From UHGV virus genome UHGV-1366603: a stretch of DNA of 64,000 nucleotides. The stretch is one strand, 5' to 3'. The translations under genes were made by a program, and so were the position numbers. Below are positions 1 through 64,000 of the stretch, piece after piece. The stretch comes from a virus. Under the pieces are notes generated by a model that searched no databases, was not told the DNA's origin, and saw only the letters and a list, made by a program, of their open reading frames with translations. Every line of letters starts with the position of its first letter. The first letter of the stretch is position 1.

Positions 1-1
1 A

Positions 2-478
2 ATGGAAACCAGCCCGTTCTATCTGCTGCGTAACTCGTCGTATATGAACATGGGTGTCCACCTGACGATTGAGTTGTTCCGTGTGACTGCGCTGATTGCC
101 CAAGCTGCCATTCCGATTCTTCCGGTTATCTCTGTTACGTTCGGCATGATTCTGAACGACCCAGATAACACCATCTACGATCCGCCGCAGGAACGTTTTG
201 AAGCGATGCGCCGTACGCTGGTAGAAGAACTGAATACCATCAAAGACAAAAACACGAAAGCGGCTAACGAGCAACGTAAACGTATTCTGGATGGTATCGC
301 GGTAATTGACCGTATTCTCCTTACGGTTAAAGACAAAGATAACCTGTATCAGTTTATCTGGAAGACGCTGACACCGAAAGGGCGTCGTGACCGTGCTGCG
401 GTGGATTATCAGCGCGCTATCGGGAAGTATATGTCGAATGACCTCCGTATCGCTTCTGCCATGTTTAACGTCGATTAA
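2..478 (+). CDS. hypothetical protein, 5'-truncated at window edge
   Basis: Open frame from window start to stop at 476-478; next gene follows with RBS at 493. Confidence 0.6.
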   Translation: METSPFYLLRNSSYMNMGVHLTIELFRVTALIAQAAIPILPVISVTFGMILNDPDNTIYDPPQERFEAMRRTLVEELNTIKDKNTKAANEQRKRILDGIAVIDRILLTVKDKDNLYQFIWKTLTPKGRRDRAAVDYQRAIGKYMSNDLRIASAMFNVD

Positions 479-492
479 GTAAAGGTAAAACC

Positions 493-936
493 ATGACGCA
501 TAAAGTTTCTCTGAATTCGTTAGTTCTGGATTTTAAACGTGCTAACGAAGGTAAAGGTGTTCAGGCGCAGCGTGCCCTGACTGGCCTGGTTGCATTCTCG
601 CTGGCGTATAATGCTGATATGCCGGACAACGGACCGTATGGTTCTAACGAAGTTTCACAAATCAAACTTCGACCACTGATGAAAAACGTGGTATCCGACG
701 TTAACGAGCTTTACTGCGTTGACTTAGGCACTATTGAAGATCTGACCGTTGCGTTGTTCTGTAACCGTTACGACAGCGCCTGGGGTGGACGTCGTGCAAT
801 TGAAAACTTCTCCGTACGTGAGATTTTCAACGAAGCCTTAGGTGATGACGTTTGGAACACCGTCAACCTGTGGCTGGAACGTTTTGTCGACGCAGTGAAA
901 TTCTACATGGATGAAACGCGAGGCAAATTATCATGA
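493..936 (+). CDS. hypothetical protein
   Basis: 147-aa ORF, AAAGG RBS upstream, stop overlaps next start (ATGA). Confidence 0.7.
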   Translation: MTHKVSLNSLVLDFKRANEGKGVQAQRALTGLVAFSLAYNADMPDNGPYGSNEVSQIKLRPLMKNVVSDVNELYCVDLGTIEDLTVALFCNRYDSAWGGRRAIENFSVREIFNEALGDDVWNTVNLWLERFVDAVKFYMDETRGKLS

Positions 937-2606
937 GCATGGAAATGACAGCAAACATTGCACAGCCGCAATGGAAACTCGACGAACTTCCAACCATTAT
1001 CGAACAGCGAATGGAAGAACGTATCGATTCTGTCAGCCAGCTCAACCTCTACATGCAGCGTAACGAAGCCGATTTGATTTACGGTTCACGTATTATCGCG
1101 CAGATTGAAGCGATTCTTCGTGAAGTTCGTAAAGCGGGTCTAAACCGTGACGTTGCCGTAGCGACGGAATCTTTGCGTCCGGGTACCATTCCGAAAGCGG
1201 TGCAGAGCATCCTGACGTCGAACTACAGCCGTACTCATCAGAAAGAAACCGTCATCGCGCTAGAGTCTTACGCGAACTTCGGTAAGATCAGTCTTATCGT
1301 GATGGTAATGATGGGGATTATGAAAATCCTGAACTGGATTATCAGTAACGCTGTACCGTTTGCAGGGGCTGCTGACGTGGATGGGGACGAGTATCGTGAC
1401 AAACTCTTAGAGAAGATCGATGCGGTTCCTTTCATTGAACGTCTGAAAATCACCGCGCTGAAAGAAGCGTATATGGAGGCGTCAAAAGGACTGAAAGACG
1501 GTGAATTGAATAACCTGGAACTGGCTATTCTGATGGCGGATGAAGTCCTGACGAACATGAACGCAGAAGACCTGTTGAACAAGCTCAGTGCGGCACTGGG
1601 CCGTTCTCCGTTCGTAGGGATGTTTAAAGACTACACGAAACGTCGTCAGAACGAACAGCAGGTTATCCACGATATCCTCGATACGTTGCTGCGTACTAAT
1701 ATCGGTTGTGCGGTATTCAGTCAGCAGGTTTGTGACGAAGTGTACAAAGGTTTACCGGCGGACGTTCGTAAAGCAGGTGTCAACATTCCTAACGAAGCGT
1801 TCTACCGTCAGATGGGAAGAAACCTGGAGAGCTTCTCCGCAGGGTTAAAACGTCTAGAACAGTCGTTAAAAGACCTCAAGATGTATTACTTGTCAGGTGA
1901 CCGCACACTGGGCACAAATCAAGAAAACCGCATTAGTGCAACGGGCATCGTTCAAGCACTGGCGTTGCTTAACGGTGAAATCGAAATGGCGTTAACCGAT
2001 TTTGCATCGTGCCGTGGTGCACCGCTACCAACGATGATGGTGAAATCCGATCGTGGCTTAATCGGCTATTCGTCTCGCGAGTTCGGTAATGGTTTCATCA
2101 TCGCTTCTGCGGGGGTTAACTCGTATTTCGGTTCTGCGGCTAACATGGAAATTATGCGCCAGGAGCTGAGCTTTACCAGCGGTGATTCTCGTGAACTGTT
2201 AGCGTGTCTGATAACGTTAGTCCGTAGCGGGATTACTAAAGGACCAGCCGATACGTCTCTCGACCGCTTCAAAGTGGTGGAGAAACAGATCGAGAAAGTG
2301 GTTAGCCAGTTGAAAGACATGTCTCGCCAATCGCGTTCTGGTATGAACAGCAAAGCTTGGCAGATGATGGAACAAGCGTTCCGTGACGAAGCACAACGTT
2401 CAGAACTGTACGAACTGAACTTTGGTCGTGAACTGACGACGATGACCGTGATGGACCCAGACCGAAACGTGTGGGATTCTGTTGCGTTTACGACGGAACT
2501 GATTAAGTCCTGGACAACTGCCGCCGGTGCGCTGGCGACGATTCTGAAACGGGCTAAGAACAACCCGCTGGTAAAAGGTGGGAAGTTTAATAAACTCGTC
2601 GACTAA
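933..2606 (+). CDS. hypothetical protein (557 aa), probable virion/morphogenesis protein
   Basis: Long ORF translationally coupled to upstream gene; ends at bidirectional terminator. Confidence 0.75.
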   Translation: MSMEMTANIAQPQWKLDELPTIIEQRMEERIDSVSQLNLYMQRNEADLIYGSRIIAQIEAILREVRKAGLNRDVAVATESLRPGTIPKAVQSILTSNYSRTHQKETVIALESYANFGKISLIVMVMMGIMKILNWIISNAVPFAGAADVDGDEYRDKLLEKIDAVPFIERLKITALKEAYMEASKGLKDGELNNLELAILMADEVLTNMNAEDLLNKLSAALGRSPFVGMFKDYTKRRQNEQQVIHDILDTLLRTNIGCAVFSQQVCDEVYKGLPADVRKAGVNIPNEAFYRQMGRNLESFSAGLKRLEQSLKDLKMYYLSGDRTLGTNQENRISATGIVQALALLNGEIEMALTDFASCRGAPLPTMMVKSDRGLIGYSSREFGNGFIIASAGVNSYFGSAANMEIMRQELSFTSGDSRELLACLITLVRSGITKGPADTSLDRFKVVEKQIEKVVSQLKDMSRQSRSGMNSKAWQMMEQAFRDEAQRSELYELNFGRELTTMTVMDPDRNVWDSVAFTTELIKSWTTAAGALATILKRAKNNPLVKGGKFNKLVD

Positions 2607-2613
2607 AAAAAGA

Positions 2614-2656
2614 AGTACCCTACTCCTTTTCGGGAGTAGGGTAGCTTTTTATTTTT
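2614..2656. terminator. bidirectional intrinsic terminator
   Basis: Hairpin TACCCTACTCC/GGAGTAGGGTA flanked by A-run upstream and T-run downstream, between convergent genes. Confidence 0.8.
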
Positions 2657-2657
2657 C

Positions 2658-5612
2658 TTAGTCTGCGGTGGTGTCGTGACGGTTGTAAACGATAACAACA
2701 TCGTCTTTCAGACCGATGTCACCGCTGGCTTCAATATCCAGTTTCTTACCAATCGTTGCGCGTGCAGCTTCGGATACCACAGTAAACAGACGCATGTCTT
2801 TGTCTGGCCCCATCGCATCCAACTCAACGCCGATAATCGACGTGTCAAGCGTTTCGCTGAGCTTATTACCAATCTCTGTTGCCGAGATAGTAAGATGTGA
2901 ACCCAAGTAGTCGTTGATAACTTGAGACGTTTTCTTACGAATCTGCGTTAACAGATCGCTGTTGCTACGGTTAGCCGCTGTGAGGTAATAACGAACGGTA
3001 AACTGGTTTTCAGCCGGTATCGGTGTAACCACCCCGTCTTCGGTACGCGCATCGATATAACCCATCGTGGTGATAGGAACGAAATACCCTTCCGTACGCT
3101 CTAACAACATCGGTTTTAACGTCGGTAGAACCACGGTCACGTAGTTAACGATATTCTCAATAACCGCGTTCAGATAGGATTTCGCAGACGCTGTGGTAGC
3201 GAATTTATAACGTGCGTCGAAGACTGCCATTTCACTACGGAACTTAATAGAACGTGATTTCGCAATCTTAGGATTACCGTACTCGTCTTTTACTAAGTCC
3301 CCTTCGCGGTGCAGGATAATCTGCTGGCCGGTTTCGTCAAGCTTAGGATCGCCTTTACGGTGTTCATAAGTGATTTGTAGCGGTGGTGTACGGCCTGCGT
3401 CGTACGTGTAAACCGGAACCCCATTCTCATCACGTTTCACCACGTCAATTTCCCACGTTGCTAATACGTCTTTGTCGTAATACTCGTAGTTGATGCTGTC
3501 AGTAACAGCACGAGCTTTACGCCAATAGTACGTCATCGCTTTACCCAGTTCGATTTTGAATATCTCGTGGGTAATACCGATAGCGTCACGAGAAGGCGCT
3601 GTGATTAACGTATCCATCTCTACACGTTCGTAGTTCCCAGGGTAATAACCTGTGCAACCGTAGAACAGGTTAAAATCTGTCAACAGAGGAACGGGTGTTT
3701 CCGTTGGGTTACTTCCGTTAATGCGCGTGTTGGTGAGTACCAGTTCGTCGTTACGGTCAACGTCCAGGTTAGTTTCCAGCAAGAACTCCCAAACACGTTC
3801 GCTGCCCTGCTTACCGACTAACGTACCGTTAATGTACGCCAAGGTGTTATCGGAATTACGAGGGCGGAAAGACAGCTGTGCAAAGACTTGGTCATCAGTC
3901 AGTGCCTGGTAAGGTGCTTCTGACTTCGTAACCGTACGCAACACATAACCTGCTTCCGTTTTCTCGATAGTGTAGTCAGCGGTAACGACGCTGAGCTCCG
4001 TCGAGACGTTGGTCGCAATAAAGCGTTTGGAGTTTAATAGCGGTTTATCCAACTGGTAAATACGCACGTCAATCGCTTTGTTGTTAATATCAACAACGTA
4101 ATGGAACGGTGTAAACAAATAACGGTTCGTGTTTGCTGCGTTAATCAGGTCTTCCTTACGCATGGTCTTCGCTAACACCGTCATTTCGGCATCTACAGTC
4201 AGACTGGTATCCGTAAAGCGATACAGCGTATCAGGAAGAATGGTCAGGCGATTACCGTTGACTTTCACTGTCGGAAGATTAACCAGCTCGTTCCAGGAGA
4301 AATAGAACGGGGCAGTAATCGTACCAATCGGTGAACTGACGTTAGCAATTGTCGATTCCAACATCGGTGCTGTCATGAAGTACGTACGACTGGTCACGTA
4401 GTCGTTAGGTTTAGACAACGTGAGACCGTAATCGGAAACCGTAGCTTCAAGCTGCTTTTCTGTCACAGGCAGTTTACGAGCACCTACGGCGTTGTTAACA
4501 ACGCGAGTACGTAAATCGCTGAACGAAAGCTGACTACGACCACCCGACAGCATCTTCCCAGCTTTTGCTGCAAGCTGTTTAATAGAGAACGCTTTAATCG
4601 GGTTGATATAGTTCGCGTCGTACTCTTCGTTTAAATCGCGTAGACTGAAACTATACTCATCAGACGGGTATGCAGAGATGTCCAGCTCCAACGGCCCTAA
4701 GGTCGTATAGACGTCCATCCTGATAGTCCCACTGACGAGATTCTTCGCCATGTAAATAGATGGAATCGTACAACGGATGTTACCGTTACCCACCTGAATC
4801 AATGCTGTTGGTGTGTTCGGGTCGTAAACATCGCGACTGTGGGTGTGCTGAATCTCTACCCACTTGTTGCTACCCGTTGCCTTCATCCAAACACGAACGT
4901 AGAAGAATTTGTTAGTGTAAGCACGGGTCATGACGAAAGTATTGTTACCTTCGACGGTGTTACTTTCTTCTTTCACCGCATACTGCATAACCGGGATATG
5001 AATAGCCAGCAGCTGTGACGACGTTGTGTTAGTGGACGTTAGTTCCCATTCCAGTGCGTTCGTGGAAACTGGTGAAATCGGTGATTGTGTTTCAGTAATC
5101 CACAGTACCTGGAAAGCCGGGTTCTCGTTCGTTCCGTATGGAAGTACACGGATTTCAATTGGATATTGAATAGCAAACGTGTAACCAGAAACCGTAAAGA
5201 CCGTGTCACGTGGGATAACGACTTTACGAACCCCCGCGATTTGCAACGGATACGCTTTCGAGATTAAGCTGTCAACGTCAATTAACAGTAACAGTTCTGT
5301 AGTAGCAGGCTGCGCAAAGACGTCAACGTAATCCACGTCTGACATGTGTCGGAACAGGTCATCGTACGTCTGTGCCATTGACGGGAACGTTTTAGGAATA
5401 GATTCCTGGAGCCCCATCAACGTCGCGTGCCCCATCATTGTTCCCATTTCTGCCAAATAAACGACAGGGTCGGTAGGGTCACGGAGATAAATCTGACCAT
5501 CGGCATCTTCAACATCTTGAAGCTGGTTTAGCAGCATTGTCTGCATCGCCGCAGGGTTGTGTGCGAACAGCAGAAGTTTCTTTGCCAAAGTATCGTAAGT
5601 TGTTGAACTCAT
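2658..5612 (-). CDS. hypothetical large protein (984 aa), probable structural protein
   Basis: Long minus-strand ORF; start overlaps stop of upstream minus gene at 5612. Confidence 0.8.
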   Translation of the reverse strand: MSSTTYDTLAKKLLLFAHNPAAMQTMLLNQLQDVEDADGQIYLRDPTDPVVYLAEMGTMMGHATLMGLQESIPKTFPSMAQTYDDLFRHMSDVDYVDVFAQPATTELLLLIDVDSLISKAYPLQIAGVRKVVIPRDTVFTVSGYTFAIQYPIEIRVLPYGTNENPAFQVLWITETQSPISPVSTNALEWELTSTNTTSSQLLAIHIPVMQYAVKEESNTVEGNNTFVMTRAYTNKFFYVRVWMKATGSNKWVEIQHTHSRDVYDPNTPTALIQVGNGNIRCTIPSIYMAKNLVSGTIRMDVYTTLGPLELDISAYPSDEYSFSLRDLNEEYDANYINPIKAFSIKQLAAKAGKMLSGGRSQLSFSDLRTRVVNNAVGARKLPVTEKQLEATVSDYGLTLSKPNDYVTSRTYFMTAPMLESTIANVSSPIGTITAPFYFSWNELVNLPTVKVNGNRLTILPDTLYRFTDTSLTVDAEMTVLAKTMRKEDLINAANTNRYLFTPFHYVVDINNKAIDVRIYQLDKPLLNSKRFIATNVSTELSVVTADYTIEKTEAGYVLRTVTKSEAPYQALTDDQVFAQLSFRPRNSDNTLAYINGTLVGKQGSERVWEFLLETNLDVDRNDELVLTNTRINGSNPTETPVPLLTDFNLFYGCTGYYPGNYERVEMDTLITAPSRDAIGITHEIFKIELGKAMTYYWRKARAVTDSINYEYYDKDVLATWEIDVVKRDENGVPVYTYDAGRTPPLQITYEHRKGDPKLDETGQQIILHREGDLVKDEYGNPKIAKSRSIKFRSEMAVFDARYKFATTASAKSYLNAVIENIVNYVTVVLPTLKPMLLERTEGYFVPITTMGYIDARTEDGVVTPIPAENQFTVRYYLTAANRSNSDLLTQIRKKTSQVINDYLGSHLTISATEIGNKLSETLDTSIIGVELDAMGPDKDMRLFTVVSEAARATIGKKLDIEASGDIGLKDDVVIVYNRHDTTAD

Positions 5613-6916
5613 CAGTTAGTACCTGCCTCTGTAACAAGACCATTGACGCTGTCAAGTAATCCTGCTTTCTTGAGAATATATTGATAGTCTGCTTGGTAGA
5701 CATACCAGGTAAGCTTGCGCCGTACGGAATCGATATGTGGATAGCCGTAATAGTTAAATAAAGGCAATAACTGTGGCGCGATAGGAACAAGTTGGCTGCT
5801 GGCCATCGGGATAAAATTCCCCGAAGCGACTGAGCCGGGCTGCGGGAGCATATCTGGGTTAAACATCCCAACAGTTTTATTGAACATCTCCATGTAAAGC
5901 GGATCGTTAAACCGTGCCCCGATTGCTTGCCAGTTGATGTTAATCGTCACGTCGTCATTTAACTGCGGCTTTGAGTTATCGACGTTCGCCATTTGACCCG
6001 CGTTATCGTTCATCGGCCAGGCTACACAAATTGTCCAGAAACGGGTAATGTTCCCTAACGCATCGTAACGTAGACCGTAGATACGTGACTGGTAATCAAT
6101 GCGTCGTTGAATGGAGTTGCGCATCTTCGGACGGAACTTACCCATCTTAATACCCGCCATATACTCCAACCACACACCCATCATTCTCATTAACGGGTCA
6201 CCGTAGGGGTTGTTTAGGGACATTGACACAGAGAACGCGTTGTTGATTTCGTGCGTAGAATCAACCATACCCCACTGTTCGCGCATCAAGCCTTCACTGG
6301 CCATCCAGTTATCGACGGACTGATCGGGTGTTCCGCTTAAACTGATCAGCTGCGTACTGAGTATTGGTATGAACGCTTGTAGATTATCGAATCTTACCTG
6401 CGGCATAAACGGAGTACCTAAGCGGTTTCTTCGTATCCCCGTTTTGCTCTCAACAGGTGAGTCCGAAAACCCTAATTCGAAATCAGGGTCGAGAGCAGCA
6501 AGTATCGAATAATCTAAAGAGTCCTTCGGCTGCAATGCCATGTTTGACATTTTACGCGACTTGGCAATGTTGTCGTAGCACAGGTTGAAATCGGGCCGGG
6601 TAATAAATGTTAGACCACCGTATTCTCGGTTGATTGGCGTGGGGTTAGACGCCATCATATGGTTGAACCCCATGTAGGGGTTGGTCAAACGCTGCGCAGC
6701 AAGACCCAAACCTACAGTAAGGCGGATACGATCGTTCCATGCCGTAAGTTCGGTGTTTGCATCGTAAGGTGTTGCCGGATTGTTGTTGCTGAGTCGGTTA
6801 TTAAAATACCCGGCAACAGAAGGCACCGCGTCCGCGTTATTCGGATTGTGGAGAGAATCGTCGTAATCAGTATTCGGGTCATACCCCGGATCGTTCTTAT
6901 CTGTCTCGTCACTCAT
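5612..6916 (-). CDS. hypothetical protein (434 aa)
   Basis: Minus-strand ORF, GGAG RBS in palindrome AACTCCGGAGTT upstream of start at 6916. Confidence 0.75.
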   Translation of the reverse strand: MSDETDKNDPGYDPNTDYDDSLHNPNNADAVPSVAGYFNNRLSNNNPATPYDANTELTAWNDRIRLTVGLGLAAQRLTNPYMGFNHMMASNPTPINREYGGLTFITRPDFNLCYDNIAKSRKMSNMALQPKDSLDYSILAALDPDFELGFSDSPVESKTGIRRNRLGTPFMPQVRFDNLQAFIPILSTQLISLSGTPDQSVDNWMASEGLMREQWGMVDSTHEINNAFSVSMSLNNPYGDPLMRMMGVWLEYMAGIKMGKFRPKMRNSIQRRIDYQSRIYGLRYDALGNITRFWTICVAWPMNDNAGQMANVDNSKPQLNDDVTININWQAIGARFNDPLYMEMFNKTVGMFNPDMLPQPGSVASGNFIPMASSQLVPIAPQLLPLFNYYGYPHIDSVRRKLTWYVYQADYQYILKKAGLLDSVNGLVTEAGTN

Positions 6917-6942
6917 CTTTAACTCCGGAGTTCATTAGGAAA

Positions 6943-8049
6943 ATGTTAGAAAAAACGTTTGAGACAAGCGTTGTCTCTTTCCTCTCCAGACTTCCCATGC
7001 TGTTTCGTTCGCGTGCGGAGTCGATGGAGGAATTTAACTCCGTGCTCTATAATGAGCACATTACCTTAGTCGAACAAAGCCTGCTGGGTTTAGATTACCT
7101 TCCGGGAATTCTGGAGAAAATCCAAGTTTTGCTGGCAGGAAACCAACTTACTGCAATCTCACTGTTAACGGGTGTGCCTGACGTTGATATTATCGGTACG
7201 CTGGATCAAGTAAGCACTCGTCGTAGCGCACTCGATAACGCAGTGCGGAGCGGCTCACGCTTAGCAGCACTGGCAGTCGGCGAATCTTCCCGCCTAGGAT
7301 TACCATCATACGATAAAATCGGCATTGCTGTGGGTGAATGCGCCCGCCGTGTCGCACAGGAATCCAAAGGTTCCGTTACCGGCGGTAAAGCAGACCCGAT
7401 TAAACAACTGTTCGATCAGGAAGGACTGTCTAACGGGAAAATGTTCTCTGTAACGTTTGAACGTGACGGTAATAAAGTCGAACTTCCAATGCGTTTACGT
7501 TTGGACGTTAAGTCCCTTCCGACCGACCAGATTGAAACTCTGATTGCATTCAGCGACCAGACGAAAACGTTCTGGGAACGTTGGCTGCGTGCACGTGTAG
7601 GTGCACTGAGCTACGTTAAAGACATTGCGTTTTGTAACGACCTGGTAGAAGAATACCGTAAGAACCGTTATCGCGATAAGTCAGGCTACTATCGTAAGAT
7701 GATGGAGAAGAAAAACGGTAACTGGCTGTCTGGCTTGCTGACGCTGGCACCGTCTATTAATAACGCTTCTTCTGTCATGGTGGTTTCTCAAGACACTATC
7801 GACGGTCTGACTGCCCAGCTAGGCGGTGAGTTTGACGATTTCAATATTCGTCAGCGTGTCTTTAAAGACACCTTAACCGTCTATTACGTGGTAGTGGATA
7901 CCGCGTGGAACCGCGTTACTATTTATACTCGCGGTCAGAACGGTTCTCAGGAACTTGATAAATCCGATTTCAGCAAAGCGAAGTCCGGTAGCGCCGATGT
8001 GAACAAAATCATTGAAGCGTATCGCTCTGGCGCACAGCCAGTTCTTTAA
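6943..8049 (+). CDS. hypothetical protein (368 aa)
   Basis: ORF diverging from 5612..6916 with 26-bp spacer. Confidence 0.75.
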   Translation: MLEKTFETSVVSFLSRLPMLFRSRAESMEEFNSVLYNEHITLVEQSLLGLDYLPGILEKIQVLLAGNQLTAISLLTGVPDVDIIGTLDQVSTRRSALDNAVRSGSRLAALAVGESSRLGLPSYDKIGIAVGECARRVAQESKGSVTGGKADPIKQLFDQEGLSNGKMFSVTFERDGNKVELPMRLRLDVKSLPTDQIETLIAFSDQTKTFWERWLRARVGALSYVKDIAFCNDLVEEYRKNRYRDKSGYYRKMMEKKNGNWLSGLLTLAPSINNASSVMVVSQDTIDGLTAQLGGEFDDFNIRQRVFKDTLTVYYVVVDTAWNRVTIYTRGQNGSQELDKSDFSKAKSGSADVNKIIEAYRSGAQPVL

Positions 8050-8059
8050 GGGGTAAGGC

Positions 8060-8995
8060 ATGGCATTCCCGAATATGCTCGCTATGTTGTTGCCGAGCTT
8101 TGAAGCAACAAACTTGAAAAATCAGCTTTCGTCCAACTGCGATGCAATTGGCGAACAACTTTTACCACGTTTCCAGTCTTTACAAGAACTGGTAGCGTCG
8201 AAAGAAGGCAAACCGTTTAAATCGAAAACGGTACAAGAAATATCCGATGAAGTGGTTAACTACCTGCGGACTTCCGGTCTGGAAGCCAAAGGTCTCCGCA
8301 ATCCATCGATGTTAGAGTACATCGTTTCCTCGATGGAAAACGTGTTGCAGTTGCGTTCTTTCTTAGACCAATGTATTGCGCGTGACATTGGTAAATCGTT
8401 AGTCACGTCTTCAATGACGTTTAATAAATTAACGGTGCTCAGACTGCTTGACCTGATTGATTTCTTCACAGGTTACAGTGCTACGTTACTTAACTACGTT
8501 ACCGCAGAAGAGATTGCCGCTGTCGAAGGCTCGAATATTGAAGTGAAGGGCATCGGTCCGAATGACCTTCAATACCTCAATACTCGTTCGGTCTCTTACT
8601 GCATCGCCATCCGTGTTTTGGCAACGCCGGTAAATAAACTGAAAGCGGATTATGCCGAAATCCCAGAAGCGATTTTCAACGACGAAACTTACGGTGAGTT
8701 GGTTCAGCAGTTCGGTTCGGGCTCGACTGACCCGCTGGGAATGAGCAGTGTACCGTTCCCGATCTCATTGGTACTTCGCGTTCGTTTGAATATTGCTGAA
8801 AGGCAGATGGATAAATACGACGAGTGCGTAGAAGCAGCGAAAGCTGCGGAGTTGCGTATCCTGCTTTACAAAAAGCAAGTAGCGGAAGGTAAGGGAGATG
8901 CGCACATCGAAAAACTCATCGAGCTAAGTGAAAAGCATCTGTTGGAACTCAAGCATAAGCGTGAGCGTCTTGAGAAGAAATACGGTTTAGTGTAA
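8060..8995 (+). CDS. hypothetical protein (311 aa)
   Basis: ORF with AAGGGG RBS, 10 bp after previous stop. Confidence 0.75.
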   Translation: MAFPNMLAMLLPSFEATNLKNQLSSNCDAIGEQLLPRFQSLQELVASKEGKPFKSKTVQEISDEVVNYLRTSGLEAKGLRNPSMLEYIVSSMENVLQLRSFLDQCIARDIGKSLVTSSMTFNKLTVLRLLDLIDFFTGYSATLLNYVTAEEIAAVEGSNIEVKGIGPNDLQYLNTRSVSYCIAIRVLATPVNKLKADYAEIPEAIFNDETYGELVQQFGSGSTDPLGMSSVPFPISLVLRVRLNIAERQMDKYDECVEAAKAAELRILLYKKQVAEGKGDAHIEKLIELSEKHLLELKHKRERLEKKYGLV

Positions 8996-9012
8996 ACCGT
9001 TAGGAGAGCCTC

Positions 9013-9573
9013 ATGTTTGAGCACGATAGTCCCGATTTTAATGTGGCTGTAGAGCGCATTAAAACCTATATGTCGATTTTATCAAAAAACCCAATCGACA
9101 CACACGATGACGAGCTTATTCACAAAACGCTGGAAGCGTGTGCGGTTGTATTACCGTACTTTCGTCTGTTAGCTGCTGACTCTGTGCAGCAGGTATTATA
9201 TGACGAATATCCGCAGGTCGGATTTACCTTTAATACGTTTTATAACGAAAGCGTAGCCTTCCTGCTTGATGGTAAACGACGCACTGTGACGTTAGGACAG
9301 TGGTCCGTATTGCTGTCGTCGTACATGAATGATGTTCGCAATACGAAGAACGTTGAACAGACGGGCTCATTGGGTGCACGTCTTCTTGCTGCTGCGTTTG
9401 GTCGCCGGGGTACTGTACGTAATATGGGTTCCGCTCACCAGTCTGTTGAGTGTAGCAAACGTCTTTTATCTTATGCAGACCATGAACTGCTGGCACGCTG
9501 GATGACACGCCCGAACGGGTTGTCCGACATGATCTCGTCGTTAGCAGTGTTTTTGAAAATCGCACGTCCCTAA
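9013..9573 (+). CDS. hypothetical protein (186 aa)
   Basis: ORF with TAGGAGAG RBS. Confidence 0.75.
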   Translation: MFEHDSPDFNVAVERIKTYMSILSKNPIDTHDDELIHKTLEACAVVLPYFRLLAADSVQQVLYDEYPQVGFTFNTFYNESVAFLLDGKRRTVTLGQWSVLLSSYMNDVRNTKNVEQTGSLGARLLAAAFGRRGTVRNMGSAHQSVECSKRLLSYADHELLARWMTRPNGLSDMISSLAVFLKIARP

Positions 9574-9604
9574 GGGGGCCCCTCATTCTAGGGGCGTGTA
9601 ATTG

Positions 9605-9616
9605 GGTTATATAACC
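9605..9616. promoter_or_regulatory. perfect 12-bp palindrome GGTTATATAACC upstream of highly expressed paralog gene (candidate promoter/operator)
   Basis: Read directly; sits 17 bp upstream of ATG 9633 between RBS and a GC hairpin. Confidence 0.3.
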
Positions 9617-9632
9617 AAAGGAAATAAACGAA

Positions 9633-10904
9633 ATGGCAAATTTCGCAAAAACTCGCGCCGCTCGTGAATCAATGGAAGCGGCCGATGAAGTAATCGACGG
9701 TATCAGCAACGTTGAACCGGCAGAAGAGAACCTGGACGTCCAGCTTGCGGACGTTGCATCTATCGACGGTCAGCTCGAACAGCTGGAAACCGACGGTGAA
9801 ACCCTGGCTGCCGATACCGAGCGTACTGAAGACGCTATCGAACAGGCGGAAGAAGCCGTTGCTAACGGTGAAGAAATGCCGGAAGAAGCGGTTGCCCTGC
9901 ATGAAGTGGCACAGGAATCCATCGCACGTCGTTGGAACCTGGAGCGTACTAAACTGGCTCGCGAATCCTATCGCCGTGGCCGTGGCATGACTGCTGCTGC
10001 GCAGGAAGGCTGGAAAGAAACCCTGAAAGGTCTTTACGAGCGTTTCATTCAGTTCTGTAAAGAAGTAATTGCGAAGATCAAAGACCTGAAACTGAAATAT
10101 TTCAACGTCGGTAAGACCGCACAGAAACGTGCGAAGAAATATCAGGAAATGATCCGCAAGCTGGGCAAACAAGATAAAGACAACATTTCTGGCGGCTTTA
10201 TCACCAAACTGTCCATCGAAGGTAAATTCGATGCTGCTGGCTCTATTGCCATTGCTAAAGAAGTGACCGCAGGTAAAGCTAAAGGTGCTATCAGTGCACT
10301 GGAAAAACAAGCTGGTGAAGCTGTGACTGCTGTTACCAAAGGTGACGATGACGCATTCAAAGCGATGCGTGGTGATCAGCCGGTTGAACTGTTTGGTAAA
10401 GCAGCGTCTAAACTGCATTCTCTGCCGAACTTTGAAAACGGCGATGCGTCTAAACTGCTGGCTCTGCCGGGCAACGCTTACGTTCAGGCTGGTACTAAAG
10501 AACTGGCTGGCGGCCACAAGTTCACCGCAATTGCGTTCATGAGCACCGGTGACGCTTCTGACGATAAAGAAGTGGCTACTCCGTCTGTTTCCGAAATGGC
10601 TGGCGCGGCATCTGCTCTGGAAGCGATCGGTAAAGGCTTCGAAGCTGTACTGAAAGATTTCCGTGCTTACGATTCTGAAATCGTGAAACTGCAACAGGCT
10701 GCTGAAAAAGCGTCCAACGCGCTGAACAACGAAAAAGACGAAAGTAAGTGGGAAGGACTGCGTAATGCACGTCAGGCCGCTGATCAGTCTGTGAAGAACT
10801 ACCAGACCCTGAACCGTGCCGTTAGCTATGTTGCTAACACCGTTATTAGCGGTCTGAACGGTTACCTGGGTGCTGGTATCGGCGCGTACAAAAAGTCTAA
10901 ATAA
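9633..10904 (+). CDS. abundant acidic-N-terminus protein, paralog A (423 aa); candidate head internal/scaffold-like virion protein
   Basis: Starts MANFAKTRAARESMEA, same as downstream paralog; strongly host-optimised codons (ctg/cgt/ggt/aac); long antisense shadow ORF. Confidence 0.85.
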   Translation: MANFAKTRAARESMEAADEVIDGISNVEPAEENLDVQLADVASIDGQLEQLETDGETLAADTERTEDAIEQAEEAVANGEEMPEEAVALHEVAQESIARRWNLERTKLARESYRRGRGMTAAAQEGWKETLKGLYERFIQFCKEVIAKIKDLKLKYFNVGKTAQKRAKKYQEMIRKLGKQDKDNISGGFITKLSIEGKFDAAGSIAIAKEVTAGKAKGAISALEKQAGEAVTAVTKGDDDAFKAMRGDQPVELFGKAASKLHSLPNFENGDASKLLALPGNAYVQAGTKELAGGHKFTAIAFMSTGDASDDKEVATPSVSEMAGAASALEAIGKGFEAVLKDFRAYDSEIVKLQQAAEKASNALNNEKDESKWEGLRNARQAADQSVKNYQTLNRAVSYVANTVISGLNGYLGAGIGAYKKSK

Positions 10905-10943
10905 TTAGACTTACGCTCGTACAGTTCTTGAAATAAATCAATA

Positions 10944-10962
10944 GGGGAACGACGTGTTCCCC
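10944..10962 (+). other. intergenic hairpin GGGGAAC-GACGTG-TTCCCC between paralogs (weak terminator/processing site)
   Basis: Stem-loop seen in sequence; no strong T-run. Confidence 0.3.
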
Positions 10963-10980
10963 TTAGAGGAAAAGCTTAAA

Positions 10981-12243
10981 ATGGCAAATTTCGCAAAAAC
11001 TCGCGCCGCTCGTGAATCGATGGAAGCTACTGCTACTGTAGTTCCAGACGGCATCGAACTGCCAGCAGAATCTGTTGAAGGTACTCTGGCCGATATCGAA
11101 CATGATACCAAACCGATCGAAGCCCTGGACGCTGACGCTGAACTGCTGGCCGAAGACGGCGACGAAACTGATGCTCAACTGGATGTCCTGGATGAAGCTC
11201 AGGCCGCTGCCGACGGTGAAGGTGCTGGTGAAGACGGCGAAGAGCCGATGGACGCTGAAGAAGATATGCCGGACGACGCAGCGACTGCGCTGGACGTTGC
11301 TCAGGAATCTATCCGTTCTCGTTGGAACTTCGAACACCGTTCTTCCGTTGCACACGAATCCTACGGTTCTCGTAACCGTCGCCAGGTTGCTCGTGAATCC
11401 CTGTGGGAAGACATTAAAGCATTCCTGAAACGTATCTGGGAATGGCTGAAAGAACAAGGCCGTAAGATCAAAGATCGTTGGCTGAAATTCTCCAACCAGG
11501 GTAAATCCATCCAGGCTCGTTCTAAGAAATACGACGATGCTATTCGTAAACTGGGCAAACAGAAGAAAGATGAAATCTCTGGTGGCTTCATCAAGTCTCT
11601 GTCTATCGACGGTAAATTCGTTGGCGACGATCTGTCGCGCCTGAAGAATATCCTGAACCACGTCTCCACCTACTACAGTGGTAACGTTCAGAGCTTCCTG
11701 AACAACGGTACGGATATGGTTGGTAACGTCGTTAAAGGCGATGGTGCTAAAGTTGAGAAACTGAAAGCAGACTTCGCTGCTCTGGCTAAAGAAGACGTTA
11801 GCAAGTTCAAACTTGGTAACATGGCTCTGAAGATGGAGTACGACGAAGAAGGCGGATTTAGCTCCAGCTATGTGGAAGCTGAAAACCGTGCTGAAACCAA
11901 CGTGAAAACTCCGTCTGTTAGCGAACTGGCTAAGACCAATGCCTTCTTCAACGAAGTGGGTAAACAGATCGAGAAGAACGTTCTGGAATATCGTAAGACT
12001 GAACAGGCTCGCGAGAAATTCAGCCAGCAGATTGAGAAGCTGCTGAAAGAAATCGACAGCGTGAAGATCGACGAAAAACCGCAACTGACCGAATCTGTAC
12101 GTACCGCACGTCGTTACATCAACAGCATTAACCAGGCAGTGTCTCTGGGCGAGAAAGTTATTTCCTCTACTCAGAAACATCTGGCTGGCGGTCTGAACGG
12201 CTATATCTCCGCAGGTATCGCTGCTTACGAAAAATCTAAATAA
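10981..12243 (+). CDS. abundant acidic-N-terminus protein, paralog B (420 aa)
   Basis: Start set at MANFAKTRAARESMEA (track ORF begins upstream at 10954); shared N- and C-terminal motifs with paralog A (…GLNGY…AGI.AY.KSK). Confidence 0.85.
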   Translation: MANFAKTRAARESMEATATVVPDGIELPAESVEGTLADIEHDTKPIEALDADAELLAEDGDETDAQLDVLDEAQAAADGEGAGEDGEEPMDAEEDMPDDAATALDVAQESIRSRWNFEHRSSVAHESYGSRNRRQVARESLWEDIKAFLKRIWEWLKEQGRKIKDRWLKFSNQGKSIQARSKKYDDAIRKLGKQKKDEISGGFIKSLSIDGKFVGDDLSRLKNILNHVSTYYSGNVQSFLNNGTDMVGNVVKGDGAKVEKLKADFAALAKEDVSKFKLGNMALKMEYDEEGGFSSSYVEAENRAETNVKTPSVSELAKTNAFFNEVGKQIEKNVLEYRKTEQAREKFSQQIEKLLKEIDSVKIDEKPQLTESVRTARRYINSINQAVSLGEKVISSTQKHLAGGLNGYISAGIAAYEKSK

Positions 12244-12260
12244 TCTCTGATTGTTTAGTA

Positions 12261-12308
12261 GGAGAACCACCCTGTAATGGGGTGGTTCTCCCTTTTCTTT
12301 TTTTTTTC
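12261..12308 (+). terminator. intrinsic terminator
   Basis: GGAGAACCACCC-TGTAAT-GGGGTGGTTCTCC hairpin followed by long T-run. Confidence 0.9.
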
Positions 12309-12322
12309 GCATTAAAAATAAT

Positions 12323-12352
12323 CTCAGATAGATATTACCTTAGTGAGATTAC
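12323..12352 (+). promoter_or_regulatory. promoter-like motif copy 1 (CTCAGATAGATATTACCTTAGTGAGATTAC)
   Basis: 30-mer identical to 47177-47206; lies after terminator and 46 nt upstream of ATG. Confidence 0.55.
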
Positions 12353-12398
12353 GCTGTAATCATTTAACGACCTGTTTATTACGTTTAGGAGAATTATC

Positions 12399-13040
12399 AT
12401 GACACGTTACAATTTAGCCGACTTCTGCGATTGTGCCTTTTCTGTTGAAGGTGACAAACTTGTAATGGCTGCGCCAAACGCAAGAGTTTTATCGTTGTAT
12501 CAAGCCGAAGTTATTGCAATTTCGATTTGGTTGGCAAGGGCTATAGACGGCGGCTGTAAGGACCTTGATAAAGAAGTGTTGAAAGTCGGTCGTCGTGAAT
12601 TTGTGTATAAAGCAGAAATCCAGAACCGTTTACCAAAGACCTTTTTAAGCAGCTTGCTTAAAGATGTCAACACCCCAGTTGTCAGCCGAACATTTGACGG
12701 GGTGAAATATTACTCTTTTGAAGATTCGCACGTTGCTATCTGTGAAGGTGAGAATAAGTTTTTTACGACCGTTATCTACTTTCGTATTGCTGAACCTACG
12801 AAAGAAGAACTGGTTTGCAATACTGCGAACGATGTGGCCGTGATGCGTATGGACGATATCACCAGTGAACTATCTGGATTAAATGACATACCGCGTATTG
12901 TGGAGCGAGTCTTGGAAGGAGACGATTACTTTAAGTTGCTTCCGCTGGTAGCAAGCGAAGAAACAGAACAGGAAAGCGCTTTCATTCAGGTTAACCTTAC
13001 CGCTGCACAGGCGGTGGATCGTTTCTTCGAAGCTTTATAA
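12399..13040 (+). CDS. hypothetical protein (213 aa)
   Basis: ORF with TAGGAGAAT RBS downstream of promoter-like motif. Confidence 0.8.
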   Translation: MTRYNLADFCDCAFSVEGDKLVMAAPNARVLSLYQAEVIAISIWLARAIDGGCKDLDKEVLKVGRREFVYKAEIQNRLPKTFLSSLLKDVNTPVVSRTFDGVKYYSFEDSHVAICEGENKFFTTVIYFRIAEPTKEELVCNTANDVAVMRMDDITSELSGLNDIPRIVERVLEGDDYFKLLPLVASEETEQESAFIQVNLTAAQAVDRFFEAL

Positions 13041-13044
13041 TCAG

Positions 13045-13074
13045 AATGCCCTCCGTAGAGGGCATTATTTTTTC
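13045..13074 (+). terminator. intrinsic terminator
   Basis: AATGCCCTC-CGTA-GAGGGCATT hairpin followed by T-run. Confidence 0.8.
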
Positions 13075-13093
13075 GACCTTTAGGAGAATAGAA

Positions 13094-13645
13094 ATGAACA
13101 AATTTAATATCTTAGACGCTAAAATCGTATCCGAGTCTTCTATTCAGCAAGAAATCTTTCGTGTTCAGTTCGGTGAGAAAGTTCTGAATATTCCGCGCCC
13201 AGTTATGATTGGCTTAGCGATATTCGTTAACAACAGCCATTGCAACGGTTCGGCGTTGTCAGTTCTTGAGTACGGTAACTATCAGTTTTATATTCCAGAA
13301 CATCTCGAGTATAACCGTTTTATTGAACTTAAACCGTTCTATAAGTTCATGCTTGATGCAGGGTATTCGATTCTAACCAAAACGTATATTCGAGACTACT
13401 CGAAGTTAGAATCTTTCTATCGTGCTCGTGGTCTCCGTGTCCCACAACCGTTCGACGGATACCAGACCCGTGTTGTGTTAACTGCACCGCTAACGAAAGA
13501 ATTGGCTTCCTACAAACTGGATATCGAACAAAAACTGCTGCGTGACGACTTACTGAAAATCTATAACCAGTTGTCCGTGGTGCCTTCTTCAACTGTTTCG
13601 AACATTGAACCAGAGTACGGAATAAGACAATACATGGAAGGTTAA
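13094..13645 (+). CDS. hypothetical protein (183 aa)
   Basis: Start moved to ATG after TAGGAGAAT RBS; track start 13046 lies inside the terminator hairpin. Confidence 0.75.
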   Translation: MNKFNILDAKIVSESSIQQEIFRVQFGEKVLNIPRPVMIGLAIFVNNSHCNGSALSVLEYGNYQFYIPEHLEYNRFIELKPFYKFMLDAGYSILTKTYIRDYSKLESFYRARGLRVPQPFDGYQTRVVLTAPLTKELASYKLDIEQKLLRDDLLKIYNQLSVVPSSTVSNIEPEYGIRQYMEG

Positions 13646-13646
13646 G

Positions 13647-13952
13647 ATGAATCCGAGAGCCGACCGAATAGACGTGATACGTTTTGAAGAGTGTGAAACC
13701 GAGTACCAGGTTAAACGTATCGAATTACGTTTAGTTATCCCTAAGCTAAACGAACCTGAGTGGAACGGTGAGCTGATGGTGCCGCTCGCCGAACCAATTA
13801 AAACGGGAGCAGGTGAGATTAATTATCTTCATTTAGAAGCGGCTGGACGAAAAGTAACCGTTTGGCATCTTGCTGACGGTTACAAAACCAGTCAGCTTAC
13901 ACGTAAAGCTTTTATTCGGAAATTAAGAGAGTCGATGGGAGTTGTGAAATGA
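13647..13952 (+). CDS. hypothetical protein (101 aa)
   Basis: ORF starting 1 nt after previous stop; stop overlaps DHFR start. Confidence 0.7.
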   Translation: MNPRADRIDVIRFEECETEYQVKRIELRLVIPKLNEPEWNGELMVPLAEPIKTGAGEINYLHLEAAGRKVTVWHLADGYKTSQLTRKAFIRKLRESMGVVK

Positions 13953-14485
13953 CAGTTACTGTATCTTTGATTGCAGCAGCGGGACTTAATAATGAAATAG
14001 GGAAAGACAATAAACTCCCTTGGCATATTCCCGATGACTTGAAGAACTTCAAAGCACTCACGTCAGGTAAGGTCATCGTGATGGGACGTAAGACGTGGGA
14101 GTCGTTGGGGTATAAACCCTTACCAAACCGTCACCACGTTATCTTAACACGAAAACATGGCGGTGTTCCTGACATCGACGGTGTGTTGAACCTTAAAGGT
14201 GATATGGGGTCGGTTATCGAGTTTCTCAAGAAAGAAGTTGTGGAGAAAGATTACCCGAAAGAAATCTTTATTATTGGTGGCGCAGAGATTTACCAACAGG
14301 CGATGCCTTATGCGGATAAGATTTACTTGTCTCGTGTTGAGGTTAAGGTAGAGGGTGCAGATGCGTTCTTCCCTGAAATCGATCATGACGTGTTTAAATT
14401 GACTTATAACTTAACACACTGCTCGAAACCAGAAAGTGAAATTCCGCGTTGGCATTATCAGATTTGGAAAAGAGATGGAAACTGA
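13949..14485 (+). CDS. folA: dihydrofolate reductase
   Basis: Motifs matching E. coli FolA from memory: SLIAA…G…N.LPWH.P.DL..FK..T.GK..VMGRKTWES.G..PLP.R, IGG..IYQQ…A…YLS.V…VEGD..FP. Confidence 0.9.
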   Translation: MTVTVSLIAAAGLNNEIGKDNKLPWHIPDDLKNFKALTSGKVIVMGRKTWESLGYKPLPNRHHVILTRKHGGVPDIDGVLNLKGDMGSVIEFLKKEVVEKDYPKEIFIIGGAEIYQQAMPYADKIYLSRVEVKVEGADAFFPEIDHDVFKLTYNLTHCSKPESEIPRWHYQIWKRDGN

Positions 14486-14771
14486 GTTTGTAACCTTAGA
14501 AAAACTCTTTTTAGGCAGCGTCGCGAAAAGGAAGATAGCCAGTTTCACTTGGAGCCGTACTCCCGTAAAATACGCGTTTCTACGTCGTTTACACTACGAG
14601 AAAAGCATCAAGCTGGTCTTGGTCGTGTTGTTCGAAAACAAACGCGGATTGTTGATTAATAATCATCGTTTTGCGGCGGAAATCTGGGCGACCACATCTG
14701 GCGGCGAGGAAGCGTCTGTTGGCTTTGCTAACGATGAGGTTATCTTTGAGGGTATACCTTATCTGTTATAG
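14475..14771 (+). CDS. hypothetical protein (98 aa)
   Basis: Start placed at ATG overlapping DHFR stop; track ORF 14436 starts inside DHFR. Confidence 0.5.
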   Translation: METEFVTLEKLFLGSVAKRKIASFTWSRTPVKYAFLRRLHYEKSIKLVLVVLFENKRGLLINNHRFAAEIWATTSGGEEASVGFANDEVIFEGIPYLL

Positions 14772-14784
14772 CACAGATAAACAT

Positions 14785-14820
14785 AAAAGGGGACTTCGGT
14801 TCCCTTTTATTTTTTTTTCA
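14785..14820 (+). terminator. intrinsic terminator (UUCG tetraloop)
   Basis: AAAAGGGGAC-TTCG-GTTCCCTTTT followed by T-run. Confidence 0.8.
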
Positions 14821-14860
14821 TTTCGCGCCTGTGATATGACTATAACGAAGGAACAAGCCA

Positions 14861-16369
14861 ATGCAACAGTATTTTGAAATTCCGTCGTTAGACGCGACCA
14901 TTCGCAAACCAATAATCGATGGCGTTATACAACGTGTACTTAATGAATCAGGTATTGATAAAGCAGCGGTTGTTTTCCTCGATGAATTCAATAGCGCACA
15001 TCAGCCCGATTCCACGTTAGGCGACGGTACAGAAGTTGAGTACAGCTCGCCTGAAAAGGTGTATGTTGAAGTAGAAGAAGAACGCGATGAGTGGGCCAGA
15101 ATCAATCGTCAGGTTGGTCAGCAAGCCGAACCGTACTTCTTTGAAAACTCCGTCGATCAGGTGCGTGCCTGGCCCGTTAGAACGATGTATAACGTAACGG
15201 TAACGTTACGACGTACCAGTGCCTCGCGCGATGAGTTATTGCGCTGGACAAACCGTTTAGACTCGTTAGTGGACATGGGTCGGTATTCGACAATGACCGA
15301 GTCAGAAGCGTTTTATTATATTCCGAAGCCAGCACTGAAACTGTTGAATGCCTGCTATGTTGCCGCAGGAACTCGTGTACCGACGTTTGACGATTTTAAA
15401 GCCTATCTCAAAGCGTACTTTACCCCCGACGTGTTCCGCGCTGCTAACGTTGCCGGTGGTCAGGAATCTATTGCGGTACGCTATGCACCTACTCGCTTAG
15501 AGACTGTATACGACGTTCAGACACCTGCCTGGGATAAAGACGAGAACCACTGGGAAGCCACATTCGTTGTGCGTTTCTCTTATCAGCGTCCTGAAGAGAT
15601 TGTGGTTTCGTATCCGTATATCATCAACCAGACGCCGCTCCCTGATGAATACTGGCCAGAGATAGACCCACCGTGGGTGTCTAACGAAGAATTGGTGTAT
15701 CGTCATCCGCAACAAAAGAATCTCGATTCAACGTGGTGGATTAACGAAACCCGTCAGTATATTCGTTTACCGTATCTACTGTCACCGACAGAACAGTTCC
15801 ACCGTACACATTCCCCGTTAAAAGATAAACTCTTACACGTTTTCGGAACAGACGTTGTATTCGATGAAGACAACATGAGCTCACCGAAAGTGTTATCTGT
15901 GGAGGATTTACCGTACGAGTGGAATCCTGATTTGTTGCCGTATATCGAACACTGTCGTGCAATAGACCCTACCGGACAGACAGGTGTCTTCCGTGTGGAG
16001 TTGTTCGAAGAAGGCCAAATCATCGAACCGCGTTTCTATCATTGGGAAGACAATACCTTCTTTTTGAAAGGTCGTGATTTAAAAGTTAACAAGAGTTACT
16101 ACTTAACTGAATCGGTGATGTTCGACTGGCGAGGGATGAACCTGTGGCCACTCCAGCTTTATCCTAAAGCCGCGAAAGTGTTGATAGAATGGTTATTCCC
16201 GAAATGGGATGTACCGGACTGGTGGTGGGATAAACCCGTATTACCGCCGAGTGTTATCGACGACATTAATAAACTGATTCCTAACGTAGAAGCCCGCGTC
16301 TTGCTGACGGTGCTGAACTCGACCGTGATTACCATGCGAGGGACAGAGAATGCTCAAAGCGAAGCGTGA
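14861..16369 (+). CDS. hypothetical protein (502 aa), probable structural
   Basis: Long ORF, first of five-gene block ending at terminator 20418. Confidence 0.8.
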   Translation: MQQYFEIPSLDATIRKPIIDGVIQRVLNESGIDKAAVVFLDEFNSAHQPDSTLGDGTEVEYSSPEKVYVEVEEERDEWARINRQVGQQAEPYFFENSVDQVRAWPVRTMYNVTVTLRRTSASRDELLRWTNRLDSLVDMGRYSTMTESEAFYYIPKPALKLLNACYVAAGTRVPTFDDFKAYLKAYFTPDVFRAANVAGGQESIAVRYAPTRLETVYDVQTPAWDKDENHWEATFVVRFSYQRPEEIVVSYPYIINQTPLPDEYWPEIDPPWVSNEELVYRHPQQKNLDSTWWINETRQYIRLPYLLSPTEQFHRTHSPLKDKLLHVFGTDVVFDEDNMSSPKVLSVEDLPYEWNPDLLPYIEHCRAIDPTGQTGVFRVELFEEGQIIEPRFYHWEDNTFFLKGRDLKVNKSYYLTESVMFDWRGMNLWPLQLYPKAAKVLIEWLFPKWDVPDWWWDKPVLPPSVIDDINKLIPNVEARVLLTVLNSTVITMRGTENAQSEA

Positions 16370-17720
16370 TAAGCCGTCAACATTTGAACCCGTAGACCGG
16401 CCTATCCCCGAGTTAAATAAACCCCAGGACGGCGTAAAAGAAACCACCAATATCGTTACGCAACCCACCCGTACCACCGTTACTGATTTAGACCGTATTC
16501 CAAAGCAATACCTAATGAAGTATCTGGAAGGGTCAGCGTGGACGGTGGACTTCTTTAACTTCCTGAAAGGAAGAAACGACGCCAAGAAGTTTTTCGATTC
16601 GAAAGTGCTTACACCTGACCAACAGGTGGAGAAAATCATCGGGTTGGAACTGCGTGTAACGACACCGCTCGATCGTAGCCAAGACACCACGAACAAAACG
16701 TTCAGCATGTCAGGCGCTGCAACAATTGCAAACTCGATTATCCCTAACGAGGGTTGCTTTTTCATCGCCCCTATTGGTGATGGTCGTTTTGCGTTGTTTA
16801 ACGTTACCAACGTTGTGCGTATGTCGAATAACAAAGTCGCGACGTACAACATCGAATACACGTTACTTTTCGAAGTTGACCCAGAAACCGCAGAAACGAT
16901 TCGTCGTTGCACCGTACGTGAATACTACTACGTTGCAGAGCGTGCCTGGACAGGCGGTGATACACTTCTCACACCGAAAGAGTACCGCGCGTTCCTGGAA
17001 GTCGTTGACGCGATTGAAGATATTGAACAGACGTATGTGAAACGTTTCTACGACGGTGAAACGGCCACGTTGTTGTTCCCACACGATCGGCACAGTGACG
17101 GTTTGCGTAGCCGTGCTTACTACGACGTGTTCTTAGCGCTGTTTGTGCGCGCGCTGGGGTTACGTACCGTAGGTAAGGATATTCAGATTTATCCACATCC
17201 GCCGATGAACGTGGAGGATATTGAAACGGTGTGGACAGCGCTGCTGCAACAGTCGCCAACGTTCTTAGCAGATTACAAACGTGACAGTTCGGTGTGGCAA
17301 ACGAAAACTTTCCGTACGATGCAACATCGTAACTCGGTAACGTGGTCGCTGATTTCCGACACCCGATTCTTTACGGAAGAGTTAAAGCCAGGTTATGGGA
17401 TGGCGCAACGTTTCCCTGGCCAGTGGCCAGAATGGAAACCGTTTGAACCGGTTGAAGTTGAAAACTATCGTGGGAACGAAGGAGAGTCTATACCGGCCTT
17501 CTTACCGTTATCCTTTAAACCGTATCTGTTGAGCGAGACGTTCTACGACGGTTCTTACAGTTCGTTGTTGGAATACGGCTTGTACTTGTACCTGCATAAA
17601 CGTCCGCTACCGTCGGTAATTGCGTTAAAACTGTTTGAGGAAGTTTATAAGCTCCCGAAAGACGCACAGTTCTATTACATTCCGATGGTGTATCTGCTTT
17701 TAAGATATTCGAGGGATTAA
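16350..17720 (+). CDS. hypothetical protein (456 aa)
   Basis: ORF with GAGGGA RBS, 20-nt overlap with upstream gene. Confidence 0.8.
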   Translation: MLKAKRDKPSTFEPVDRPIPELNKPQDGVKETTNIVTQPTRTTVTDLDRIPKQYLMKYLEGSAWTVDFFNFLKGRNDAKKFFDSKVLTPDQQVEKIIGLELRVTTPLDRSQDTTNKTFSMSGAATIANSIIPNEGCFFIAPIGDGRFALFNVTNVVRMSNNKVATYNIEYTLLFEVDPETAETIRRCTVREYYYVAERAWTGGDTLLTPKEYRAFLEVVDAIEDIEQTYVKRFYDGETATLLFPHDRHSDGLRSRAYYDVFLALFVRALGLRTVGKDIQIYPHPPMNVEDIETVWTALLQQSPTFLADYKRDSSVWQTKTFRTMQHRNSVTWSLISDTRFFTEELKPGYGMAQRFPGQWPEWKPFEPVEVENYRGNEGESIPAFLPLSFKPYLLSETFYDGSYSSLLEYGLYLYLHKRPLPSVIALKLFEEVYKLPKDAQFYYIPMVYLLLRYSRD

Positions 17721-17721
17721 T

Positions 17722-18261
17722 GTGTCAGTGAAACGTAGTGCAGCGTTTATGCTGTTCCATAAGTGGGTAGCATGGCGTGTCCCTGAATGGACAACCATCA
17801 CCCAGTATATGTCGCAAGAACACGGATTGTTCTTGCCGGATGACGAAAAGAAAGCACGAGCGATTTTGTTGAACAAGAAAACGGTGTATATGCGGCCATT
17901 TGAAGTGGCGGTGTATGCTGAGACCGGTGCTGCGTTAGATGTTCATGATCCGAACGACGGTATTATCGTTTACGGGTATATCATGGAACACCTGGCAGAT
18001 TGGTTACATTACATGCAAGAACCTCACCTGACGACGCGTAAAGTGCCGATAGAAGGACTACGTCAGTTCAACGCCTTAGCATGTAAACTCTTTCCTGTTG
18101 CTAACCGTTACGGTTACTTTAAGAAACCGGAAGTGACGATGGCGACGTCGGTACAAGCGTTATTTGGAGAGGTGCGTTTAGAAACGCAGCAACACCGTTT
18201 TAACGATACGATAATGCGACGTATAGAAGCGATTTATCGTAAAAGGGGAGGTATACTGTAA
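17722..18261 (+). CDS. hypothetical protein (179 aa)
   Basis: ORF with apparent GTG start 1 nt after previous stop. Confidence 0.65.
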   Translation: MSVKRSAAFMLFHKWVAWRVPEWTTITQYMSQEHGLFLPDDEKKARAILLNKKTVYMRPFEVAVYAETGAALDVHDPNDGIIVYGYIMEHLADWLHYMQEPHLTTRKVPIEGLRQFNALACKLFPVANRYGYFKKPEVTMATSVQALFGEVRLETQQHRFNDTIMRRIEAIYRKRGGIL

Positions 18262-19580
18262 TGTCGTTTGGTCGGTTACAGAACATAGCAAACGTGCACA
18301 TTGCACAAGCGGCGGGATTACCGGCCATCGAATACGTACCTATCATTACGGTACGTGGTACAGTTATCAGCGTATTTAAAACGTTGTCGATAATCCATGC
18401 CAGTAACTTCGCACAGGACTTAACGACCATCACCCATCTTACCGTGATGATACCGTTGAGCCAACAGCGTGTGTTAACGTCCTCCGCAGACGGGGATTTG
18501 TCCGTGAAGATCTTAATGCGGACGATGAACAAGAAAACCGTTGCGAAACTCGACTATCGGGGTATCGTCGTGAACAACCACGATCCCGATATGGAATCGC
18601 CCACGATGTTCTTAGGTGAGTCTGACCAGAAAGCGTTAGCGGTCGTCACCCTGGAACTGATGGACGAGTCAATGTGGTTCTTACGTTGCCGTCAGGTCGG
18701 TGGGATTTATCACGAGACAGATGGCCTTAGCGTTGTTCGTGCGCTGCTGGCAGATACGTTACCTACCGGTGATGCGCCAGAAGGTCAGTTGGTGGGCGTG
18801 GAATACGAGGAAGAGGAGCAACAACCGTATCGGGATATTTTGATTCCTGACTCGGAAAGTTTCCTGTCTGTGTTCGATTACCTTCAGAATCGTTACGGGG
18901 TTTATAGCCAAGGATTGGGGGTGTTCCTTTACAAACACCGTTGGTATATTTTCCAACCTTGGGACTCTAAGAAGTTTTCATCAGCGAAGAATAAGCTGGT
19001 GATTATAAACCTACCGAAAGAGAAAGCAGCGTATCTGAATAAGACCTGCCACATTGACGGTGATGTGATTTACCTGATTTGTGGGGGTGATGTCCACACC
19101 TTCGAAGATAAAGACTCCTTAGCGCTAAACCAAGGTACCGGTTATCGTGTGGGGTCTATCCGTGCGTTGGATGGTCGTGCGTCCTCGTTCTCGTCAGGCG
19201 ACGTTTCTGCTACAACGTCTGATTCGTTCGTCTCAGCGGCTGACCCGACGCAATATCCAGGCGGCGTAGTTAACGCACCAATTGACCCGAACCAACACTT
19301 CTCGGACACAGATAAACCGCAACGGTCTAAGTTAGCGGCGGCGAAAGGGACGTTAACCGCAACAACCTGGAACGCTTCAACGTATGGCTTACTCCGTCCG
19401 GGGATGGCAGTAAAATACATTTATGCGAATAACTATGGTGTATACACGCGTTACGGAACATTAGTTGCAGAAGTTTTCCAAGGTGCAATTGATGGCGGTT
19501 CAGCGGCTTCACCACGGTTTAATACCATTAGTCAGTTGACGTTGTGGCTGACTAATGAAAATTTTACATCCACAACGTAA
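18261..19580 (+). CDS. hypothetical protein (439 aa)
   Basis: TAATG junction, AGGGGAGG RBS. Confidence 0.8.
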   Translation: MSFGRLQNIANVHIAQAAGLPAIEYVPIITVRGTVISVFKTLSIIHASNFAQDLTTITHLTVMIPLSQQRVLTSSADGDLSVKILMRTMNKKTVAKLDYRGIVVNNHDPDMESPTMFLGESDQKALAVVTLELMDESMWFLRCRQVGGIYHETDGLSVVRALLADTLPTGDAPEGQLVGVEYEEEEQQPYRDILIPDSESFLSVFDYLQNRYGVYSQGLGVFLYKHRWYIFQPWDSKKFSSAKNKLVIINLPKEKAAYLNKTCHIDGDVIYLICGGDVHTFEDKDSLALNQGTGYRVGSIRALDGRASSFSSGDVSATTSDSFVSAADPTQYPGGVVNAPIDPNQHFSDTDKPQRSKLAAAKGTLTATTWNASTYGLLRPGMAVKYIYANNYGVYTRYGTLVAEVFQGAIDGGSAASPRFNTISQLTLWLTNENFTSTT

Positions 19581-19612
19581 GTTATGTCGACAGCAACCTA
19601 AAGGATTTGTTA

Positions 19613-20413
19613 ATGAGCAATTTACTTACTTTCCGCATGTCTGGTCAAACGTTAATGCAGATTGACGAGTACGAAAAAGAACATTTCGCTAAACCGTCCA
19701 AACTGTTAGAACGTTGCTTAAAGGTTATTCCAGGCGGCGAGCATTGTCAGCTAGATTTCGTCATGGCGTCTTCTGCTGACAAAACGGTCTCTGTTATCTA
19801 CACGGTTGACGGAGTACAGGGCCATCGCTTATTACCGATTGAAGAAAAAGGTTCTTTGGGTAATTTGTTGTTCTTGCACGCAATCACGACAGCGGTAGTG
19901 ACGGGTGCACTGGAAGCACAGTACGGTTTCGCGTATTGCTATTTCTACGCACAGAAACTGGCGAATGCGGTAGTTCCAGGGGAGCCGGAAACGTATCCGA
20001 AGTATATCGAACGTTTGCTTCCGACACACTTTGCTGAGTCTGACGACTATGAGTTCAATGCTTTCCGTTTCACGATGATTGGCGAAGCACGCGATCCTGA
20101 AAACACCATCGCGTTACGTGCTGTTGTTCGTTACGCGGTAATTTCGTCTGACAGCGGAATGGCAAGCAACTTCAACGAAGTGTTCCCGGTTATGCAACTA
20201 GGTCCGTATATCACGTTTAACGCGTACGTACCGTTTACTTGTCAGTTAATCGGCCCGCAGGATAACGATTCTATCCTCCCGATTACTGAAGAGAAAGGTC
20301 TGCATATTCGTGACGCCGTAGAAGTCATCAACGATAAACGTTTTACGATCTCATCGAAAAGCGGCATTGCTGATGAAGAACTTGCGGTCGTGAACAAAAT
20401 GCAAGTGATGTAA
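19613..20413 (+). CDS. hypothetical protein (266 aa)
   Basis: Start set at ATG after AAAGGA RBS (track uses TTG at 19607). Confidence 0.75.
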   Translation: MSNLLTFRMSGQTLMQIDEYEKEHFAKPSKLLERCLKVIPGGEHCQLDFVMASSADKTVSVIYTVDGVQGHRLLPIEEKGSLGNLLFLHAITTAVVTGALEAQYGFAYCYFYAQKLANAVVPGEPETYPKYIERLLPTHFAESDDYEFNAFRFTMIGEARDPENTIALRAVVRYAVISSDSGMASNFNEVFPVMQLGPYITFNAYVPFTCQLIGPQDNDSILPITEEKGLHIRDAVEVINDKRFTISSKSGIADEELAVVNKMQVM

Positions 20414-20417
20414 AATT

Positions 20418-20457
20418 ATCCCGTTACCTTTGTGGGTAACGGGATGTCCTTTTATTT
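20418..20457 (+). terminator. intrinsic terminator
   Basis: TCCCGTTACC-TTTGTG-GGTAACGGGA hairpin then T-rich tail. Confidence 0.8.
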
Positions 20458-20577
20458 ACTCGTAAACGCGTCTTAGACGTTGTTTTACACCTTAAGACGA
20501 TTAATGGTGTTTAAAAAATAAAAGGTCGTCAGAATGCGATACAGCGCGTTTTAGAGGGTGTTTTAATTAAAATATTT

Positions 20578-20610
20578 TCAGATATATATTACTTAGGTGA
20601 GAGAATTACG
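20578..20610 (+). promoter_or_regulatory. promoter-like motif (TCAGATATATATTACTTAGGTGAGAGAATTACG)
   Basis: Variant of the 12323/47177 motif, contains TATATTAC and GTGAGA; 39 nt upstream of ATG 20650. Confidence 0.5.
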
Positions 20611-20649
20611 TAATACTCATTTATCGAATACCTAATTAGGAGCTATATC

Positions 20650-20793
20650 ATGATTTCTGTAAAACACAAAAAAGCTATCTTCGCTGTTGTTATCGCTGTT
20701 GTTCTGGGTTGCCTGTACCTGGATATCGACAAAGGCTACGACACTTGCATCGACAACGGTAACTCCGTTGCGCAGTGCACTGGTCGTGGTTAA
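20650..20793 (+). CDS. small single-pass membrane protein (47 aa), highly codon-optimised; missing from ORF track (<60 aa)
   Basis: TAGGAG RBS; MISVKHKKAIFAVVIAVVLGCLYLD… hydrophobic helix; own promoter-like motif and terminator. Confidence 0.7.
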   Translation: MISVKHKKAIFAVVIAVVLGCLYLDIDKGYDTCIDNGNSVAQCTGRG

Positions 20794-20798
20794 TGTAT

Positions 20799-20828
20799 AA
20801 GGCACCTTCGGGTGCCCTTAATTTTTTA
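20799..20828 (+). terminator. intrinsic terminator (UUCG tetraloop)
   Basis: GGCACC-TTCG-GGTGCC followed by T-run. Confidence 0.8.
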
Positions 20829-20847
20829 TCTATTGGAGTATTTTTAA

Positions 20848-21663
20848 ATGAAAACTATCAAAGACTATTTTCCGACCGGCATCAGTAGCGACCATTTCGT
20901 ACCAGCGGATTCGATGGAAATCATCAGTAAGTCCAGTAGCGGTGAGTTTGTTATTTACCTAACTAATGTAGGAGGTAGACCGAGTTTCATTCTCCTCGAG
21001 CCTAAAGAAGTAAGTGTCTGTACGGTTGCTGTAAATGTTTCTTGCAGCCTTAGCTGGTTGAAGTCCAGATTGCTACGCTTGCTCGTGGTTAATACTGACC
21101 CAGTAGTACGCTTAGAGCGATTAAAAGCAATGAATGAAGTTATCCTGGGTTTTCTGCTACATCCTATTTACGGTAACCCTAAAGTCGCAGAAGCAATACA
21201 AAACGTACAGTTGGTGGAGTGGAGTGATATTGACTACGAGCGTGCCTCCGAATTTGTATTACAGGCAGACGACAACACCGGTGTGTTCTCACGAACGTTA
21301 GATAATGTAACGGTAACTGCACGTGTGTTGTTTGGTTTACAGCGCGTAGAGTTTGAATTGAAACACGTCTACGTGAGCAATAAACCGGAGATGGTGGAAA
21401 CGTTGATTCGTGCGTTCGCATACCCGTTAGATGGTGAATGGGAACAGCAGATTAATGATGCGTTAGGAGCCATGCATTTCCTGGCTGAAACGTTAAGGAA
21501 GGATGAGAAATTGAAAGGTCGTGTTTATCCAGAACACGATTTTGTTTGTGAAGAATGTGGAGCACAGTATCAAATCCGTGTTCCTTTAACCGGCCTAACA
21601 TTCCCGCAAGCCAACGTGCAATGTAAGGAATGTGGCCATGTTCAATACGTAGCGATTAAATAA
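20848..21663 (+). CDS. hypothetical protein (271 aa) with C-terminal CxxC…CxxC zinc-ribbon
   Basis: ORF with GGAG RBS; C-terminus CEECGAQYQ…CKECGH. Confidence 0.8.
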   Translation: MKTIKDYFPTGISSDHFVPADSMEIISKSSSGEFVIYLTNVGGRPSFILLEPKEVSVCTVAVNVSCSLSWLKSRLLRLLVVNTDPVVRLERLKAMNEVILGFLLHPIYGNPKVAEAIQNVQLVEWSDIDYERASEFVLQADDNTGVFSRTLDNVTVTARVLFGLQRVEFELKHVYVSNKPEMVETLIRAFAYPLDGEWEQQINDALGAMHFLAETLRKDEKLKGRVYPEHDFVCEECGAQYQIRVPLTGLTFPQANVQCKECGHVQYVAIK

Positions 21664-21668
21664 AAGCA

Positions 21669-21713
21669 ACCCCTAATCCCGAAAAGGATTAGGGGTACAC
21701 TTTATTTATTTTC
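21669..21713 (+). terminator. intrinsic terminator
   Basis: CCCCTAATCC-CGAAAA-GGATTAGGGG then T-rich tail. Confidence 0.8.
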
Positions 21714-21737
21714 GCTCTTAAAAAAGGAAATTGTGTC

Positions 21738-21893
21738 ATGAAGAATGTTAATGCAATGCTTAACCAGTCATTTGTTAACCAACAGCGTTTTCAGGAACGC
21801 TTAGCACAACTTAAAACACAACACAGACCGCCACAACAAAGAGTGGTTAAGAGCAAGTTTGGCGAAATGGTTTTCGAAAGAAAATCTTTCTAA
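21738..21893 (+). CDS. small basic protein (51 aa), bracketed by two terminators; missing from ORF track
   Basis: ATG with AAGGAAA RBS; MKNVNAMLNQSFVNQQRFQERLAQLKTQHRPPQQRVVKSKFGEMVFERKSF. Confidence 0.45.
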   Translation: MKNVNAMLNQSFVNQQRFQERLAQLKTQHRPPQQRVVKSKFGEMVFERKSF

Positions 21894-21903
21894 TAACCGT
21901 TAA

Positions 21904-21930
21904 GGGGGTGTGACAGCACCCCCTTTTTTA
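21904..21930 (+). terminator. intrinsic terminator
   Basis: GGGGGTG-TGACAG-CACCCCC then TTTTTT. Confidence 0.8.
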
Positions 21931-22052
21931 CGCTTTAACTTTTCCAAAGAGAAGTTAAAGCAAGGTACGCTGCCACAACAGCGTACCTTTTACAACACCA
22001 TTACGTTTCCGTAATGGATTTCTTTAATCACCCTACAAAGAGGGCTTATACC

Positions 22053-22226
22053 ATGAACAATGGTTACTACTTTACTGACAAAATGCTTGCAGAACAGTAT
22101 GCAGCAAAAACCAATTTACAGCAACGTATCTACGAGTATAGTCAACTCGGCGTGAATAAACGATTAAAACCATCCACCAACCGTTTCACACAGATAATCA
22201 CTGAAAAAAGGAGCGAACGCTACTAA
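22053..22226 (+). CDS. small hypothetical protein (57 aa; track gives 22014 start)
   Basis: ORF ending before GGGGGTG…CACCCCC hairpin; start uncertain. Confidence 0.4.
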   Translation: MNNGYYFTDKMLAEQYAAKTNLQQRIYEYSQLGVNKRLKPSTNRFTQIITEKRSERY

Positions 22227-22234
22227 CTAATACA

Positions 22235-22254
22235 GGGGGTGCACTACCACCCCC
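22235..22254 (+). other. hairpin GGGGGTG-CACTAC-CACCCCC without T-run (same stem as terminator 21904)
   Basis: Read directly. Confidence 0.5.
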
Positions 22255-22361
22255 TACTTGGTTCAGTAGTTGACTTTCGTTCATAATTATTAGATGTCTT
22301 GTTTTTTTTTTGCTTTTCGGGACGCATAAGGGGTCGTAGGGGGAGCCGAAGCTCCCCAGAC

Positions 22362-23924
22362 TCAAAAGAGTTCGTCTCCCATACCGCCTGTAAAGACGTT
22401 AATCGACGATGCAGTTACTGTTTCTTCTTTATCGCAATCCCAAGGCAGAATGCCAACTTCACGGAAAGGTATTACTGTATAATGGTAAGCTTCTTTAGTA
22501 TCGATAATTGTACGGTGTTTACCACGTTGTACTTCTAAGTAACTATGTCCATTGACAACACGTTTGTTAAAATACATCTCACCGTCAGCTTCGTTATCCA
22601 AGCTGGAGCAGTTATCGTAAAGACCGCGACCTGGTAAGTTCTTGCAGAAACTTGCTGGGTCTAACGCTTTTAATTTTTTGCCTTCTGGTGAGATTTGGTG
22701 TGGTGCTAACAAGAAACCACGGTTACGTACTACCTGGATGTTTCGAGCGATACGATAAATTTCTTTAATGTCGCTACCGGCAATCCCGTTACCGTGACCT
22801 GCTTTACTGATAGTCCCGAAATAGTCTCCGCGAATCCCAGCTACATGATAACCTCGACGCTTTAAGTCCAGTATTAAGTCGTTTAAGTAGTGTATTTTAA
22901 AATCTGAGTTTGTGTGTTTCTGAAAGATGTATTCCCAACCGTTAGCCCGCATTTTACTACAGAGGTAGTCCGACATTTTTGTGTTGTGCAAAGCTTTCTC
23001 TTCGTCGGTAGCGTTTTCAGAAGCAACCATAACCGGTGCTTCACCTTCAAAATGACCGTAGAGCGCTTGGTACGCATACGCCAAGTTAACGTCCAGTTCG
23101 TTCTCTAAACTTAAATCGAGAATAACCGGCTGCAAATCCCCTTTAACGTTTTCCATTACTTTTTCAGGTGTATTGAATACCGGAATACTGATAGACAATA
23201 ACAGACTAAAAAGTGATTTACAGTTAAAAGGCAGTGCAGGCATTAGCCAAAGTTCTTCGGTAATCCCTTTGTTACAACCCAGCATCTGGTTAATGGCTTT
23301 CCATCCGGTACGTAAACCGTTACCCGCCGCTTTCTTACTGATGGAGTCGAACACGTGTACGAACGGTGCACGGTTATCCGTAATAAGTTCGCCTACAAGT
23401 GAGGGAATCTTATTATGAGAGCGTTCACTGAACGTAGAGAGACTATCTCTGAGGTCGTTGAGCGCCGTTTGTAAATCAACGCGCGTTTCGGTTCCGTTCA
23501 GTGCGCCTAACGTACGACCTAATTTTTGTTTCAGTTGTACGCCTTGAATAGCTTGACGTAATTGGAAGTAGTATTGTGCTACTTGACGGTTAAGATGCTC
23601 GATGCGTGCTTCTGGTTCTTCTGGAATATCATCTTCCAGGAATTTGGTAATCGTATCGTATAGAGGACGTATTTGCGTAGTGGCCAATTTCAAACGTTTC
23701 ATGACGTTTGTGTGGTCGTAAGGCATACCGCCGTCTATGATGGATGTGATGATATCCTTGATTTCGACGAGGGCGGCACGTTCGTCACCTTCCTCTACGT
23801 AATCAGGAAGCTTAGCCTCTAACAGCACTTTTCTTATGACCTCATGATCCTTCTCAGGGTCGGTCAACAGACTTTCAGTGTATAGTGTGGCTAATGCGGT
23901 TATCAACATCATTTTGTTATTCAT
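22362..23924 (-). CDS. hypothetical protein (520 aa)
   Basis: Long minus-strand ORF; AAGGA RBS overlapping start of divergent gene 23938. Confidence 0.8.
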   Translation of the reverse strand: MNNKMMLITALATLYTESLLTDPEKDHEVIRKVLLEAKLPDYVEEGDERAALVEIKDIITSIIDGGMPYDHTNVMKRLKLATTQIRPLYDTITKFLEDDIPEEPEARIEHLNRQVAQYYFQLRQAIQGVQLKQKLGRTLGALNGTETRVDLQTALNDLRDSLSTFSERSHNKIPSLVGELITDNRAPFVHVFDSISKKAAGNGLRTGWKAINQMLGCNKGITEELWLMPALPFNCKSLFSLLLSISIPVFNTPEKVMENVKGDLQPVILDLSLENELDVNLAYAYQALYGHFEGEAPVMVASENATDEEKALHNTKMSDYLCSKMRANGWEYIFQKHTNSDFKIHYLNDLILDLKRRGYHVAGIRGDYFGTISKAGHGNGIAGSDIKEIYRIARNIQVVRNRGFLLAPHQISPEGKKLKALDPASFCKNLPGRGLYDNCSSLDNEADGEMYFNKRVVNGHSYLEVQRGKHRTIIDTKEAYHYTVIPFREVGILPWDCDKEETVTASSINVFTGGMGDELF

Positions 23925-23937
23925 GGAGCATCCTTAA

Positions 23938-24462
23938 ATGCAAATTCGTTTTAGTCCACCGTGGGAAGTTCAGCCTAACATAGATAAAGGCGCTGCCGTT
24001 AAAAGTGTAGAATTGCTCCAGGCAGGGTTCTTTAACTGGTTATATGACTGTCCGAATGGTTTCAGTTCTATCATTATACCTGAAGTAAGTCGTTCTGCTA
24101 TTTATAAAGCGTTGATGGCTCCGCCTGTGCTTCCAGGTAAATATTATGATCAGGTGTTACGTCTGGTCGAATCAGGCGAAAAGGTTTCCCTTGACGATTT
24201 ATATGGGGAAACAATTCCTTGTCGCTTACGCTGGGTCTTTACCCAACGTGGTGATACGATTGTGGCGTCATTTGCAGAAGCGAAGTCCGGTTCGGGTTTT
24301 TCTTCGGGTGAAGACCACGCTGCGAAAAAGATGTTCTGCGCAGAACTTTTTAAATATATGCGTACCAAGACTCGCGTCGTGGATGACTGCTTCAGTACCT
24401 CAACGCAGTTTGCCGCTAACGAAGTGCTGACGCAATTATACGCATGTCATTTATCTCATTAA
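23938..24462 (+). CDS. hypothetical protein (174 aa)
   Basis: ORF with GGAG RBS, 13 bp from divergent gene start. Confidence 0.75.
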   Translation: MQIRFSPPWEVQPNIDKGAAVKSVELLQAGFFNWLYDCPNGFSSIIIPEVSRSAIYKALMAPPVLPGKYYDQVLRLVESGEKVSLDDLYGETIPCRLRWVFTQRGDTIVASFAEAKSGSGFSSGEDHAAKKMFCAELFKYMRTKTRVVDDCFSTSTQFAANEVLTQLYACHLSH

Positions 24463-24474
24463 GGTATTAAACAA

Positions 24475-26760
24475 ATGAAAGATACCCGAATCTCTAATTT
24501 AGAGAAACTCGTAGAAGCCGGTACTAGTCTGGCCCAAAACGTCATCGGCAACAACACCGCCAGCGAAATGTGGAATACGATTGTTGCAGGCGAGTCCGTA
24601 CGCAGCAACGCAAAAGTGTTTGGCGCTCTGCGTGACGAAGCATCACAGCACTATGCCAACGCTTTTGGTGGCAAGAAAATGTCTCATGCTGCGACTGTCG
24701 CCTCCGCAATGATTCTGGGCGCAGCTAACCACGGTAAAGACCTGCAAGAACGTGTTGCCCAGGAATACGCTAAGCCGGAATTCCACACCAAGTATAACCT
24801 GGATATTGGTATCCCTGGTGCGCAAGGTGGTGACTGGGGTCGTGAGCGCATGGTTGTTGCTCAGGAATACTACAGCAACAAAGACTACGACAAAAACCTG
24901 GGCCTGACCTGGACCCTGAACGTACGTGCTCTGGAAACTCAGTCCAAGTTTGCTGAAACACTGTTCCCGACCATTACCGTCGACACCAACGATGTTGGTA
25001 TTACCGTACGTACTAAAGTGACTACCGTTTCTCGCGGTATCATGAACGCGCTGCTGAGCAAAGACGTCGTTGAAGATCATCGTCGTCCGCTGCACAACGC
25101 ACTGACTGACCACACCGTTCTCCAGGACGAAGCGATCAACATCGTTCCTTACGTAATGGAAACCGGTGAAAACCAGGAATACTTCGTAAGCGAAGAACTG
25201 GTTCCGAACGAAACCGTTCGCCTGGGTCGTGTACCTCCGTATCCGACTAACTACCTGAGCTTTGCAAACGACACGCTGAACCTGTTCCAGCTGTCTGCGC
25301 ATCCGGGTATCGTTCAGGAAGGTTACGAAGAAACTGATGAAATCGCACCGGGTTGTGCTCTGGGCAGCCTGCTGATTTCTGTACGTAAACCGGCCGAAGA
25401 AGCGAAAGCGGGTAAATTCATCAAACTGCACGTTCGTGACATGCAGTTCGCAACCTTCCAGCGTCCTGCTGAAGGTGACGGCCGTGAACTGGTTCTGCAA
25501 TTCCGTCGTACCGCGTTCTCTCTGAATGCGAAAACCACTGACTGGAAAGGCGACGCTATTCCGGCTCTGCAAGCACTGGGCCAGAACTCCTACACCCTGC
25601 GCTACGTTATCACCATCACCATGTCCCTGTTCACCAGCGGCCAGTTCGGTGGTAAAGTAGACATTTCCGGCCACAAACTGGAAATCGAAGGTCTGTACGA
25701 TGCAACTGGTAACAAAGTTGATACCAAGTCTGGTACCGGTAAAGTTATCCTGGATGGCCTGAAACTTGAACTGATGGGCTGGCGCTTCGATGGTACTCGT
25801 ACCAACGAAAACCGTCGTACCCAGGGTCTTCTGCTTGACCCAATTTGGGAACAGGAAAACTACAAACTGCAATACGGTTCTCCGATTCTGACCAAGTCTC
25901 CGGTTGGTGTTGAATACGACGACACTGAACGTCTGGACGACCTGATCTCTGCGGTGAACATCCGTAACGAACAGCTGGCTATTACTCAGACGCTGTCTTA
26001 CACCGAAGCAGTACGTAACGCAGCCGCTGCGATGATCACTCCGTGGGACAAACCGGCTATCCGTGGTCTGGGCCGTCACTGGGTTGCTCCGTGGTTCAAA
26101 GAGTCTGACTACAAAGTCGATGAAGTTGTTCAGTCTCTGGATACCAAAGAAGCGCTGATCAACGCTCGTCAGGGTCTGTTGCAGCGTATCGGTAGCCAGG
26201 TAACTCAGGCTATCCAGGATTCTCGTTTCATTCCTGCACTGCGCCTGCTGACCGCTGATCCGGACATTCTGCCGAAAGTTATTATCGCAACTGACGAACC
26301 GACTGCATCTATGCTGCTGCTGGTTCAGGGCGACCAACGTCTGCTGGGCGACCGTTATGAATACGAAGTCGTTACCACCAACGATGACCGCTGGCGCATC
26401 TACAACGCAGCTGACGATTCCTGGACTCGTCGTCTGCAATGGTTCCTGAAAGTTCCGACTGCGGACGATGGTTCCTACTGCGTACTGAACTGGGGTAACC
26501 ACTTCTGGTCTCCGATCATGGTTACCAACATCAACATCCAGCGTAACGGTTCTACTTCTAAAGAACTGGCTGTACAGCCGCGTAACGCGCATATCTGCCA
26601 CTGCCCGATCACTGGTCTGATTTGGGTTAAAGGCATCACCAAACTGGTTGAAGAAAAACTGGCTTACAACGTTTCTGTAGAACAGAACGGCCAGAAACAA
26701 ACCGACGGTGGTGTAGCAGGTAATGTTGCTGGCGACGGTAAAGACAAAGCTGGTAAATAA
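24475..26760 (+). CDS. major virion structural protein (761 aa); candidate major capsid protein (alternatively tail sheath)
   Basis: Extreme host-optimised codon usage, strong terminator after it, 685-aa antisense shadow ORF; size matches phiKZ-type major capsid proteins (from memory). Confidence 0.85.
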   Translation: MKDTRISNLEKLVEAGTSLAQNVIGNNTASEMWNTIVAGESVRSNAKVFGALRDEASQHYANAFGGKKMSHAATVASAMILGAANHGKDLQERVAQEYAKPEFHTKYNLDIGIPGAQGGDWGRERMVVAQEYYSNKDYDKNLGLTWTLNVRALETQSKFAETLFPTITVDTNDVGITVRTKVTTVSRGIMNALLSKDVVEDHRRPLHNALTDHTVLQDEAINIVPYVMETGENQEYFVSEELVPNETVRLGRVPPYPTNYLSFANDTLNLFQLSAHPGIVQEGYEETDEIAPGCALGSLLISVRKPAEEAKAGKFIKLHVRDMQFATFQRPAEGDGRELVLQFRRTAFSLNAKTTDWKGDAIPALQALGQNSYTLRYVITITMSLFTSGQFGGKVDISGHKLEIEGLYDATGNKVDTKSGTGKVILDGLKLELMGWRFDGTRTNENRRTQGLLLDPIWEQENYKLQYGSPILTKSPVGVEYDDTERLDDLISAVNIRNEQLAITQTLSYTEAVRNAAAAMITPWDKPAIRGLGRHWVAPWFKESDYKVDEVVQSLDTKEALINARQGLLQRIGSQVTQAIQDSRFIPALRLLTADPDILPKVIIATDEPTASMLLLVQGDQRLLGDRYEYEVVTTNDDRWRIYNAADDSWTRRLQWFLKVPTADDGSYCVLNWGNHFWSPIMVTNINIQRNGSTSKELAVQPRNAHICHCPITGLIWVKGITKLVEEKLAYNVSVEQNGQKQTDGGVAGNVAGDGKDKAGK

Positions 26761-26775
26761 TACCGAATAAAAAGT

Positions 26776-26816
26776 GTCTAAGCCCTTCGGGGCTTAGACC
26801 TTTTATTTTTTTTTTC
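26776..26816 (+). terminator. intrinsic terminator (UUCG tetraloop)
   Basis: GTCTAAGCCC-TTCG-GGGCTTAGAC followed by long T-run. Confidence 0.9.
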
Positions 26817-26831
26817 TTTCTATTATTTTTT

Positions 26832-26856
26832 GGATAGATATTATCAAAGGGAGACT
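26832..26856 (+). promoter_or_regulatory. promoter-like motif (GGATAGATATTATCAAAGGGAGACT)
   Basis: Resembles AGATAGATATTAC core of other copies; after terminator. Confidence 0.4.
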
Positions 26857-26943
26857 GTCAGTTGGTTTAAAGGAGACTTTATGGAAAAATTACAGTTAAA
26901 ACTAAAGATATGTACCATTATTAAAACTTAATCTGGCCCCTAC

Positions 26944-27954
26944 ATGAACCGTCTTGATATTGATGTGGTGCCCAGTATTACTGACCGCTCGTTGTATCAA
27001 AAGTCAGGACTGCAAAAACTCATCACTTTTGAGAATAATACTGGTGTGCCAATTTACGTCACTGAAACCAGTGGCGGTAGCTTTATTTTAACTCCGTCCA
27101 AAAGCCCGGCTGATGAGCATGGGGTTGTTGTTTATGTAACGTATCAATCGTTCGGAAATCTGGTTAACCTGAACGGGTTTGCAGAAGTCTTACCAGAAAA
27201 ACAATTCACTAAATTCTGTGCAGATTTAAAGGAGAAAGGAGAGGTCACACTCCGATACGTGGTTGACGATATCGGTGCTTTATTACGTGGGGACTTGGTT
27301 GTATTGAAGCAGCTAGGATTCGCTTTTTCAATTACACCAGTTCGATTAGAAAGTACGCCACCGAGCGTAAGACCAGGAGGCGAGAGAACTGAATTTACAT
27401 TAGGTGTTATTGTTGTGCAGCGTTACGACGATCCCGAACTATATCGTTGGATTAGATTCTACGGAACGCGCATGGAAGTACAGCCGATACTATCGCGGTA
27501 TTACGAACCGGGTGTGTATATGGTAATCGGAGGAGGAGACAAAGTAGAAGGGAGTAGGATGATTCACTTCGAGTTCGATGACTTACTGTCACCGTTCCGT
27601 GTTTTTAAAGATAAAGAAACAGCCACTGCGTTTCGATGGCAAGAAACGTTACCGGATATTCACGAGATAAAGGAAAAGCTGGAAAGTCAATACAGAGAAA
27701 AATTAGAAAGTTTGGATTCGGCAAAAGACAAACTGGAAATAGAACACAAAAAACAACTACAGAATTTGGCTTTGGAAAAGGAGCGTTTGACTCTAGCGTA
27801 TAAACAACAAGAACTAGAAGCAAAGTCTCGGGCAGAGGCACGAAAAGAATTCTACGAGACTCGTTCTTACATTCGTAAAGATGGGTCAGACCTATTTAAA
27901 TCAGTCCCTGCGTATCTGGCGGCGGGTGTCGCATTTATAGGGATGCTAAAGTAA
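26944..27954 (+). CDS. hypothetical protein (336 aa) with C-terminal coiled-coil and hydrophobic tail
   Basis: ORF; repetitive KEKLESQYREKLESLDSAKDKLEIEHKKQLQNLALEKERL and C-terminal AYLAAGVAFIGML. Confidence 0.75.
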   Translation: MNRLDIDVVPSITDRSLYQKSGLQKLITFENNTGVPIYVTETSGGSFILTPSKSPADEHGVVVYVTYQSFGNLVNLNGFAEVLPEKQFTKFCADLKEKGEVTLRYVVDDIGALLRGDLVVLKQLGFAFSITPVRLESTPPSVRPGGERTEFTLGVIVVQRYDDPELYRWIRFYGTRMEVQPILSRYYEPGVYMVIGGGDKVEGSRMIHFEFDDLLSPFRVFKDKETATAFRWQETLPDIHEIKEKLESQYREKLESLDSAKDKLEIEHKKQLQNLALEKERLTLAYKQQELEAKSRAEARKEFYETRSYIRKDGSDLFKSVPAYLAAGVAFIGMLK

Positions 27955-27964
27955 GGAGCGTGGC

Positions 27965-29740
27965 GTGTTTAAAGATGCAATCAGAAAGCTTAAAGAGGAT
28001 GGCAAAATAGTACCCTTTAACCGAGCGATTGCGGAAGGTGTCGGTTATACACAGGCCAAAGACGGTATACACGAGCGTGTTCAGATTATCTTGAAACGTG
28101 AGCTGGATTATCATCCTGTTGATAATCCGCGTGTTCCTGAAGGGCTGGCTGTATTAGGCGTACGGTTAATGTCACCGTTTGAAACGTTCATCTATAAGCT
28201 GTCTCGTTCTGAGAGCAGCAGAATGGATAGACGTCGTGGCGTGATGTCCATTGCGAATACCGATGCGTATATGGTCATGTCAACATTCCGTATTCCAGGA
28301 GATTCTCGACCGATCTCAAGACCGATTAACTTACCCTTTATCCGTCGTGGCGGTTTAATGAACTATTACGGTACGACGTATCACGTTGCACCGGTTATTC
28401 ACCAGCCAGGTATCTGTCGCGAACACGGTGGGGTATTTGTTAACTTTGACTTTAAACGTAAAGCCTCGTTGAAATTCTGTAAGCAACCTGTCCGTGTGTT
28501 AGTCAACGGTAAAAAAGAGGAGCTATTCTTACCAGGCACCAAAAACCTGTTCAAAGCGAAGAACGCAACACATCCTGATACTGACGAGAAACCGTTAATG
28601 TATTGGTTGTTCGGACGTTACGGATTTAAAGAAGCGATTAAACGCTATACTGGTGTTGATGTAGAAATTTATCCGTCGTTTAAGATCCCAGAACTCGATC
28701 TCAACGAGAAAGTTGTAATCAGTTCCGGTGAATCGAAATATAACCGTTCGATAATGTACGCGGTTGTCGTACCCGCAGAAGCATTGCCGAACGTGGATAA
28801 AGTTGGTTGGGATCAAAACGAGCATTTGTTGCTGGCCGCAATTGCTGCGTTCTTCAAAGCCGCTCACTACTATTGCAGTAAACAATCTATTAAGAACGGT
28901 AACGTCACGCCGCTCCCGCCGCTGTTTACCGCAATTAATGAGTTAGCGATGGAAGACGATATTGCTAACCTGAACTCTGCTCCGATTTGGCGTGAGATTC
29001 TGGGAAGAAGTATCGTAGGACTAAAACCTTCCGATATTGAGTTAGCACACAGTATGGCGAAACACTATACTGAATGCGATCGCTACGTTAACTCAACGTT
29101 CCGTGCAGAACTGAAGATGACCGATCCTGACATTCCAGACGACATGGATATGTTTGATTTCTTCTGGTATGCAACGAAACTGATGGTACGTACCCGGTTG
29201 ACCAAACAGGGTGACATTCCGTCGATGTACGGAAAACGTTTAACCGTGACTGACTACTTACTGTTAGGTGACCGTGGGTTTACACCAACGGTAGCGGCTA
29301 TTCGTTTCCATCTGGGACAAACGGAGAATCGTTCGCCAGAATCCTGCGCGAATATGATTCGTAGCGCACTCAATAAAGAAATTGTCACGAGTCTGGTGTT
29401 GCGTAATATCACCGGTAACGGTGGTGTAAGCTATTTCAACGCATCAACAGAGTCCATGGTACTAGGAGTATCCACACACGCAATCAGTCAAACTGAAACG
29501 GAATCTAAACGTAACAGCAAAGGCGGTAAAACGGTTAACCTTAACGACCGTACGAAACATGCTTCTGCATCGCACCTAGAATGCGGTAACGTTTATTACA
29601 TTCCGAAGTCGTCCCCATTCAAATGGGGTGTCCTTAACCCGTACATGAAAACTAACCGTCAGTTAGTGATGGTCCGTAATCCAAAACTTGACGAGTTAAT
29701 CCAAGCAACCGAAGAAGACATTGCGAAGATTGGCCGTTAA
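27965..29740 (+). CDS. hypothetical protein (591 aa)
   Basis: ORF with AAGGAG RBS and apparent GTG start. Confidence 0.7.
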   Translation: MFKDAIRKLKEDGKIVPFNRAIAEGVGYTQAKDGIHERVQIILKRELDYHPVDNPRVPEGLAVLGVRLMSPFETFIYKLSRSESSRMDRRRGVMSIANTDAYMVMSTFRIPGDSRPISRPINLPFIRRGGLMNYYGTTYHVAPVIHQPGICREHGGVFVNFDFKRKASLKFCKQPVRVLVNGKKEELFLPGTKNLFKAKNATHPDTDEKPLMYWLFGRYGFKEAIKRYTGVDVEIYPSFKIPELDLNEKVVISSGESKYNRSIMYAVVVPAEALPNVDKVGWDQNEHLLLAAIAAFFKAAHYYCSKQSIKNGNVTPLPPLFTAINELAMEDDIANLNSAPIWREILGRSIVGLKPSDIELAHSMAKHYTECDRYVNSTFRAELKMTDPDIPDDMDMFDFFWYATKLMVRTRLTKQGDIPSMYGKRLTVTDYLLLGDRGFTPTVAAIRFHLGQTENRSPESCANMIRSALNKEIVTSLVLRNITGNGGVSYFNASTESMVLGVSTHAISQTETESKRNSKGGKTVNLNDRTKHASASHLECGNVYYIPKSSPFKWGVLNPYMKTNRQLVMVRNPKLDELIQATEEDIAKIGR

Positions 29741-29779
29741 CCACGAAAGACGTATTAAGACCTATTAGGAGAATTAAGA

Positions 29780-31390
29780 ATGGCAAGCTACAGTGAAACT
29801 CGTGAATTTATCTTGAAAGTTTTTATGGCTAAACAGGATCAACTGTTGAACTATCTCGTCGACGCGATGAACGCGAAAGGGATAAAAGAAGATCCGTTTG
29901 TTAATGCAGCCTGCATTGTGGGTAACTGGTATCTGCAAAACCGTCGTCCTATTGACCAAACTAACGTTGCGGTTATCGAAACCTTTAAGGCAACGCTCTA
30001 TAGCCGTCTGTTAGGTTTAGGTCTGACCCCGTTGCAGCCGGACATTCATAGCGCGTTAGAGAAAGCGTTTGTGCTGGCGAATCAGCTTGCAGAAGAAGCC
30101 CGTCGTGCAGGGCAGGGTGGATTTGGTGTACGTACTGAACCGGTTAACTTCGGTATTCAGAATTCGCAGAATGCGCAACCAACTGCACCGATTCAGGGTT
30201 CTTCTGTACCGATGGCCAGCTATACTCCGGCCGGTGTAACAGTGCAACCTGTACAACCCGCTCCGGTATTCGGCGGTACTCCGCAACCTCAACCTCAGCC
30301 GCAAACGCAGCCTGCTATTATTCAGCCGACTGTTCCGCAGGAAGTGATGAATAAAAGCAAGCCTGTGGATATGAATAAGGAAACGATGGATGACATCATT
30401 CAACGTGCTAACCGTCCTCACCATGACATTTTGCGGGTAGAAATTGTGGAAGACTATTTAGATCACGAGCTGAAAGAAAAGATTCAGCAAAACGTTGTTT
30501 CGCCGAAAGAAGCTAACACACGCGTCAAGAATTCTGTGTATGCAGAACATCGTGACTGGGGTGATAAGGTTAGTGAACTGGTTGAAGATAACGACAAACA
30601 ATATTGCTCGTATGACGATGCGGGTATCATGGTGAAAGTCGAAAGCGAATATCGTCTGTATCCGATGGCACAGACTGAAACTTCTGCGGTGTATCTCCAG
30701 GAGTTTTATAGCTCGGTTCGCCAGATTATCGACGATCTCGATACCGTACGTGATATTGACGATATTGAAAAGCTGATGGAGCGTGTTTCTAACGACGTCT
30801 TCAGACTGCGTGACCTTGCACAGCGTCTGTTAATGTACTTCCTCACCAAATCTGATGAGAATGAAACGTATCGTAGCGAATGCTCAGCGTTTACTCGTCG
30901 TTTCATTGCAACATTAACCGTGCTGGTTCACAACGCGATCTCCGTGGCATCTGCTTACGGTAAAGACGTTCCGGGTACGAAATTCGTACAGTTGGAATGC
31001 TGCCTGGATGACATGACCTACTTTAAAGAGACAGTGTATGGTCGTACCATCGGTGAAAACGGCGTGAGCAAGTCTGCGGATTACTTCCGTGAAATGTTCC
31101 TGCTGATTGCGCGTTCTCTGCGTAAGCTGCACATTCGTCTGACCTGCGATAATAAAGCCATTGAACTGTCTCAGGTAACGTACACGATTTCTCTGCAAGC
31201 AGATTATCAATCCGCTAACGATCGTCATATCGTGGAAATCTCATCGTTTGGTAATAGCTTCGAACCGATTGTTTCAATCTACGAAGTCATTAACCAGAAA
31301 GCACCAGAAGCGTTCATTAAACTTAAGACCCCGTCTCACGTTTATTCGCTACTGAGCACCGGTGACGTTACTGCACCAGTTCGTTATTAA
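29780..31390 (+). CDS. hypothetical protein (536 aa) with Pro/Gln-rich linker
   Basis: TAGGAGAAT RBS; PQPQPQPQTQP linker. Confidence 0.8.
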   Translation: MASYSETREFILKVFMAKQDQLLNYLVDAMNAKGIKEDPFVNAACIVGNWYLQNRRPIDQTNVAVIETFKATLYSRLLGLGLTPLQPDIHSALEKAFVLANQLAEEARRAGQGGFGVRTEPVNFGIQNSQNAQPTAPIQGSSVPMASYTPAGVTVQPVQPAPVFGGTPQPQPQPQTQPAIIQPTVPQEVMNKSKPVDMNKETMDDIIQRANRPHHDILRVEIVEDYLDHELKEKIQQNVVSPKEANTRVKNSVYAEHRDWGDKVSELVEDNDKQYCSYDDAGIMVKVESEYRLYPMAQTETSAVYLQEFYSSVRQIIDDLDTVRDIDDIEKLMERVSNDVFRLRDLAQRLLMYFLTKSDENETYRSECSAFTRRFIATLTVLVHNAISVASAYGKDVPGTKFVQLECCLDDMTYFKETVYGRTIGENGVSKSADYFREMFLLIARSLRKLHIRLTCDNKAIELSQVTYTISLQADYQSANDRHIVEISSFGNSFEPIVSIYEVINQKAPEAFIKLKTPSHVYSLLSTGDVTAPVRY

Positions 31391-31400
31391 GTTTGGATTG

Positions 31401-31427
31401 GGGGTGGAAACATCCCCATTTTTAAGG
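31401..31427 (+). terminator. weak intrinsic terminator
   Basis: TGGGG-TGGAAACAT-CCCCA then TTTTT. Confidence 0.4.
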
Positions 31428-31434
31428 AGTGTGT

Positions 31435-31683
31435 ATGGCCGCTTATGTTGATTACAGTAAAGCCAAGATAGAGCTAAACGTAATTGATACCGTAGAGCGT
31501 TTAAAGCAACAACTTTCTTTGGAGTTATATCAACTTCGCGTCCGTATTCACGAGCGTGAACAACTTATTGAGAAACGTCCATTATTTATCGACGAGAAGC
31601 AGGTAAAACTTATCACTGCGGAGTTAGAAGTTATGGCCACAGAGAAACTGTTACTCGAAGAACGTATCGCTGCTATTGGTTAA
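31435..31683 (+). CDS. small coiled-coil protein (82 aa)
   Basis: AAGGAG RBS 5 nt upstream of ATG (track starts at GTG 31429). Confidence 0.7.
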   Translation: MAAYVDYSKAKIELNVIDTVERLKQQLSLELYQLRVRIHEREQLIEKRPLFIDEKQVKLITAELEVMATEKLLLEERIAAIG

Positions 31684-31693
31684 TCACCACACA

Positions 31694-31727
31694 AGGAGAG
31701 CTTCGGCTCTCCTCCTTTATTTTTATT
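31694..31727 (+). terminator. intrinsic terminator (UUCG tetraloop)
   Basis: GGAGAGC-TTCG-GCTCTCC then T-rich tail. Confidence 0.8.
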
Positions 31728-31771
31728 CCCCAATTTATTATAGCCGCCCACTATAGCGAGGGAATGAGGAA

Positions 31772-32071
31772 ATGATTAAATATGTTGTTATTAATGTAAA
31801 CTACGAACGTAGTCCACGTTTTCGCTTCGAATTACCTGAAACCAATGCAACCATGGAGTTTAATCGTTACCTGTTAGAACATTCAAACACCAAAGTCAAT
31901 CACGGTAGATACTGGCTTATCTACTATAATGCCCGTAATGAGTTACTGAAAGCCGTTAAGAAATCAGGTCAGTCAGAACTGTTAGCGAAACTGATGGCGT
32001 TTGATAACGATCCTTTAGCGATAGGAATTATGTTAGACCTTGCTATCAATAAAGACGAGATAGCGTGGTGA
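31772..32071 (+). CDS. hypothetical protein (99 aa)
   Basis: ORF with GAGGA RBS. Confidence 0.7.
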   Translation: MIKYVVINVNYERSPRFRFELPETNATMEFNRYLLEHSNTKVNHGRYWLIYYNARNELLKAVKKSGQSELLAKLMAFDNDPLAIGIMLDLAINKDEIAW

Positions 32072-32077
32072 AAAAAA

Positions 32078-32133
32078 AAGAAAGCTACTCCGACCCCAGA
32101 AGGGTCGGAGTAAGCTCGAATTATTTTTTTTTT
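32078..32133. terminator. bidirectional intrinsic terminator
   Basis: A9 run, CTCCGACCC-CAGAA-GGGTCGGAG hairpin, T11 run, between convergent genes. Confidence 0.85.
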
Positions 32134-32138
32134 GCTAT

Positions 32139-34856
32139 TTAGAGAGTTTCATCGGTGTTTTCGTCTGTACCGGTATCCGTCTCGTCCGTGCCTTCAGTTG
32201 AAACGTCTTCTTCCGTTGTCGTATCGGTTTCTGTCGTTTCATCATCGGTCATGTCCAAGTCTTCATCACCGCCCAGATCGTCACCACCTAAGTCCTCATC
32301 GCCTCCTAAGCCACCGTCATCTTCAGTGCCGCCACCAAAGTCGCTACCACCGCCGAAGTTATTGGCGTCTTCAGGATTCAGATCGGCTGCTTTTGCTAAC
32401 GTCTGAACTTTACCTGTCGCACGTTTTGCTAACTGAATCAGCGTCTTCGATGCCGCTGCAATTTCATCAGAAATCATCTTGACGTTTTCACCACGTTTAT
32501 CTTCATCGTAGATCAAATCAAACAGATCGGTTTCGATGCCCTGATTACGTAGCCAGTTGCGCGCGTAGAAGGTCTTAACCATCGTCTTGAGGTCATCAGG
32601 TGACATTTCAATACCTTCGTTCTGAAGCATATTAGCAATGTCATCCGTGACCACCAGATCTGCAAGTTTCTCGATAAATTCATAGCGTTTATCGAAGAGA
32701 TCAGCTTGAGATGCTGTTGCAGAAGTATCGGGCGGCGGCAAGGTGACCTTCATACCGTTGATAAACTTCGCCATATACTCTGACGTTTGTTTTGTCATCT
32801 CTTCGCTAGTTACATTCGGATTCTGCTCACGGATATACTCAACGATAATACGGATGAGTTCTGCTTGCAGTTTCGGTGAAGCTTGCAGACTGTTTGTAAC
32901 GTAGCGCGTAAGCGGGGTTGAGAGAATTTCCTGTTTCTTCACAATCTGTTGAGTAACCAACAGCGATTTAGAATAAATCTGAGAAGCAAACTCCAGGTTC
33001 TCCGGGGTAAGTACAAGGTCAGGATCAACACACGCGATGTGACATGTACGGCGTAACAGGTTCTCGTCGATTTGTTGATCAGGAACTTTATACTCCGGCG
33101 TGGTATCAGACACAGACACTTTGTGGCTGGCGTAGTAATCGTTACCCGTTACGTTAAAGGCAATCCCCGCATTAGCCCCCATTGACCAGGCGTCGTTGAT
33201 ATCGCCCCACATCGGCAGACGTCGATTGTAGGAGTTAAGGATATCTGATTTAACTTGGTCAACGGTTTTCTGACCGTTTGCATCATCTGGTGACAGCTCA
33301 ATGTCATACTGCATGTGACGTGCCGAGTTCAGTACAGATGAGTTCATCGTTGCGAACAGCAGCGCCATCCTGACAGTAGAGATAATAAAGGAGCGTTCAG
33401 TAATAGAAACCCCGATACCGTCCTCGTTAAAGTCCGTTGCAAAATAGCATAGGTTATTAACCGGAATGTAAACCACCTGAGTATGACGTTTTGCGAGATG
33501 ACGCGCCAACAGAATACGACCGAATGTTTCGGTAATATTCATGCTGATTTCTGCGCCACCTAGTGCCTGACTTAATGCGCGAGCAAATTCGTTTTCAGCG
33601 ATTTCACCACAACGTGCACTTAAACGGTTGGCGATTTCCGGGGTAATACGAGAAGTGTTCCCTAAGCCCAGATTAGAACGGTTAATGATGCTGTCCGTCA
33701 TCCCGTCGTTATTCAGGTAGTTCATAAAGTTCGCATCGCCGTACAGCGAGGAGCGAGCATTGATGAAGTTACCCATGTCATCTACGATGGTCAGATAACC
33801 AATAGGGTTACGAACGTCATCGCCAATTACCAGTGGCAGCGTTGACTCTGCGGGCAGTAAACGTTCGATGTATTCGATTTTGTTATTCTCATCCATTGAG
33901 ATAATAGGAATATCACCGTACGTTTGTGTTTTCGGTGTTGACTTATACGCCTCGTTTAAATCGCCCAAGTTAATGAACCCTTTTTCAGCAGCGTCACGCT
34001 GACGGTCATCGAAAGATTGGTTAGGGTCGAACGGACTGCCACCGTTTGGTGTAGACGGCTTTTCATATGCGGCTTGCTCTAATTGCCCGTACAATCCCGT
34101 ACGTGCGTTCTCATGCGCGATACGACGATACAAATCCGGCAGCATGGTAATGCGTGGGTTATCGGTAATCGTGATTTCCATCTGGAATTTATCCGAGAAC
34201 ATCGAATCATGCTTACCGAAATCGATTTTCAACGTTTGAGGACCAGTAACGGCTCCGTGTAAACGGTTGAGAATTGATTCTACACCAACTCGCTGCCCTT
34301 CTTTCGGCGCATTAATAGGCCCGAGAATACCAAGCTGTTGTTCGAAGAACGCCGTTTGAGAACGACGAACAGATTCAGTAGCGACCTTTGTATTCAGGCC
34401 GAATAATTGGTCGAAGCCGGTATCCGAGATTATCATCACTGGACTTGCGCCTTTGGTTTTTAACGCATCGTAAATCCACTGATATAATTTCTTAGGTAGC
34501 TGACGAATGTTATCGTGATAATCACGGGTCGGTGTCAGTAGCGCGTTACGCAGATCAATGGGGATGTCCGCGATGTTGTCGTAAATCAACGTCGTGTTGA
34601 TTAAGTCTTTTGTTGATAGCAGGCTCGAAGTTGCAATAGTAACGATTGTTTCGAGTTCAGGTAACGCATCAAAGATACGTTCCGCATTTTTGATAGTACG
34701 AATACGTGAACTCGCAATTGCCGTGAGTTCTTGACGTGTTGGCGTAGAACCACCCTCGCTACGCGTACCGCGTTGTTGCTGAGGTGCTGGGCCCGTAGTT
34801 TTACGAAGAATTGCAGCTACGGCGGGGTCGCCCGTTAATTTACTAATATCGTCCAT
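32139..34856 (-). CDS. large protein (905 aa) with Gly/Asp/Glu/Thr-rich acidic C-terminal tail; candidate portal or other head protein
   Basis: Long minus ORF; C-terminus GGGSDFGGGTEDDGGLGGDEDLGGDDLGGDEDL…TDETDTGTDENTDETL; GGAG RBS. Confidence 0.8.
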   Translation of the reverse strand: MDDISKLTGDPAVAAILRKTTGPAPQQQRGTRSEGGSTPTRQELTAIASSRIRTIKNAERIFDALPELETIVTIATSSLLSTKDLINTTLIYDNIADIPIDLRNALLTPTRDYHDNIRQLPKKLYQWIYDALKTKGASPVMIISDTGFDQLFGLNTKVATESVRRSQTAFFEQQLGILGPINAPKEGQRVGVESILNRLHGAVTGPQTLKIDFGKHDSMFSDKFQMEITITDNPRITMLPDLYRRIAHENARTGLYGQLEQAAYEKPSTPNGGSPFDPNQSFDDRQRDAAEKGFINLGDLNEAYKSTPKTQTYGDIPIISMDENNKIEYIERLLPAESTLPLVIGDDVRNPIGYLTIVDDMGNFINARSSLYGDANFMNYLNNDGMTDSIINRSNLGLGNTSRITPEIANRLSARCGEIAENEFARALSQALGGAEISMNITETFGRILLARHLAKRHTQVVYIPVNNLCYFATDFNEDGIGVSITERSFIISTVRMALLFATMNSSVLNSARHMQYDIELSPDDANGQKTVDQVKSDILNSYNRRLPMWGDINDAWSMGANAGIAFNVTGNDYYASHKVSVSDTTPEYKVPDQQIDENLLRRTCHIACVDPDLVLTPENLEFASQIYSKSLLVTQQIVKKQEILSTPLTRYVTNSLQASPKLQAELIRIIVEYIREQNPNVTSEEMTKQTSEYMAKFINGMKVTLPPPDTSATASQADLFDKRYEFIEKLADLVVTDDIANMLQNEGIEMSPDDLKTMVKTFYARNWLRNQGIETDLFDLIYDEDKRGENVKMISDEIAAASKTLIQLAKRATGKVQTLAKAADLNPEDANNFGGGSDFGGGTEDDGGLGGDEDLGGDDLGGDEDLDMTDDETTETDTTTEEDVSTEGTDETDTGTDENTDETL

Positions 34857-34867
34857 TGGGGTCTCCG

Positions 34868-37051
34868 ATGCAGAGATTTAACATATTTCGTGAACAGAAC
34901 ATCGCGTTGGCGAAATCACTGATTATTAAATCAGAATCAATCGCACAACAGATGAATCTGGCAATAACCGAGAACGGCGGTTTCGTTTCCGATAACCGAA
35001 GTACGTGGCGATACTACCTGCATTTAGCAGGACAACGTCACGAATGGGATAAGCCCATTTACATAACGTCGCTCGACACGCAAGAGCAGATAGAATTAAC
35101 GACAGCCAACCTGTCCCGTCATAAAAAGACCTCAAACGTATTTCGTTCGAACGGCGAGTACATTGAGGAGCTGATCAGAACGTATCCTGACTACGCGATT
35201 TATATCCGAGGTGTGTTTAATCCGGTGGATATAAACTACGCCATCCGTGTGGCCGACTGCTCTATCCTCTATTACGACAGTTCATTAGTGGAGTCGCAAG
35301 AGACGTCGCTGATGTCGAGATTGGAAGACAGAATAAGGGCAGCTCATGTTCGCTATATGTCAGAAGGGTGGAAAGTTCACAACGATGCGTTCGTGTTAGC
35401 GTTCTACTGTATTCTGTATCCGCAGCTACCCGGCATTATTGGTTACATCCGTTCTTCTTTACAGCATACCACGGAAACGCATTCGTTTTACGTGACAGAG
35501 TTCTTAGCATCACACCAAGAACTTCACGAGTTTATGCCTTATCTGACCCAGAAACAGAAATTCATTCTGTATCGGAATATTCGTTACTGGGAGCGTAACT
35601 CAGGGAAAGAGGAGATTTTCGACTGGCAGATTGATGCGCTACTGACAGGTTGGGGGATGCCTGCGGTTGGGTATAATGTTGCGCAACAGATACACGAACC
35701 GAAGGATGATGACGATTCCACGTTAACACCGTTACCGATTGGTTATCAGCAATCGCTTAACTATACGGAAAAGGATTCTGGTCGAGACCTTGACATTGTA
35801 ACGACGACGGACATTATCCAGAAGGAAGTCGCGTTAGCGTACAATAACCCGGCGTACGAACCGGAGTATCAGGAAGACTTAGATACCCGTTTAAGTTTAA
35901 CGCAATACCCTAACCTGAAAACCAAACTCATTGAAGTTACAGCAGTCGACCCAGAGGCGATTGAGCGCTTCGAGTATCTGCATAACCTCTTTAACGAATG
36001 GGTACATCTCGTCGCGAAAGGGAAATACAACATTTACCACGAGATTCTTAACCCAACAAACGGGGATACCTTAAAGCTTAGCTCAAAAGAGTTATTGGCG
36101 CTGTTCTTGTACGCGGCGTATAAAGGGTATTCTGACGTTGCGTTAGAAGAGATTCCTGTGTTCAACGTATTCGGGGTGTTAATCAAACGCTGGGTTCCAT
36201 TCGACGAAATGGAACAACATTTAATCCCGAGCTGGGAAAACCGTTTCGATGCGTTGATTAACTATTATACCGATACGCACACAGAAGTCGTCGGAACGAT
36301 TCTCAGTGCTGACGAACTCTACGACACGGTTAATGAAATCATTACCCAGAAACGTCGTCGTTGGCGTTATAGCCAAAACCGTCGGAAGATTCCTGACCGC
36401 GCTGCGGGCTTGATGCTGTTTAACTACCATTATCGTGATTATCGTTGCGATTTAAAACTGAACTACCGTAACTACGATGAGTTCTTTAAAACGTTTGGGT
36501 TAGATTATACGTTGGTTTCTGCGGAGACGTGGCAAGACATTGCTATTGACGCGTTTAACACCGCAACTAACCTCGAAACCCGCGCAACGATTTCACAGTC
36601 TGAGATTCAGCGTGCGATGGTACGACTGATGACGAAGCTGTCATCCTACACCGTACATTTTGCTGCACGAATGGGGTCAGATTCTTACGACGTTATGGAC
36701 CCGCTCTGTCCTATCTTAGGGGATATCCCTATGAGTGGGGAGGGGTCGGTTACCATTATTGAACCCCTCTTAGGCGTACAGCAAGTTACGCGTCACCAGT
36801 ATATGTCCACCGACACTGTGTTACCGGCAGCGCCTGTTATTAAAGAACTGTCGATGCCGCAGCACATCAAACTCAGGATGAACATTTACATGGGCATCCG
36901 AGTGAAAGTAACACAGCAGGTTGTGGTGGATATTAACGAGCCGACTACCGGGGTTGTTAAAGTGAAATCTTCGCTTGACGATTGGACGTTAAACGAACAG
37001 GTGAAAATTAACGATCTGGACGGCTTCACGCTTGACCAGCTACCTAAGTGA
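34868..37051 (+). CDS. hypothetical large protein (727 aa)
   Basis: Start set at ATG 34868 (track uses TTG 34856); diverges 11 bp from 905-aa gene start. Confidence 0.8.
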   Translation: MQRFNIFREQNIALAKSLIIKSESIAQQMNLAITENGGFVSDNRSTWRYYLHLAGQRHEWDKPIYITSLDTQEQIELTTANLSRHKKTSNVFRSNGEYIEELIRTYPDYAIYIRGVFNPVDINYAIRVADCSILYYDSSLVESQETSLMSRLEDRIRAAHVRYMSEGWKVHNDAFVLAFYCILYPQLPGIIGYIRSSLQHTTETHSFYVTEFLASHQELHEFMPYLTQKQKFILYRNIRYWERNSGKEEIFDWQIDALLTGWGMPAVGYNVAQQIHEPKDDDDSTLTPLPIGYQQSLNYTEKDSGRDLDIVTTTDIIQKEVALAYNNPAYEPEYQEDLDTRLSLTQYPNLKTKLIEVTAVDPEAIERFEYLHNLFNEWVHLVAKGKYNIYHEILNPTNGDTLKLSSKELLALFLYAAYKGYSDVALEEIPVFNVFGVLIKRWVPFDEMEQHLIPSWENRFDALINYYTDTHTEVVGTILSADELYDTVNEIITQKRRRWRYSQNRRKIPDRAAGLMLFNYHYRDYRCDLKLNYRNYDEFFKTFGLDYTLVSAETWQDIAIDAFNTATNLETRATISQSEIQRAMVRLMTKLSSYTVHFAARMGSDSYDVMDPLCPILGDIPMSGEGSVTIIEPLLGVQQVTRHQYMSTDTVLPAAPVIKELSMPQHIKLRMNIYMGIRVKVTQQVVVDINEPTTGVVKVKSSLDDWTLNEQVKINDLDGFTLDQLPK

Positions 37052-37058
37052 GAAAACC

Positions 37059-37586
37059 ATGGCATATCGCGTCGACTTAACGAAAACTCCGAAACAAATT
37101 CTGGTAGATCGTATTAACTACGTTTTCGGGGTATCCTATACCACTGATAACATCGATTTTAACGATAAAGGTGTGCAGCCACTGACGAAAGACGAAGCCC
37201 GTCGTTACGGACTGGAATCGAAAGTGGCGGCCGACTTTAAAAACGGTGTTACAGGGAACCAGGAATTCATCTTAACCCGTGTTGACCTGGCAACGTTCTT
37301 AGCTGACGAACCGGTTACAGTACCGAAAGGCGAAGTAACCAGCAGCCAAGAACTGGCAGACTATATCGTTGCCCAGACCGGTATTGATTTGACCAAAGAT
37401 GACATTATGATCGAGCCTATCAGTGAGGAACTCGATTCTTATGATGTTCGCTTAGTCCCGAATCACTTATCTTTTAAAGGAACGATTCCGGTCGTATTTA
37501 CTGACCCCACACCACGCACGTTGGCGTCTCTCGTGACGAAACTTGCGCTGGACGGGTTCCGCCCTGGAGAATTAATCAATGTCTAA
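37059..37586 (+). CDS. hypothetical protein (175 aa)
   Basis: Start set at first ATG (track TTG at 37032 overlaps upstream gene). Confidence 0.65.
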   Translation: MAYRVDLTKTPKQILVDRINYVFGVSYTTDNIDFNDKGVQPLTKDEARRYGLESKVAADFKNGVTGNQEFILTRVDLATFLADEPVTVPKGEVTSSQELADYIVAQTGIDLTKDDIMIEPISEELDSYDVRLVPNHLSFKGTIPVVFTDPTPRTLASLVTKLALDGFRPGELINV

Positions 37587-38466
37587 TGTCAAAGTTTACG
37601 ACGGTAAACTCTCGACGGTAACACTTAATGCGATGCGTCTGGCTACCGCATTAATTACCGGTGCCGATGTGCAATACCCACAGAAGTCCACACTGAATGA
37701 GTTTTATAAGCTCATGCAAACCCCAGTGCCGGACGGTAAAGCACGTCCCCATTTGCAGTACATGGCGATTGGTAACCGTGGCCACATGGTCGACACATCA
37801 GACGTTGTTGCTGATGTTGTTCCTGTAGCTAAAGAACCTATCGCGTCCGGGATGTTTTCACGCGTTCCGTTTGTCCTGCGTACTAAAGACAACGATTTGT
37901 CTGATGAACAGCGTAAGAACTACGCTTTCCGTACTCTGGAAACCATCAACAAACGTGAGTATTGGGCGTACTACTTAAAACGCATTGACATGCGTGCAGT
38001 AAAAACTACCGACTACGACATTAAGCGTGAGAACGGTGTTGAAACTGTAGAAGACTTTGTCTATACGGATACTGAACTGAACCCGGTACCGAAAGTGTTA
38101 CCGGACTACGATTACGACGATGACGGTACCGTTGCAATTCCTGACGGCCGTTATGTGGAATCAGGCGCAGACCTGGTTATTCCGTGGACGGACTTTGACG
38201 TTCAGGAGTACATGAACGTGACCAGCATTATGCGCGGTAGCCCTCGTAGTTCGATTATCTCTGAACTGGCACTGTGCTCTGGTTTAGACCAAGTAACGTC
38301 TGGTGACTCTGCCACAGGTTCGAAGTTCAGCTACACTGAAGCTATCGGTGTACAAGCCCTGTATTACATTTCGATGTTTACTAACCTGGCGCAGACGAAC
38401 GATAAACTGTCACTGACAATCCGTATCGGTCAACCTGCACCGTTCTTCTTAGGGACAGCGAATTAA
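37579..38466 (+). CDS. hypothetical protein (295 aa)
   Basis: GGAGA RBS, 8-nt overlap with upstream gene. Confidence 0.8.
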   Translation: MSNVKVYDGKLSTVTLNAMRLATALITGADVQYPQKSTLNEFYKLMQTPVPDGKARPHLQYMAIGNRGHMVDTSDVVADVVPVAKEPIASGMFSRVPFVLRTKDNDLSDEQRKNYAFRTLETINKREYWAYYLKRIDMRAVKTTDYDIKRENGVETVEDFVYTDTELNPVPKVLPDYDYDDDGTVAIPDGRYVESGADLVIPWTDFDVQEYMNVTSIMRGSPRSSIISELALCSGLDQVTSGDSATGSKFSYTEAIGVQALYYISMFTNLAQTNDKLSLTIRIGQPAPFFLGTAN

Positions 38467-39110
38467 TGTTGATTCCTGAGCCGAGACTTCCCGATAAAAT
38501 GGTCAGGATCGCGGCGATAGACCCCGGTACGAGCCATCTCGGGATGGCGGTGCTGGATTGGGAATATGGCAGCGACCAAGCCGAAGTGGTGTGGGCTGAT
38601 ACCATGCACGTATTAGACCCAACACATCCAAGTGCGTTTGCAGAGTGTGTCGGTAAACGCGACGATCGCTTAGTAAAACTCGAAGCGTGCTACCGTGAGT
38701 TTCTTCGGATTGCGCGTCCGACGTTTGTTGCAACAGAAACGCCGTTTATGCGGCGGGCAAAACTCTCCGCGTATGAGTCTGGCGTAGAGTTACAGCTGAT
38801 GTTAAGACGGGCGTTATGGGACGTGTTTCCAGAGAAAGTCTTACACGGGTTCAATCCGATTATTGTAAAATCATTCGTTGGTGTGGAAGCGAAAGGAACG
38901 GACAAAACAGATATGTTTCGTGCCGTAACGAAGTTGTATCGCGACCACGCGTTGTTTGACATTACAACGTTGGATGAGCACAGTATCGATGCCGTGGCGG
39001 TGGGGAATATCTTTGTCAGGGTAAACCTGTTAAACTTGAATAGTCTCCTACCGCCAAAACAAAAGTCTGCTAAGACAGCAAAACGGCGGAGAAGACGTCG
39101 GAGGAAATAG
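38466..39110 (+). CDS. putative RuvC-like Holliday-junction resolvase/endonuclease with poly-Arg C-terminal tail
   Basis: N-terminal VRIAAIDPGTSHLGMAVLD (RuvC IDPG motif), internal ETPF and DEHSIDAVAVG acidic motifs, C-terminal KRRRRRRRK. Confidence 0.55.
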   Translation: MLIPEPRLPDKMVRIAAIDPGTSHLGMAVLDWEYGSDQAEVVWADTMHVLDPTHPSAFAECVGKRDDRLVKLEACYREFLRIARPTFVATETPFMRRAKLSAYESGVELQLMLRRALWDVFPEKVLHGFNPIIVKSFVGVEAKGTDKTDMFRAVTKLYRDHALFDITTLDEHSIDAVAVGNIFVRVNLLNLNSLLPPKQKSAKTAKRRRRRRRK

Positions 39111-39112
39111 CG

Positions 39113-39691
39113 ATGTCGCAACCAACACAAGACGTGTCAGCCGCAATTCTTGACATTCTTATCCAAGCAGGAAACAGAAAGTTAAGTAAAGAGCAGTCCG
39201 AAGAACTGTCTAAGATTCTCAAAGACAACTTCGGTGACGACGTCTCTGTAGACGTAACGCGGTCGGGTACAAAGATTCTGTCGGAGCTACGCCCAACGCT
39301 TCTTGAGAACATTGGAAAGATGGCGGAAAACTTTCAGCAGCAAGCCACAAACGCTGTAGAGAGTTTAGGTGACGAAGTAAGCAAAGAAACGATGTTGACA
39401 CTGTGGCCAAAACTTGCCGGTGCACAGAAGTTCATTATTGTTCTGCTTGCACTCGCCACTGTGGTCGTGACAGGCTTCTTAGCGTACGACACGCATCAGA
39501 ACTTTCCAAAAGACAGTATGGAAGTGTTATTTGTATCCTTACTTCCGCTGTTCGGATTGGTAGTATTTGCAACGTGGCCAATTAAAACGTTGGCTTACAA
39601 GTCGTTGGAGATTGCTACCAAAGTTGTCGAGAAGAAACTTGAGAAATCAGGTCAGGTCGTCGCGAAGACGGAAACAAAGACAGCGAAATAA
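39113..39691 (+). CDS. membrane protein (192 aa), two predicted TM helices
   Basis: Hydrophobic segments FIIVLLALATVVVTGFLAY and LFVSLLPLFGLVVFATW. Confidence 0.75.
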   Translation: MSQPTQDVSAAILDILIQAGNRKLSKEQSEELSKILKDNFGDDVSVDVTRSGTKILSELRPTLLENIGKMAENFQQQATNAVESLGDEVSKETMLTLWPKLAGAQKFIIVLLALATVVVTGFLAYDTHQNFPKDSMEVLFVSLLPLFGLVVFATWPIKTLAYKSLEIATKVVEKKLEKSGQVVAKTETKTAK

Positions 39692-39693
39692 AA

Positions 39694-39735
39694 CCAACCT
39701 CTACCTTCGGGTAGAGGTTTTCTTCTTTTTATTTT
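39694..39735 (+). terminator. intrinsic terminator (UUCG tetraloop)
   Basis: AACCTCTACC-TTCG-GGTAGAGGTT then T-rich tail. Confidence 0.85.
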
Positions 39736-39743
39736 ACAATTTT

Positions 39744-39760
39744 TGATCATACTGTGAGAC
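39744..39760 (+). promoter_or_regulatory. promoter-like element with GTGAGA half-site (TGATCATACTGTGAGAC)
   Basis: After terminator, upstream of AAGGAGACTT RBS and ATG 39780; shares TGTGAGA with other copies. Confidence 0.35.
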
Positions 39761-39779
39761 TTGAACAAGGAGACTTATC

Positions 39780-40433
39780 ATGGAACCACTACGTTTAATG
39801 ACCAGAACGCTACTGATTCCTATCTGGGAATTGAAGCTTGCCCCATTGCCTGCCTCTAATGGGGAGGTCATTGATTTTATTAAAGACGAAGAATTCGTGT
39901 TGACGGCTTTCCAGGAGACGCTGCATCGTTATTATAATGCAGTGCCTTTATCTGGCGGATTAGATTGCCCTGGTGTAGAAGGGAGTACGTCTGCGTTAAT
40001 TGCAGAGTATTTAGAACAGAAAGGAATCGGGGTTGGGAAAGGTCGGGTTTATGTGGACGTCGATAAACTGAAGAGTTATCAGATTGAGCTGACGTTTCAG
40101 ATAAGAAAATTACTTACTCGCTACGGTCTTTTCTCGATTAACTGTAAGGTTGATGACGTACGGATGTTAGACCACGGTTTTACCACCGCCCTCAAAACTT
40201 GTCGCGGTAAAAGATTCGTACAATTTGCGTGGTGGGTACCAGTATTGCGTGGTGAGAGAAAAACGGTGGAGGGGTTGTACGGCTGGGCGCTATGGAGCGA
40301 AGTTCCAGTAAATAAACTCGATGCGGTTATTCCAAAGCACCGAAACGTTCCGCTTAGCAGTTTATTTACTTCCGGCGAGAACACTACGTGGGCTGAATTC
40401 GTTAATAACGTTATGTCAATTGGGGAACAATGA
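39780..40433 (+). CDS. hypothetical protein (217 aa)
   Basis: AAGGAGAC RBS; first gene of accessory block. Confidence 0.8.
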   Translation: MEPLRLMTRTLLIPIWELKLAPLPASNGEVIDFIKDEEFVLTAFQETLHRYYNAVPLSGGLDCPGVEGSTSALIAEYLEQKGIGVGKGRVYVDVDKLKSYQIELTFQIRKLLTRYGLFSINCKVDDVRMLDHGFTTALKTCRGKRFVQFAWWVPVLRGERKTVEGLYGWALWSEVPVNKLDAVIPKHRNVPLSSLFTSGENTTWAEFVNNVMSIGEQ

Positions 40434-40909
40434 TGCAGCAATTAGATATTACTGAAGACAAAATCTCCGCTAAATTTCCACAATTACGCGAATACATTAA
40501 GGACTTAAACTCGATACGCGAAACACCTGTTCGTATTACGTTAGCGATAGAAGACGATATTACGCACGGTATTGCGATTTGGGAACCGGGCAATCTTATC
40601 TATCTGGTGGTAGCAGAAGGTTCTCGTCGTTTCGGCGTGGGTTCGTTCTTATTGCAGTACGTTCAGTTGAATTCCGATCGTCAAATGGTGACGTGTCGTG
40701 TCCACCCTTCGAACATTGACGGCCTGTGTTTCTTTTCGAAAAAAGGCTACCAGATTGACCGTTGGTATATCGCCAGCGACTCTCGTCGGTATTTTCGTAT
40801 GACGAACGGTAACGTTGTTTCGTCATACGCCCCGCCGGAAGAAGGATATTTGGTGGATTTTATCGAAAACACGCCCATCTTTCTCTCTGTTGCGGATAAA
40901 ATTTATTAA
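40430..40909 (+). CDS. GNAT-family acetyltransferase (159 aa)
   Basis: GNAT motif A-like LVVAEGSRRFGVGSFLL; ATGA coupling to upstream gene. Confidence 0.6.
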   Translation: MMQQLDITEDKISAKFPQLREYIKDLNSIRETPVRITLAIEDDITHGIAIWEPGNLIYLVVAEGSRRFGVGSFLLQYVQLNSDRQMVTCRVHPSNIDGLCFFSKKGYQIDRWYIASDSRRYFRMTNGNVVSSYAPPEEGYLVDFIENTPIFLSVADKIY

Positions 40910-40925
40910 CCGTTGAGAGTCTAAA

Positions 40926-41402
40926 ATGATACGTGTCGAATATGAGACGCGGTGCTTAGAAGACAATCGAGCAAAAGCATTACGTTGTGTTGAAATCGTC
41001 CCCGAACACGAACTGGATATTCAAGCTGGTAAGGTTCGGGGCGTTCCGGTTAAGATCGTACAACATAGCCATTGTTCGCAATATAAAGAGAAAGCTGTCC
41101 CAGTAGTACGTTCCAGTAAACGAGAAGACTTTTCAGAACTCCGTAAGTGTTTTCAACGACACTACCGCCGGAGTAAATGGAAAGTGTTGGTATTAATGTT
41201 AGTCGACGATTTCATTAAAGACCTGGTTTGGGAAGAAGTGCTTAAAGAGCGTGGTTTTCAACCCAAACCGTTCTCGTATCACTGGGAACGTTTCAAAAAG
41301 AAATACCACGAGTCATTGCGTTGGTCTCCGAACACCCGGAATATGATGCCGCGTTTAGAGTCAATGTCTTGGCTTCGTGTTTATCTCGATGAGGTAAACT
41401 GA
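40926..41402 (+). CDS. hypothetical protein (158 aa)
   Basis: ORF; stop overlaps next start. Confidence 0.7.
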   Translation: MIRVEYETRCLEDNRAKALRCVEIVPEHELDIQAGKVRGVPVKIVQHSHCSQYKEKAVPVVRSSKREDFSELRKCFQRHYRRSKWKVLVLMLVDDFIKDLVWEEVLKERGFQPKPFSYHWERFKKKYHESLRWSPNTRNMMPRLESMSWLRVYLDEVN

Positions 41403-41791
41403 TGAAACGTTTTATTACTCCATTTCTAATGTTACTTTCGTTTTCTGTATTAGCGGATTTTAAACCTTACGATATCAGTCGTTACGAACCTGCTGTTCCT
41501 GGCGATAAACCGGTTGTGTTTAAAGCAGACGACCAACCCGTCACTGCGGTTCAAAACGATGAGTTTGCAGTGGTGAATTACGGCAAAACGGACTTATGCC
41601 CTGCGGGTGGATTTTATCTGGTGAACATCAAACGTCGAACTTATCAGTTTGTTGATCCGGGTAGCTGCTCTGCAATGGTTAAGGTGACGTTAGAAACCGT
41701 ACCTTACACGAATAAAAACATTAATATACAACGTTTAACCTTTTATGCGGGTGATGAAATCACAGCACGTTATCCGTTATACGGGTATTAG
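41402..41791 (+). CDS. secreted/periplasmic protein (129 aa) with N-terminal signal peptide
   Basis: MKRFITPFLMLLSFSVLA signal-like N-terminus; two Cys pairs. Confidence 0.7.
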   Translation: MKRFITPFLMLLSFSVLADFKPYDISRYEPAVPGDKPVVFKADDQPVTAVQNDEFAVVNYGKTDLCPAGGFYLVNIKRRTYQFVDPGSCSAMVKVTLETVPYTNKNINIQRLTFYAGDEITARYPLYGY

Positions 41792-41814
41792 TGATTAGCC
41801 CCCACGGAGTTCGT

Positions 41815-42453
41815 ATGTCTTTTGTAATTGATTTCGACGTTGGCCACAGACAGAACTTACTTAATCTCGTTAGTTATTGTAACAGTGACAGTGTACGGAA
41901 AAAGCTTTCGGCTGAAAAGGTAGACGTTACGCTCGTCGGTGCCCCAACACCGGAAGGACGCTATAAGGTAAAGTTAACGAACCGTAACGACATAAACGAT
42001 GCGGTACTGATTACCTACACAAAGCTTCAACTGAACGACTTCCTTGAGATTCCTGCCAAGTATCTGGATTGGTTTGATTTCGAAAACGGTCAACCTAAGA
42101 ACTACGATACGTGGGCAGCTTCCGCTAAAGTCGCTGTAGAGAAAATGTGCCAAGACCGAGGTATGGTGATATCGCGCGCTTGGGACACCGGTTCACAGTG
42201 TCACATTGAGTTTGACGAGTCTATCGAACGCTATGTGGTTGTTTACGAGTGCGACTCTTTTATTTATAGTGCGAGAAACCGATTCATCTTACCTCTACAC
42301 TTAGGGCAGGTGATTAACGACACGACATTAGACGGTCTTGATTACAATAACGAACTGAACAAGAAACCATTGGCGGATTTGGACGGTGAGTTAGAAGTGT
42401 GGATGGGTCAGGCGTTGGTTGAGACAGTCGTCTTAAGCGGCCTGGAAATGTAG
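41815..42453 (+). CDS. hypothetical protein (212 aa; track gives GTG start 41791)
   Basis: ATG preceded by GGAG RBS. Confidence 0.7.
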   Translation: MSFVIDFDVGHRQNLLNLVSYCNSDSVRKKLSAEKVDVTLVGAPTPEGRYKVKLTNRNDINDAVLITYTKLQLNDFLEIPAKYLDWFDFENGQPKNYDTWAASAKVAVEKMCQDRGMVISRAWDTGSQCHIEFDESIERYVVVYECDSFIYSARNRFILPLHLGQVINDTTLDGLDYNNELNKKPLADLDGELEVWMGQALVETVVLSGLEM

Positions 42454-42465
42454 TAGTAACGGTGG

Positions 42466-42506
42466 GTAGAGAGAGCTTTCGGGCTCTCTCTACTTTTCTT
42501 TTTTTT
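42466..42506 (+). terminator. intrinsic terminator
   Basis: GTAGAGAGAGC-TTTCGG-GCTCTCTCTAC followed by T-run. Confidence 0.9.
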
Positions 42507-42535
42507 CATTAACGACGGTCTTTATGGAGGTGACC

Positions 42536-43090
42536 ATGAAAGAATATAAAATCGCGATCATCGGGTCTCGAGAAACACCGGAAGACGTTATGCAGGAAAT
42601 GTTGGAAACGTTACGGGAAGGGTTTCGAATCTTACGAAAGAAAGGCTACACGATTACCACCCGTTCTGGAGGATGTTATAAAGGCCCAGACCAACTTCAG
42701 TTCATGTTAGCACGCACCGAGGACGTTAAGAGCGTTTGTTACCTGCCGGATGAAAAGAAAATGTGGCTAGGGAAAATACACCCTAAAGTAGAGTTCCGTT
42801 ATATCCCACAAGACGTGCAGTACCGAGCAGTTGTTGCTTCACTCCACCCAAACCCAGATAAGCTCTCACCGATTGCCTGGGCGTTACACGGTCGTAATCT
42901 GAATATCATCTCAGGTGACCGTTTAGACGAACCGGTAGACGCAGTGTATTATTTCAGCGACCACGACAAACACGGAAACGCAAAGGGTGGTACTGCGATG
43001 GGTGTAAAATACGCGAAGTCAGTCGACGTTCCTTGTTACTACCATACCGCCGATCGAGATAAGTGGTTGGAAAGTCTTCGTTTATTATGA
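42536..43090 (+). CDS. SLOG/DprA-like Rossmann-fold protein (184 aa)
   Basis: KIAIIGSRE…TITTRSGGCYKGPDQ resembles DprA/Smf and SLOG-family glycine-rich motifs; GGAGGTG RBS. Confidence 0.5.
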   Translation: MKEYKIAIIGSRETPEDVMQEMLETLREGFRILRKKGYTITTRSGGCYKGPDQLQFMLARTEDVKSVCYLPDEKKMWLGKIHPKVEFRYIPQDVQYRAVVASLHPNPDKLSPIAWALHGRNLNIISGDRLDEPVDAVYYFSDHDKHGNAKGGTAMGVKYAKSVDVPCYYHTADRDKWLESLRLL

Positions 43091-43240
43091 ACTTGACTTT
43101 AACCGCTTTACAAAGGGAATCCCGATAAGCGTCGTAGTTGAGTTCAGCGATTCGCCGTGCGATGGGAACAGAAGTTACTGCGTATCCGACAGCAGGGTGA
43201 ACTGGGTAAAAGTAAGATCAAAGCAAACGAGTAAATTATC

Positions 43241-44374
43241 ATGTCAACGTTAGATAGCGACTTAGAAGTGCTTTGTGACGATTACGACCGACTCGTAGCG
43301 TTAGAATCCATTGGAGTAAAAGATAATTATCCGGCTATCGTTGCTATCCGTAAACGTTGGCTTTTGGATGATGTGGTTGTTGCGTCAGAGTCTTCGGCCA
43401 TGATGCACCGCGCACAGTTTTTGTCAGACACGGAACCTGATAAAGGGATAGGCAAAGCGGCTGCGCGACTCACCGGACGTGCTGTTCGTGGCGTCAGTCG
43501 GGTAGCAGGCCGTGCTGCCAGTGCAGGTGCAAAAGCATCAGCGAACTTTGCAGGTAAACATTCCAAACAGCTTGCTTTACGTTTTGTGGACTTTGCTGAG
43601 GCTGCGGGTAAAGAAGTCATTAAGGAATTAAAAGAAGCGACGTCTAAAGCGACGACCTTAGAGCGCAAACTGCAAAAGTTAAATGCACGTCTAAGTTTAA
43701 TCGGTGACAAAGACACCTTAAAACCGGTTGACTGCGACACGGGAAGCTGGACGACCAAAGTTTGTTTAGAAGACAAACCTAATGTAAAAGCGTGTATTGA
43801 GTTCAGTAAGAACCTGAACGCAATGGATGCGATGGTCAACGATTATACCGTTAAAACGCGTACTATTCTCGGTAAGAGTAAGAAAGTTACTGAGAGTGGT
43901 TTGGAGAGAGTAGGTCGGTCAACGAACTGGGCGATTAAACGTAGTGCAGGGTTGTTCGGTATTATCGATCCGTTTAAAACGGTGAAAGCGTATCCGTGGC
44001 CAGGTAACGTGGTGGTCGTTGAACACGACAACGGTAAGATTGAGTGGGCGATTGCCCGTGATGGTGATTTTGGCCACACAATCAAATCTCTGAACTTACA
44101 CGAAATCGGTTCAGCTCTCGAAGCCGTTGAAAAAATTATCCGTGCTTTACGTCAGCGTGGTACGAAGCGTCGTAGTGTTGGTTATACCGGTATTTACGAT
44201 GAAATTCAGCGAATGAAAAAAGAATTGAAATCGTTAGACGGTCGTGAATTACGTGACGCTACCGTTCGGTATAAAAACGCACTGCGTTTAGAAGATGCGT
44301 TTACTACCTCGTTAGTGCGTGTTGCGGAAGGCTTACTGGAATGGTGCAGGTTGTCGCTGATTGAGGTTAAATAA
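43241..44374 (+). CDS. hypothetical protein (377 aa), Ala/Arg-rich N-terminal region
   Basis: ORF; TAATG coupling to downstream GNAT. Confidence 0.75.
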   Translation: MSTLDSDLEVLCDDYDRLVALESIGVKDNYPAIVAIRKRWLLDDVVVASESSAMMHRAQFLSDTEPDKGIGKAAARLTGRAVRGVSRVAGRAASAGAKASANFAGKHSKQLALRFVDFAEAAGKEVIKELKEATSKATTLERKLQKLNARLSLIGDKDTLKPVDCDTGSWTTKVCLEDKPNVKACIEFSKNLNAMDAMVNDYTVKTRTILGKSKKVTESGLERVGRSTNWAIKRSAGLFGIIDPFKTVKAYPWPGNVVVVEHDNGKIEWAIARDGDFGHTIKSLNLHEIGSALEAVEKIIRALRQRGTKRRSVGYTGIYDEIQRMKKELKSLDGRELRDATVRYKNALRLEDAFTTSLVRVAEGLLEWCRLSLIEVK

Positions 44375-44841
44375 TGCGTATCACTATTATTCTCAAACCC
44401 GACAGTAAATACGGAAAGTTATACGGCGACCAGGTACTCAAACTGCACAACATGTTGTTCGCAGAAGAGAAAGTGCGTATTAGTCAGTTAACTGGACGTG
44501 ACACGTTCAACCCCATCGAACGTTTAGAAGAGATTTGGCCTCAAGATTATCTCTGTGCTTGTGCGGTGGGTGACAACGAACAGCTTCTGGGATTTATGAC
44601 GTTCTCATTGGGTTCTTGCTCAAAAGACACGTTTGTTTACATCGGGAATTACTATGTGATTCCTGAAGCACGCTCTCAAGGGGTAGGGCGTGCGCTTATG
44701 GACAAAGTCCGTGAATACGGAAAGTCTAAAGGTTGTGGTTGGATGAGTCTGGATGTGTTAGACAACAACGTTAAAGCTATCTCCTTGTATGAGAAAATGG
44801 GATTCCGTACCGAATGCAGGGAAATGATAAAGGAAATCTAA
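44374..44841 (+). CDS. GNAT-family N-acetyltransferase (155 aa)
   Basis: Classic GNAT motifs YVIPEARSQGVGRALMDKV and AISLYEKMGF. Confidence 0.8.
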   Translation: MRITIILKPDSKYGKLYGDQVLKLHNMLFAEEKVRISQLTGRDTFNPIERLEEIWPQDYLCACAVGDNEQLLGFMTFSLGSCSKDTFVYIGNYYVIPEARSQGVGRALMDKVREYGKSKGCGWMSLDVLDNNVKAISLYEKMGFRTECREMIKEI

Positions 44842-44842
44842 A

Positions 44843-45475
44843 ATGGCTGCAAGATTCGTACCGTTTCATGACGGGTCTAGATATACTTTTGGTGTAGAGC
44901 GTTACGCTGTGGGTTTTCGTCCTGGTTGGAGAGTGGTACGAATCGATAAAGCGTGTTGGTGTTTACCGACCGGCATTTTTGATTACTTTACGCCTGAAGC
45001 TTTAACGCGGTTTGTTTCTCTGGGTTCTCCCACGCAACGTGCTGCGTGGGAAAAGAATATTCGTTGCCGTTATTTGGGTAAAACACGAAACGCGACGGTA
45101 CGCGGTGTTTATCACGTAGGAAGCCGTTGGTTACACGTTGAGCCAACACATCTCCGTTGTGCCGTCACGCCCTTTAACGGTGAATATCGCGGTCAGGTGT
45201 ACACTGGGTTACATTTTGCGTTCCCGGATAACCCTGACCTTAATTATTTTCTGGCTACCCCGAAAGACGTTACATTAGCCACGTTCTATAAATACCTTTT
45301 GTTCTATCCTGCGTACGTCGTTGCAGAATACGAACACAAAGCATTTCCTCTACCTTACGGTAGAGACAGGAGATTAGCAGGATGTTCTATCGAGAACTTC
45401 AGCAATACACCGACGCTCTCCGAAAAGCGACCATTGATGCTCACAACAACCTCAGAGATGTCGTTAGCGTTATAG
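44843..45475 (+). CDS. hypothetical protein (210 aa)
   Basis: ORF beginning 2 nt after GNAT stop; 3' end overlaps next ORF by 94 nt. Confidence 0.6.
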   Translation: MAARFVPFHDGSRYTFGVERYAVGFRPGWRVVRIDKACWCLPTGIFDYFTPEALTRFVSLGSPTQRAAWEKNIRCRYLGKTRNATVRGVYHVGSRWLHVEPTHLRCAVTPFNGEYRGQVYTGLHFAFPDNPDLNYFLATPKDVTLATFYKYLLFYPAYVVAEYEHKAFPLPYGRDRRLAGCSIENFSNTPTLSEKRPLMLTTTSEMSLAL

Positions 45476-45753
45476 AACAGTGTTCGGATGTATTGTATGC
45501 GGAAACGATTGAAACGCCAACCCGCGACGGTGTGAAATCGCTCCAGCTACACGTTTGTAGTAAACACGGCAGTCTGTCGTTAAACTTCCGTGTAGGTTTA
45601 GATTATTACATGGTTCGTAAGAGCTATTTAAGTTGTGACGGTGACCTCTATCCGGTTGTCTGGAACAACGATTATTCTAAGTTTGTTTATCCACTTGAAG
45701 AACACCGACGCACGGTTTATGAATTTGTGAAAGCTGTTCTCGAGGGGTTCTAA
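45382..45753 (+). CDS. hypothetical protein (123 aa)
   Basis: ORF with AGGAG RBS. Confidence 0.6.
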   Translation: MFYRELQQYTDALRKATIDAHNNLRDVVSVIEQCSDVLYAETIETPTRDGVKSLQLHVCSKHGSLSLNFRVGLDYYMVRKSYLSCDGDLYPVVWNNDYSKFVYPLEEHRRTVYEFVKAVLEGF

Positions 45754-45766
45754 AGAGGGTATTGTG

Positions 45767-46372
45767 ATGTCAGAGATGATTCTCGACTCATTACTGCTGA
45801 TTACGGTGGCGTATATCAACAAAACCGGTAAGCTACCAAAGCGTGGGGTGACGATTGAACGGGAGGGGTTTAAGCACCGCTACCCGTTAACGAAAGTTCT
45901 CGATTTGGCAGCGCGGTTAGCGAAGATGCGTAGACCGACGTCAGACGCAGCACCGAAGTACGTCTTAGTGGTACTCCAACGTGCGATTTCTGAAGTCCGT
46001 CGTGCGCGTCGTCGTGCCTCGTTTCGCTTTTATCCAAACTCTACGCAACAGGTTGTGGGGGTCTATAACGAAATGGTTGTTGATTTACGTGCCGAACGCT
46101 GTAACGTTACAGGACTTGCGTATAACCGCCTCAAACGCATTCTGGACGACTCAGACGCGTTTACCACACCGCAAGAAGGTCAAGCGGCTTTAGCGCTTCT
46201 ACGAGGCGCTGAGCTCGTTATTGTGGACACCGCAGTACAGGCCGCAAGAATGCAGCACTATCTTGCTAAGCAAGGGTTAGTTTTACTGTGTGTACCGTCT
46301 GCACAGACTGCTAATCTTACCGCACCGGAAACGTCAGAAGTGTGGAGTGGTCCGATTGTTGACCATCAATAA
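45767..46372 (+). CDS. hypothetical protein (201 aa)
   Basis: ATG after AGAGGG RBS (track GTG 45764). Confidence 0.7.
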   Translation: MSEMILDSLLLITVAYINKTGKLPKRGVTIEREGFKHRYPLTKVLDLAARLAKMRRPTSDAAPKYVLVVLQRAISEVRRARRRASFRFYPNSTQQVVGVYNEMVVDLRAERCNVTGLAYNRLKRILDDSDAFTTPQEGQAALALLRGAELVIVDTAVQAARMQHYLAKQGLVLLCVPSAQTANLTAPETSEVWSGPIVDHQ

Positions 46373-46379
46373 AACCTTA

Positions 46380-46416
46380 CCCCTACCTATCGGTAGGGGC
46401 GGGTTTCTTTTTTATC
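46380..46416 (+). terminator. intrinsic terminator
   Basis: CCCCTACC-TATCG-GGTAGGGG then T-run. Confidence 0.85.
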
Positions 46417-46510
46417 CTAAAATTTATTACAACCAATAGCTATTATGTGAACGCCGGTATGGAATAAAGAAGTATCGGTTTAAATTTTTGTGCGTAAAGG
46501 TAAAACGATA

Positions 46511-47134
46511 ATGCTTAAGACAGTGTCTATTGATGGCCCTGACTTTTCTGGGAAATCGACGTTGTGCAAAATGGTAAAAGGTATGCTGGAATCTGCGGGG
46601 TTAAAGGTCTGCATCCGTAATCACCCTACGACGGAGACCGAAGCGGGTATCCGCGCACGCAGTTTAGTCATTCAGTCCGCAGCAAAAGCAAAAATTGCCG
46701 AAGCGATGTGCGACGATTTCCTCCACACGTTAGACCATGTTGTTGACGATTACGATGTTGTTATTTTCGACAGGTTCTGTCCCTCTACAGTCGTTTACCA
46801 GGGTGTCGACGGTAAAGACGAAGTTTTCCGACGTAAGCTAACGCGTCATTTCCACGCACCAGATTTGTACGTTTGGACAGATGTGGATTACGACGGCGCA
46901 GTAGCACGCTTTAAGAAACGGGTAGAAGAACAAGGTAAGAATTGGGACGATGAGGTTCTTACCGTTAAGTATTTAAAAGACAACCAAAGTTGGGAAGCGT
47001 TACGTGACCACTACCGCTTCGCCCACCACATTCTCACTGAAGGCGGTTGTCTACACCATTTATTACCCGTGAAGCAAGACGACGATTACCGGTTAAAAGC
47101 GGCTGAAATCGTTGCTTGTATTTTAGAGAATTAA
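46511..47134 (+). CDS. tmk: thymidylate (dNMP) kinase-like P-loop kinase
   Basis: P-loop GPDFSGKST and DRF.PSTVVYQG matching E. coli Tmk DRH.LSTQAYQG (from memory); start set at ATG 46511 (track GTG 46490). Confidence 0.75.
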   Translation: MLKTVSIDGPDFSGKSTLCKMVKGMLESAGLKVCIRNHPTTETEAGIRARSLVIQSAAKAKIAEAMCDDFLHTLDHVVDDYDVVIFDRFCPSTVVYQGVDGKDEVFRRKLTRHFHAPDLYVWTDVDYDGAVARFKKRVEEQGKNWDDEVLTVKYLKDNQSWEALRDHYRFAHHILTEGGCLHHLLPVKQDDDYRLKAAEIVACILEN

Positions 47135-47141
47135 TCACATA

Positions 47142-47176
47142 CCCCTACCTTCGGGTAGGGGGTTATTTAATTTTTT
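47142..47176 (+). terminator. intrinsic terminator (UUCG tetraloop)
   Basis: CCCCTACC-TTCG-GGTAGGGG then T-run; same stem as terminator 46380. Confidence 0.85.
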
Positions 47177-47206
47177 CTCAGATAGATATTACCTTAGTGA
47201 GATTAC
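47177..47206 (+). promoter_or_regulatory. promoter-like motif copy 2 (CTCAGATAGATATTACCTTAGTGAGATTAC)
   Basis: Identical 30-mer to 12323-12352; same 46-nt spacing to ATG and similar leader. Confidence 0.55.
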
Positions 47207-47252
47207 ACAATAACCTCTTTACGACTTGTTCTACAGATTAGGATTAATTACC

Positions 47253-47612
47253 ATGACTTATAATCACAACTCTATTGTTTTAGCAAAACGTAAATTCGGT
47301 CTTCATCTTTCTTACGTGATTCGTCATTTGACAGCGAAAGACATTACACAGCGTGAACTTGCCCAGCTTGCGAAAGTTTCACAATCGGTTATTTCATCTA
47401 TTAAGAACGATCGTAGCGAACGCCTGAGTCTACCGATAATGATGAAGGTTGCTGATGCAGTTCGTCTGAAATACCAGATTACGTTTAATTCCATTAAAGG
47501 GCGTTGCTCAGTAACGGTTCACGTAGAGTCTGCGTTGGACTACGTTGCAAATACGTCCCTTAAACGTACCGCGAAGAATATTCGTTTTGTTACTAACAGC
47601 GCAACACACTAA
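47253..47612 (+). CDS. helix-turn-helix (XRE/Cro-like) DNA-binding protein (119 aa)
   Basis: HTH-like segment ITQRELAQLAKVSQSVISSIKN; ATG after TTAGGA RBS (track TTG 47226). Confidence 0.6.
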   Translation: MTYNHNSIVLAKRKFGLHLSYVIRHLTAKDITQRELAQLAKVSQSVISSIKNDRSERLSLPIMMKVADAVRLKYQITFNSIKGRCSVTVHVESALDYVANTSLKRTAKNIRFVTNSATH

Positions 47613-47633
47613 CCAACCTAAAGGAGTAATATC

Positions 47634-48317
47634 ATGGCACCGAGAACTAAGAAAACCGAAGTTAAAGAAACTGTAGAAAAGCCGACTGATAATAAGGAAG
47701 CGGAAGTTAAGCAGACTGGGCCTAACAAGAAACTTGTGCTTATGTCACCCGCCACAGAAATACACGGGGATAAAATCTTAAGTTACACTCCGCGCGCGAG
47801 TTTAACGATCGATATTTACCATTACCCGGTATTCGACCTGTACACGCTTGTCTGTCGACTCGACGATGAGATACTGGCAGTCGTTCCAGGTATCCACAAA
47901 GAAAAACTGCTTACGGGTTCAGTCATTAGCGAGATTTTCCTGCGCTTGATGTTTAAATCAGACGATAAGATGATCAGCCAGATTGCTAGTAAATTGACTG
48001 ACTTCTTTGTTGAGGCTTCAACGTGGTTAGGCTTTCACCCAACGGCTTATTTCGTTTTCGACACCAAAATGTTGTATGCTGAAATGGGCGATAGCGTTAA
48101 ATATCCTATCTTGCTTAATGAAGAAGTCGTTCCTTTTTCCCTTACCAGTCCTAACAAACATCTTCGCTTTCATCCGGCGTTAGAAAGCCTGATTGAATAC
48201 AATCGGTTGGAAAAATATTACGCTTATCATCGCATGTTCTTTGAACTTCTGCGTGATAAATTAAGAGGCAAAGTTCCAGATTCTAGTGCAGCATTCACTA
48301 GTTCTAAGCTTTGGTAG
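47634..48317 (+). CDS. hypothetical protein (227 aa)
   Basis: ORF with AAGGAG RBS. Confidence 0.75.
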   Translation: MAPRTKKTEVKETVEKPTDNKEAEVKQTGPNKKLVLMSPATEIHGDKILSYTPRASLTIDIYHYPVFDLYTLVCRLDDEILAVVPGIHKEKLLTGSVISEIFLRLMFKSDDKMISQIASKLTDFFVEASTWLGFHPTAYFVFDTKMLYAEMGDSVKYPILLNEEVVPFSLTSPNKHLRFHPALESLIEYNRLEKYYAYHRMFFELLRDKLRGKVPDSSAAFTSSKLW

Positions 48318-48330
48318 TTTGTAACAAACA

Positions 48331-48358
48331 GGGAGCTTCGGCTCCCTTTTTCTTTTTA
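48331..48358 (+). terminator. intrinsic terminator (UUCG tetraloop)
   Basis: GGGAGC-TTCG-GCTCCC followed by T-run. Confidence 0.85.
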
Positions 48359-48403
48359 CAACTTTTTCTTTTGTTGTGAGGAAAGCCGATAAGGAGTATT
48401 AAA

Positions 48404-49390
48404 ATGGTATATCGTAAAACGATAGAAAGAACCTCTTCTGATTTAACCGTAGGACGCTTAACCCGTAGAGATATTCGCAATCCTCAACTTCAGGCATGTT
48501 TAACGGGCCCTAACGGTGCGGTGATTCGTGAAGCACTGTGCAATACTGAGCTGAATACGTTCTCTTTACAAAAAGGAAAAACAATCCAAGGGTTTATCAT
48601 CACAAAACACATTTACGGTGATCCAACGTTACACTGCTTGTATATGCATGAAATTGTACCTGGGTGTTTGAACAAACTGAGCCTTCTATTGGTACTTGAC
48701 TATACTGGGTTTACGTACCTTAACCGAATTGCCAGGGGCGTGGAAGAAATCGCTGAGCTTAACGATTTAGGGTTTAGACATACCCACACAGCATATCGTT
48801 TAGGTACGCGTAAGCTACTGGATGTCACTTTACCGACGAACGTGAAGAACGTCTCCGGCGACTTCTATAAAGACTTAACCAGAGCACAACGTGAACAGCT
48901 CATGACGTTGTTTGGCACTAGCGTCGTTGAAAACATCAATGCTGACCCTGTAACGCGTTCTCGACAAATAATGCCGCAAGTTGAAACATTGGTGGAATTA
49001 GCGCGGCACGTCAATCACTACACTTACGTTTGGATGGACGGTAATGACGTTGTGGGTGTGGTGCAAGTTAAATCACGCAATCTTAGCGAGTGCGAACTAA
49101 AAGCCATTGCGGTAAGTGAATCACACCGGGGCCGTGGGATTGGGCGTGCGTTGTTGTACCGTGCTTTACAGATTGCTTCGACAACAGCAGCACCGTTAGA
49201 AATAGGCTGTTACAATAACAACCCAGCATTTAGACACCTGGCTGTAGATTTGTTTAAATTCCGTCCCTACGAGTACGAATTTGTTTTAGTGCGCGACGAC
49301 GATGTCGTCAGTTGGGAGCGTCGGAAAAACCGCGTCGAGTTAGTGTTAGGCGACGAAATGTCATCGTTACAAGGCGGAATTAATGCATAA
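48404..49390 (+). CDS. GNAT-domain protein (328 aa), C-terminal acetyltransferase domain, possibly tandem GNAT
   Basis: C-terminal AIAVSESHRGRGIGRALLYRALQ GNAT motif; AAGGAG RBS. Confidence 0.65.
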   Translation: MVYRKTIERTSSDLTVGRLTRRDIRNPQLQACLTGPNGAVIREALCNTELNTFSLQKGKTIQGFIITKHIYGDPTLHCLYMHEIVPGCLNKLSLLLVLDYTGFTYLNRIARGVEEIAELNDLGFRHTHTAYRLGTRKLLDVTLPTNVKNVSGDFYKDLTRAQREQLMTLFGTSVVENINADPVTRSRQIMPQVETLVELARHVNHYTYVWMDGNDVVGVVQVKSRNLSECELKAIAVSESHRGRGIGRALLYRALQIASTTAAPLEIGCYNNNPAFRHLAVDLFKFRPYEYEFVLVRDDDVVSWERRKNRVELVLGDEMSSLQGGINA

Positions 49391-50198
49391 ACCAATTATA
49401 AAGTGGATGGGTGGTAAATCACGGATTATCGACACCTTACTACAAGTCTTACCTGAACGTACAACATTCGTTGAACCGTTTGTTGGTGCAGGGTCGGTGT
49501 TTTTGAACACACGTTATAAACGTTACATTCTTGCTGACTCTAACCCCGATTTAATACAGTTGCTGAATGTGGCGAAAGACCAACCTGAAGAACTTATCTT
49601 AAAGTCGAAACCACTATTCGAAGACGGTAACGATTGTATTAAGTATATGGAACGCCGTGAGTTGTTTAATCGCGAAACGGATATGGCTCCGTTAGACCGG
49701 GCAGCAATGTTTCTGTACTTAATGCGTCACGGTTTTAACGGGATGTGTCGTTACAACGGCAGCGGGGGTTTTAACGTTCCGTTTGGTCGCTATCCTAACG
49801 GTGTGTATTACCCGTTAGACGAGATTCGTGGTTGGGCTAAACGTTGTCAAGAACCGGAATACTTAGAAATTGTTTGTGAAGATTTCCGAACAGTTTTAGA
49901 GCGTACACCGGAAGAGAGTGTGATTTACGCAGACCCGCCTTATATACCGCTCTCAGAGACCGCTAAACACGCCCAATACCATCGGAAGGAGTTTTCCCAG
50001 GCTGACCATCGAGAACTCGCCAGAGCGCTGTTTAAGCAGGTTGAGAGGGGGAATAGCGTTGTGTTGTCCAATGCAGATACGTTACTAACGCGTGAGATTT
50101 ATTACGGGTTCGAATGGCGTTCTGTGGAAGTAGGGCGATACATGGGTGCGTCAGGTGCTGCCCGTAAAACGGTAACGGAATTGTTAGGAGTGCTCTAA
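49383..50198 (+). CDS. dam: DNA adenine methyltransferase (Dam, GATC N6-adenine MTase)
   Basis: IKWMGGKSR, VEPFVGAGSVFLNT, YILADSNPDLI, FNGMCRYNG.GGFNVPFGRY, DPPYIPLS, all matching E. coli Dam from memory. Confidence 0.9.
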   Translation: MHKPIIKWMGGKSRIIDTLLQVLPERTTFVEPFVGAGSVFLNTRYKRYILADSNPDLIQLLNVAKDQPEELILKSKPLFEDGNDCIKYMERRELFNRETDMAPLDRAAMFLYLMRHGFNGMCRYNGSGGFNVPFGRYPNGVYYPLDEIRGWAKRCQEPEYLEIVCEDFRTVLERTPEESVIYADPPYIPLSETAKHAQYHRKEFSQADHRELARALFKQVERGNSVVLSNADTLLTREIYYGFEWRSVEVGRYMGASGAARKTVTELLGVL

Positions 50199-50971
50199 TG
50201 CGTATAGTGGATATCCACGATTATCGTAATGACCATTTAGCGATTGGTGTCGATGGGAAAATGGTTTCGTTAACCCGCGTACGCAAAGGGTTAATGGAAA
50301 AGGAGATCATTCGGGAGTCCGAAGACCCTACCTTTATCATCCTTTCGAACACTAATCAGTTACAGGGCATCTTTTCAGGGCGTGCTGACGGTAAGATTTT
50401 CTATATGTCCGCAATCGTTGTGTTTGCGAAGAAGAACATTAACTTCGCCCAACTCAAACGTTTGTTAAACGTGAAGATGTTTGATGTCACCTACCCTGCT
50501 AATGACCTAAAACGTCGTGATCAGTTAATGACGTTTTTAGGTATGCAACCAACGTCTATCGATTACGACCTTACGATTACTGAGAAGCCGGAAGTGCGCA
50601 CTGACTTACCTGACGTAGACGATGTTGAATCCTTAACGTTAGAAGAGACGTTTACGATTCCTAAGGTTGTTAATGTCAACCTGGACACGCATTGTTTAGG
50701 GTTGTTAGCCGTAGGTGCAGCAGAAGGGTTGTGTTGTCGTAAAGACGGTAAGGTTGAAGGTATCTTAGTCTATTCGAAAATCAACGAAAAGACGTTTGCC
50801 ACTGAAGGCTTTTTCTATAACGATTGCACTTACGGAAACGCACTACTAACCACGTATTTCCGTATTGCTTATCTGAAAGGCGCAACTGTACGCCTCACGT
50901 TTCCATACACAGCCCCACCGTCTATGGGTGGAGTTGAGGTAGAACCATTAACCGGCCACTTTATCTTTTAA
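50198..50971 (+). CDS. hypothetical protein (257 aa)
   Basis: TAATG coupling to Dam. Confidence 0.75.
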   Translation: MRIVDIHDYRNDHLAIGVDGKMVSLTRVRKGLMEKEIIRESEDPTFIILSNTNQLQGIFSGRADGKIFYMSAIVVFAKKNINFAQLKRLLNVKMFDVTYPANDLKRRDQLMTFLGMQPTSIDYDLTITEKPEVRTDLPDVDDVESLTLEETFTIPKVVNVNLDTHCLGLLAVGAAEGLCCRKDGKVEGILVYSKINEKTFATEGFFYNDCTYGNALLTTYFRIAYLKGATVRLTFPYTAPPSMGGVEVEPLTGHFIF

Positions 50972-50980
50972 GGATGATGA

Positions 50981-51208
50981 ATGGAAATCAAACGTATTGT
51001 AACCAAAAACAAACAGATTGTTTACGTCGCAGGCGATAACGAATTCTCGGCGGTAATCAACAGCGAAAATGCGCTCATTATCGGTTATCCGGGTAAAGTT
51101 ATTACGCGCAGTCACCAACGTGTGATTGACAAACTTATCGCAAAAGCGAAAGCGCGTGACGGTGTTGGTTCAGTACAAACCCACACGGGGTTAACGCTGG
51201 CCCTCTAG
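50981..51208 (+). CDS. hypothetical protein (75 aa)
   Basis: ORF with AAGGA RBS. Confidence 0.6.
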   Translation: MEIKRIVTKNKQIVYVAGDNEFSAVINSENALIIGYPGKVITRSHQRVIDKLIAKAKARDGVGSVQTHTGLTLAL

Positions 51209-51247
51209 TCAGCAGGTAATATGACCTCTTAACTGGAGACTTTAATA

Positions 51248-51754
51248 ATGAGTGAGACTCTGGATTTTAATCAGCTCGAACAACACGATTTCGACCTCGG
51301 TGTTCGTGATATCGATGCTGATCATGAAACACGTTGTAAAGAGCTGTTTAACCGTTACGGTCAGCTCATCACCGGTGCCTCTGACGACACCGAATTCAGT
51401 TTAGATGAGTTTGAAAAAGTTCTGTCGTGTTTTATCACTGACTGTCTGGCGAAGAAAGCGTTGCTGGTCGAACTGAACTTAGACTCCGTCGAACCTACTG
51501 ATGCTCACGCCGTGTTGAAAGAGTCCATTATCCCAACTGATGAGATTATGGACACGGTAGCCGGTATTCGCGGTACGTTTGAAACTGCCGTAGAAGAATA
51601 CACGGAACAGCTTCGTGAATCAGGACTGACGTTGTGTGCGCCAGCAGGTGAGCCATTACCGTCCGACGAAGAAACTGAAGAAGCGCGTAGTCGCTTAGCG
51701 CGTTATGTTATTACGTCTATCTTGGTAGATGATCGCGAAGAGAATCTGCTATAA
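51248..51754 (+). CDS. strongly acidic protein (168 aa), candidate DNA mimic
   Basis: GGAGACTT RBS; very high Asp/Glu content. Confidence 0.7.
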   Translation: MSETLDFNQLEQHDFDLGVRDIDADHETRCKELFNRYGQLITGASDDTEFSLDEFEKVLSCFITDCLAKKALLVELNLDSVEPTDAHAVLKESIIPTDEIMDTVAGIRGTFETAVEEYTEQLRESGLTLCAPAGEPLPSDEETEEARSRLARYVITSILVDDREENLL

Positions 51755-51757
51755 GCT

Positions 51758-51797
51758 GCCCCTCTCTCCGTTTGGAGAGAGGGTGTATTTATTTTTA
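51758..51797 (+). terminator. intrinsic terminator
   Basis: GCCCCTCTCTCC-GTTT-GGAGAGAGGG then T-rich tail. Confidence 0.85.
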
Positions 51798-51852
51798 CGC
51801 GTATAGCCGTAGTTATGCACAAGTAAACAAAATTAATTGAGGAAACAATCTG

Positions 51853-52170
51853 ATGTGGTTAAGTGCTATTCACCGTGATTTGCCAAAACGTGACGTGTCG
51901 TTTACTGTTGAGGACGCACCGATTGAGGTAGGCGTCGCTAAATTCGAAAGAATCGAAGAAGGGCAGTTTGTTGTAATGGATGGCAACGACAACGAATTTA
52001 TGTTGTATCATCCAGAAGTGGATACCTCTGAAATTTGTGACGGTGTTCTTTTGTTGTCCTGGCAAAACCAAGAAACTAAAGAATGGATGTGGTGTGTTGC
52101 TAAACCGACAAATGAAGCTGGAACCGCATACGTGTTTGGGGAAATTTATGTCGAACCCGAGCCACACTAA
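51853..52170 (+). CDS. hypothetical protein (105 aa)
   Basis: ORF with GAGGA RBS. Confidence 0.7.
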   Translation: MWLSAIHRDLPKRDVSFTVEDAPIEVGVAKFERIEEGQFVVMDGNDNEFMLYHPEVDTSEICDGVLLLSWQNQETKEWMWCVAKPTNEAGTAYVFGEIYVEPEPH

Positions 52171-52217
52171 TTTCGATATAGCTTCAGCATTGTGTTGTTA
52201 ATGGTCTAAAAAATTTA

Positions 52218-52248
52218 AGATATATTTCATCTATGTGAGAATTCTCAC
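52218..52248 (+). promoter_or_regulatory. promoter-like element with perfect 14-bp palindrome GTGAGAATTCTCAC (52235-52248)
   Basis: AGATATAT… then TGTGAGAATTCTCAC; 24 nt upstream of ATG 52272. Confidence 0.45.
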
Positions 52249-52271
52249 TTAACTAAATGGAGTAATCTAAA

Positions 52272-52541
52272 ATGGCTAAGATTTACATTGTTGAGAAACG
52301 TGCGGGTAATGTTCTTTCCTATTACGAAGAAGGTAAACCTGAAAAAGTTAAAACACTCAAACTCGACGGGTATGAAGTGAAGAGTTTACGCAAAGGTGTG
52401 AAGATTACCTTTAAAGGTTTGGCTCGCGTAAATAACTTACACATTGTTAAGGCCGATGGTACGATGGCTGCGTTAGCGCCTGTCAGTGCTGCGAAAACGA
52501 CAGCCGGTCGTGGCTGCTACGGTAGCAGTCGTAAGATTTAA
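52272..52541 (+). CDS. small basic protein (89 aa), monocistronic unit
   Basis: TGGAG RBS; promoter-like element before and terminator after. Confidence 0.7.
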   Translation: MAKIYIVEKRAGNVLSYYEEGKPEKVKTLKLDGYEVKSLRKGVKITFKGLARVNNLHIVKADGTMAALAPVSAAKTTAGRGCYGSSRKI

Positions 52542-52546
52542 GCAGT

Positions 52547-52588
52547 GCCCCTCTCTCCTAACGGAGAGAGGGTACTTTTATTTTTCTT
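52547..52588 (+). terminator. intrinsic terminator
   Basis: GCCCCTCTCTCC-TAAC-GGAGAGAGGG then T-rich tail; stem identical to terminator 51758. Confidence 0.85.
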
Positions 52589-52599
52589 CGAGGTGCGTG

Positions 52600-53088
52600 A
52601 TGACAACGGTATTAGTAACAAAGGATTACATTTTAGCTGACCGACTTGTGGACTATGCTGGCACAGTTAAAGAATTGCCCAAACTACATAAACACAAAAA
52701 CAAGTTTGTTTTCTACACTGGGGAACGTGTACTGGACACCGAGTTTTGGAAAATATCAATGACCGCTGTTATAGAAAAATATTTAGACGTGGATAAACGC
52801 AAGGAAGTTGAGCCTTTGCTTGTGGATTTTTTCGAAAAAGAGCGAATATTCGATCAGATTGTCATTTTTACGGCTAGAAAAACTCATTGGCTCACATTAG
52901 TAGCAGGTAAGTTTGAAGATCTTGTAATAAATGAAAATGCGGTTTGGGCAACGGGTTCTGGTGGAGGTTTTGCACGGGCTGCTTGGGCGACAGGAATATC
53001 AGAAAAGAAAATTATGCCGTTGGTAGGTTCTATTGATCCGTCTAGCTCGACCACCTATGACTTGTTTTACAGGAAGAGTTTACGATGA
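52600..53088 (+). CDS. HslV/proteasome-beta-like Ntn-hydrolase peptidase candidate (162 aa)
   Basis: Start set at ATG after GAGGTG RBS (track ORF 52486 runs through the terminator); N-terminus MTT…; ENAVWATGSGGGFARAAWATG resembles HslV [21 protein letters not shown]. Confidence 0.5.
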   Translation: MTTVLVTKDYILADRLVDYAGTVKELPKLHKHKNKFVFYTGERVLDTEFWKISMTAVIEKYLDVDKRKEVEPLLVDFFEKERIFDQIVIFTARKTHWLTLVAGKFEDLVINENAVWATGSGGGFARAAWATGISEKKIMPLVGSIDPSSSTTYDLFYRKSLR

Positions 53089-53606
53089 AAATAAATGCGG
53101 TTTTAATTGGCGATGAAATATTCGTGAATACAAAAACACAATATTTGTGTTACGAAGGTATTACTGTAATAGATGAGTATTACGGTAAATACGGTTGGTG
53201 GATTCCATCCCCTAATTCTTTACGATTAGAAGAAGCTTTAACTGCTGAAGAGAACAAACTGGATGATGAATGGACTTATATTAGCTCTGTAATTGATGTT
53301 AGCGGACGAATTAAAGACGTCTACTGGGCTAAAGGTATAGGGTGGCGTGTTACGCTACATCAAGCCACACCGGTAAGATTGTTGTACGACCACACTGACA
53401 CTTCGGAGTTAGCGTTTACCATTGAGACGCTCTCGGTGCGTAAAGATTTAGATAACGTAGGTAAAGGGAAGTGGTCGATTGAACGTATAGAGGAAATTCT
53501 CAGTCACTTTAAAGCCAACAACCAATTTAAACGTTGGTGTACGCTACCTGAGTTAGTAGAAGAGTTGAAAAAGCGGGATTGCAAGCCGCTACCTTTTAAT
53601 CCGTAA
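53085..53606 (+). CDS. hypothetical protein (173 aa), translationally coupled to HslV-like gene
   Basis: ATGA overlap. Confidence 0.7.
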   Translation: MKINAVLIGDEIFVNTKTQYLCYEGITVIDEYYGKYGWWIPSPNSLRLEEALTAEENKLDDEWTYISSVIDVSGRIKDVYWAKGIGWRVTLHQATPVRLLYDHTDTSELAFTIETLSVRKDLDNVGKGKWSIERIEEILSHFKANNQFKRWCTLPELVEELKKRDCKPLPFNP

Positions 53607-53650
53607 CTTTTTACGAATGCAGCTATTTTAATGATTAGGAGAATATAGAG

Positions 53651-54046
53651 ATGACAGCAATACTAGGTGTAATGGCAAGAAAAGCCGACATCGTTGAAAC
53701 GTTTATTGAACAATACAACAACTCGCCGTATACGCGTTTTAGATTACATAAACCGAAGAATAGTACAGAATGGGTTCGTTGGTTCAGGATTTGGGATAAA
53801 ACAATAAGTAAAATTGATCCGTTATTTAGAATAACGGTTGAACCAGCTTATTGGATTGTAATGGAAATTTCGCTATTACGTATTATCGAAAAACGTCCGA
53901 TTGACACTATGACGATGTTTGGGAAAGATACGTATAAAATGTTGACCAACGGTTTTGTGGGTAATGGGGAACACACGTTGTATCAAGCGATGCTGGAAAT
54001 GTGTTTGTTCGATTTAGTTACTTACGAATTGGGGATTTCAAAATGA
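53651..54046 (+). CDS. hypothetical protein (131 aa)
   Basis: TAGGAGAAT RBS. Confidence 0.7.
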   Translation: MTAILGVMARKADIVETFIEQYNNSPYTRFRLHKPKNSTEWVRWFRIWDKTISKIDPLFRITVEPAYWIVMEISLLRIIEKRPIDTMTMFGKDTYKMLTNGFVGNGEHTLYQAMLEMCLFDLVTYELGISK

Positions 54047-54507
54047 ATTGCTTCGAATCTAAAGAAATTGTTGAGTTGTTTAAGCAGCGTGAGAAAACAA
54101 CATTCCGTGACCTGTACGATTCCGATTACCGTCCTCTGTTTGCGGTATTGTTGAAACTGGATAAAGAACCCGAAATCGCACTAGCAGAGGTTCAGCATCA
54201 TCACATCAGTTTCGTGTTAACTGAAAACAAGGAACGTTGGGTAGATGACATACTGGGTCGTATTGCGCTTTTGGAAACACCGCATCGTTGGGAAGTGGTT
54301 ATTCAGAAATCACTCTTCCCGCGTGAAGACATTTTCAACAACTATCGTCCGAAACAGTATTACAACCACGACGGGTCGCCAAAACGTGCTTTCCTGGCAC
54401 CACAACACTTCGTAACCTACGTAACGTTGCGTTACAAAGACACCGTGGTGCCGTTTGACACCTACCTGGAAATGCGTGAGATAATCTTAGGGAAGAATCC
54501 GTCATGA
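54043..54507 (+). CDS. hypothetical protein (154 aa)
   Basis: ATG overlapping previous stop (ATGA); track ORF 54001 over-extends. Confidence 0.65.
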   Translation: MNCFESKEIVELFKQREKTTFRDLYDSDYRPLFAVLLKLDKEPEIALAEVQHHHISFVLTENKERWVDDILGRIALLETPHRWEVVIQKSLFPREDIFNNYRPKQYYNHDGSPKRAFLAPQHFVTYVTLRYKDTVVPFDTYLEMREIILGKNPS

Positions 54508-54986
54508 TTCAATTTTCTGTTGACTCAGAAAGACTGGCGTCATTTAAAGAGCGTGCTCAGACTGCAATCAAAAACGGTTACATTGAGAAAGGTGTTCGTG
54601 ATACTTGTAAACTAATCAACGGCCATCCGCACCTGGCGACAATGTGGAGCTGTGAAGGTCACGGTATGTATTCTAAATCGCCGGGAAACTTGCATATTGT
54701 TTTTGCAACAGATGGTATCGGAAGCCAGCTTCCAATGCAGATTATGTCCGAACTTGCAAAAAGCGATCTGCCCAATTTCTGGAATCTTAGTTTGTGTCGT
54801 CTTTATATACCGGACGCATACACGGATTTGGTATATCTTGAACCTGACTATGGGTTAAACACCGACGACACGTCTTACTGGTCTTGGAAAATCGGATACA
54901 TGTGCTTGATTAATCGTCCGGCATTAATTGAGGCACGACAGGCTCTTTATAAAGCATTTCACACAGTATTAGTTGAGAATAAATAA
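54504..54986 (+). CDS. hypothetical protein (160 aa)
   Basis: ATGA coupling. Confidence 0.7.
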   Translation: MIQFSVDSERLASFKERAQTAIKNGYIEKGVRDTCKLINGHPHLATMWSCEGHGMYSKSPGNLHIVFATDGIGSQLPMQIMSELAKSDLPNFWNLSLCRLYIPDAYTDLVYLEPDYGLNTDDTSYWSWKIGYMCLINRPALIEARQALYKAFHTVLVENK

Positions 54987-55678
54987 TGGCTACCAAACAA
55001 AAGAAACCTCGTAACAAAAAGTATAACCCGAAAGCAGCTGCTAACCGTACTGCACACACCATTGCTGAAAATGCGTTAAACCGCATTACTTTCGTCGGTA
55101 GCTCAATTCGTCCTATCGGTCCGTACGCAGGTCGTGGTTTCCAGTTTACAACGTCGCCGCGTATGCGCATGGCAGCGACCGATATGTTAATCGGTGGTCT
55201 GTTTGACGAACCACGTAACTGGAAGTTATGGGTTGCGCATCTGTACGAAACGGATAATGGTGTACAGGCAGAAACCGTCGTGGCCACGCTTGACGATTAC
55301 ACGTTAAGTGATTTCTGTCAACACGGCGACAAAATCATCAAGTCGCTACGTGAGACAGAAGAAAACTACTTCGGTTACGCTTTCGTTGCTGCGCCTAACG
55401 AACGCTATGATTTCGACCAGGGAGAAGAACGTTTACTGGAAAACTTCATGCATTCTGGACTGTTAGACAAATCCTTACACTTACCTGAAGAAGAACTGAT
55501 GGTTTCGCGTAAGGATATGGTAACGTTGCTGTTAGCCGACCGTGGTCGTTTTGATATCACCGAGCCGCATGTGCGTAAAGTACAGAAACTCGTGGATAAA
55601 GTAGACGAAACTGACCTGGACACTAATGAAGTCGCAACACGTATTCAAAGTGTAGTAAACCAGATTGAGGATTACTAA
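54986..55678 (+). CDS. hypothetical protein (230 aa), basic N-terminus
   Basis: TAATG coupling. Confidence 0.75.
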   Translation: MATKQKKPRNKKYNPKAAANRTAHTIAENALNRITFVGSSIRPIGPYAGRGFQFTTSPRMRMAATDMLIGGLFDEPRNWKLWVAHLYETDNGVQAETVVATLDDYTLSDFCQHGDKIIKSLRETEENYFGYAFVAAPNERYDFDQGEERLLENFMHSGLLDKSLHLPEEELMVSRKDMVTLLLADRGRFDITEPHVRKVQKLVDKVDETDLDTNEVATRIQSVVNQIEDY

Positions 55679-55680
55679 AC

Positions 55681-56211
55681 GTGATAGCACGACTTGTGAG
55701 TTGGTTTAAGCAATGTCGTGCAAAGGCGGTCGAATGGCCGCCTATTACGCATGACGAGAAAGTGGCTCTTTTTTTGAGATATAACAAAGACTTGAAGAGA
55801 TTAGGTGGATTAATGCGCTTAACGGAACGTCAGGTTTTTGCTAAGATTTCGAGCAGCGAGTTGCGTAAAGAAGTAATTCCACACCTATCCTTTTTAGGGC
55901 AGGTTTATGCAATTACGACAGAGGAATTTTTATCAACCCAAGGTAGCGAACGGCCACATATTCGGTTTTCCGTCGTAGGTGAACCTGATACGGTAGGTGA
56001 AATCGATTTTAAGATGCTGTATCGCAGAATAAAAGATGATGGGTTTATACATGTTAAACGATTATCAGAAACTTCTGTGGTGATTTATCATCGCACTGAT
56101 CAGGATTTGTTAGGGTGCGTTATAAGGCTAACAAATTTACGTAGTTTTTACGTTGATTTACTTACAGACTTTTATCCGGAACCTTGGTGTTTTATAGATG
56201 AAAATAAATGA
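55681..56211 (+). CDS. hypothetical protein (176 aa)
   Basis: Apparent GTG start after GAGGA RBS. Confidence 0.6.
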   Translation: MIARLVSWFKQCRAKAVEWPPITHDEKVALFLRYNKDLKRLGGLMRLTERQVFAKISSSELRKEVIPHLSFLGQVYAITTEEFLSTQGSERPHIRFSVVGEPDTVGEIDFKMLYRRIKDDGFIHVKRLSETSVVIYHRTDQDLLGCVIRLTNLRSFYVDLLTDFYPEPWCFIDENK

Positions 56212-56410
56212 CGGATATATCATTTCAGCAATCGTTTCAACTGCGTTGATTGTAGCGATGTTGATGTTCTACGTTAAGACGTCTGACGAATCACGTAGAG
56301 ACTCCCTTTATCGTGAATGTATGTCAGGCACTACTGTAGATAATCCACGCTACGCTGAATTAGTAATGGCGTGTACGGAATACGCTAATCGAATGGGAGG
56401 AGGGAAATGA
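56198..56410 (+). CDS. small membrane-anchored protein (70 aa), paralog of next gene
   Basis: N-terminal hydrophobic helix; LYREC…AELVMAC motif shared with 56407 gene. Confidence 0.6.
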   Translation: MKINDGYIISAIVSTALIVAMLMFYVKTSDESRRDSLYRECMSGTTVDNPRYAELVMACTEYANRMGGGK

Positions 56411-56604
56411 AAATTTGGTTGCCGATTCTAGTTTTTATCGTTATTGCAGGGGCACTCGCAAGTGCTGAGTTAGATAGCCGTACTTTAGAAACGAAACGTG
56501 AATTGTACCAGGACTGTATAAAGGATTACACACCGGGTACAGAGCTTCATGCACAGGCTGTAAAAAGCTGTGCGTTGATGGCTGAATCGCAGACTCGCTC
56601 CTAA
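56407..56604 (+). CDS. small signal-peptide/membrane-anchored protein (65 aa), paralog of previous gene
   Basis: GGAGGG RBS; MKIWLPILVFIVIAGALASA; LYQDC…AQAVKSC motif. Confidence 0.65.
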   Translation: MKIWLPILVFIVIAGALASAELDSRTLETKRELYQDCIKDYTPGTELHAQAVKSCALMAESQTRS

Positions 56605-56978
56605 TGCGTATCTGGACGCTACAACTCGCTAAGTGGCGGTTAGCTAAGCAGAAAGGATTTCACGCAGTGGATATCACTGTGAAGTCAGGTCGAAAGGAAC
56701 TCGCCCCCGACTGGGATTTCCTAATGGCGTATAAATCTTCTGCCAAGGACGCTGCCGCTGAACGTGAGTACACGATAAAGTATTTGTACAAACTCGAACG
56801 ACTGTTAGATACTGATGCCGAAGTTTTAGTGTCATTACTCAGACACGATGACTTGGTTTTGATGTGTTACTGTCCCGTAGGTAAGTTTTGTCATCGTCAC
56901 CTACTGGCGAACAAACTTCAAGAAGTAGGAATGATGTTCGGTATCGACGTTGCGTTGTGTGGAGAATTAACCGAATGA
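56604..56978 (+). CDS. DUF488-like protein (124 aa)
   Basis: LVLMCYCPVGKFCHRHLLA resembles the conserved C.C…CHR motif of DUF488/YeaO-type proteins (from memory). Confidence 0.5.
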   Translation: MRIWTLQLAKWRLAKQKGFHAVDITVKSGRKELAPDWDFLMAYKSSAKDAAAEREYTIKYLYKLERLLDTDAEVLVSLLRHDDLVLMCYCPVGKFCHRHLLANKLQEVGMMFGIDVALCGELTE

Positions 56979-57039
56979 AAAATTTTATCAAAACCTTCCG
57001 AAAATCACCAATCGTTCTTGATTTTTAGGTACAGAATAG

Positions 57040-57088
57040 TCTCCTACCGCCCGATTCTATGGGCGGTAGGTGTTTTATTTTTTTTTGA
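57040..57088 (+). terminator. intrinsic terminator
   Basis: CCTACCGCCC-GATTCTAT-GGGCGGTAGG followed by T-run. Confidence 0.9.
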
Positions 57089-57102
57089 TCTTGGAGGGTT
57101 AA

Positions 57103-57666
57103 GTGGCCACATCTTACGTACCTGATTTGAGTCTGACCTCAGCAGAGCTAGTGGTCGCTTTAATCAATCATGATAACGGGTTACAGCTTACGCTAAACGA
57201 AATACGTATTAGTGGAACTGTAACAAACCCATCCCCAACAACTTCGCGTCGTAACACTATCACTGAAATCAGTAAAATCAGAAAACCGGATGGTGCGTCT
57301 GTTGTGGTTTATTACGACAGACTCGACGCAGATGAAGTATTAACGTATGAACCCATTCTGATTTCGTTAGACGGTACTGAAGACAACGTTCGTGACATTC
57401 TTAGTGTTGTAAATGAATTCTGCGGAACGAACTTACAACCCGAGGATTTACGTGCTTCAGATATCACTTTAGGTAACGATCCCATTTCCGTTAACGTTGC
57501 TGACGATTCTCCTGCCTGGATGAATGCGTTTATGGTGACGTTATTTGATAAAACCGAACGTGCGTTAGCGAACGAAGAAGATGAAATCTTCTGCATCGGT
57601 GACGATAGCGTTCTTACATTCGAGGTTACAGATGGCGACAGCACTGAAGAAGACGAGACTCCATGA
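57103..57666 (+). CDS. hypothetical acidic protein (187 aa), first gene of tail fibre module
   Basis: Apparent GTG start after GGAGGG RBS. Confidence 0.65.
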   Translation: MATSYVPDLSLTSAELVVALINHDNGLQLTLNEIRISGTVTNPSPTTSRRNTITEISKIRKPDGASVVVYYDRLDADEVLTYEPILISLDGTEDNVRDILSVVNEFCGTNLQPEDLRASDITLGNDPISVNVADDSPAWMNAFMVTLFDKTERALANEEDEIFCIGDDSVLTFEVTDGDSTEEDETP

Positions 57667-58093
57667 GCTCGAAAGCTACGCAGGCACACCGCAGGGTGGG
57701 GTACTGCTGTATAGCAAAGACAATAAAGAATATAAAATTGATGTTGATAAGTTAGCCCCGGTTGCGACAGTCACAACGGTTAACGGTGCGAATAATGCAG
57801 CCACGCTGGATTTCAATACCAGCACTGACATTATTCTGGTGTTAAACGATCCCACCACTACAGTGAAGTTCGCAGCCCTTACCAACGTTGCGGAAAATAC
57901 CCGTTTCGAAGTAATGCTAACGTTTAAGCAAGGAACGGGGGCGAATAAAGTAACCTGGCCTGAAAACGTTAAGTGGCCTCACGGTGCACAACCGGTTTTA
58001 TCCTACGCGGCAAATGCGGAGGACACTCTGTCGCTTTATACCCTTGATGGGGGTGCCACCTGGAAAGGTTCTCTTCTTGCAGCGGGTTACTAA
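57632..58093 (+). CDS. tail fibre N-terminal anchor-domain protein (153 aa)
   Basis: Start set at MATALKKTRLHELESYAGTPQGGVLLYSKDNKEYKIDV, which parallels the N-terminus of the 61177 fibre; GAGG RBS. Confidence 0.6.
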   Translation: MATALKKTRLHELESYAGTPQGGVLLYSKDNKEYKIDVDKLAPVATVTTVNGANNAATLDFNTSTDIILVLNDPTTTVKFAALTNVAENTRFEVMLTFKQGTGANKVTWPENVKWPHGAQPVLSYAANAEDTLSLYTLDGGATWKGSLLAAGY

Positions 58094-61000
58094 ATGAGAA
58101 AACATTTTCAGCGTCACGCGATTAGCTACGCGTTATCGTTAGCTTACGGACACCAATCCTTCGTTACCCGGAATACGGGAACGACTCACGACGCGCACAA
58201 CGAACACTATATTCAAAACGAAGAAGGTGTTCTGTCGAATAACCGTCATTTCATTGCTGACACTATGGCGGAATACCAACCGAACGGGGACGCGACGACC
58301 GAGGGTCAGTCGTTACACGTTATTGGTTACTGCCACATGTATATCGCAACGAAAGACGAAAGATGGTTAGATGCGGCGAAACACGCCTGGGATGCGTACA
58401 ACACGTACTTCTACGTCGGACAACCTATTCCGACCACACCCCAGCGTCGGATTTGTAACTGGTTGGTAAACGGGAAAGAACCGGTATTAGCACATTACCC
58501 AATACACCCTACAGAACCTACCCAAGGTGGGTATAAAAGCGTCCCTGTAAGGTTTACAAACGGACAGTGTAAAATACCGCATGGTGCACCGTTCTGGGGA
58601 GAGTATTTGGATACCTTTACGTTTGCGCATCGTGGTCACCCTGCCTGGGAAGCCATTAACGCAGACGTACAGATTATTAAGGAAGACAAAGAAGGGTCAA
58701 TTAATTGGGAAGACGTTTTAACTCACGTTATTACCAATCCTGATAAACCCTACGAGGCCAAAGCCTGGGTTGATTGGCCTACGTTATTAAACAACGCTAC
58801 AGGGTACACCCCGCTTTGGGGTGGCAGTGCAACAAAAGCCCCTAAACACGACGTTGACTGGATAATTGCCTGGACAGGTAACAAAATCCAGGATAGTGAG
58901 ATTATTGAGACAGGATTAGCAGACGCTGATAAAGGTACCGTACAGTTAAAAGACACGCAGTTAAACGGTGTCTATTTGATTAACTACGCGGTAAAACTGC
59001 CTGTCGAACACGGGGGTTACGAGTTTAAACGTAACGAACCGTGGCACAACCGTCCAGTTCACACGCCGTTCTTAGGATCGAAAAACCAATACGGTAACGC
59101 CGCTGATGCTGAACTGTGGTTTATTGACGCCTGTTATTTGCTGTGGCGAATCACGGGTGAAGAGAAATACAAACAAGCATTAGACTGTGCTTTCTACACA
59201 GCACACGAGTACACGTATATTGATGCGGTAGATAAATTCTTCCGTCGTTCTACCGCTGCGGAAACACCGTTTACGGATGGTATTTCGTACGACTTCAATT
59301 ACCCGGACACCGTAAGTGCTACCTACGGCCGTGATGAGAATGGGGATATTACCATCCATGTGCCTGAAGCGGCACAACACTTTATGGAGCAGAAAGCGGT
59401 TCGATTCAGGATTAACAAAGACTCCAAACTACGTGTCACGTACGGCGGGGTTTGTAAGAACGGTGATCCTGTCTACTGTAAAGCAATGGTAAACATTAAC
59501 CCTGTGAAAGCCGACACCGAGGAAGTAAACTGGTACGGCTTAACCTTACCTCAGTCTACGGTAAATACCGTTAAGCAGTACGATATTGACTTAGGCCAAC
59601 TTGCCCGTATCACCACCCCAGAAGGAGAAGACTACCTGATAGCCGACGCCCGTGCGTGTTCGGACTATGGTGGTTGTACGTGGGAAGAACGTTTTGAGAA
59701 CAGCATTTACGACGGTCGCGCGGGTACCGTTATAGAAGCTGAATTTCCTGATGACGGTGCCGGGTTTATTATCGGGTTCTGGTTAACCGCTGAAGAGAAG
59801 GTAAAACCGGTTTCTATTGTCTACCGTGCGGACGCAGATTTTAACCTGCGTTTAGTCGACAGTGATAACTGGCGTTGGTGGTGGATGTTACCCAACACAA
59901 ACAACGAATGGCGTCAGGTAACGTTGAATCCGGATGATGCCACACTTTCCGGTTATCAGCCAGACCACACAGACGACGACCCTAAACCGGCAGCACCGAA
60001 TTTCGATAAGGTGGATCAGGTCACGATTCTCCCTGACTCTACGGTTGACCATGCACATTTTGCCTACTATTGTGTTAACGATGTTCCACCGCTCTTTAAT
60101 AAAGACGACGGTTATATTCTCACCTTCCGTATTGGGTTACGCGGCGGTGGAGAGTATGATGCGAAGGTCGGCGACTGTACGATCAAAGATTACCGATTGG
60201 ATTCGTTAGCGTATTGTCCGGGTACGATACCGTTCTCGAACAACTATTCAGAAGGTTCAGAACAGTTAGGTGCCTGGCACGGGATGCCTTATCCGGGTTA
60301 TCAGTATCCGTTTATGTACACTATCCACAAAGACGACCGGTATAAGCTGTGGTTAGATAACCAGATTCAATTCTTGTACGATTCGCAGTTGGCTTACCAA
60401 CGGCAACTCGGTGAATTAGGGCCCGGTTGTGCAGCGTATATCTGGAACCGTTGGGACAACTACAGCTACGGAGAAGCAGATACCTGGACAACGTTCCATT
60501 GGGGCGACGACCATCCGTGGGCAGGGTATCAACCTCGTGCGTTTCATGCTGCGTGTCGGTGCTGGTACGAACTGAAACTAAGAGGTAAAGAGATTCCTGA
60601 GGCGTTAACAAGCTATATTGAAAACTGGGTGAATTGGCTAGGTGGGTTTGTGGATCGGTTTAACGGACACACCCCTAACGAGTTCCCTACAGCACCTGAT
60701 AAACCCGTTTGGGTGGAAGATGACTTCACCGCACATATGTGTGCGTTGTGGTTAGCAGGCTGTTGTTGGGCATTACTCGCTGGTGCAACTAATCCGAACT
60801 ACGATAAGGTAGTTAATGCGGCAATTAAGGAGTTAGGTGAAGGGTTTACGATTACCTCAATTCCGAATAAGCCGATTAACGGGGCGTGGTCTCCAGCCGC
60901 TCGAGAGTCTTCCGATAACGGAATGGCTTTTGGGTTCTACAGTGGGGAAGCGTTCCGTGCGTTAGGTCTCTACGTTACTTACAAAACCTACGGAGCCAAC

Positions 61001-61099
61001 GCTAATATTTATCGTGACTTAGCGATTGCTGACCACAGTCAAGCGGTCTTAGACGTTACGTTAACGATAGAAGACGATGCATTAAAACCAGAGCAATAA
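58094..61099 (+). CDS. large tail spike/fibre-associated protein (1001 aa), possible polysaccharide-degrading domain
   Basis: ORF starting directly after anchor-domain gene; large aromatic-rich protein next to tail fibre. Confidence 0.75.
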   Translation: MRKHFQRHAISYALSLAYGHQSFVTRNTGTTHDAHNEHYIQNEEGVLSNNRHFIADTMAEYQPNGDATTEGQSLHVIGYCHMYIATKDERWLDAAKHAWDAYNTYFYVGQPIPTTPQRRICNWLVNGKEPVLAHYPIHPTEPTQGGYKSVPVRFTNGQCKIPHGAPFWGEYLDTFTFAHRGHPAWEAINADVQIIKEDKEGSINWEDVLTHVITNPDKPYEAKAWVDWPTLLNNATGYTPLWGGSATKAPKHDVDWIIAWTGNKIQDSEIIETGLADADKGTVQLKDTQLNGVYLINYAVKLPVEHGGYEFKRNEPWHNRPVHTPFLGSKNQYGNAADAELWFIDACYLLWRITGEEKYKQALDCAFYTAHEYTYIDAVDKFFRRSTAAETPFTDGISYDFNYPDTVSATYGRDENGDITIHVPEAAQHFMEQKAVRFRINKDSKLRVTYGGVCKNGDPVYCKAMVNINPVKADTEEVNWYGLTLPQSTVNTVKQYDIDLGQLARITTPEGEDYLIADARACSDYGGCTWEERFENSIYDGRAGTVIEAEFPDDGAGFIIGFWLTAEEKVKPVSIVYRADADFNLRLVDSDNWRWWWMLPNTNNEWRQVTLNPDDATLSGYQPDHTDDDPKPAAPNFDKVDQVTILPDSTVDHAHFAYYCVNDVPPLFNKDDGYILTFRIGLRGGGEYDAKVGDCTIKDYRLDSLAYCPGTIPFSNNYSEGSEQLGAWHGMPYPGYQYPFMYTIHKDDRYKLWLDNQIQFLYDSQLAYQRQLGELGPGCAAYIWNRWDNYSYGEADTWTTFHWGDDHPWAGYQPRAFHAACRCWYELKLRGKEIPEALTSYIENWVNWLGGFVDRFNGHTPNEFPTAPDKPVWVEDDFTAHMCALWLAGCCWALLAGATNPNYDKVVNAAIKELGEGFTITSIPNKPINGAWSPAARESSDNGMAFGFYSGEAFRALGLYVTYKTYGANANIYRDLAIADHSQAVLDVTLTIEDDALKPEQ

Positions 61100-61121
61100 T
61101 AACCCGCTTATAAAAAATATT

Positions 61122-61150
61122 GGGGGGGGGTAAGCTACTCCCCCGATCTT
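61122..61150 (+). other. G9 homopolymer tract plus weak hairpin (possible weak terminator)
   Basis: TGGGGGGGGG TAAGCTACT CCCCC then GATCTTT. Confidence 0.3.
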
Positions 61151-61176
61151 TAGCTCCCGATAGAGAACTTAATATC

Positions 61177-64000
61177 ATGGCGAAAGCGGTAAAGAAAATA
61201 CGATTGCATAATCTTAGGCCGTATACCGGTGATATCGGTGAAGGCGTTTTACTTTTCTCCAAGGATGAGAAAGATTATAAGTTACCAGTCCGTGAGGTTA
61301 TTGCAGATATTGACACCGTACGTAATGCGGTGGCTGATGCACAAACAGCAGCAGCGCAATCACAAGAAGCTGCAACTCAGGCTACACAAGCAAAGAATTT
61401 AGCAGAAACAGCAAAACAACAAACTGACACCGTTGCGGCTACGGTTGCTCAACAAGCACAAACCGTAACAGAAAAAGCAACGGAAGTCGGTACAAAACAC
61501 ACTGAAGTGTTAGCCGCGAAAACGGCGGTAGATACCCAGGTTGTGTCCGTTAATGAGAAAGCGCAAGCGGTAGCGGCAAGTGAGGCCAACGTCACGCAAG
61601 CAGAGACTACTGTTACGAAGAAAGCAGAAGCCGTTGCGACACAAGCCGGTCAAGTTGAACAGTCTCTTACGGCAGTTAACGAAGCTGTCGCGTCGGTAGA
61701 GTCGTCAAAAGCCTCTGTAGAAGCTACAGCAACGCAAGTTACCTCGGACAAAGAAACCGCAGAGAATGCGGCAACCCGTTCTGAGGCAGCCGCTAAGCGA
61801 GCAGAAGAAATTGTTGCACAAGGTACTGTTGATGCAACAACGTCCAGTAAAGGTATCGTTAAACTTAATAATACCTTAACCAGTGACTCGGTTACTGAAG
61901 CTGCTACTCCGTCAACGGTTAAGCAGTTAAATGATGATTTGCAGTTAAAAGCAAACCGTCACAACCCAACCTTTACCGGTACGGTAAAAGCACCAACCCC
62001 TGCTGCGGATTCTAACGACACGAGTGTCTCAACGACTGCATGGGTACGACAAGCGATTGCTGAATTAGTGGACTCTTCTCCCGAGACGTTAGATACGTTA
62101 TCAGAAATTGCAGCCGCGTTAGGAAACGATCCTAACTTTGCGACAACGATAACGAATCAGCTCGCGGGTAAACAGCCGTTAAGTCCGTTACTGACAGCGA
62201 TTGCCGCAGTCACCACCGCTGCAAACAAACTCCCTTACTTTACCGGTAGTAATCAGGTAGGGTTAGCGGATTTCACCTCGACCGCACGCGATTTATTAGC
62301 AAAAGGGTCGACGGCCGATATCATTAGCTTCCTGGGTTTGAAAACTACCGTCGATAAAGCTGCGGGGGCGATGCAGCGCAATTCTAATGGTGCAGATATT
62401 CCTGACAAAGCCACCTTCGCGAAGAATATTGGATTGTCAGCAGAGACGTATCTGAAGTTTAATGGGGAGATGGCAGTAGATGCAGATATCAACACCTTCG
62501 GCCCAGTCGAAGCGTTTATGGGTGTTTGGTCTAAAGCCACGTCTACGAATGCAACAATTGCAAAGAACTTCCCGGAAGATGATGCAGTTGGTTACTTAGA
62601 AGTATTCAAAGCAGGTAACTACAGCGGAAGTCAACGTTTTACCATACGTAACGGTAACGTCTATACTCGTCGTTTAACAGGAACCTGGAACGGTACTAAC
62701 GGCCCTTGGTCACCCTGGAGAATGACAACCACCGCGAACCGTCCGCTCTCTACCACTATTGACCTTAACACCTTAGGTGGTGTTGAACACATGGGTCAGT
62801 GGCGTAACTCCAGTTCTTCTCTTGCGACGTTCGATCGTCATTATCCCGAAGAAGGTGGTAATGCTCAAGGTGTGTTAGAAGTAATGGAAGGTGGTCTCTA
62901 CGGACGTATGCAACGTTACACCACTCGTCGTGGTACGATGTATATCCGTGGGTTGACTGCGACTTGGGATGCGTCTAATCCGCAGTGGGAAGACTGGATT
63001 CAAGTTGGGTATCAGGTAGACGGTGCCTACTATAAGGGTAGCTTTAATAACTTAACTAAACCCGGTCGTTTTAGTGTTACCGGTGAGGCTACTGACGGAC
63101 CGTTAACAGGGCCTTCTGGTGAAACTTTGTTAGGTGTCTGTGAAGTCACCCTGCGCTTAGACGGTGTAGGTGTCGAACAAAATTACACCACTTACGGTAC
63201 AGGTGCTATTTATAAAGGTCGTAAGTTCCATCGTATCCGTACGGGGAATGTCTGGAGCGAGTGGCGTGAAGTTTATACGTCTAGTTCATTAGCGATGCTT
63301 TTAGGAATCGGTGGAGTTGCAGCTAAGGTCGATCCGTTGGACTGGCAAACCTACGACTTCGTTCCTGGACAGATGTTAACGACACCGTTGAACACCATGA
63401 AAAACATTCCTGCGGGAATGGATTGGGGTGTGATCAACGGTAACTTAGTTAACATCCTTGTAGGTCCGTCTGACGACACTGGTACCGGCCGCAGTATGCT
63501 GGTTTGGCGTAGCACGGTGTCTACTGCCAACTATCGCTTCTTTGCGGTACGTATCGCCGGTGAGAAGGGTAGTCGTACGATTACACCACGCCAGATGCCT
63601 GTATTGAACGCAGCGCACACCTGGGCAGAGAAACAGACCTTTGCAAAAGGGTTAGCAGGTGAGTTAACAGGCAATGCTTCAACCGCCACTAAATTAAAGA
63701 CGGCACGTAGAATTGGTGGGGTCGCCTTCGACGGTAGCGGCGATGTTAACCTCCCAGGTGTTAACCAACAAGGTAATCAAAACACCACGGGTAACGCCGC
63801 GACAGCCACTAAACTTCAAACTGCCAGAAATATTAACGGTGTGAGATTCGATGGTTCTGCTGACATCAATATCAACACCCTGGTGGGTCGTGGTCGGGTT
63901 ACCGCTCTAACCGGTTCAAACAAAGGTACACCTGGTATTCAAATGTACGAAGTTTACAATAACGGTTATCCAACCGCTTATGGTAACTTACTGCATTTGG
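61177..64000 (+). CDS. tail fibre protein, 3'-truncated at window edge
   Basis: Not in ORF track (no stop in window); Ala/Thr/Gln-rich coiled-coil, SSKGIVKLNN…ATPSTVKQLND and NPTFTGTVKAPTPAADSNDTSVSTTAWVRQAI tail-fibre motifs, two tail-fibre repeats near 63673-63870. Confidence 0.85.
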   Translation, partial: MAKAVKKIRLHNLRPYTGDIGEGVLLFSKDEKDYKLPVREVIADIDTVRNAVADAQTAAAQSQEAATQATQAKNLAETAKQQTDTVAATVAQQAQTVTEKATEVGTKHTEVLAAKTAVDTQVVSVNEKAQAVAASEANVTQAETTVTKKAEAVATQAGQVEQSLTAVNEAVASVESSKASVEATATQVTSDKETAENAATRSEAAAKRAEEIVAQGTVDATTSSKGIVKLNNTLTSDSVTEAATPSTVKQLNDDLQLKANRHNPTFTGTVKAPTPAADSNDTSVSTTAWVRQAIAELVDSSPETLDTLSEIAAALGNDPNFATTITNQLAGKQPLSPLLTAIAAVTTAANKLPYFTGSNQVGLADFTSTARDLLAKGSTADIISFLGLKTTVDKAAGAMQRNSNGADIPDKATFAKNIGLSAETYLKFNGEMAVDADINTFGPVEAFMGVWSKATSTNATIAKNFPEDDAVGYLEVFKAGNYSGSQRFTIRNGNVYTRRLTGTWNGTNGPWSPWRMTTTANRPLSTTIDLNTLGGVEHMGQWRNSSSSLATFDRHYPEEGGNAQGVLEVMEGGLYGRMQRYTTRRGTMYIRGLTATWDASNPQWEDWIQVGYQVDGAYYKGSFNNLTKPGRFSVTGEATDGPLTGPSGETLLGVCEVTLRLDGVGVEQNYTTYGTGAIYKGRKFHRIRTGNVWSEWREVYTSSSLAMLLGIGGVAAKVDPLDWQTYDFVPGQMLTTPLNTMKNIPAGMDWGVINGNLVNILVGPSDDTGTGRSMLVWRSTVSTANYRFFAVRIAGEKGSRTITPRQMPVLNAAHTWAEKQTFAKGLAGELTGNASTATKLKTARRIGGVAFDGSGDVNLPGVNQQGNQNTTGNAATATKLQTARNINGVRFDGSADININTLVGRGRVTALTGSNKGTPGIQMYEVYNNGYPTAYGNLLHL
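63673..63870 (+). repeat. two tandem phage tail-fibre repeats (protein level)
   Basis: NASTATKLKTARRIGGVAFDGSGDVNL and NAATATKLQTARNINGVRFDGSADINI. Confidence 0.7.

Follow-up and report, generated by a model that had tools for sequence, protein, structure and literature searches.

Two small genes, here called sp1 and sp2, which lie within the window analysed (a 64,000-nucleotide stretch of virus genome UHGV-1366603), are probable paralogs, judging from the weak but significant likeness of the domains that follow their hydrophobic N-termini. They belong to one narrow family of mini-proteins whose sequences place an invariant Cys pair on a predicted membrane anchor, signal peptide or lipobox; this family is genuine, previously unnamed and lineage-restricted. 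The window itself is that of an SPN3US-like nucleus-forming jumbo phage, in which the two genes occupy a variable slot between conserved homologs of gp115 and gp120 of Salmonella phage SPN3US. They share an operon with the DUF488 gene that follows them, apparently as neighbours and not as parts of a functional unit. As to their role, the reading that we favour, at a probability of about 0.4, is that sp1 and sp2 are accessory proteins acting in the envelope, of the kind that serves exclusion.

Conservation, kinship and architecture of the two small proteins

The ORFs of 70, 65 and 124 residues described in the initial annotation are present as claimed (Table 1), and so are the overlaps through which they had been called coupled: the TGA of sp1 overlaps the ATG of sp2 within an ATGA at 56407-56410 (4 nt), and the TAA of sp2 shares one base, 56604, with the ATG of the 124-aa gene in a TAATG (1 nt). 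A strong GGGAGGAGGG ribosome-binding site precedes sp2, and inspection of the sequence before the 124-aa DUF488 gene revealed no obvious site of this kind. The initial annotation depended on the small ORFs being conserved in related genomes, and they are: the 70-65-124 aa layout recurs with identical overlaps in L003, L004, L006, L007, L014-L017 and L024, and all relatives examined keep the exact lengths of sp1 and sp2, both Cys and the overlaps, save for a small number of calls that are truncated or begin at another start. Homologs of sp1, 70 aa long and 73-99% identical, occur on contigs as long as ~230 kb. Across seven genomes, whose synonymous divergence reaches ~1.8, dN/dS values (Nei-Gojobori) are 0.06-0.39 for sp1, 0.03-0.30 for sp2 and 0.05-0.20 for the DUF488 gene. 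Because their lengths and overlaps are conserved and selection on them is purifying, sp1 and sp2 are real genes. The Cys and core residues are invariant among the homologs of both; in the sp2 alignment, residues 33-63 are almost invariant, with variation in the signal peptide and at residues 20-32.

The two 23-residue strings from which the initial annotation derived a shared pattern, R-x-LY-x-C-(17)-C, are exact, and the common Cys pair at x17 stands; the first part of the pattern has to be corrected, its proper form being L-Y-x2-C-x17-C rather than LY-x-C (L37 Y38, C41 and C59 in sp1; L33 Y34, C37 and C55 in sp2), with the Arg three residues upstream of LY in sp1 and two in sp2. The paralogy proposed on this basis is probable: BLASTP aligns the two proteins at E 4e-4 with 9/29 identities and both Cys in register, and the post-hydrophobic domains by themselves at E 8e-5; their alignment score of 44 compares with 20.5 +/- 4.2 for shuffled sequences (5000 shuffles, p ~8e-4); and hhalign of the two families returns a P value of 4.6e-4, with a probability of only 33%.

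Beyond this pair, similar proteins, all annotated as hypothetical, are encoded by other phages: SPN3US gp116 (SPN3US_0116, 69 aa) and gp118 (SPN3US_0118, 110 aa), Erwinia phage Asesino gp134 and phiEaH2 AFQ96586. Their genes share the genome slot of sp1 and sp2, between the gp115 homolog and DUF488, and the gp116/gp118-like proteins have a common build with sp1 and sp2, in which a hydrophobic N-terminus is followed by [L/F]-[Y/F]-x2-C and, 17-21 residues later, a second C. SPN3US gp116 has a membrane anchor and C-x17-C spacing, and gp118 and Asesino gp134 have a signal peptide. In an alignment of nine domains both Cys and the aromatic position are in register, and the members follow the family pattern of an N-terminal export or anchor segment and then [LF]-[YF]-x2-C-x17-21-C in two helices; domain identity between sp1/sp2 and the gp116/gp118 group is only ~25-30%, and the gp118-like proteins differ from sp1 and sp2 in their 21-residue Cys spacing and C-terminal extension.

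The links between these groups run mainly via P0087, a 70-aa metagenomic lipoprotein with the lipobox LSAC and C-x18-C spacing, which matches sp1 at E 2e-10, sp2 at 5.5e-5, Asesino gp134 at 7e-8 and SPN3US gp118 at 1e-3; sp2 with gp116 and sp1 with Asesino gp134 are also weakly linked directly. An E value of 9e-5 for SPN3US gp116 is listed in our analysis as the sp2-gp116 link and elsewhere as that between P0087 and gp116. Among 1010 local ORFs, a profile of sp1 and sp2 matched gp116 at E 6.8e-5, and an exhaustive HMMER search with the same two proteins through 1.84 billion representatives returned P0087 at E 8.9e-4; its other outside match, P0086, is a spurious repeat protein. Direct comparison of sp1 or sp2 with SPN3US gp118 was not significant, nor was that of the sp1+sp2 profile with the gp118 family, so that gp118 is counted as a member through its link to P0087.

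All the family members found, except P0087, come from Seoulvirus, Erskinevirus or the window's clade. Neither sp1 nor sp2 has a meaningful match in Pfam, PHROGs, NCBIfam or PADLOC; no PHROG matches either at E <= 0.1, exclusion, holin, antiholin and spanin families included, and the gp118-like branch alone has a PHROG, of the function-unknown category. Searches with tblastn against 50,697 phage records gave no match, and a word-indexed search of 5.8 billion proteins with the sp1+sp2 alignment, repeated with gp116 and P0087 added, gave orthologs only. As it stands, the result is mainly one of annotation, adding a small lineage-restricted family with one member unannotated in RefSeq: record NZ_CP173450.1, an E. 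coli 'plasmid', annotates sp2 and leaves out sp1, though its ORF is intact.

The N-terminal segments of the two proteins differ in kind. In sp1 a hydrophobic helix of 20 residues (~residues 7-26), which lacks a cleavage motif and is probably an uncleaved membrane anchor, precedes a 44-residue domain with the invariant C41 and C59. An AlphaFold2 model of sp1 (pLDDT 79) has one helix, 3-41, continuing from the membrane segment to C41 at its end, a 10-residue loop and a second helix, 52-66, with C59 in its middle; Foldseek found no fold match to this model among viral structures (BFVD) at E <= 0.001. The N-terminus of sp2 reads by inspection as a Sec-type signal peptide, MKIWLPILVFIVIAGALASA|ELD, with a basic N-region (MK), a hydrophobic core (IWLPILVFIVIAGAL) and small residues at -3 and -1 (ASA|E), for which homologs have ANA, AKA or, less typically, ATV; a 45-residue domain with the invariant C37 and C55 follows. 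Export to the envelope, which the initial annotation had suggested, is therefore plausible, given the predicted signal peptide of sp2 (ASA|E) and relatives with a predicted signal peptide (SPN3US gp118, MKKVLVLLGALVAPMVAHA|A) or lipobox (P0087, LSAC). By these signals, at least three members of the family would export the domain; sp1 may be exported as well, and a disulfide may join the two Cys. An invariant Cys pair would fit an oxidising compartment.

Genomic setting of the variable slot

Although megablast found no near match to the region in 50,697 phage records, a nucleotide comparison at lower stringency aligned it at ~70% identity with SPN3US and its relatives. The gene order of SPN3US is matched, with homologs of gp114 and gp115 leading into a differing gene set and then into gp120 (DUF488), gp122 (DUF7941), gp123 and gp124 (tail). 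Close relatives, at 90-96% identity, are circular 222-kb 'plasmids' deposited under E. coli 98232 and Enterobacter ludwigii; they turn up, too, among assemblies of Salmonella, Shigella and metagenomes, as contigs of 220-230 kb.

Table 1. Coordinates of the genes and hairpins discussed, in window positions
Feature	Position	Strand	Basis	Remarks
Upstream terminator-like hairpin	52546..52585	+	terminator scan	scan hit 52549-52572
176-aa gene	55681..56211	+	ORF	
sp1, 70 aa	56198..56410	+	ORF	
sp2, 65 aa	56407..56604	+	ORF	
DUF488-N3a protein, 124 aa	56604..56978	+	homolog of SPN3US gp120, phiKZ gp151	
Intrinsic-terminator-like hairpin	57043..57090	+	terminator scan and sequence	scan hit 57043-57070; 11-bp stem, 8 G-C pairs, then T-run

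Seven genes in succession abut or overlap between 54001 and 56978, and the two hairpins of Table 1 enclose a unit of about nine genes, whose 3' end is the trio of sp1, sp2 and the DUF488 gene. The downstream hairpin, a strong terminator by its sequence, appears to end the operon that carries the three genes; the gene beyond it begins at 57103 and encodes a DUF7941 virion protein. The upstream hairpin, nearly identical to another at 51757-51796, probably marks the 5' boundary of their transcription unit. Scans of 51000-58500 with Rfam and for repeats returned nothing relevant.

Directly upstream of sp1, and overlapping its start by 14 nt, lies a 176-aa gene that is confined to the window's clade and forms the most diverged part of the slot, with a nucleotide identity to relatives of 0.49-0.85 against 0.9-0.97 in the flanks. 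It has no match in Pfam, PHROG, NCBIfam or PADLOC, and tblastn found none in the 50,697 phage records. The dip in identity relative to both flanks extends over 55650-56550 and thus takes in this gene, sp1 and sp2. In SPN3US the same place is held by gp116, gp117, gp118 and gp119, of which gp117 is a prohead-protease paralog (PMC5694885); the 176-aa gene was considered as its counterpart and rejected, the sequences not being similar. A PP-loop enzyme identity for gp119 was likewise set aside, the motif having been seen by eye only, with no Pfam or NCBIfam match. The SPN3US literature searched mentions no function for gp116, gp118 or gp120. The assignment of sp1 and sp2 to a variable slot follows from this dip together with the occurrence of DUF488 without them, its separation from sp-like genes in SPN3US and the differing histories of the genes, which are taken up below.

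Candidate roles in the envelope

In the mechanism that we propose, sp1 and sp2 would be two diverged copies of one two-helix domain of ~40 residues with an invariant Cys pair, which sp1 would keep on an uncleaved N-terminal membrane anchor and sp2 would export behind a cleavable signal peptide. Both would act as accessory proteins within the infected cell's periplasm or at its inner membrane, for example by blocking a second infection or tuning the timing of lysis, and would do so independently of the DUF488 enzyme, whose gene would simply come last in their shared operon. An accessory role in host interaction is suggested by the variability of the slot and the exchange of its genes between relatives, as is usual for genes of this type; small hypothetical exported proteins are common in the variable slots of large phages. 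The target, moreover, may be one that stays constant when tail fibres change: sp1 has two allele types, which are not distributed in step with the two types of tail-fibre module, and this independence, together with the near invariance of the domain core, makes a receptor-specific blocker unlikely and a conserved target likelier.

A working analogy, and only that, is provided by Spackle (gp61.3) and Imm of T4, small superinfection-exclusion proteins of a lytic myovirus, one of them periplasmic and soluble and the other membrane-bound; Spackle also carries a disulfide. Their counterparts here, sp1 and sp2, are about half the size of these proteins and are not members of their families; neither resembles Spackle, Imm or RI at PHROG E <= 0.1, nor does the sp1 model at BFVD fold E <= 0.001. 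Action in the envelope would offer a handle on superinfection and lysis timing in SPN3US-like nucleus-forming phages, about which little is known. A wider version of the proposal is unlikely: sp1, sp2, gp116 and the gp118-like proteins would all be periplasmic Cys-pair mini-proteins, an undescribed family of the enterobacterial nucleus-forming jumbo phages, that alter the envelope so as to exclude related jumbo phages or to sense secondary infection and delay lysis. If true, no factor that excludes phages or inhibits lysis at the level of the envelope would have been identified before them in this phage group.

Should one or both proteins instead be lysis-timing regulators, they would resemble T4 RI, a small exported antiholin of a large myovirus, and would attach to the phage holin on its periplasmic side so as to delay or tune lysis. 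Their small size and probable export would suit such a part, as would two properties of phiKZ (PMC12894885): its lysis slows down at high multiplicity, a hint of lysis inhibition in the group, and its holin has a single TMD and, in the periplasm, a small domain. We nevertheless regard this as unlikely. Homology to T4 RI is lacking, as are matches to antiholin or holin PHROGs, and the hydrophobic core of sp2 is like that of a normal cleavable signal rather than a weakly hydrophobic, releasable anchor. The lysis cassette of phiKZ comprises gp141, gp141.1, gp142, gp143 and gp144 (PMC12894885); none of these is homologous to sp1 or sp2, which adjoin no holin, endolysin or spanin gene. A membrane-segment scan of the window's small ORFs picked out only sp1, sp2 and a 47-aa ORF at 20650-20793, and a scan for a lysis cassette that covered the window and the first 50 kb of a close relative (222 kb) found neither a holin nor a spanin pair; the GH108 lysozyme-type gene of the close relative NZ_CP173450.1 is ~20 kb distant.

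Placement of the Cys domain in the periplasm presupposes an orientation that the positive-inside rule leaves ambiguous for sp1, with one K/R on the N-side of the hydrophobic segment and four K/R plus four D/E among the 15 residues on its C-side; were the C-terminus cytoplasmic, the periplasmic reading would fail for this protein. In that case sp1 and SPN3US gp116 would insert N-out and their Cys domain would serve, in the cytoplasm, a purpose that has nothing to do with the envelope, for instance as a membrane tether for procapsid assembly at the inner membrane. The excess of K/R on the C-side in both proteins slightly favours this arrangement, but the basic residues are balanced by acidic ones, the homologous domain is, by its predicted signals, clearly exported in sp2, the gp118-like proteins and P0087, and an invariant Cys pair is suited to an oxidising compartment. 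A cytoplasmic domain in these anchored members is distinctly unlikely.

The DUF488 gene and the overlapping gene layout

The 124-aa protein had been associated with DUF488 on account of its C.C...CHR motif, and an HMM search bears this out, with 45.5 bits for PF22751 (DUF488-N3a; gathering cut-off 27, E 1.1e-11) over residues 25-107, which align with positions 34-116 of the 118 in the model, that is, its C-terminal two-thirds. The generic PF04343 scores 18.5 bits, under its cut-off of 22.2. The residues C88, C90, C96, H97 and R98 (C-x-C-x5-C-H-R) are invariant across 40 homologs that are 35-59% identical, and PF22751, described as 'Active DUF488-N3 subclade', is found on nearly all of the 120 homologs listed from 403 found. 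The protein probably has a compact alpha/beta fold, and DUF488 may belong to the rhodanese-phosphatase superfamily, which would imply a Rossmann-like alpha/beta fold with an active-site Cys loop after the central strand and a likeness in fold to phosphatases or rhodaneses; a sequence search of the PDB with the DUF488 profile gave no match. Because no membrane segment was detected in it, the protein is probably not exported. Homologs occur in 291 phage records (tblastn), including phiKZ-like phages, PhiPA3, where the homolog is gp174, Goslar, CR5 and Simmy50; phiKZ gp151 is 39% identical. A match to 'gp151' in the literature was discarded, as it concerned phage PCH45 and not phiKZ.

That this enzyme and the two small membrane proteins cooperate as a three-gene set, as the initial annotation had supposed, is very unlikely. 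The arrangement itself invites the idea: the genes are adjacent with overlaps of 4 nt and 1 nt, the lack of an obvious ribosome-binding site before DUF488 may make its translation depend on sp2, the layout is conserved across the window's clade, and in Asesino, L021 and L022, too, DUF488 is preceded by small membrane genes, though of different kinds. Overlaps are, however, general in this operon, and partners of this sort would occupy different compartments. The DUF488 gene is also conserved without the small genes. At five loci, those of phiKZ, PhiPA3, Goslar, CR5 and Simmy50, it has unrelated neighbours and no sp-like genes, and in SPN3US gp117 and gp119 intervene between the sp-like genes (gp116 and gp118) and DUF488. 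The histories of the genes also differ, dS between the window and L003 being 1.24 for sp1 and 0.12 for the adjacent DUF488 gene. The latter is widely conserved in jumbo phages, and what connects it with the small genes is its position; as a lead to the function of DUF488-N3a, its overlap with a gp119-like gene, which recurs in other genera, may serve better than the small membrane proteins.

The layout of sp1 and sp2, a gene for a membrane-anchored protein whose end overlaps the start of one for a small exported protein, recalls that of i-spanin and o-spanin, so that sp1 might be a mini i-spanin, or else a single-TMD holin, with sp2 as its partner; the Cys in both could form intermolecular disulfides, and the related P0087 is a lipoprotein whose gene follows one for an 83-aa TMD protein. 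Such an effector role is highly improbable. The defining feature of an o-spanin, the lipobox Cys, is missing from sp2 (..GALASA|ELD..), no homolog having a Cys at the cleavage site; some have one two residues beyond it (ASAEC), which is not a lipobox. In sp1 the TMD is followed by only 44 residues, modelled by AlphaFold2 as two short helices, which seems too short for the periplasm, the periplasmic domains of i-spanins typically comprising ~100 residues or more. Lacking a lipobox Cys in sp2 and a longer soluble part in sp1, the two proteins are not spanins. The holin variant has in its favour the one TMD of sp1, against which stand the absence of a charged cytoplasmic tail, of a holin PHROG or Pfam match and of an adjacent endolysin.

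Finally, the idea that sp1 and sp2 are chance ORFs or decaying remnants, which the missing RefSeq annotation of sp1 and the absence of any family match might suggest, is already refuted by the retention of their exact length over dS values of up to ~1.8 at a dN/dS of ~0.1, alongside their invariant Cys and core residues and the strong ribosome-binding site of sp2.

Genes flanking DUF488-N3a in related phages

In SPN3US (locus L001) and three other loci (L009, L021 and L027), the DUF488-N3a gene is immediately preceded by a gene for a protein of 335-371 aa resembling SPN3US gp119, and the two genes overlap in SPN3US, Asesino, phiEaH2, L021 and CR5. The gp119-like protein has no Pfam or NCBIfam match; its N-terminus looks like a PP-loop motif (SFSAGLDS, TGGVDS or TGGLDS), and it may be a PP-loop protein. 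The window lacks a gp119-like gene. As a lead to what DUF488-N3a does, the gp119-like protein may be more useful than the small membrane genes.

On the other side of DUF488, three loci (L006, L014 and L016) carry a homolog of SPN3US gp117, a diverged paralog of the prohead protease (PMC5694885); the homology was assigned by visual inspection of the N-terminal residues. The window lacks this gene, and DUF488 is followed there by the terminator. Elsewhere in the window, a pair of near-identical terminator-like hairpins lies 789 nt apart, with one short gene block between them.

From about position 57600 of the window onward (57600-64000), the relatives L003, L006, L016 and L017 have a different module in place of the tail-fibre and tail-protein genes; in L014, L015 and L024 the module is of the same type as in the window. 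This is a swap of the host-range module immediately 3' of the operon that ends with DUF488 and the two small Cys-pair proteins, sp1 (70 aa) and sp2 (65 aa).

Coordinates of features in the window and in other loci
Feature	Source	Coordinates	Strand	Remarks
Terminator-like hairpin pair	window	51757-51796; 52546-52585		CCCTCTCTCC..GGAGAGAGGG with T-run
gp119-like gene	L001	3037-4044		SPN3US gp119
gp119-like gene	L009	2049-3164		
gp119-like gene	L021	4040-5074		
gp119-like gene	L027	1995-3035		
gp117 homolog	L006	4569-5006		directly 3' of DUF488
gp117 homolog	L014	5354-5809		directly 3' of DUF488
gp117 homolog	L016	5354-5806		directly 3' of DUF488
Two-segment small proteins	L009	1587-1763; 3835-4053		
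Two-segment small proteins	L010	1488-1685; 3794-4003		
Two-segment small protein	L021	3784-4017		
Two-segment small protein	L022	4745-4984		
47-aa ORF	window	20650-20793	+	in intergenic gap
P0087 locus	L013	551-1011		Logan SRR23073582 contig, 2.5 kb

Small membrane-type proteins

Other genera encode small proteins that are holin-like in size and shape (58-79 aa, each with two hydrophobic segments) beside the gp119 / DUF488 genes, where they replace the Cys-pair proteins or occur alongside them. The only small membrane-type ORFs in the window are sp1, sp2 and a 47-aa ORF, the last of which is hydrophobic at its N-terminus and has two cysteines besides that of a possible lipobox (VLGC).

The sole relative of the Cys-pair domain found outside jumbo phages is P0087, a metagenomic 70-aa lipoprotein; the contig that encodes it is GC-rich and carries small genes that overlap one another. 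Upstream of P0087 lies the gene for an 83-aa protein that has several cysteines and a single hydrophobic segment; as read from the sequence, a putative methyltransferase-like gene also precedes it.

Close relatives in bacterial assemblies and database records

Over 55600-57200, the window shares 96% nucleotide identity with NZ_CP173450.1, from an E. coli isolate of human urine, and 90% with NZ_CP134650.1, from an Enterobacter ludwigii isolate of a gull, both deposited as circular 222-kb 'plasmids'. Close relatives are also present in Salmonella and Shigella assemblies, as contigs of 220-230 kb. These records suggest that the phage of the window, an SPN3US-like jumbo phage, travels with bacterial isolates.

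Six proteins of Salmonella phages SPFM5, 9, 10, 15 and 20 (P0092-P0094, P0140, P0143 and P0213) contain gp116 and gp120 sequences that are seemingly scrambled, with the order of segments permuted, and are probably artefacts of assembly or annotation. In NZ_CP173450.1, the sp1 ortholog is an intact ORF of 70 codons (L024 3599-3811; about 55520-55732 of the record) that the RefSeq annotation leaves uncalled, the adjoining sp2 ortholog being called.

Follow-up and report, generated by a model that had tools for sequence, protein, structure and literature searches.

A probable receptor-binding locus of an SPN3US-like jumbo phage carries one N-terminal anchor on two proteins, a putative small adaptor and a long mosaic tail fibre

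We analyzed a 64,000-nucleotide stretch of the virus genome UHGV-1366603 (hereafter the window), which ends in a locus of four open reading frames (ORFs). All four ORFs were confirmed as a first-pass annotation, made from the sequence alone, had described them. No GenBank phage exceeded 72.7% DNA identity to the locus, a value that covers one third of its length. The locus contains the following features:

57043..57070, + strand: intrinsic-terminator-like hairpin, 11-bp stem, then TGTTTTATTT
57103..57666, + strand: 187-aa DUF7941 protein, SPN3US gp122 orthologue, which heads the slot
57632..58093, + strand: 153-aa putative adaptor (including stop codon), SPN3US gp123 orthologue and phi92 gp140-type homologue
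57632..57763, + strand: N-terminal anchor of the adaptor, aa 1-44, common to the long fibre
57779..58090, + strand: conserved C-terminal β-sandwich domain of the adaptor, aa 50-153, proposed docking domain for the 1001-aa protein
58094..61099, + strand: 1001-aa tail protein, SPN3US gp124 orthologue and phi92 gp141-type homologue
61124..61148, + strand: G-rich hairpin in a ~75-nt element kept 5' of the fibre gene in the related loci L003 and L016
61177..64000, + strand: long mosaic tail fibre, first 941 codons, the ORF being cut by the window end
61177..61308, + strand: N-terminal anchor of the fibre, aa 1-44
61837..61953, + strand: Phage_fiber_2 repeat, aa 221-259, after an Ala/Thr/Gln-rich stretch
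62338..63753, + strand: segment like the H tail fibre protein of P2-like phages, aa 388-859, ~64% identity over 472 aa
63754..64000, + strand: start of a T-even gp37-type repeat region

The terminator-like hairpin sits between an upstream DUF488 gene and the receptor-binding cassette. The 187-aa protein matches Pfam PF25613 (E=6e-20) and SPN3US gp122 (phmmer, E=8e-42), and its gene overlaps the next one by 35 nt. The 153-aa ORF starts at the ATG at 57632 with a GAGGT five nt upstream; the homologues do not start at an alternative in-frame ATG further upstream (57581). Its TAA stop codon is followed immediately by the ATG of the 1001-aa ORF in the same frame. As the DUF7941, adaptor and enzyme genes abut or overlap and come after the terminator, they are probably co-expressed. 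The fibre ORF leaves the window after 941 codons and encodes 1493 aa in L003, a contig that is 99% identical. The element with the G-rich hairpin moves together with the fibre cassette.

The first-pass annotation had pointed out near-parallel N-termini of the 153-aa protein and the fibre, and BLASTP bore this out (25/50 residues identical, 33/50 positive, E=3e-11). When each 44-aa N-terminus was searched with phmmer against all six-frame ORFs of the window, the two matched only each other (E=5.7e-9 and 8.3e-10); no further copy of the anchor was found in these ORFs, the next matches having E>1. The first 38 codons of both anchors share 22 identical residues, 16 of which are encoded by different codons, and their nucleotide identity is 52%. 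This value rules out a recent DNA repeat or duplication as the origin of the shared N-terminus, and the comparison points to a diverged protein motif under selection.

The anchor spans ~40 residues (consensus MAxxVKKxRLHxL...GVLLxSKDxKEYK) and is lineage-specific. In the model of the adaptor it is predicted, with low confidence, as a disordered stretch and a β-hairpin. Among 1.84 billion representative proteins searched, the anchor always stood at position 1, with at least six different C-terminal architectures behind it: ~155-aa adaptors, a 1494-aa fibre, a 706-aa SASA esterase and proteins of 710, 273, 188 and 133 aa were among its cargoes. L003 encodes a third anchor-bearing protein of 206 aa. 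In L016, the long fibre occupies the adaptor/enzyme slot instead, and a second slot is filled by a SASA-esterase protein that begins with this N-terminal anchor. The constant N-terminal position, the diversity of architectures and this slot swap support the exchangeable attachment module that the first-pass annotation had suspected. We propose that the ~40 residues would attach any protein that carries them to a single type of tail or baseplate site.

In L003 and L016, each of the other anchor-bearing genes has a DUF7941 paralogue upstream, and the DUF7941 protein is a candidate socket or assembly factor. Three anchor-bearing proteins face only two DUF7941 genes, a mismatch in stoichiometry that counts against our overall explanation of the locus.

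The second carrier of the anchor is the long fibre. The 'canonical tail-fibre repeats' noted earlier were recovered as a Pfam Phage_fiber_2 match (E=1.2e-10), along with matches to many tail-fibre families of PHROG. Beyond the position of the window end, the gp37-type repeats of the L003 fibre run to an S74 (Peptidase_S74) intramolecular chaperone domain, and two gp38-type adhesin genes follow the fibre gene. From its N-terminus, the fibre would thus consist of the shared anchor, a shaft related to P2 protein H and a T2/S16-type distal end; judging from L003, it would terminate in a self-cleaving S74 chaperone domain. Like parts are known from P2 H and from T2/S16-type gp37 with S74 and gp38, but here they are joined as one 1493-aa polypeptide behind a jumbo-phage anchor.

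The closest known counterparts of the locus are SPN3US gp122-gp123-gp124 (Seoulvirus) and the corresponding genes of the Erwinia phage pEa_SNUABM_29, which have the same gene order (DUF7941, ~155-aa, ~1005-aa) and the same anchor, with identities of 47% for the small protein (tblastn against SPN3US) and ~72% for the large one. However, deposited SPN3US-like phages carry the anchor once per genome compared to two carriers in the window, and in SPN3US and pEa_SNUABM_29 the large gene is followed by neither a long fibre nor gp38-type adhesins nor a second DUF7941 slot. The window derives from an SPN3US-like jumbo myovirus, and we consider it likely that the locus is part of its receptor-binding locus, built from interchangeable parts, with the phage mounting at least two host-recognition devices via the same ~40-residue N-terminal plug.

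The 153-aa protein matches phrog_9017 over its full length (E=2e-38), and its AF2 model has a pLDDT of 82. A sequence search of the PDB gave chance-level matches only. As a single query the protein retrieved only 10 homologues, and a profile of distant members was used instead; the resulting HMM of the C-terminal domain detects the window adaptor with E=7.6e-43. In all 11 unrelated loci, the gene immediately 5' of the large one encodes a small protein ending in this ~100-aa domain. Loci with this pairing are the window, L003, SPN3US, pEa_SNUABM_29, L010, L011, the phi92-like phage JohannJBalmer, the Rosemountvirus-like L004, the T7-like ISAO8 and G1, the P2-like prophage L013 and the marine prophage L015. 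Where the large protein is fused to the baseplate protein Tail_P2_I, the small protein is absent.

In phi92 (gp140/gp141) and Justusliebigvirus (JohannJBalmer bas62_0024/0025) the same small-protein C-terminal domain is followed by a ~958-aa protein, which in JohannJBalmer is 41% identical to the 1001-aa protein over its full length. The phi92-type pair sits in a cluster of baseplate and lateral-fibre genes, and its small protein differs in having another N-terminus without the anchor motif. In the cryo-EM study of phi92, neither gp140 nor gp141 was located in the maps and gp140 could not be placed in any fibre density (PMC13450770). In the Rosemountvirus-like locus L004 the pair adjoins head-tail connector genes, not baseplate genes; like the missing placement of gp140, this counts against our explanation.

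The first-pass annotation had read the 153-aa and 1001-aa proteins as a split or two-component spike. Its two-component half is supported by the adjacency in all 11 loci and by separate virion polypeptides in SPN3US, where purified virions contained both gp123 (16.5 kDa, gel slice 1) and gp124 (113.7 kDa, slice 9), neither with a head-protein mark (PMC5694885 supplement). That the two ORFs are halves of one spike, with a functional ~1155-aa fusion made by readthrough of the TAA at 58091-58093 or lost in a recent split, seems to us extremely improbable. The ORFs do share a frame without a spacer, and the junctions of SPN3US and pEa_SNUABM_29 (TAA, 3 nt, ATG) are in frame too; however, these three junctions share descent and hence are not independent. 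Moreover, the small ORF ends in TAA, which leaks less than the other stop codons, and in other lineages the two genes overlap or lie in different frames: the overlap is 8 nt in ISAO8 and 1 nt in both G1 and JohannJBalmer, and L004 has an ATGA junction. The domain of the small protein was present in none of 120 large-protein homologues among the matches listed, and SPN3US gp123, at 16.5 kDa, came from the gel slice of lowest mass (PMC5694885 supplement). The junction comparison, the gel data and the lack of a fusion among the homologues listed thus largely refute readthrough or fusion. Since the large and small proteins are unfused in the paired loci, we favor a non-covalent assembly of adaptor and enzyme. 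The ~100-aa β-sandwich domain behind the anchor would hold the product of the next gene without a covalent bond, and the two proteins, whose structures were modeled as single chains, would be in physical contact.

Strict adjacency might also reflect co-regulation, with the 153-aa protein acting as an independent short fibre that has a receptor-binding C-terminal knob and the 1001-aa protein attaching elsewhere via its own N-terminal helix. PHROG families indeed name such small proteins tail fibre proteins, and the large protein is able to attach directly when fused to Tail_P2_I. We nevertheless regard this as unlikely, given the adjacency in 11/11 loci and the loss of the small gene exactly where the large protein has a baseplate domain. 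In addition, only the small protein of ISAO8 and G1, encoded 5' of the large one, is found at the gp17 tail-fibre position. As the small protein stands alone at this position and the large protein starts at the conserved N-helix, the link to the virion appears to run via the small protein. Tight translational coupling and strict gene pairing would equally suit a small protein that serves as a folding chaperone of the large protein and not as a virion adaptor. This is very unlikely, because the small protein bears a lineage-specific anchor, in ISAO8 and G1 has a long N-terminal extension before the shared domain along with its tail-fibre gene position, and in SPN3US (gp123) is present in CsCl-purified virions (PMC5694885 supplement). 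Adaptor and enzyme as separate partners therefore remain our preferred reading of the pair.

The 1001-aa protein matches phrog_2871 with 1461 bits and is 41% identical to its phi92-like and ISAO8 homologues (E=0). It had been described as aromatic-rich, and this holds: W accounts for 3.6% of residues vs 1.4% in other long ORFs, and W, Y and F together for 13.7% vs 9.4%. According to its AF2 model (pLDDT 89), a variable N-terminal helix (aa 2-26) precedes a predicted discontinuous (α/α)6 glycosidase-type barrel (aa ~27-123, 319-396 and 699-966) that is interrupted by predicted β-sandwich inserts of carbohydrate-binding type (aa 124-318 and 397-698). Conservation is highest in the barrel segments and lowest in the N-helix and the β-inserts, and the predicted model places invariant acidic residues, E70 and D338 among them, at the starts of helices.

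The depolymerase-like domain suggested by the first-pass annotation stands insofar as an enzyme-like (α/α)6 fold is predicted; it does not stand as a β-helix depolymerase or as a member of a Pfam glycoside hydrolase (GH) family. A trimeric parallel β-helix catalytic domain of the P22, K1F or CBA120 type was not found in the 1001-aa protein. The whole protein had no match in Pfam; the barrel alone reached GH76 with E=1e-3 and 18.8 bits, under the 25.9-bit cut-off, and searches with the barrel and with the two insert regions yielded only sub-threshold GH76 and GH47 matches. PDB sequence searches found nothing for the single sequence or for a 35-sequence profile. Membership in GH8, prompted by a TTEGQS motif, was rejected, as the family profile aligned to E. 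coli BcsZ with an hhalign probability of 0.2. Compared to the (α/α)6 glycoside hydrolases of GH8, GH105/GH88 and GH76, the barrel shows ~10% identity and is predicted to be split by two large β-domain insertions.

The T7-like gp17-type adaptor and spike, CBA120 TSP1-4, G7C gp63.1/gp66 and Klebsiella jumbo phages are anchor-and-branch systems as well. The distal enzyme proposed here differs from theirs in being an (α/α)6 barrel and not a β-helix trimer, the adaptor is small at 153 aa, and none of these systems resembled the locus in sequence.

We propose that the 1001-aa protein would most likely bind a cell-surface glycan and probably cleave it during adsorption. A table in a review lists phi92 gp141, a predicted glycosidase receptor-binding protein, as a glycosidase with Schwarzer 2012 as the source (PMC5380687). 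Family members share 41-50% identity across phages of very different hosts and are therefore unusually conserved for a host-specific depolymerase, which counts against a depolymerase. Alternatively, the protein might be a non-catalytic glycan-binding or structural tail protein whose barrel is an inactive relic. The same high conservation across hosts and the absence of a GH family assignment fit this view, as does the judgement of the phage S144 authors that the homologous ORF17 is unlike a spike or fibre, which they annotated only as a tail protein; the same authors, however, obtained predicted hydrolase activity for ORF17 with HHpred (PMC7432712). The barrel segments with their invariant Asp/Glu residues are also the most conserved parts, and aromatic enrichment and β-sandwich inserts suit a carbohydrate-active enzyme, so that we consider a non-catalytic protein rather improbable and retain catalysis on a surface glycan as the preferred, if tentative, function.

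Receptor-binding proteins determine phage host range and are the parts that engineers swap. Against this background, the locus exemplifies the swapping of receptor-binding modules clearly, though without conceptual surprise, and leaves current concepts of modular phage adsorption unchanged. We know of no biochemistry for the widespread family of phi92 gp141, SPN3US gp124 and S144 ORF17. Pairing with a small partner, for which we propose an adaptor role, would account for the route of the large protein to the virion and suggests co-expressing both proteins in biochemical or structural work. Its (α/α)6 barrel is unlike the usual β-helix depolymerases, and the conservation across hosts may point to a glycan that these hosts have in common. 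We can only tentatively go further and regard the small domain and the ~1000-aa (α/α)6 protein as a portable two-component unit, the large protein as the founder of a new glycoside-hydrolase family that targets a broadly conserved glycan of the envelope, and the DUF7941 proteins as anchor sockets or assembly factors. If true, the unit has moved among jumbo, phi92-like, Rosemount-like, T7-like and P2-like phages and marine prophages, its target would be an envelope glycan and not a strain-specific O-antigen or capsule, and one baseplate site of a jumbo phage could be loaded with alternative devices. As a short and well-delimited putative attachment segment, the ~40-residue plug with its natural cargoes (adaptor and enzyme, 1500-aa fibre, esterase) would offer a ready design rule for retargeting SPN3US-like jumbo phages.

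The receptor-binding locus consists of four co-oriented genes on the + strand, which are listed here together with two short elements:

57043-57070, strong terminator-like hairpin (11-bp stem, 8 GC pairs, T-rich tail) preceding the receptor-binding cassette
57103-57666, + strand, DUF7941 protein of 187 aa (Pfam PF25613, E=6e-20)
57632-58093, + strand, 153-aa protein, its gene overlapping the DUF7941 gene by 35 nt
58094-61099, + strand, 1001-aa protein, its ATG directly after the TAA of the 153-aa gene and in the same frame
61100-61176, element of ~75 nt with a G-rich hairpin, upstream of the fibre gene
61177 onward, + strand, long fibre, with 941 codons inside the window before the gene runs out of it

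The hairpin at 57043-57070 sits between a DUF488-like gene (56604-56978) and the cassette. The sole megablast match among 50,697 phage records was the Erwinia jumbo phage pEa_SNUABM_29 (Seoulvirus), which aligns with one third of the locus at 72.7%, and SPN3US and its relatives were identified as kin by protein-level searches. The trio of genes for a DUF7941 protein, a ~155-165-aa protein and a ~1000-aa protein is also found in SPN3US (gp122, gp123 and gp124), in pEa_SNUABM_29 and in the metagenomic jumbo-phage contigs L010 and L011. L011 additionally encodes Acb3-like and Tad3-like (anti-defence family) proteins at 15354-17958, a few kb downstream of its large tail protein gene.

The 153-aa protein and the fibre had been noted to begin with near-parallel sequences. 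This N-terminal finding is real: the alignment yields 25/50 identities (E=3e-11), and a search of all six-frame ORFs in the window with either anchor finds just the other one. A recent DNA repeat as the source of the shared N-terminus is ruled out by a nucleotide identity of 52% and by differing codons, as 16 of the 22 residues that are identical over the first 38 codons are encoded differently. Judged by these sequences, the similarity is that of an old protein motif kept by selection. Searching 1.84 billion representative proteins with a profile built from the two anchors retrieved 16 proteins, nearly all matched at residues 1-40. The parts behind the anchor differ among them and comprise ~155-aa adaptors, the 1494-aa fibre, a 706-aa SASA-family esterase and proteins of 710, 273, 188 and 133 aa. 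Alignments showed the first ~45 residues of the 153-aa protein to be common to SPN3US-like phages only, and GenBank Seoulvirus phages carry one anchor copy per genome.

The proposal of an exchangeable attachment module is supported by these varied downstream parts and by differing slot contents in L016, a related 226-kb contig. There (3020-12121), a first DUF7941 gene (3020-3586) is followed directly by the long fibre, without the genes for the 153-aa and 1001-aa proteins, and a second one (9485-9997) by the anchor-bearing 706-aa esterase. Downstream of the fibre in L003, a contig 99% identical to the window, lie two gp38-type adhesins, then a second DUF7941 gene (19075-19590) and then a 206-aa protein that likewise starts with the anchor (L003 13085-20210). 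The varied anchor cargo and the arrangements in L003 and L016 indicate that the slots are each headed by a DUF7941 gene (SPN3US gp122-type) and that different anchor-bearing devices are exchanged into them. In the window phage, the pair of 153-aa and 1001-aa proteins and the fibre are both in the first slot, headed by the gene at 57103-57666. Through the anchor, each device would be attached to a common type of tail site. SPN3US gp122 was not detected in wild-type particles and is, according to the authors of that study, a possible distant member of a head-protein paralogue family (PMC5694885). The distant paralogues of gp122 are head proteins, and the DUF7941 protein may act as a socket, a chaperone or in some other role.

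The fibre itself is a mosaic, composed as follows:

residues 1-44, anchor
after the anchor, Ala/Thr/Gln-rich stretch
residues 221-259, Phage_fiber_2 repeat
residues 388-859, segment ~64% identical to protein H of P2-like phages
residues 860 onward, T-even-type repeats

The canonical tail-fibre repeats expected here are thus present as the Phage_fiber_2 repeat, together with many tail-fibre PHROG matches. The L003 fibre has 1493 aa with Phage_fiber_2, Gp34_trimer and Peptidase_S74 domains, the last being a self-cleaving chaperone domain at the fibre end. Its two adhesins, in a stretch that starts just past the window end, differ from each other: one has 260 aa and glycine-rich motifs, the other 170 aa. 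The long fibre and the gp38-type adhesins would give a second, independent specificity. The ~75-nt element at 61100-61176 carries a TATAATA-like motif and a hairpin, which reads G9...C5 in the window and has a perfect 9-bp stem in L003. It is kept in L003 and L016 despite a different upstream gene, and travels with the fibre gene; its fold is not more stable than that of shuffled sequence (z = -0.28). A role as a terminator, or as a regulatory element borne by the cassette, is possible.

The 1001-aa protein is rich in aromatic residues, as had been noted (W 3.6% vs 1.4% background). It contains no Pfam domain and has no sequence relative in the PDB, even by profile search, and its hundreds of close homologues (45-77% identical) come from phages and prophages of Salmonella, Erwinia, Acinetobacter, Pseudomonas, Shewanella and marine bacteria, which makes the family strikingly conserved across hosts. 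A confident AlphaFold2 model based on a 35-sequence alignment (pLDDT 89, pTM 0.85) scored 31.6 against 3ren (GH8-like; 326/332 residues aligned), 27.3 against GH105, 26.5 against GH76 and 22-26 against YteR, GH88 and cellobiose 2-epimerases in structural comparison. The modelled (α/α)6 barrel is discontinuous as judged from its secondary structure (helices ~69-106, 337-375 and 751-966), being interrupted by two β-rich regions (124-318 and 397-698) that Foldseek relates loosely to carbohydrate-binding β-sandwiches. The family is best conserved in the barrel segments and varies most in the helix at the N-terminus (1-25), in the second β-insert and in a loop at 196-250 that is rich in indels. Invariant acidic residues, among them E70 (motif PNGDxTTEGQS) and D338 (motif NAADAE), lie at predicted helix starts. 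The enzyme-like fold that had been anticipated is therefore supported at the level of the predicted structure but not by sequence-level GH family membership: Pfam on the barrel alone gave only a sub-threshold GH76 match, and no alignment to E. coli BcsZ was obtained with the family profile. For this reason we call the modelled protein only a glycosidase-type fold, placed in no GH family. Fold and conservation suggest a barrel that binds a surface glycan and probably cleaves it.

Published accounts are in line with this. Among homologues, phi92 gp141 is listed as 'glycosidase' in a table of a review (PMC5380687), the table citing Schwarzer 2012, and the annotation of S144 ORF17 goes no further than a tail protein, with HHpred hinting at a hydrolase (PMC7432712). 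According to the BASEL paper, the assignment of genes to the individual lateral fibres is unclear (PMC8594841). Some homologues (P0013, P0016, P0020 and P0025, 1687-1694 aa; P0091 and P0113) bear long C-terminal extensions with Big_2 Ig-like repeats or lectin-like regions, so the barrel protein can itself be a platform for further binding modules.

In many unrelated phages, small 'tail fibre' proteins share the last ~100 residues of the 153-aa protein (QGTGANKVTWP..VKWP.G..P.LS....D...L...DGG.TW.G). Wherever the large protein stands alone, the gene directly preceding its own is matched by an HMM of this domain: in SPN3US-like jumbo phages (the window, L003, SPN3US, pEa_SNUABM_29, L010 and L011), phi92-like JohannJBalmer, the Rosemountvirus-like contig L004, the T7-like podoviruses ISAO8 and G1, a P2-like Pseudomonas prophage (L013) and a marine prophage (L015). 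The pair occupies the tail-fibre gene position in ISAO8 and G1, whose large proteins are 41% identical to that of the window, and lies between the baseplate protein I gene and a fibre gene in L013. The small gene is missing from loci whose large protein is fused to the baseplate domain Tail_P2_I. This distribution supports the idea of a two-component spike. In L004 (7070-13805, Salmonella phage contig), the pair lies outside the baseplate cluster, flanked on one side by the tail terminator gene and on the other by two genes with Big_2 domains that are located upstream of the sheath gene, suggesting a possible neck or collar location in this lineage.

The first-pass annotation had also considered a split gene or readthrough at 58091-58093. 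This is rejected on the strength of the TAA stop, of a junction that is in frame in some lineages and overlaps by 1 nt or 8 nt in others, of the absence of the small domain from all 120 large-protein homologues listed and of gel data on SPN3US, in which gp123 (16.5 kDa, gel slice 1) and gp124 (113.7 kDa, slice 9) were detected by mass spectrometry of purified virions (PMC5694885). Both were of similar relative abundance, and neither was marked as a head protein (PMC5694885). The evidence supports a non-covalent adaptor-plus-cargo unit formed by the 153-aa and 1001-aa proteins. Strict co-occurrence and the virion data on the orthologues suggest the C-terminal domain of the adaptor as the part that holds the glycosidase-type protein.

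Apart from readthrough, the initial interpretation of the locus was largely right. Modular receptor-binding proteins with a conserved attachment end are known already, as is the gp123/gp124 - gp140/gp141 pair. The obligate small partner of the large protein is a useful regularity, apparently not yet described, that the locus adds to these.
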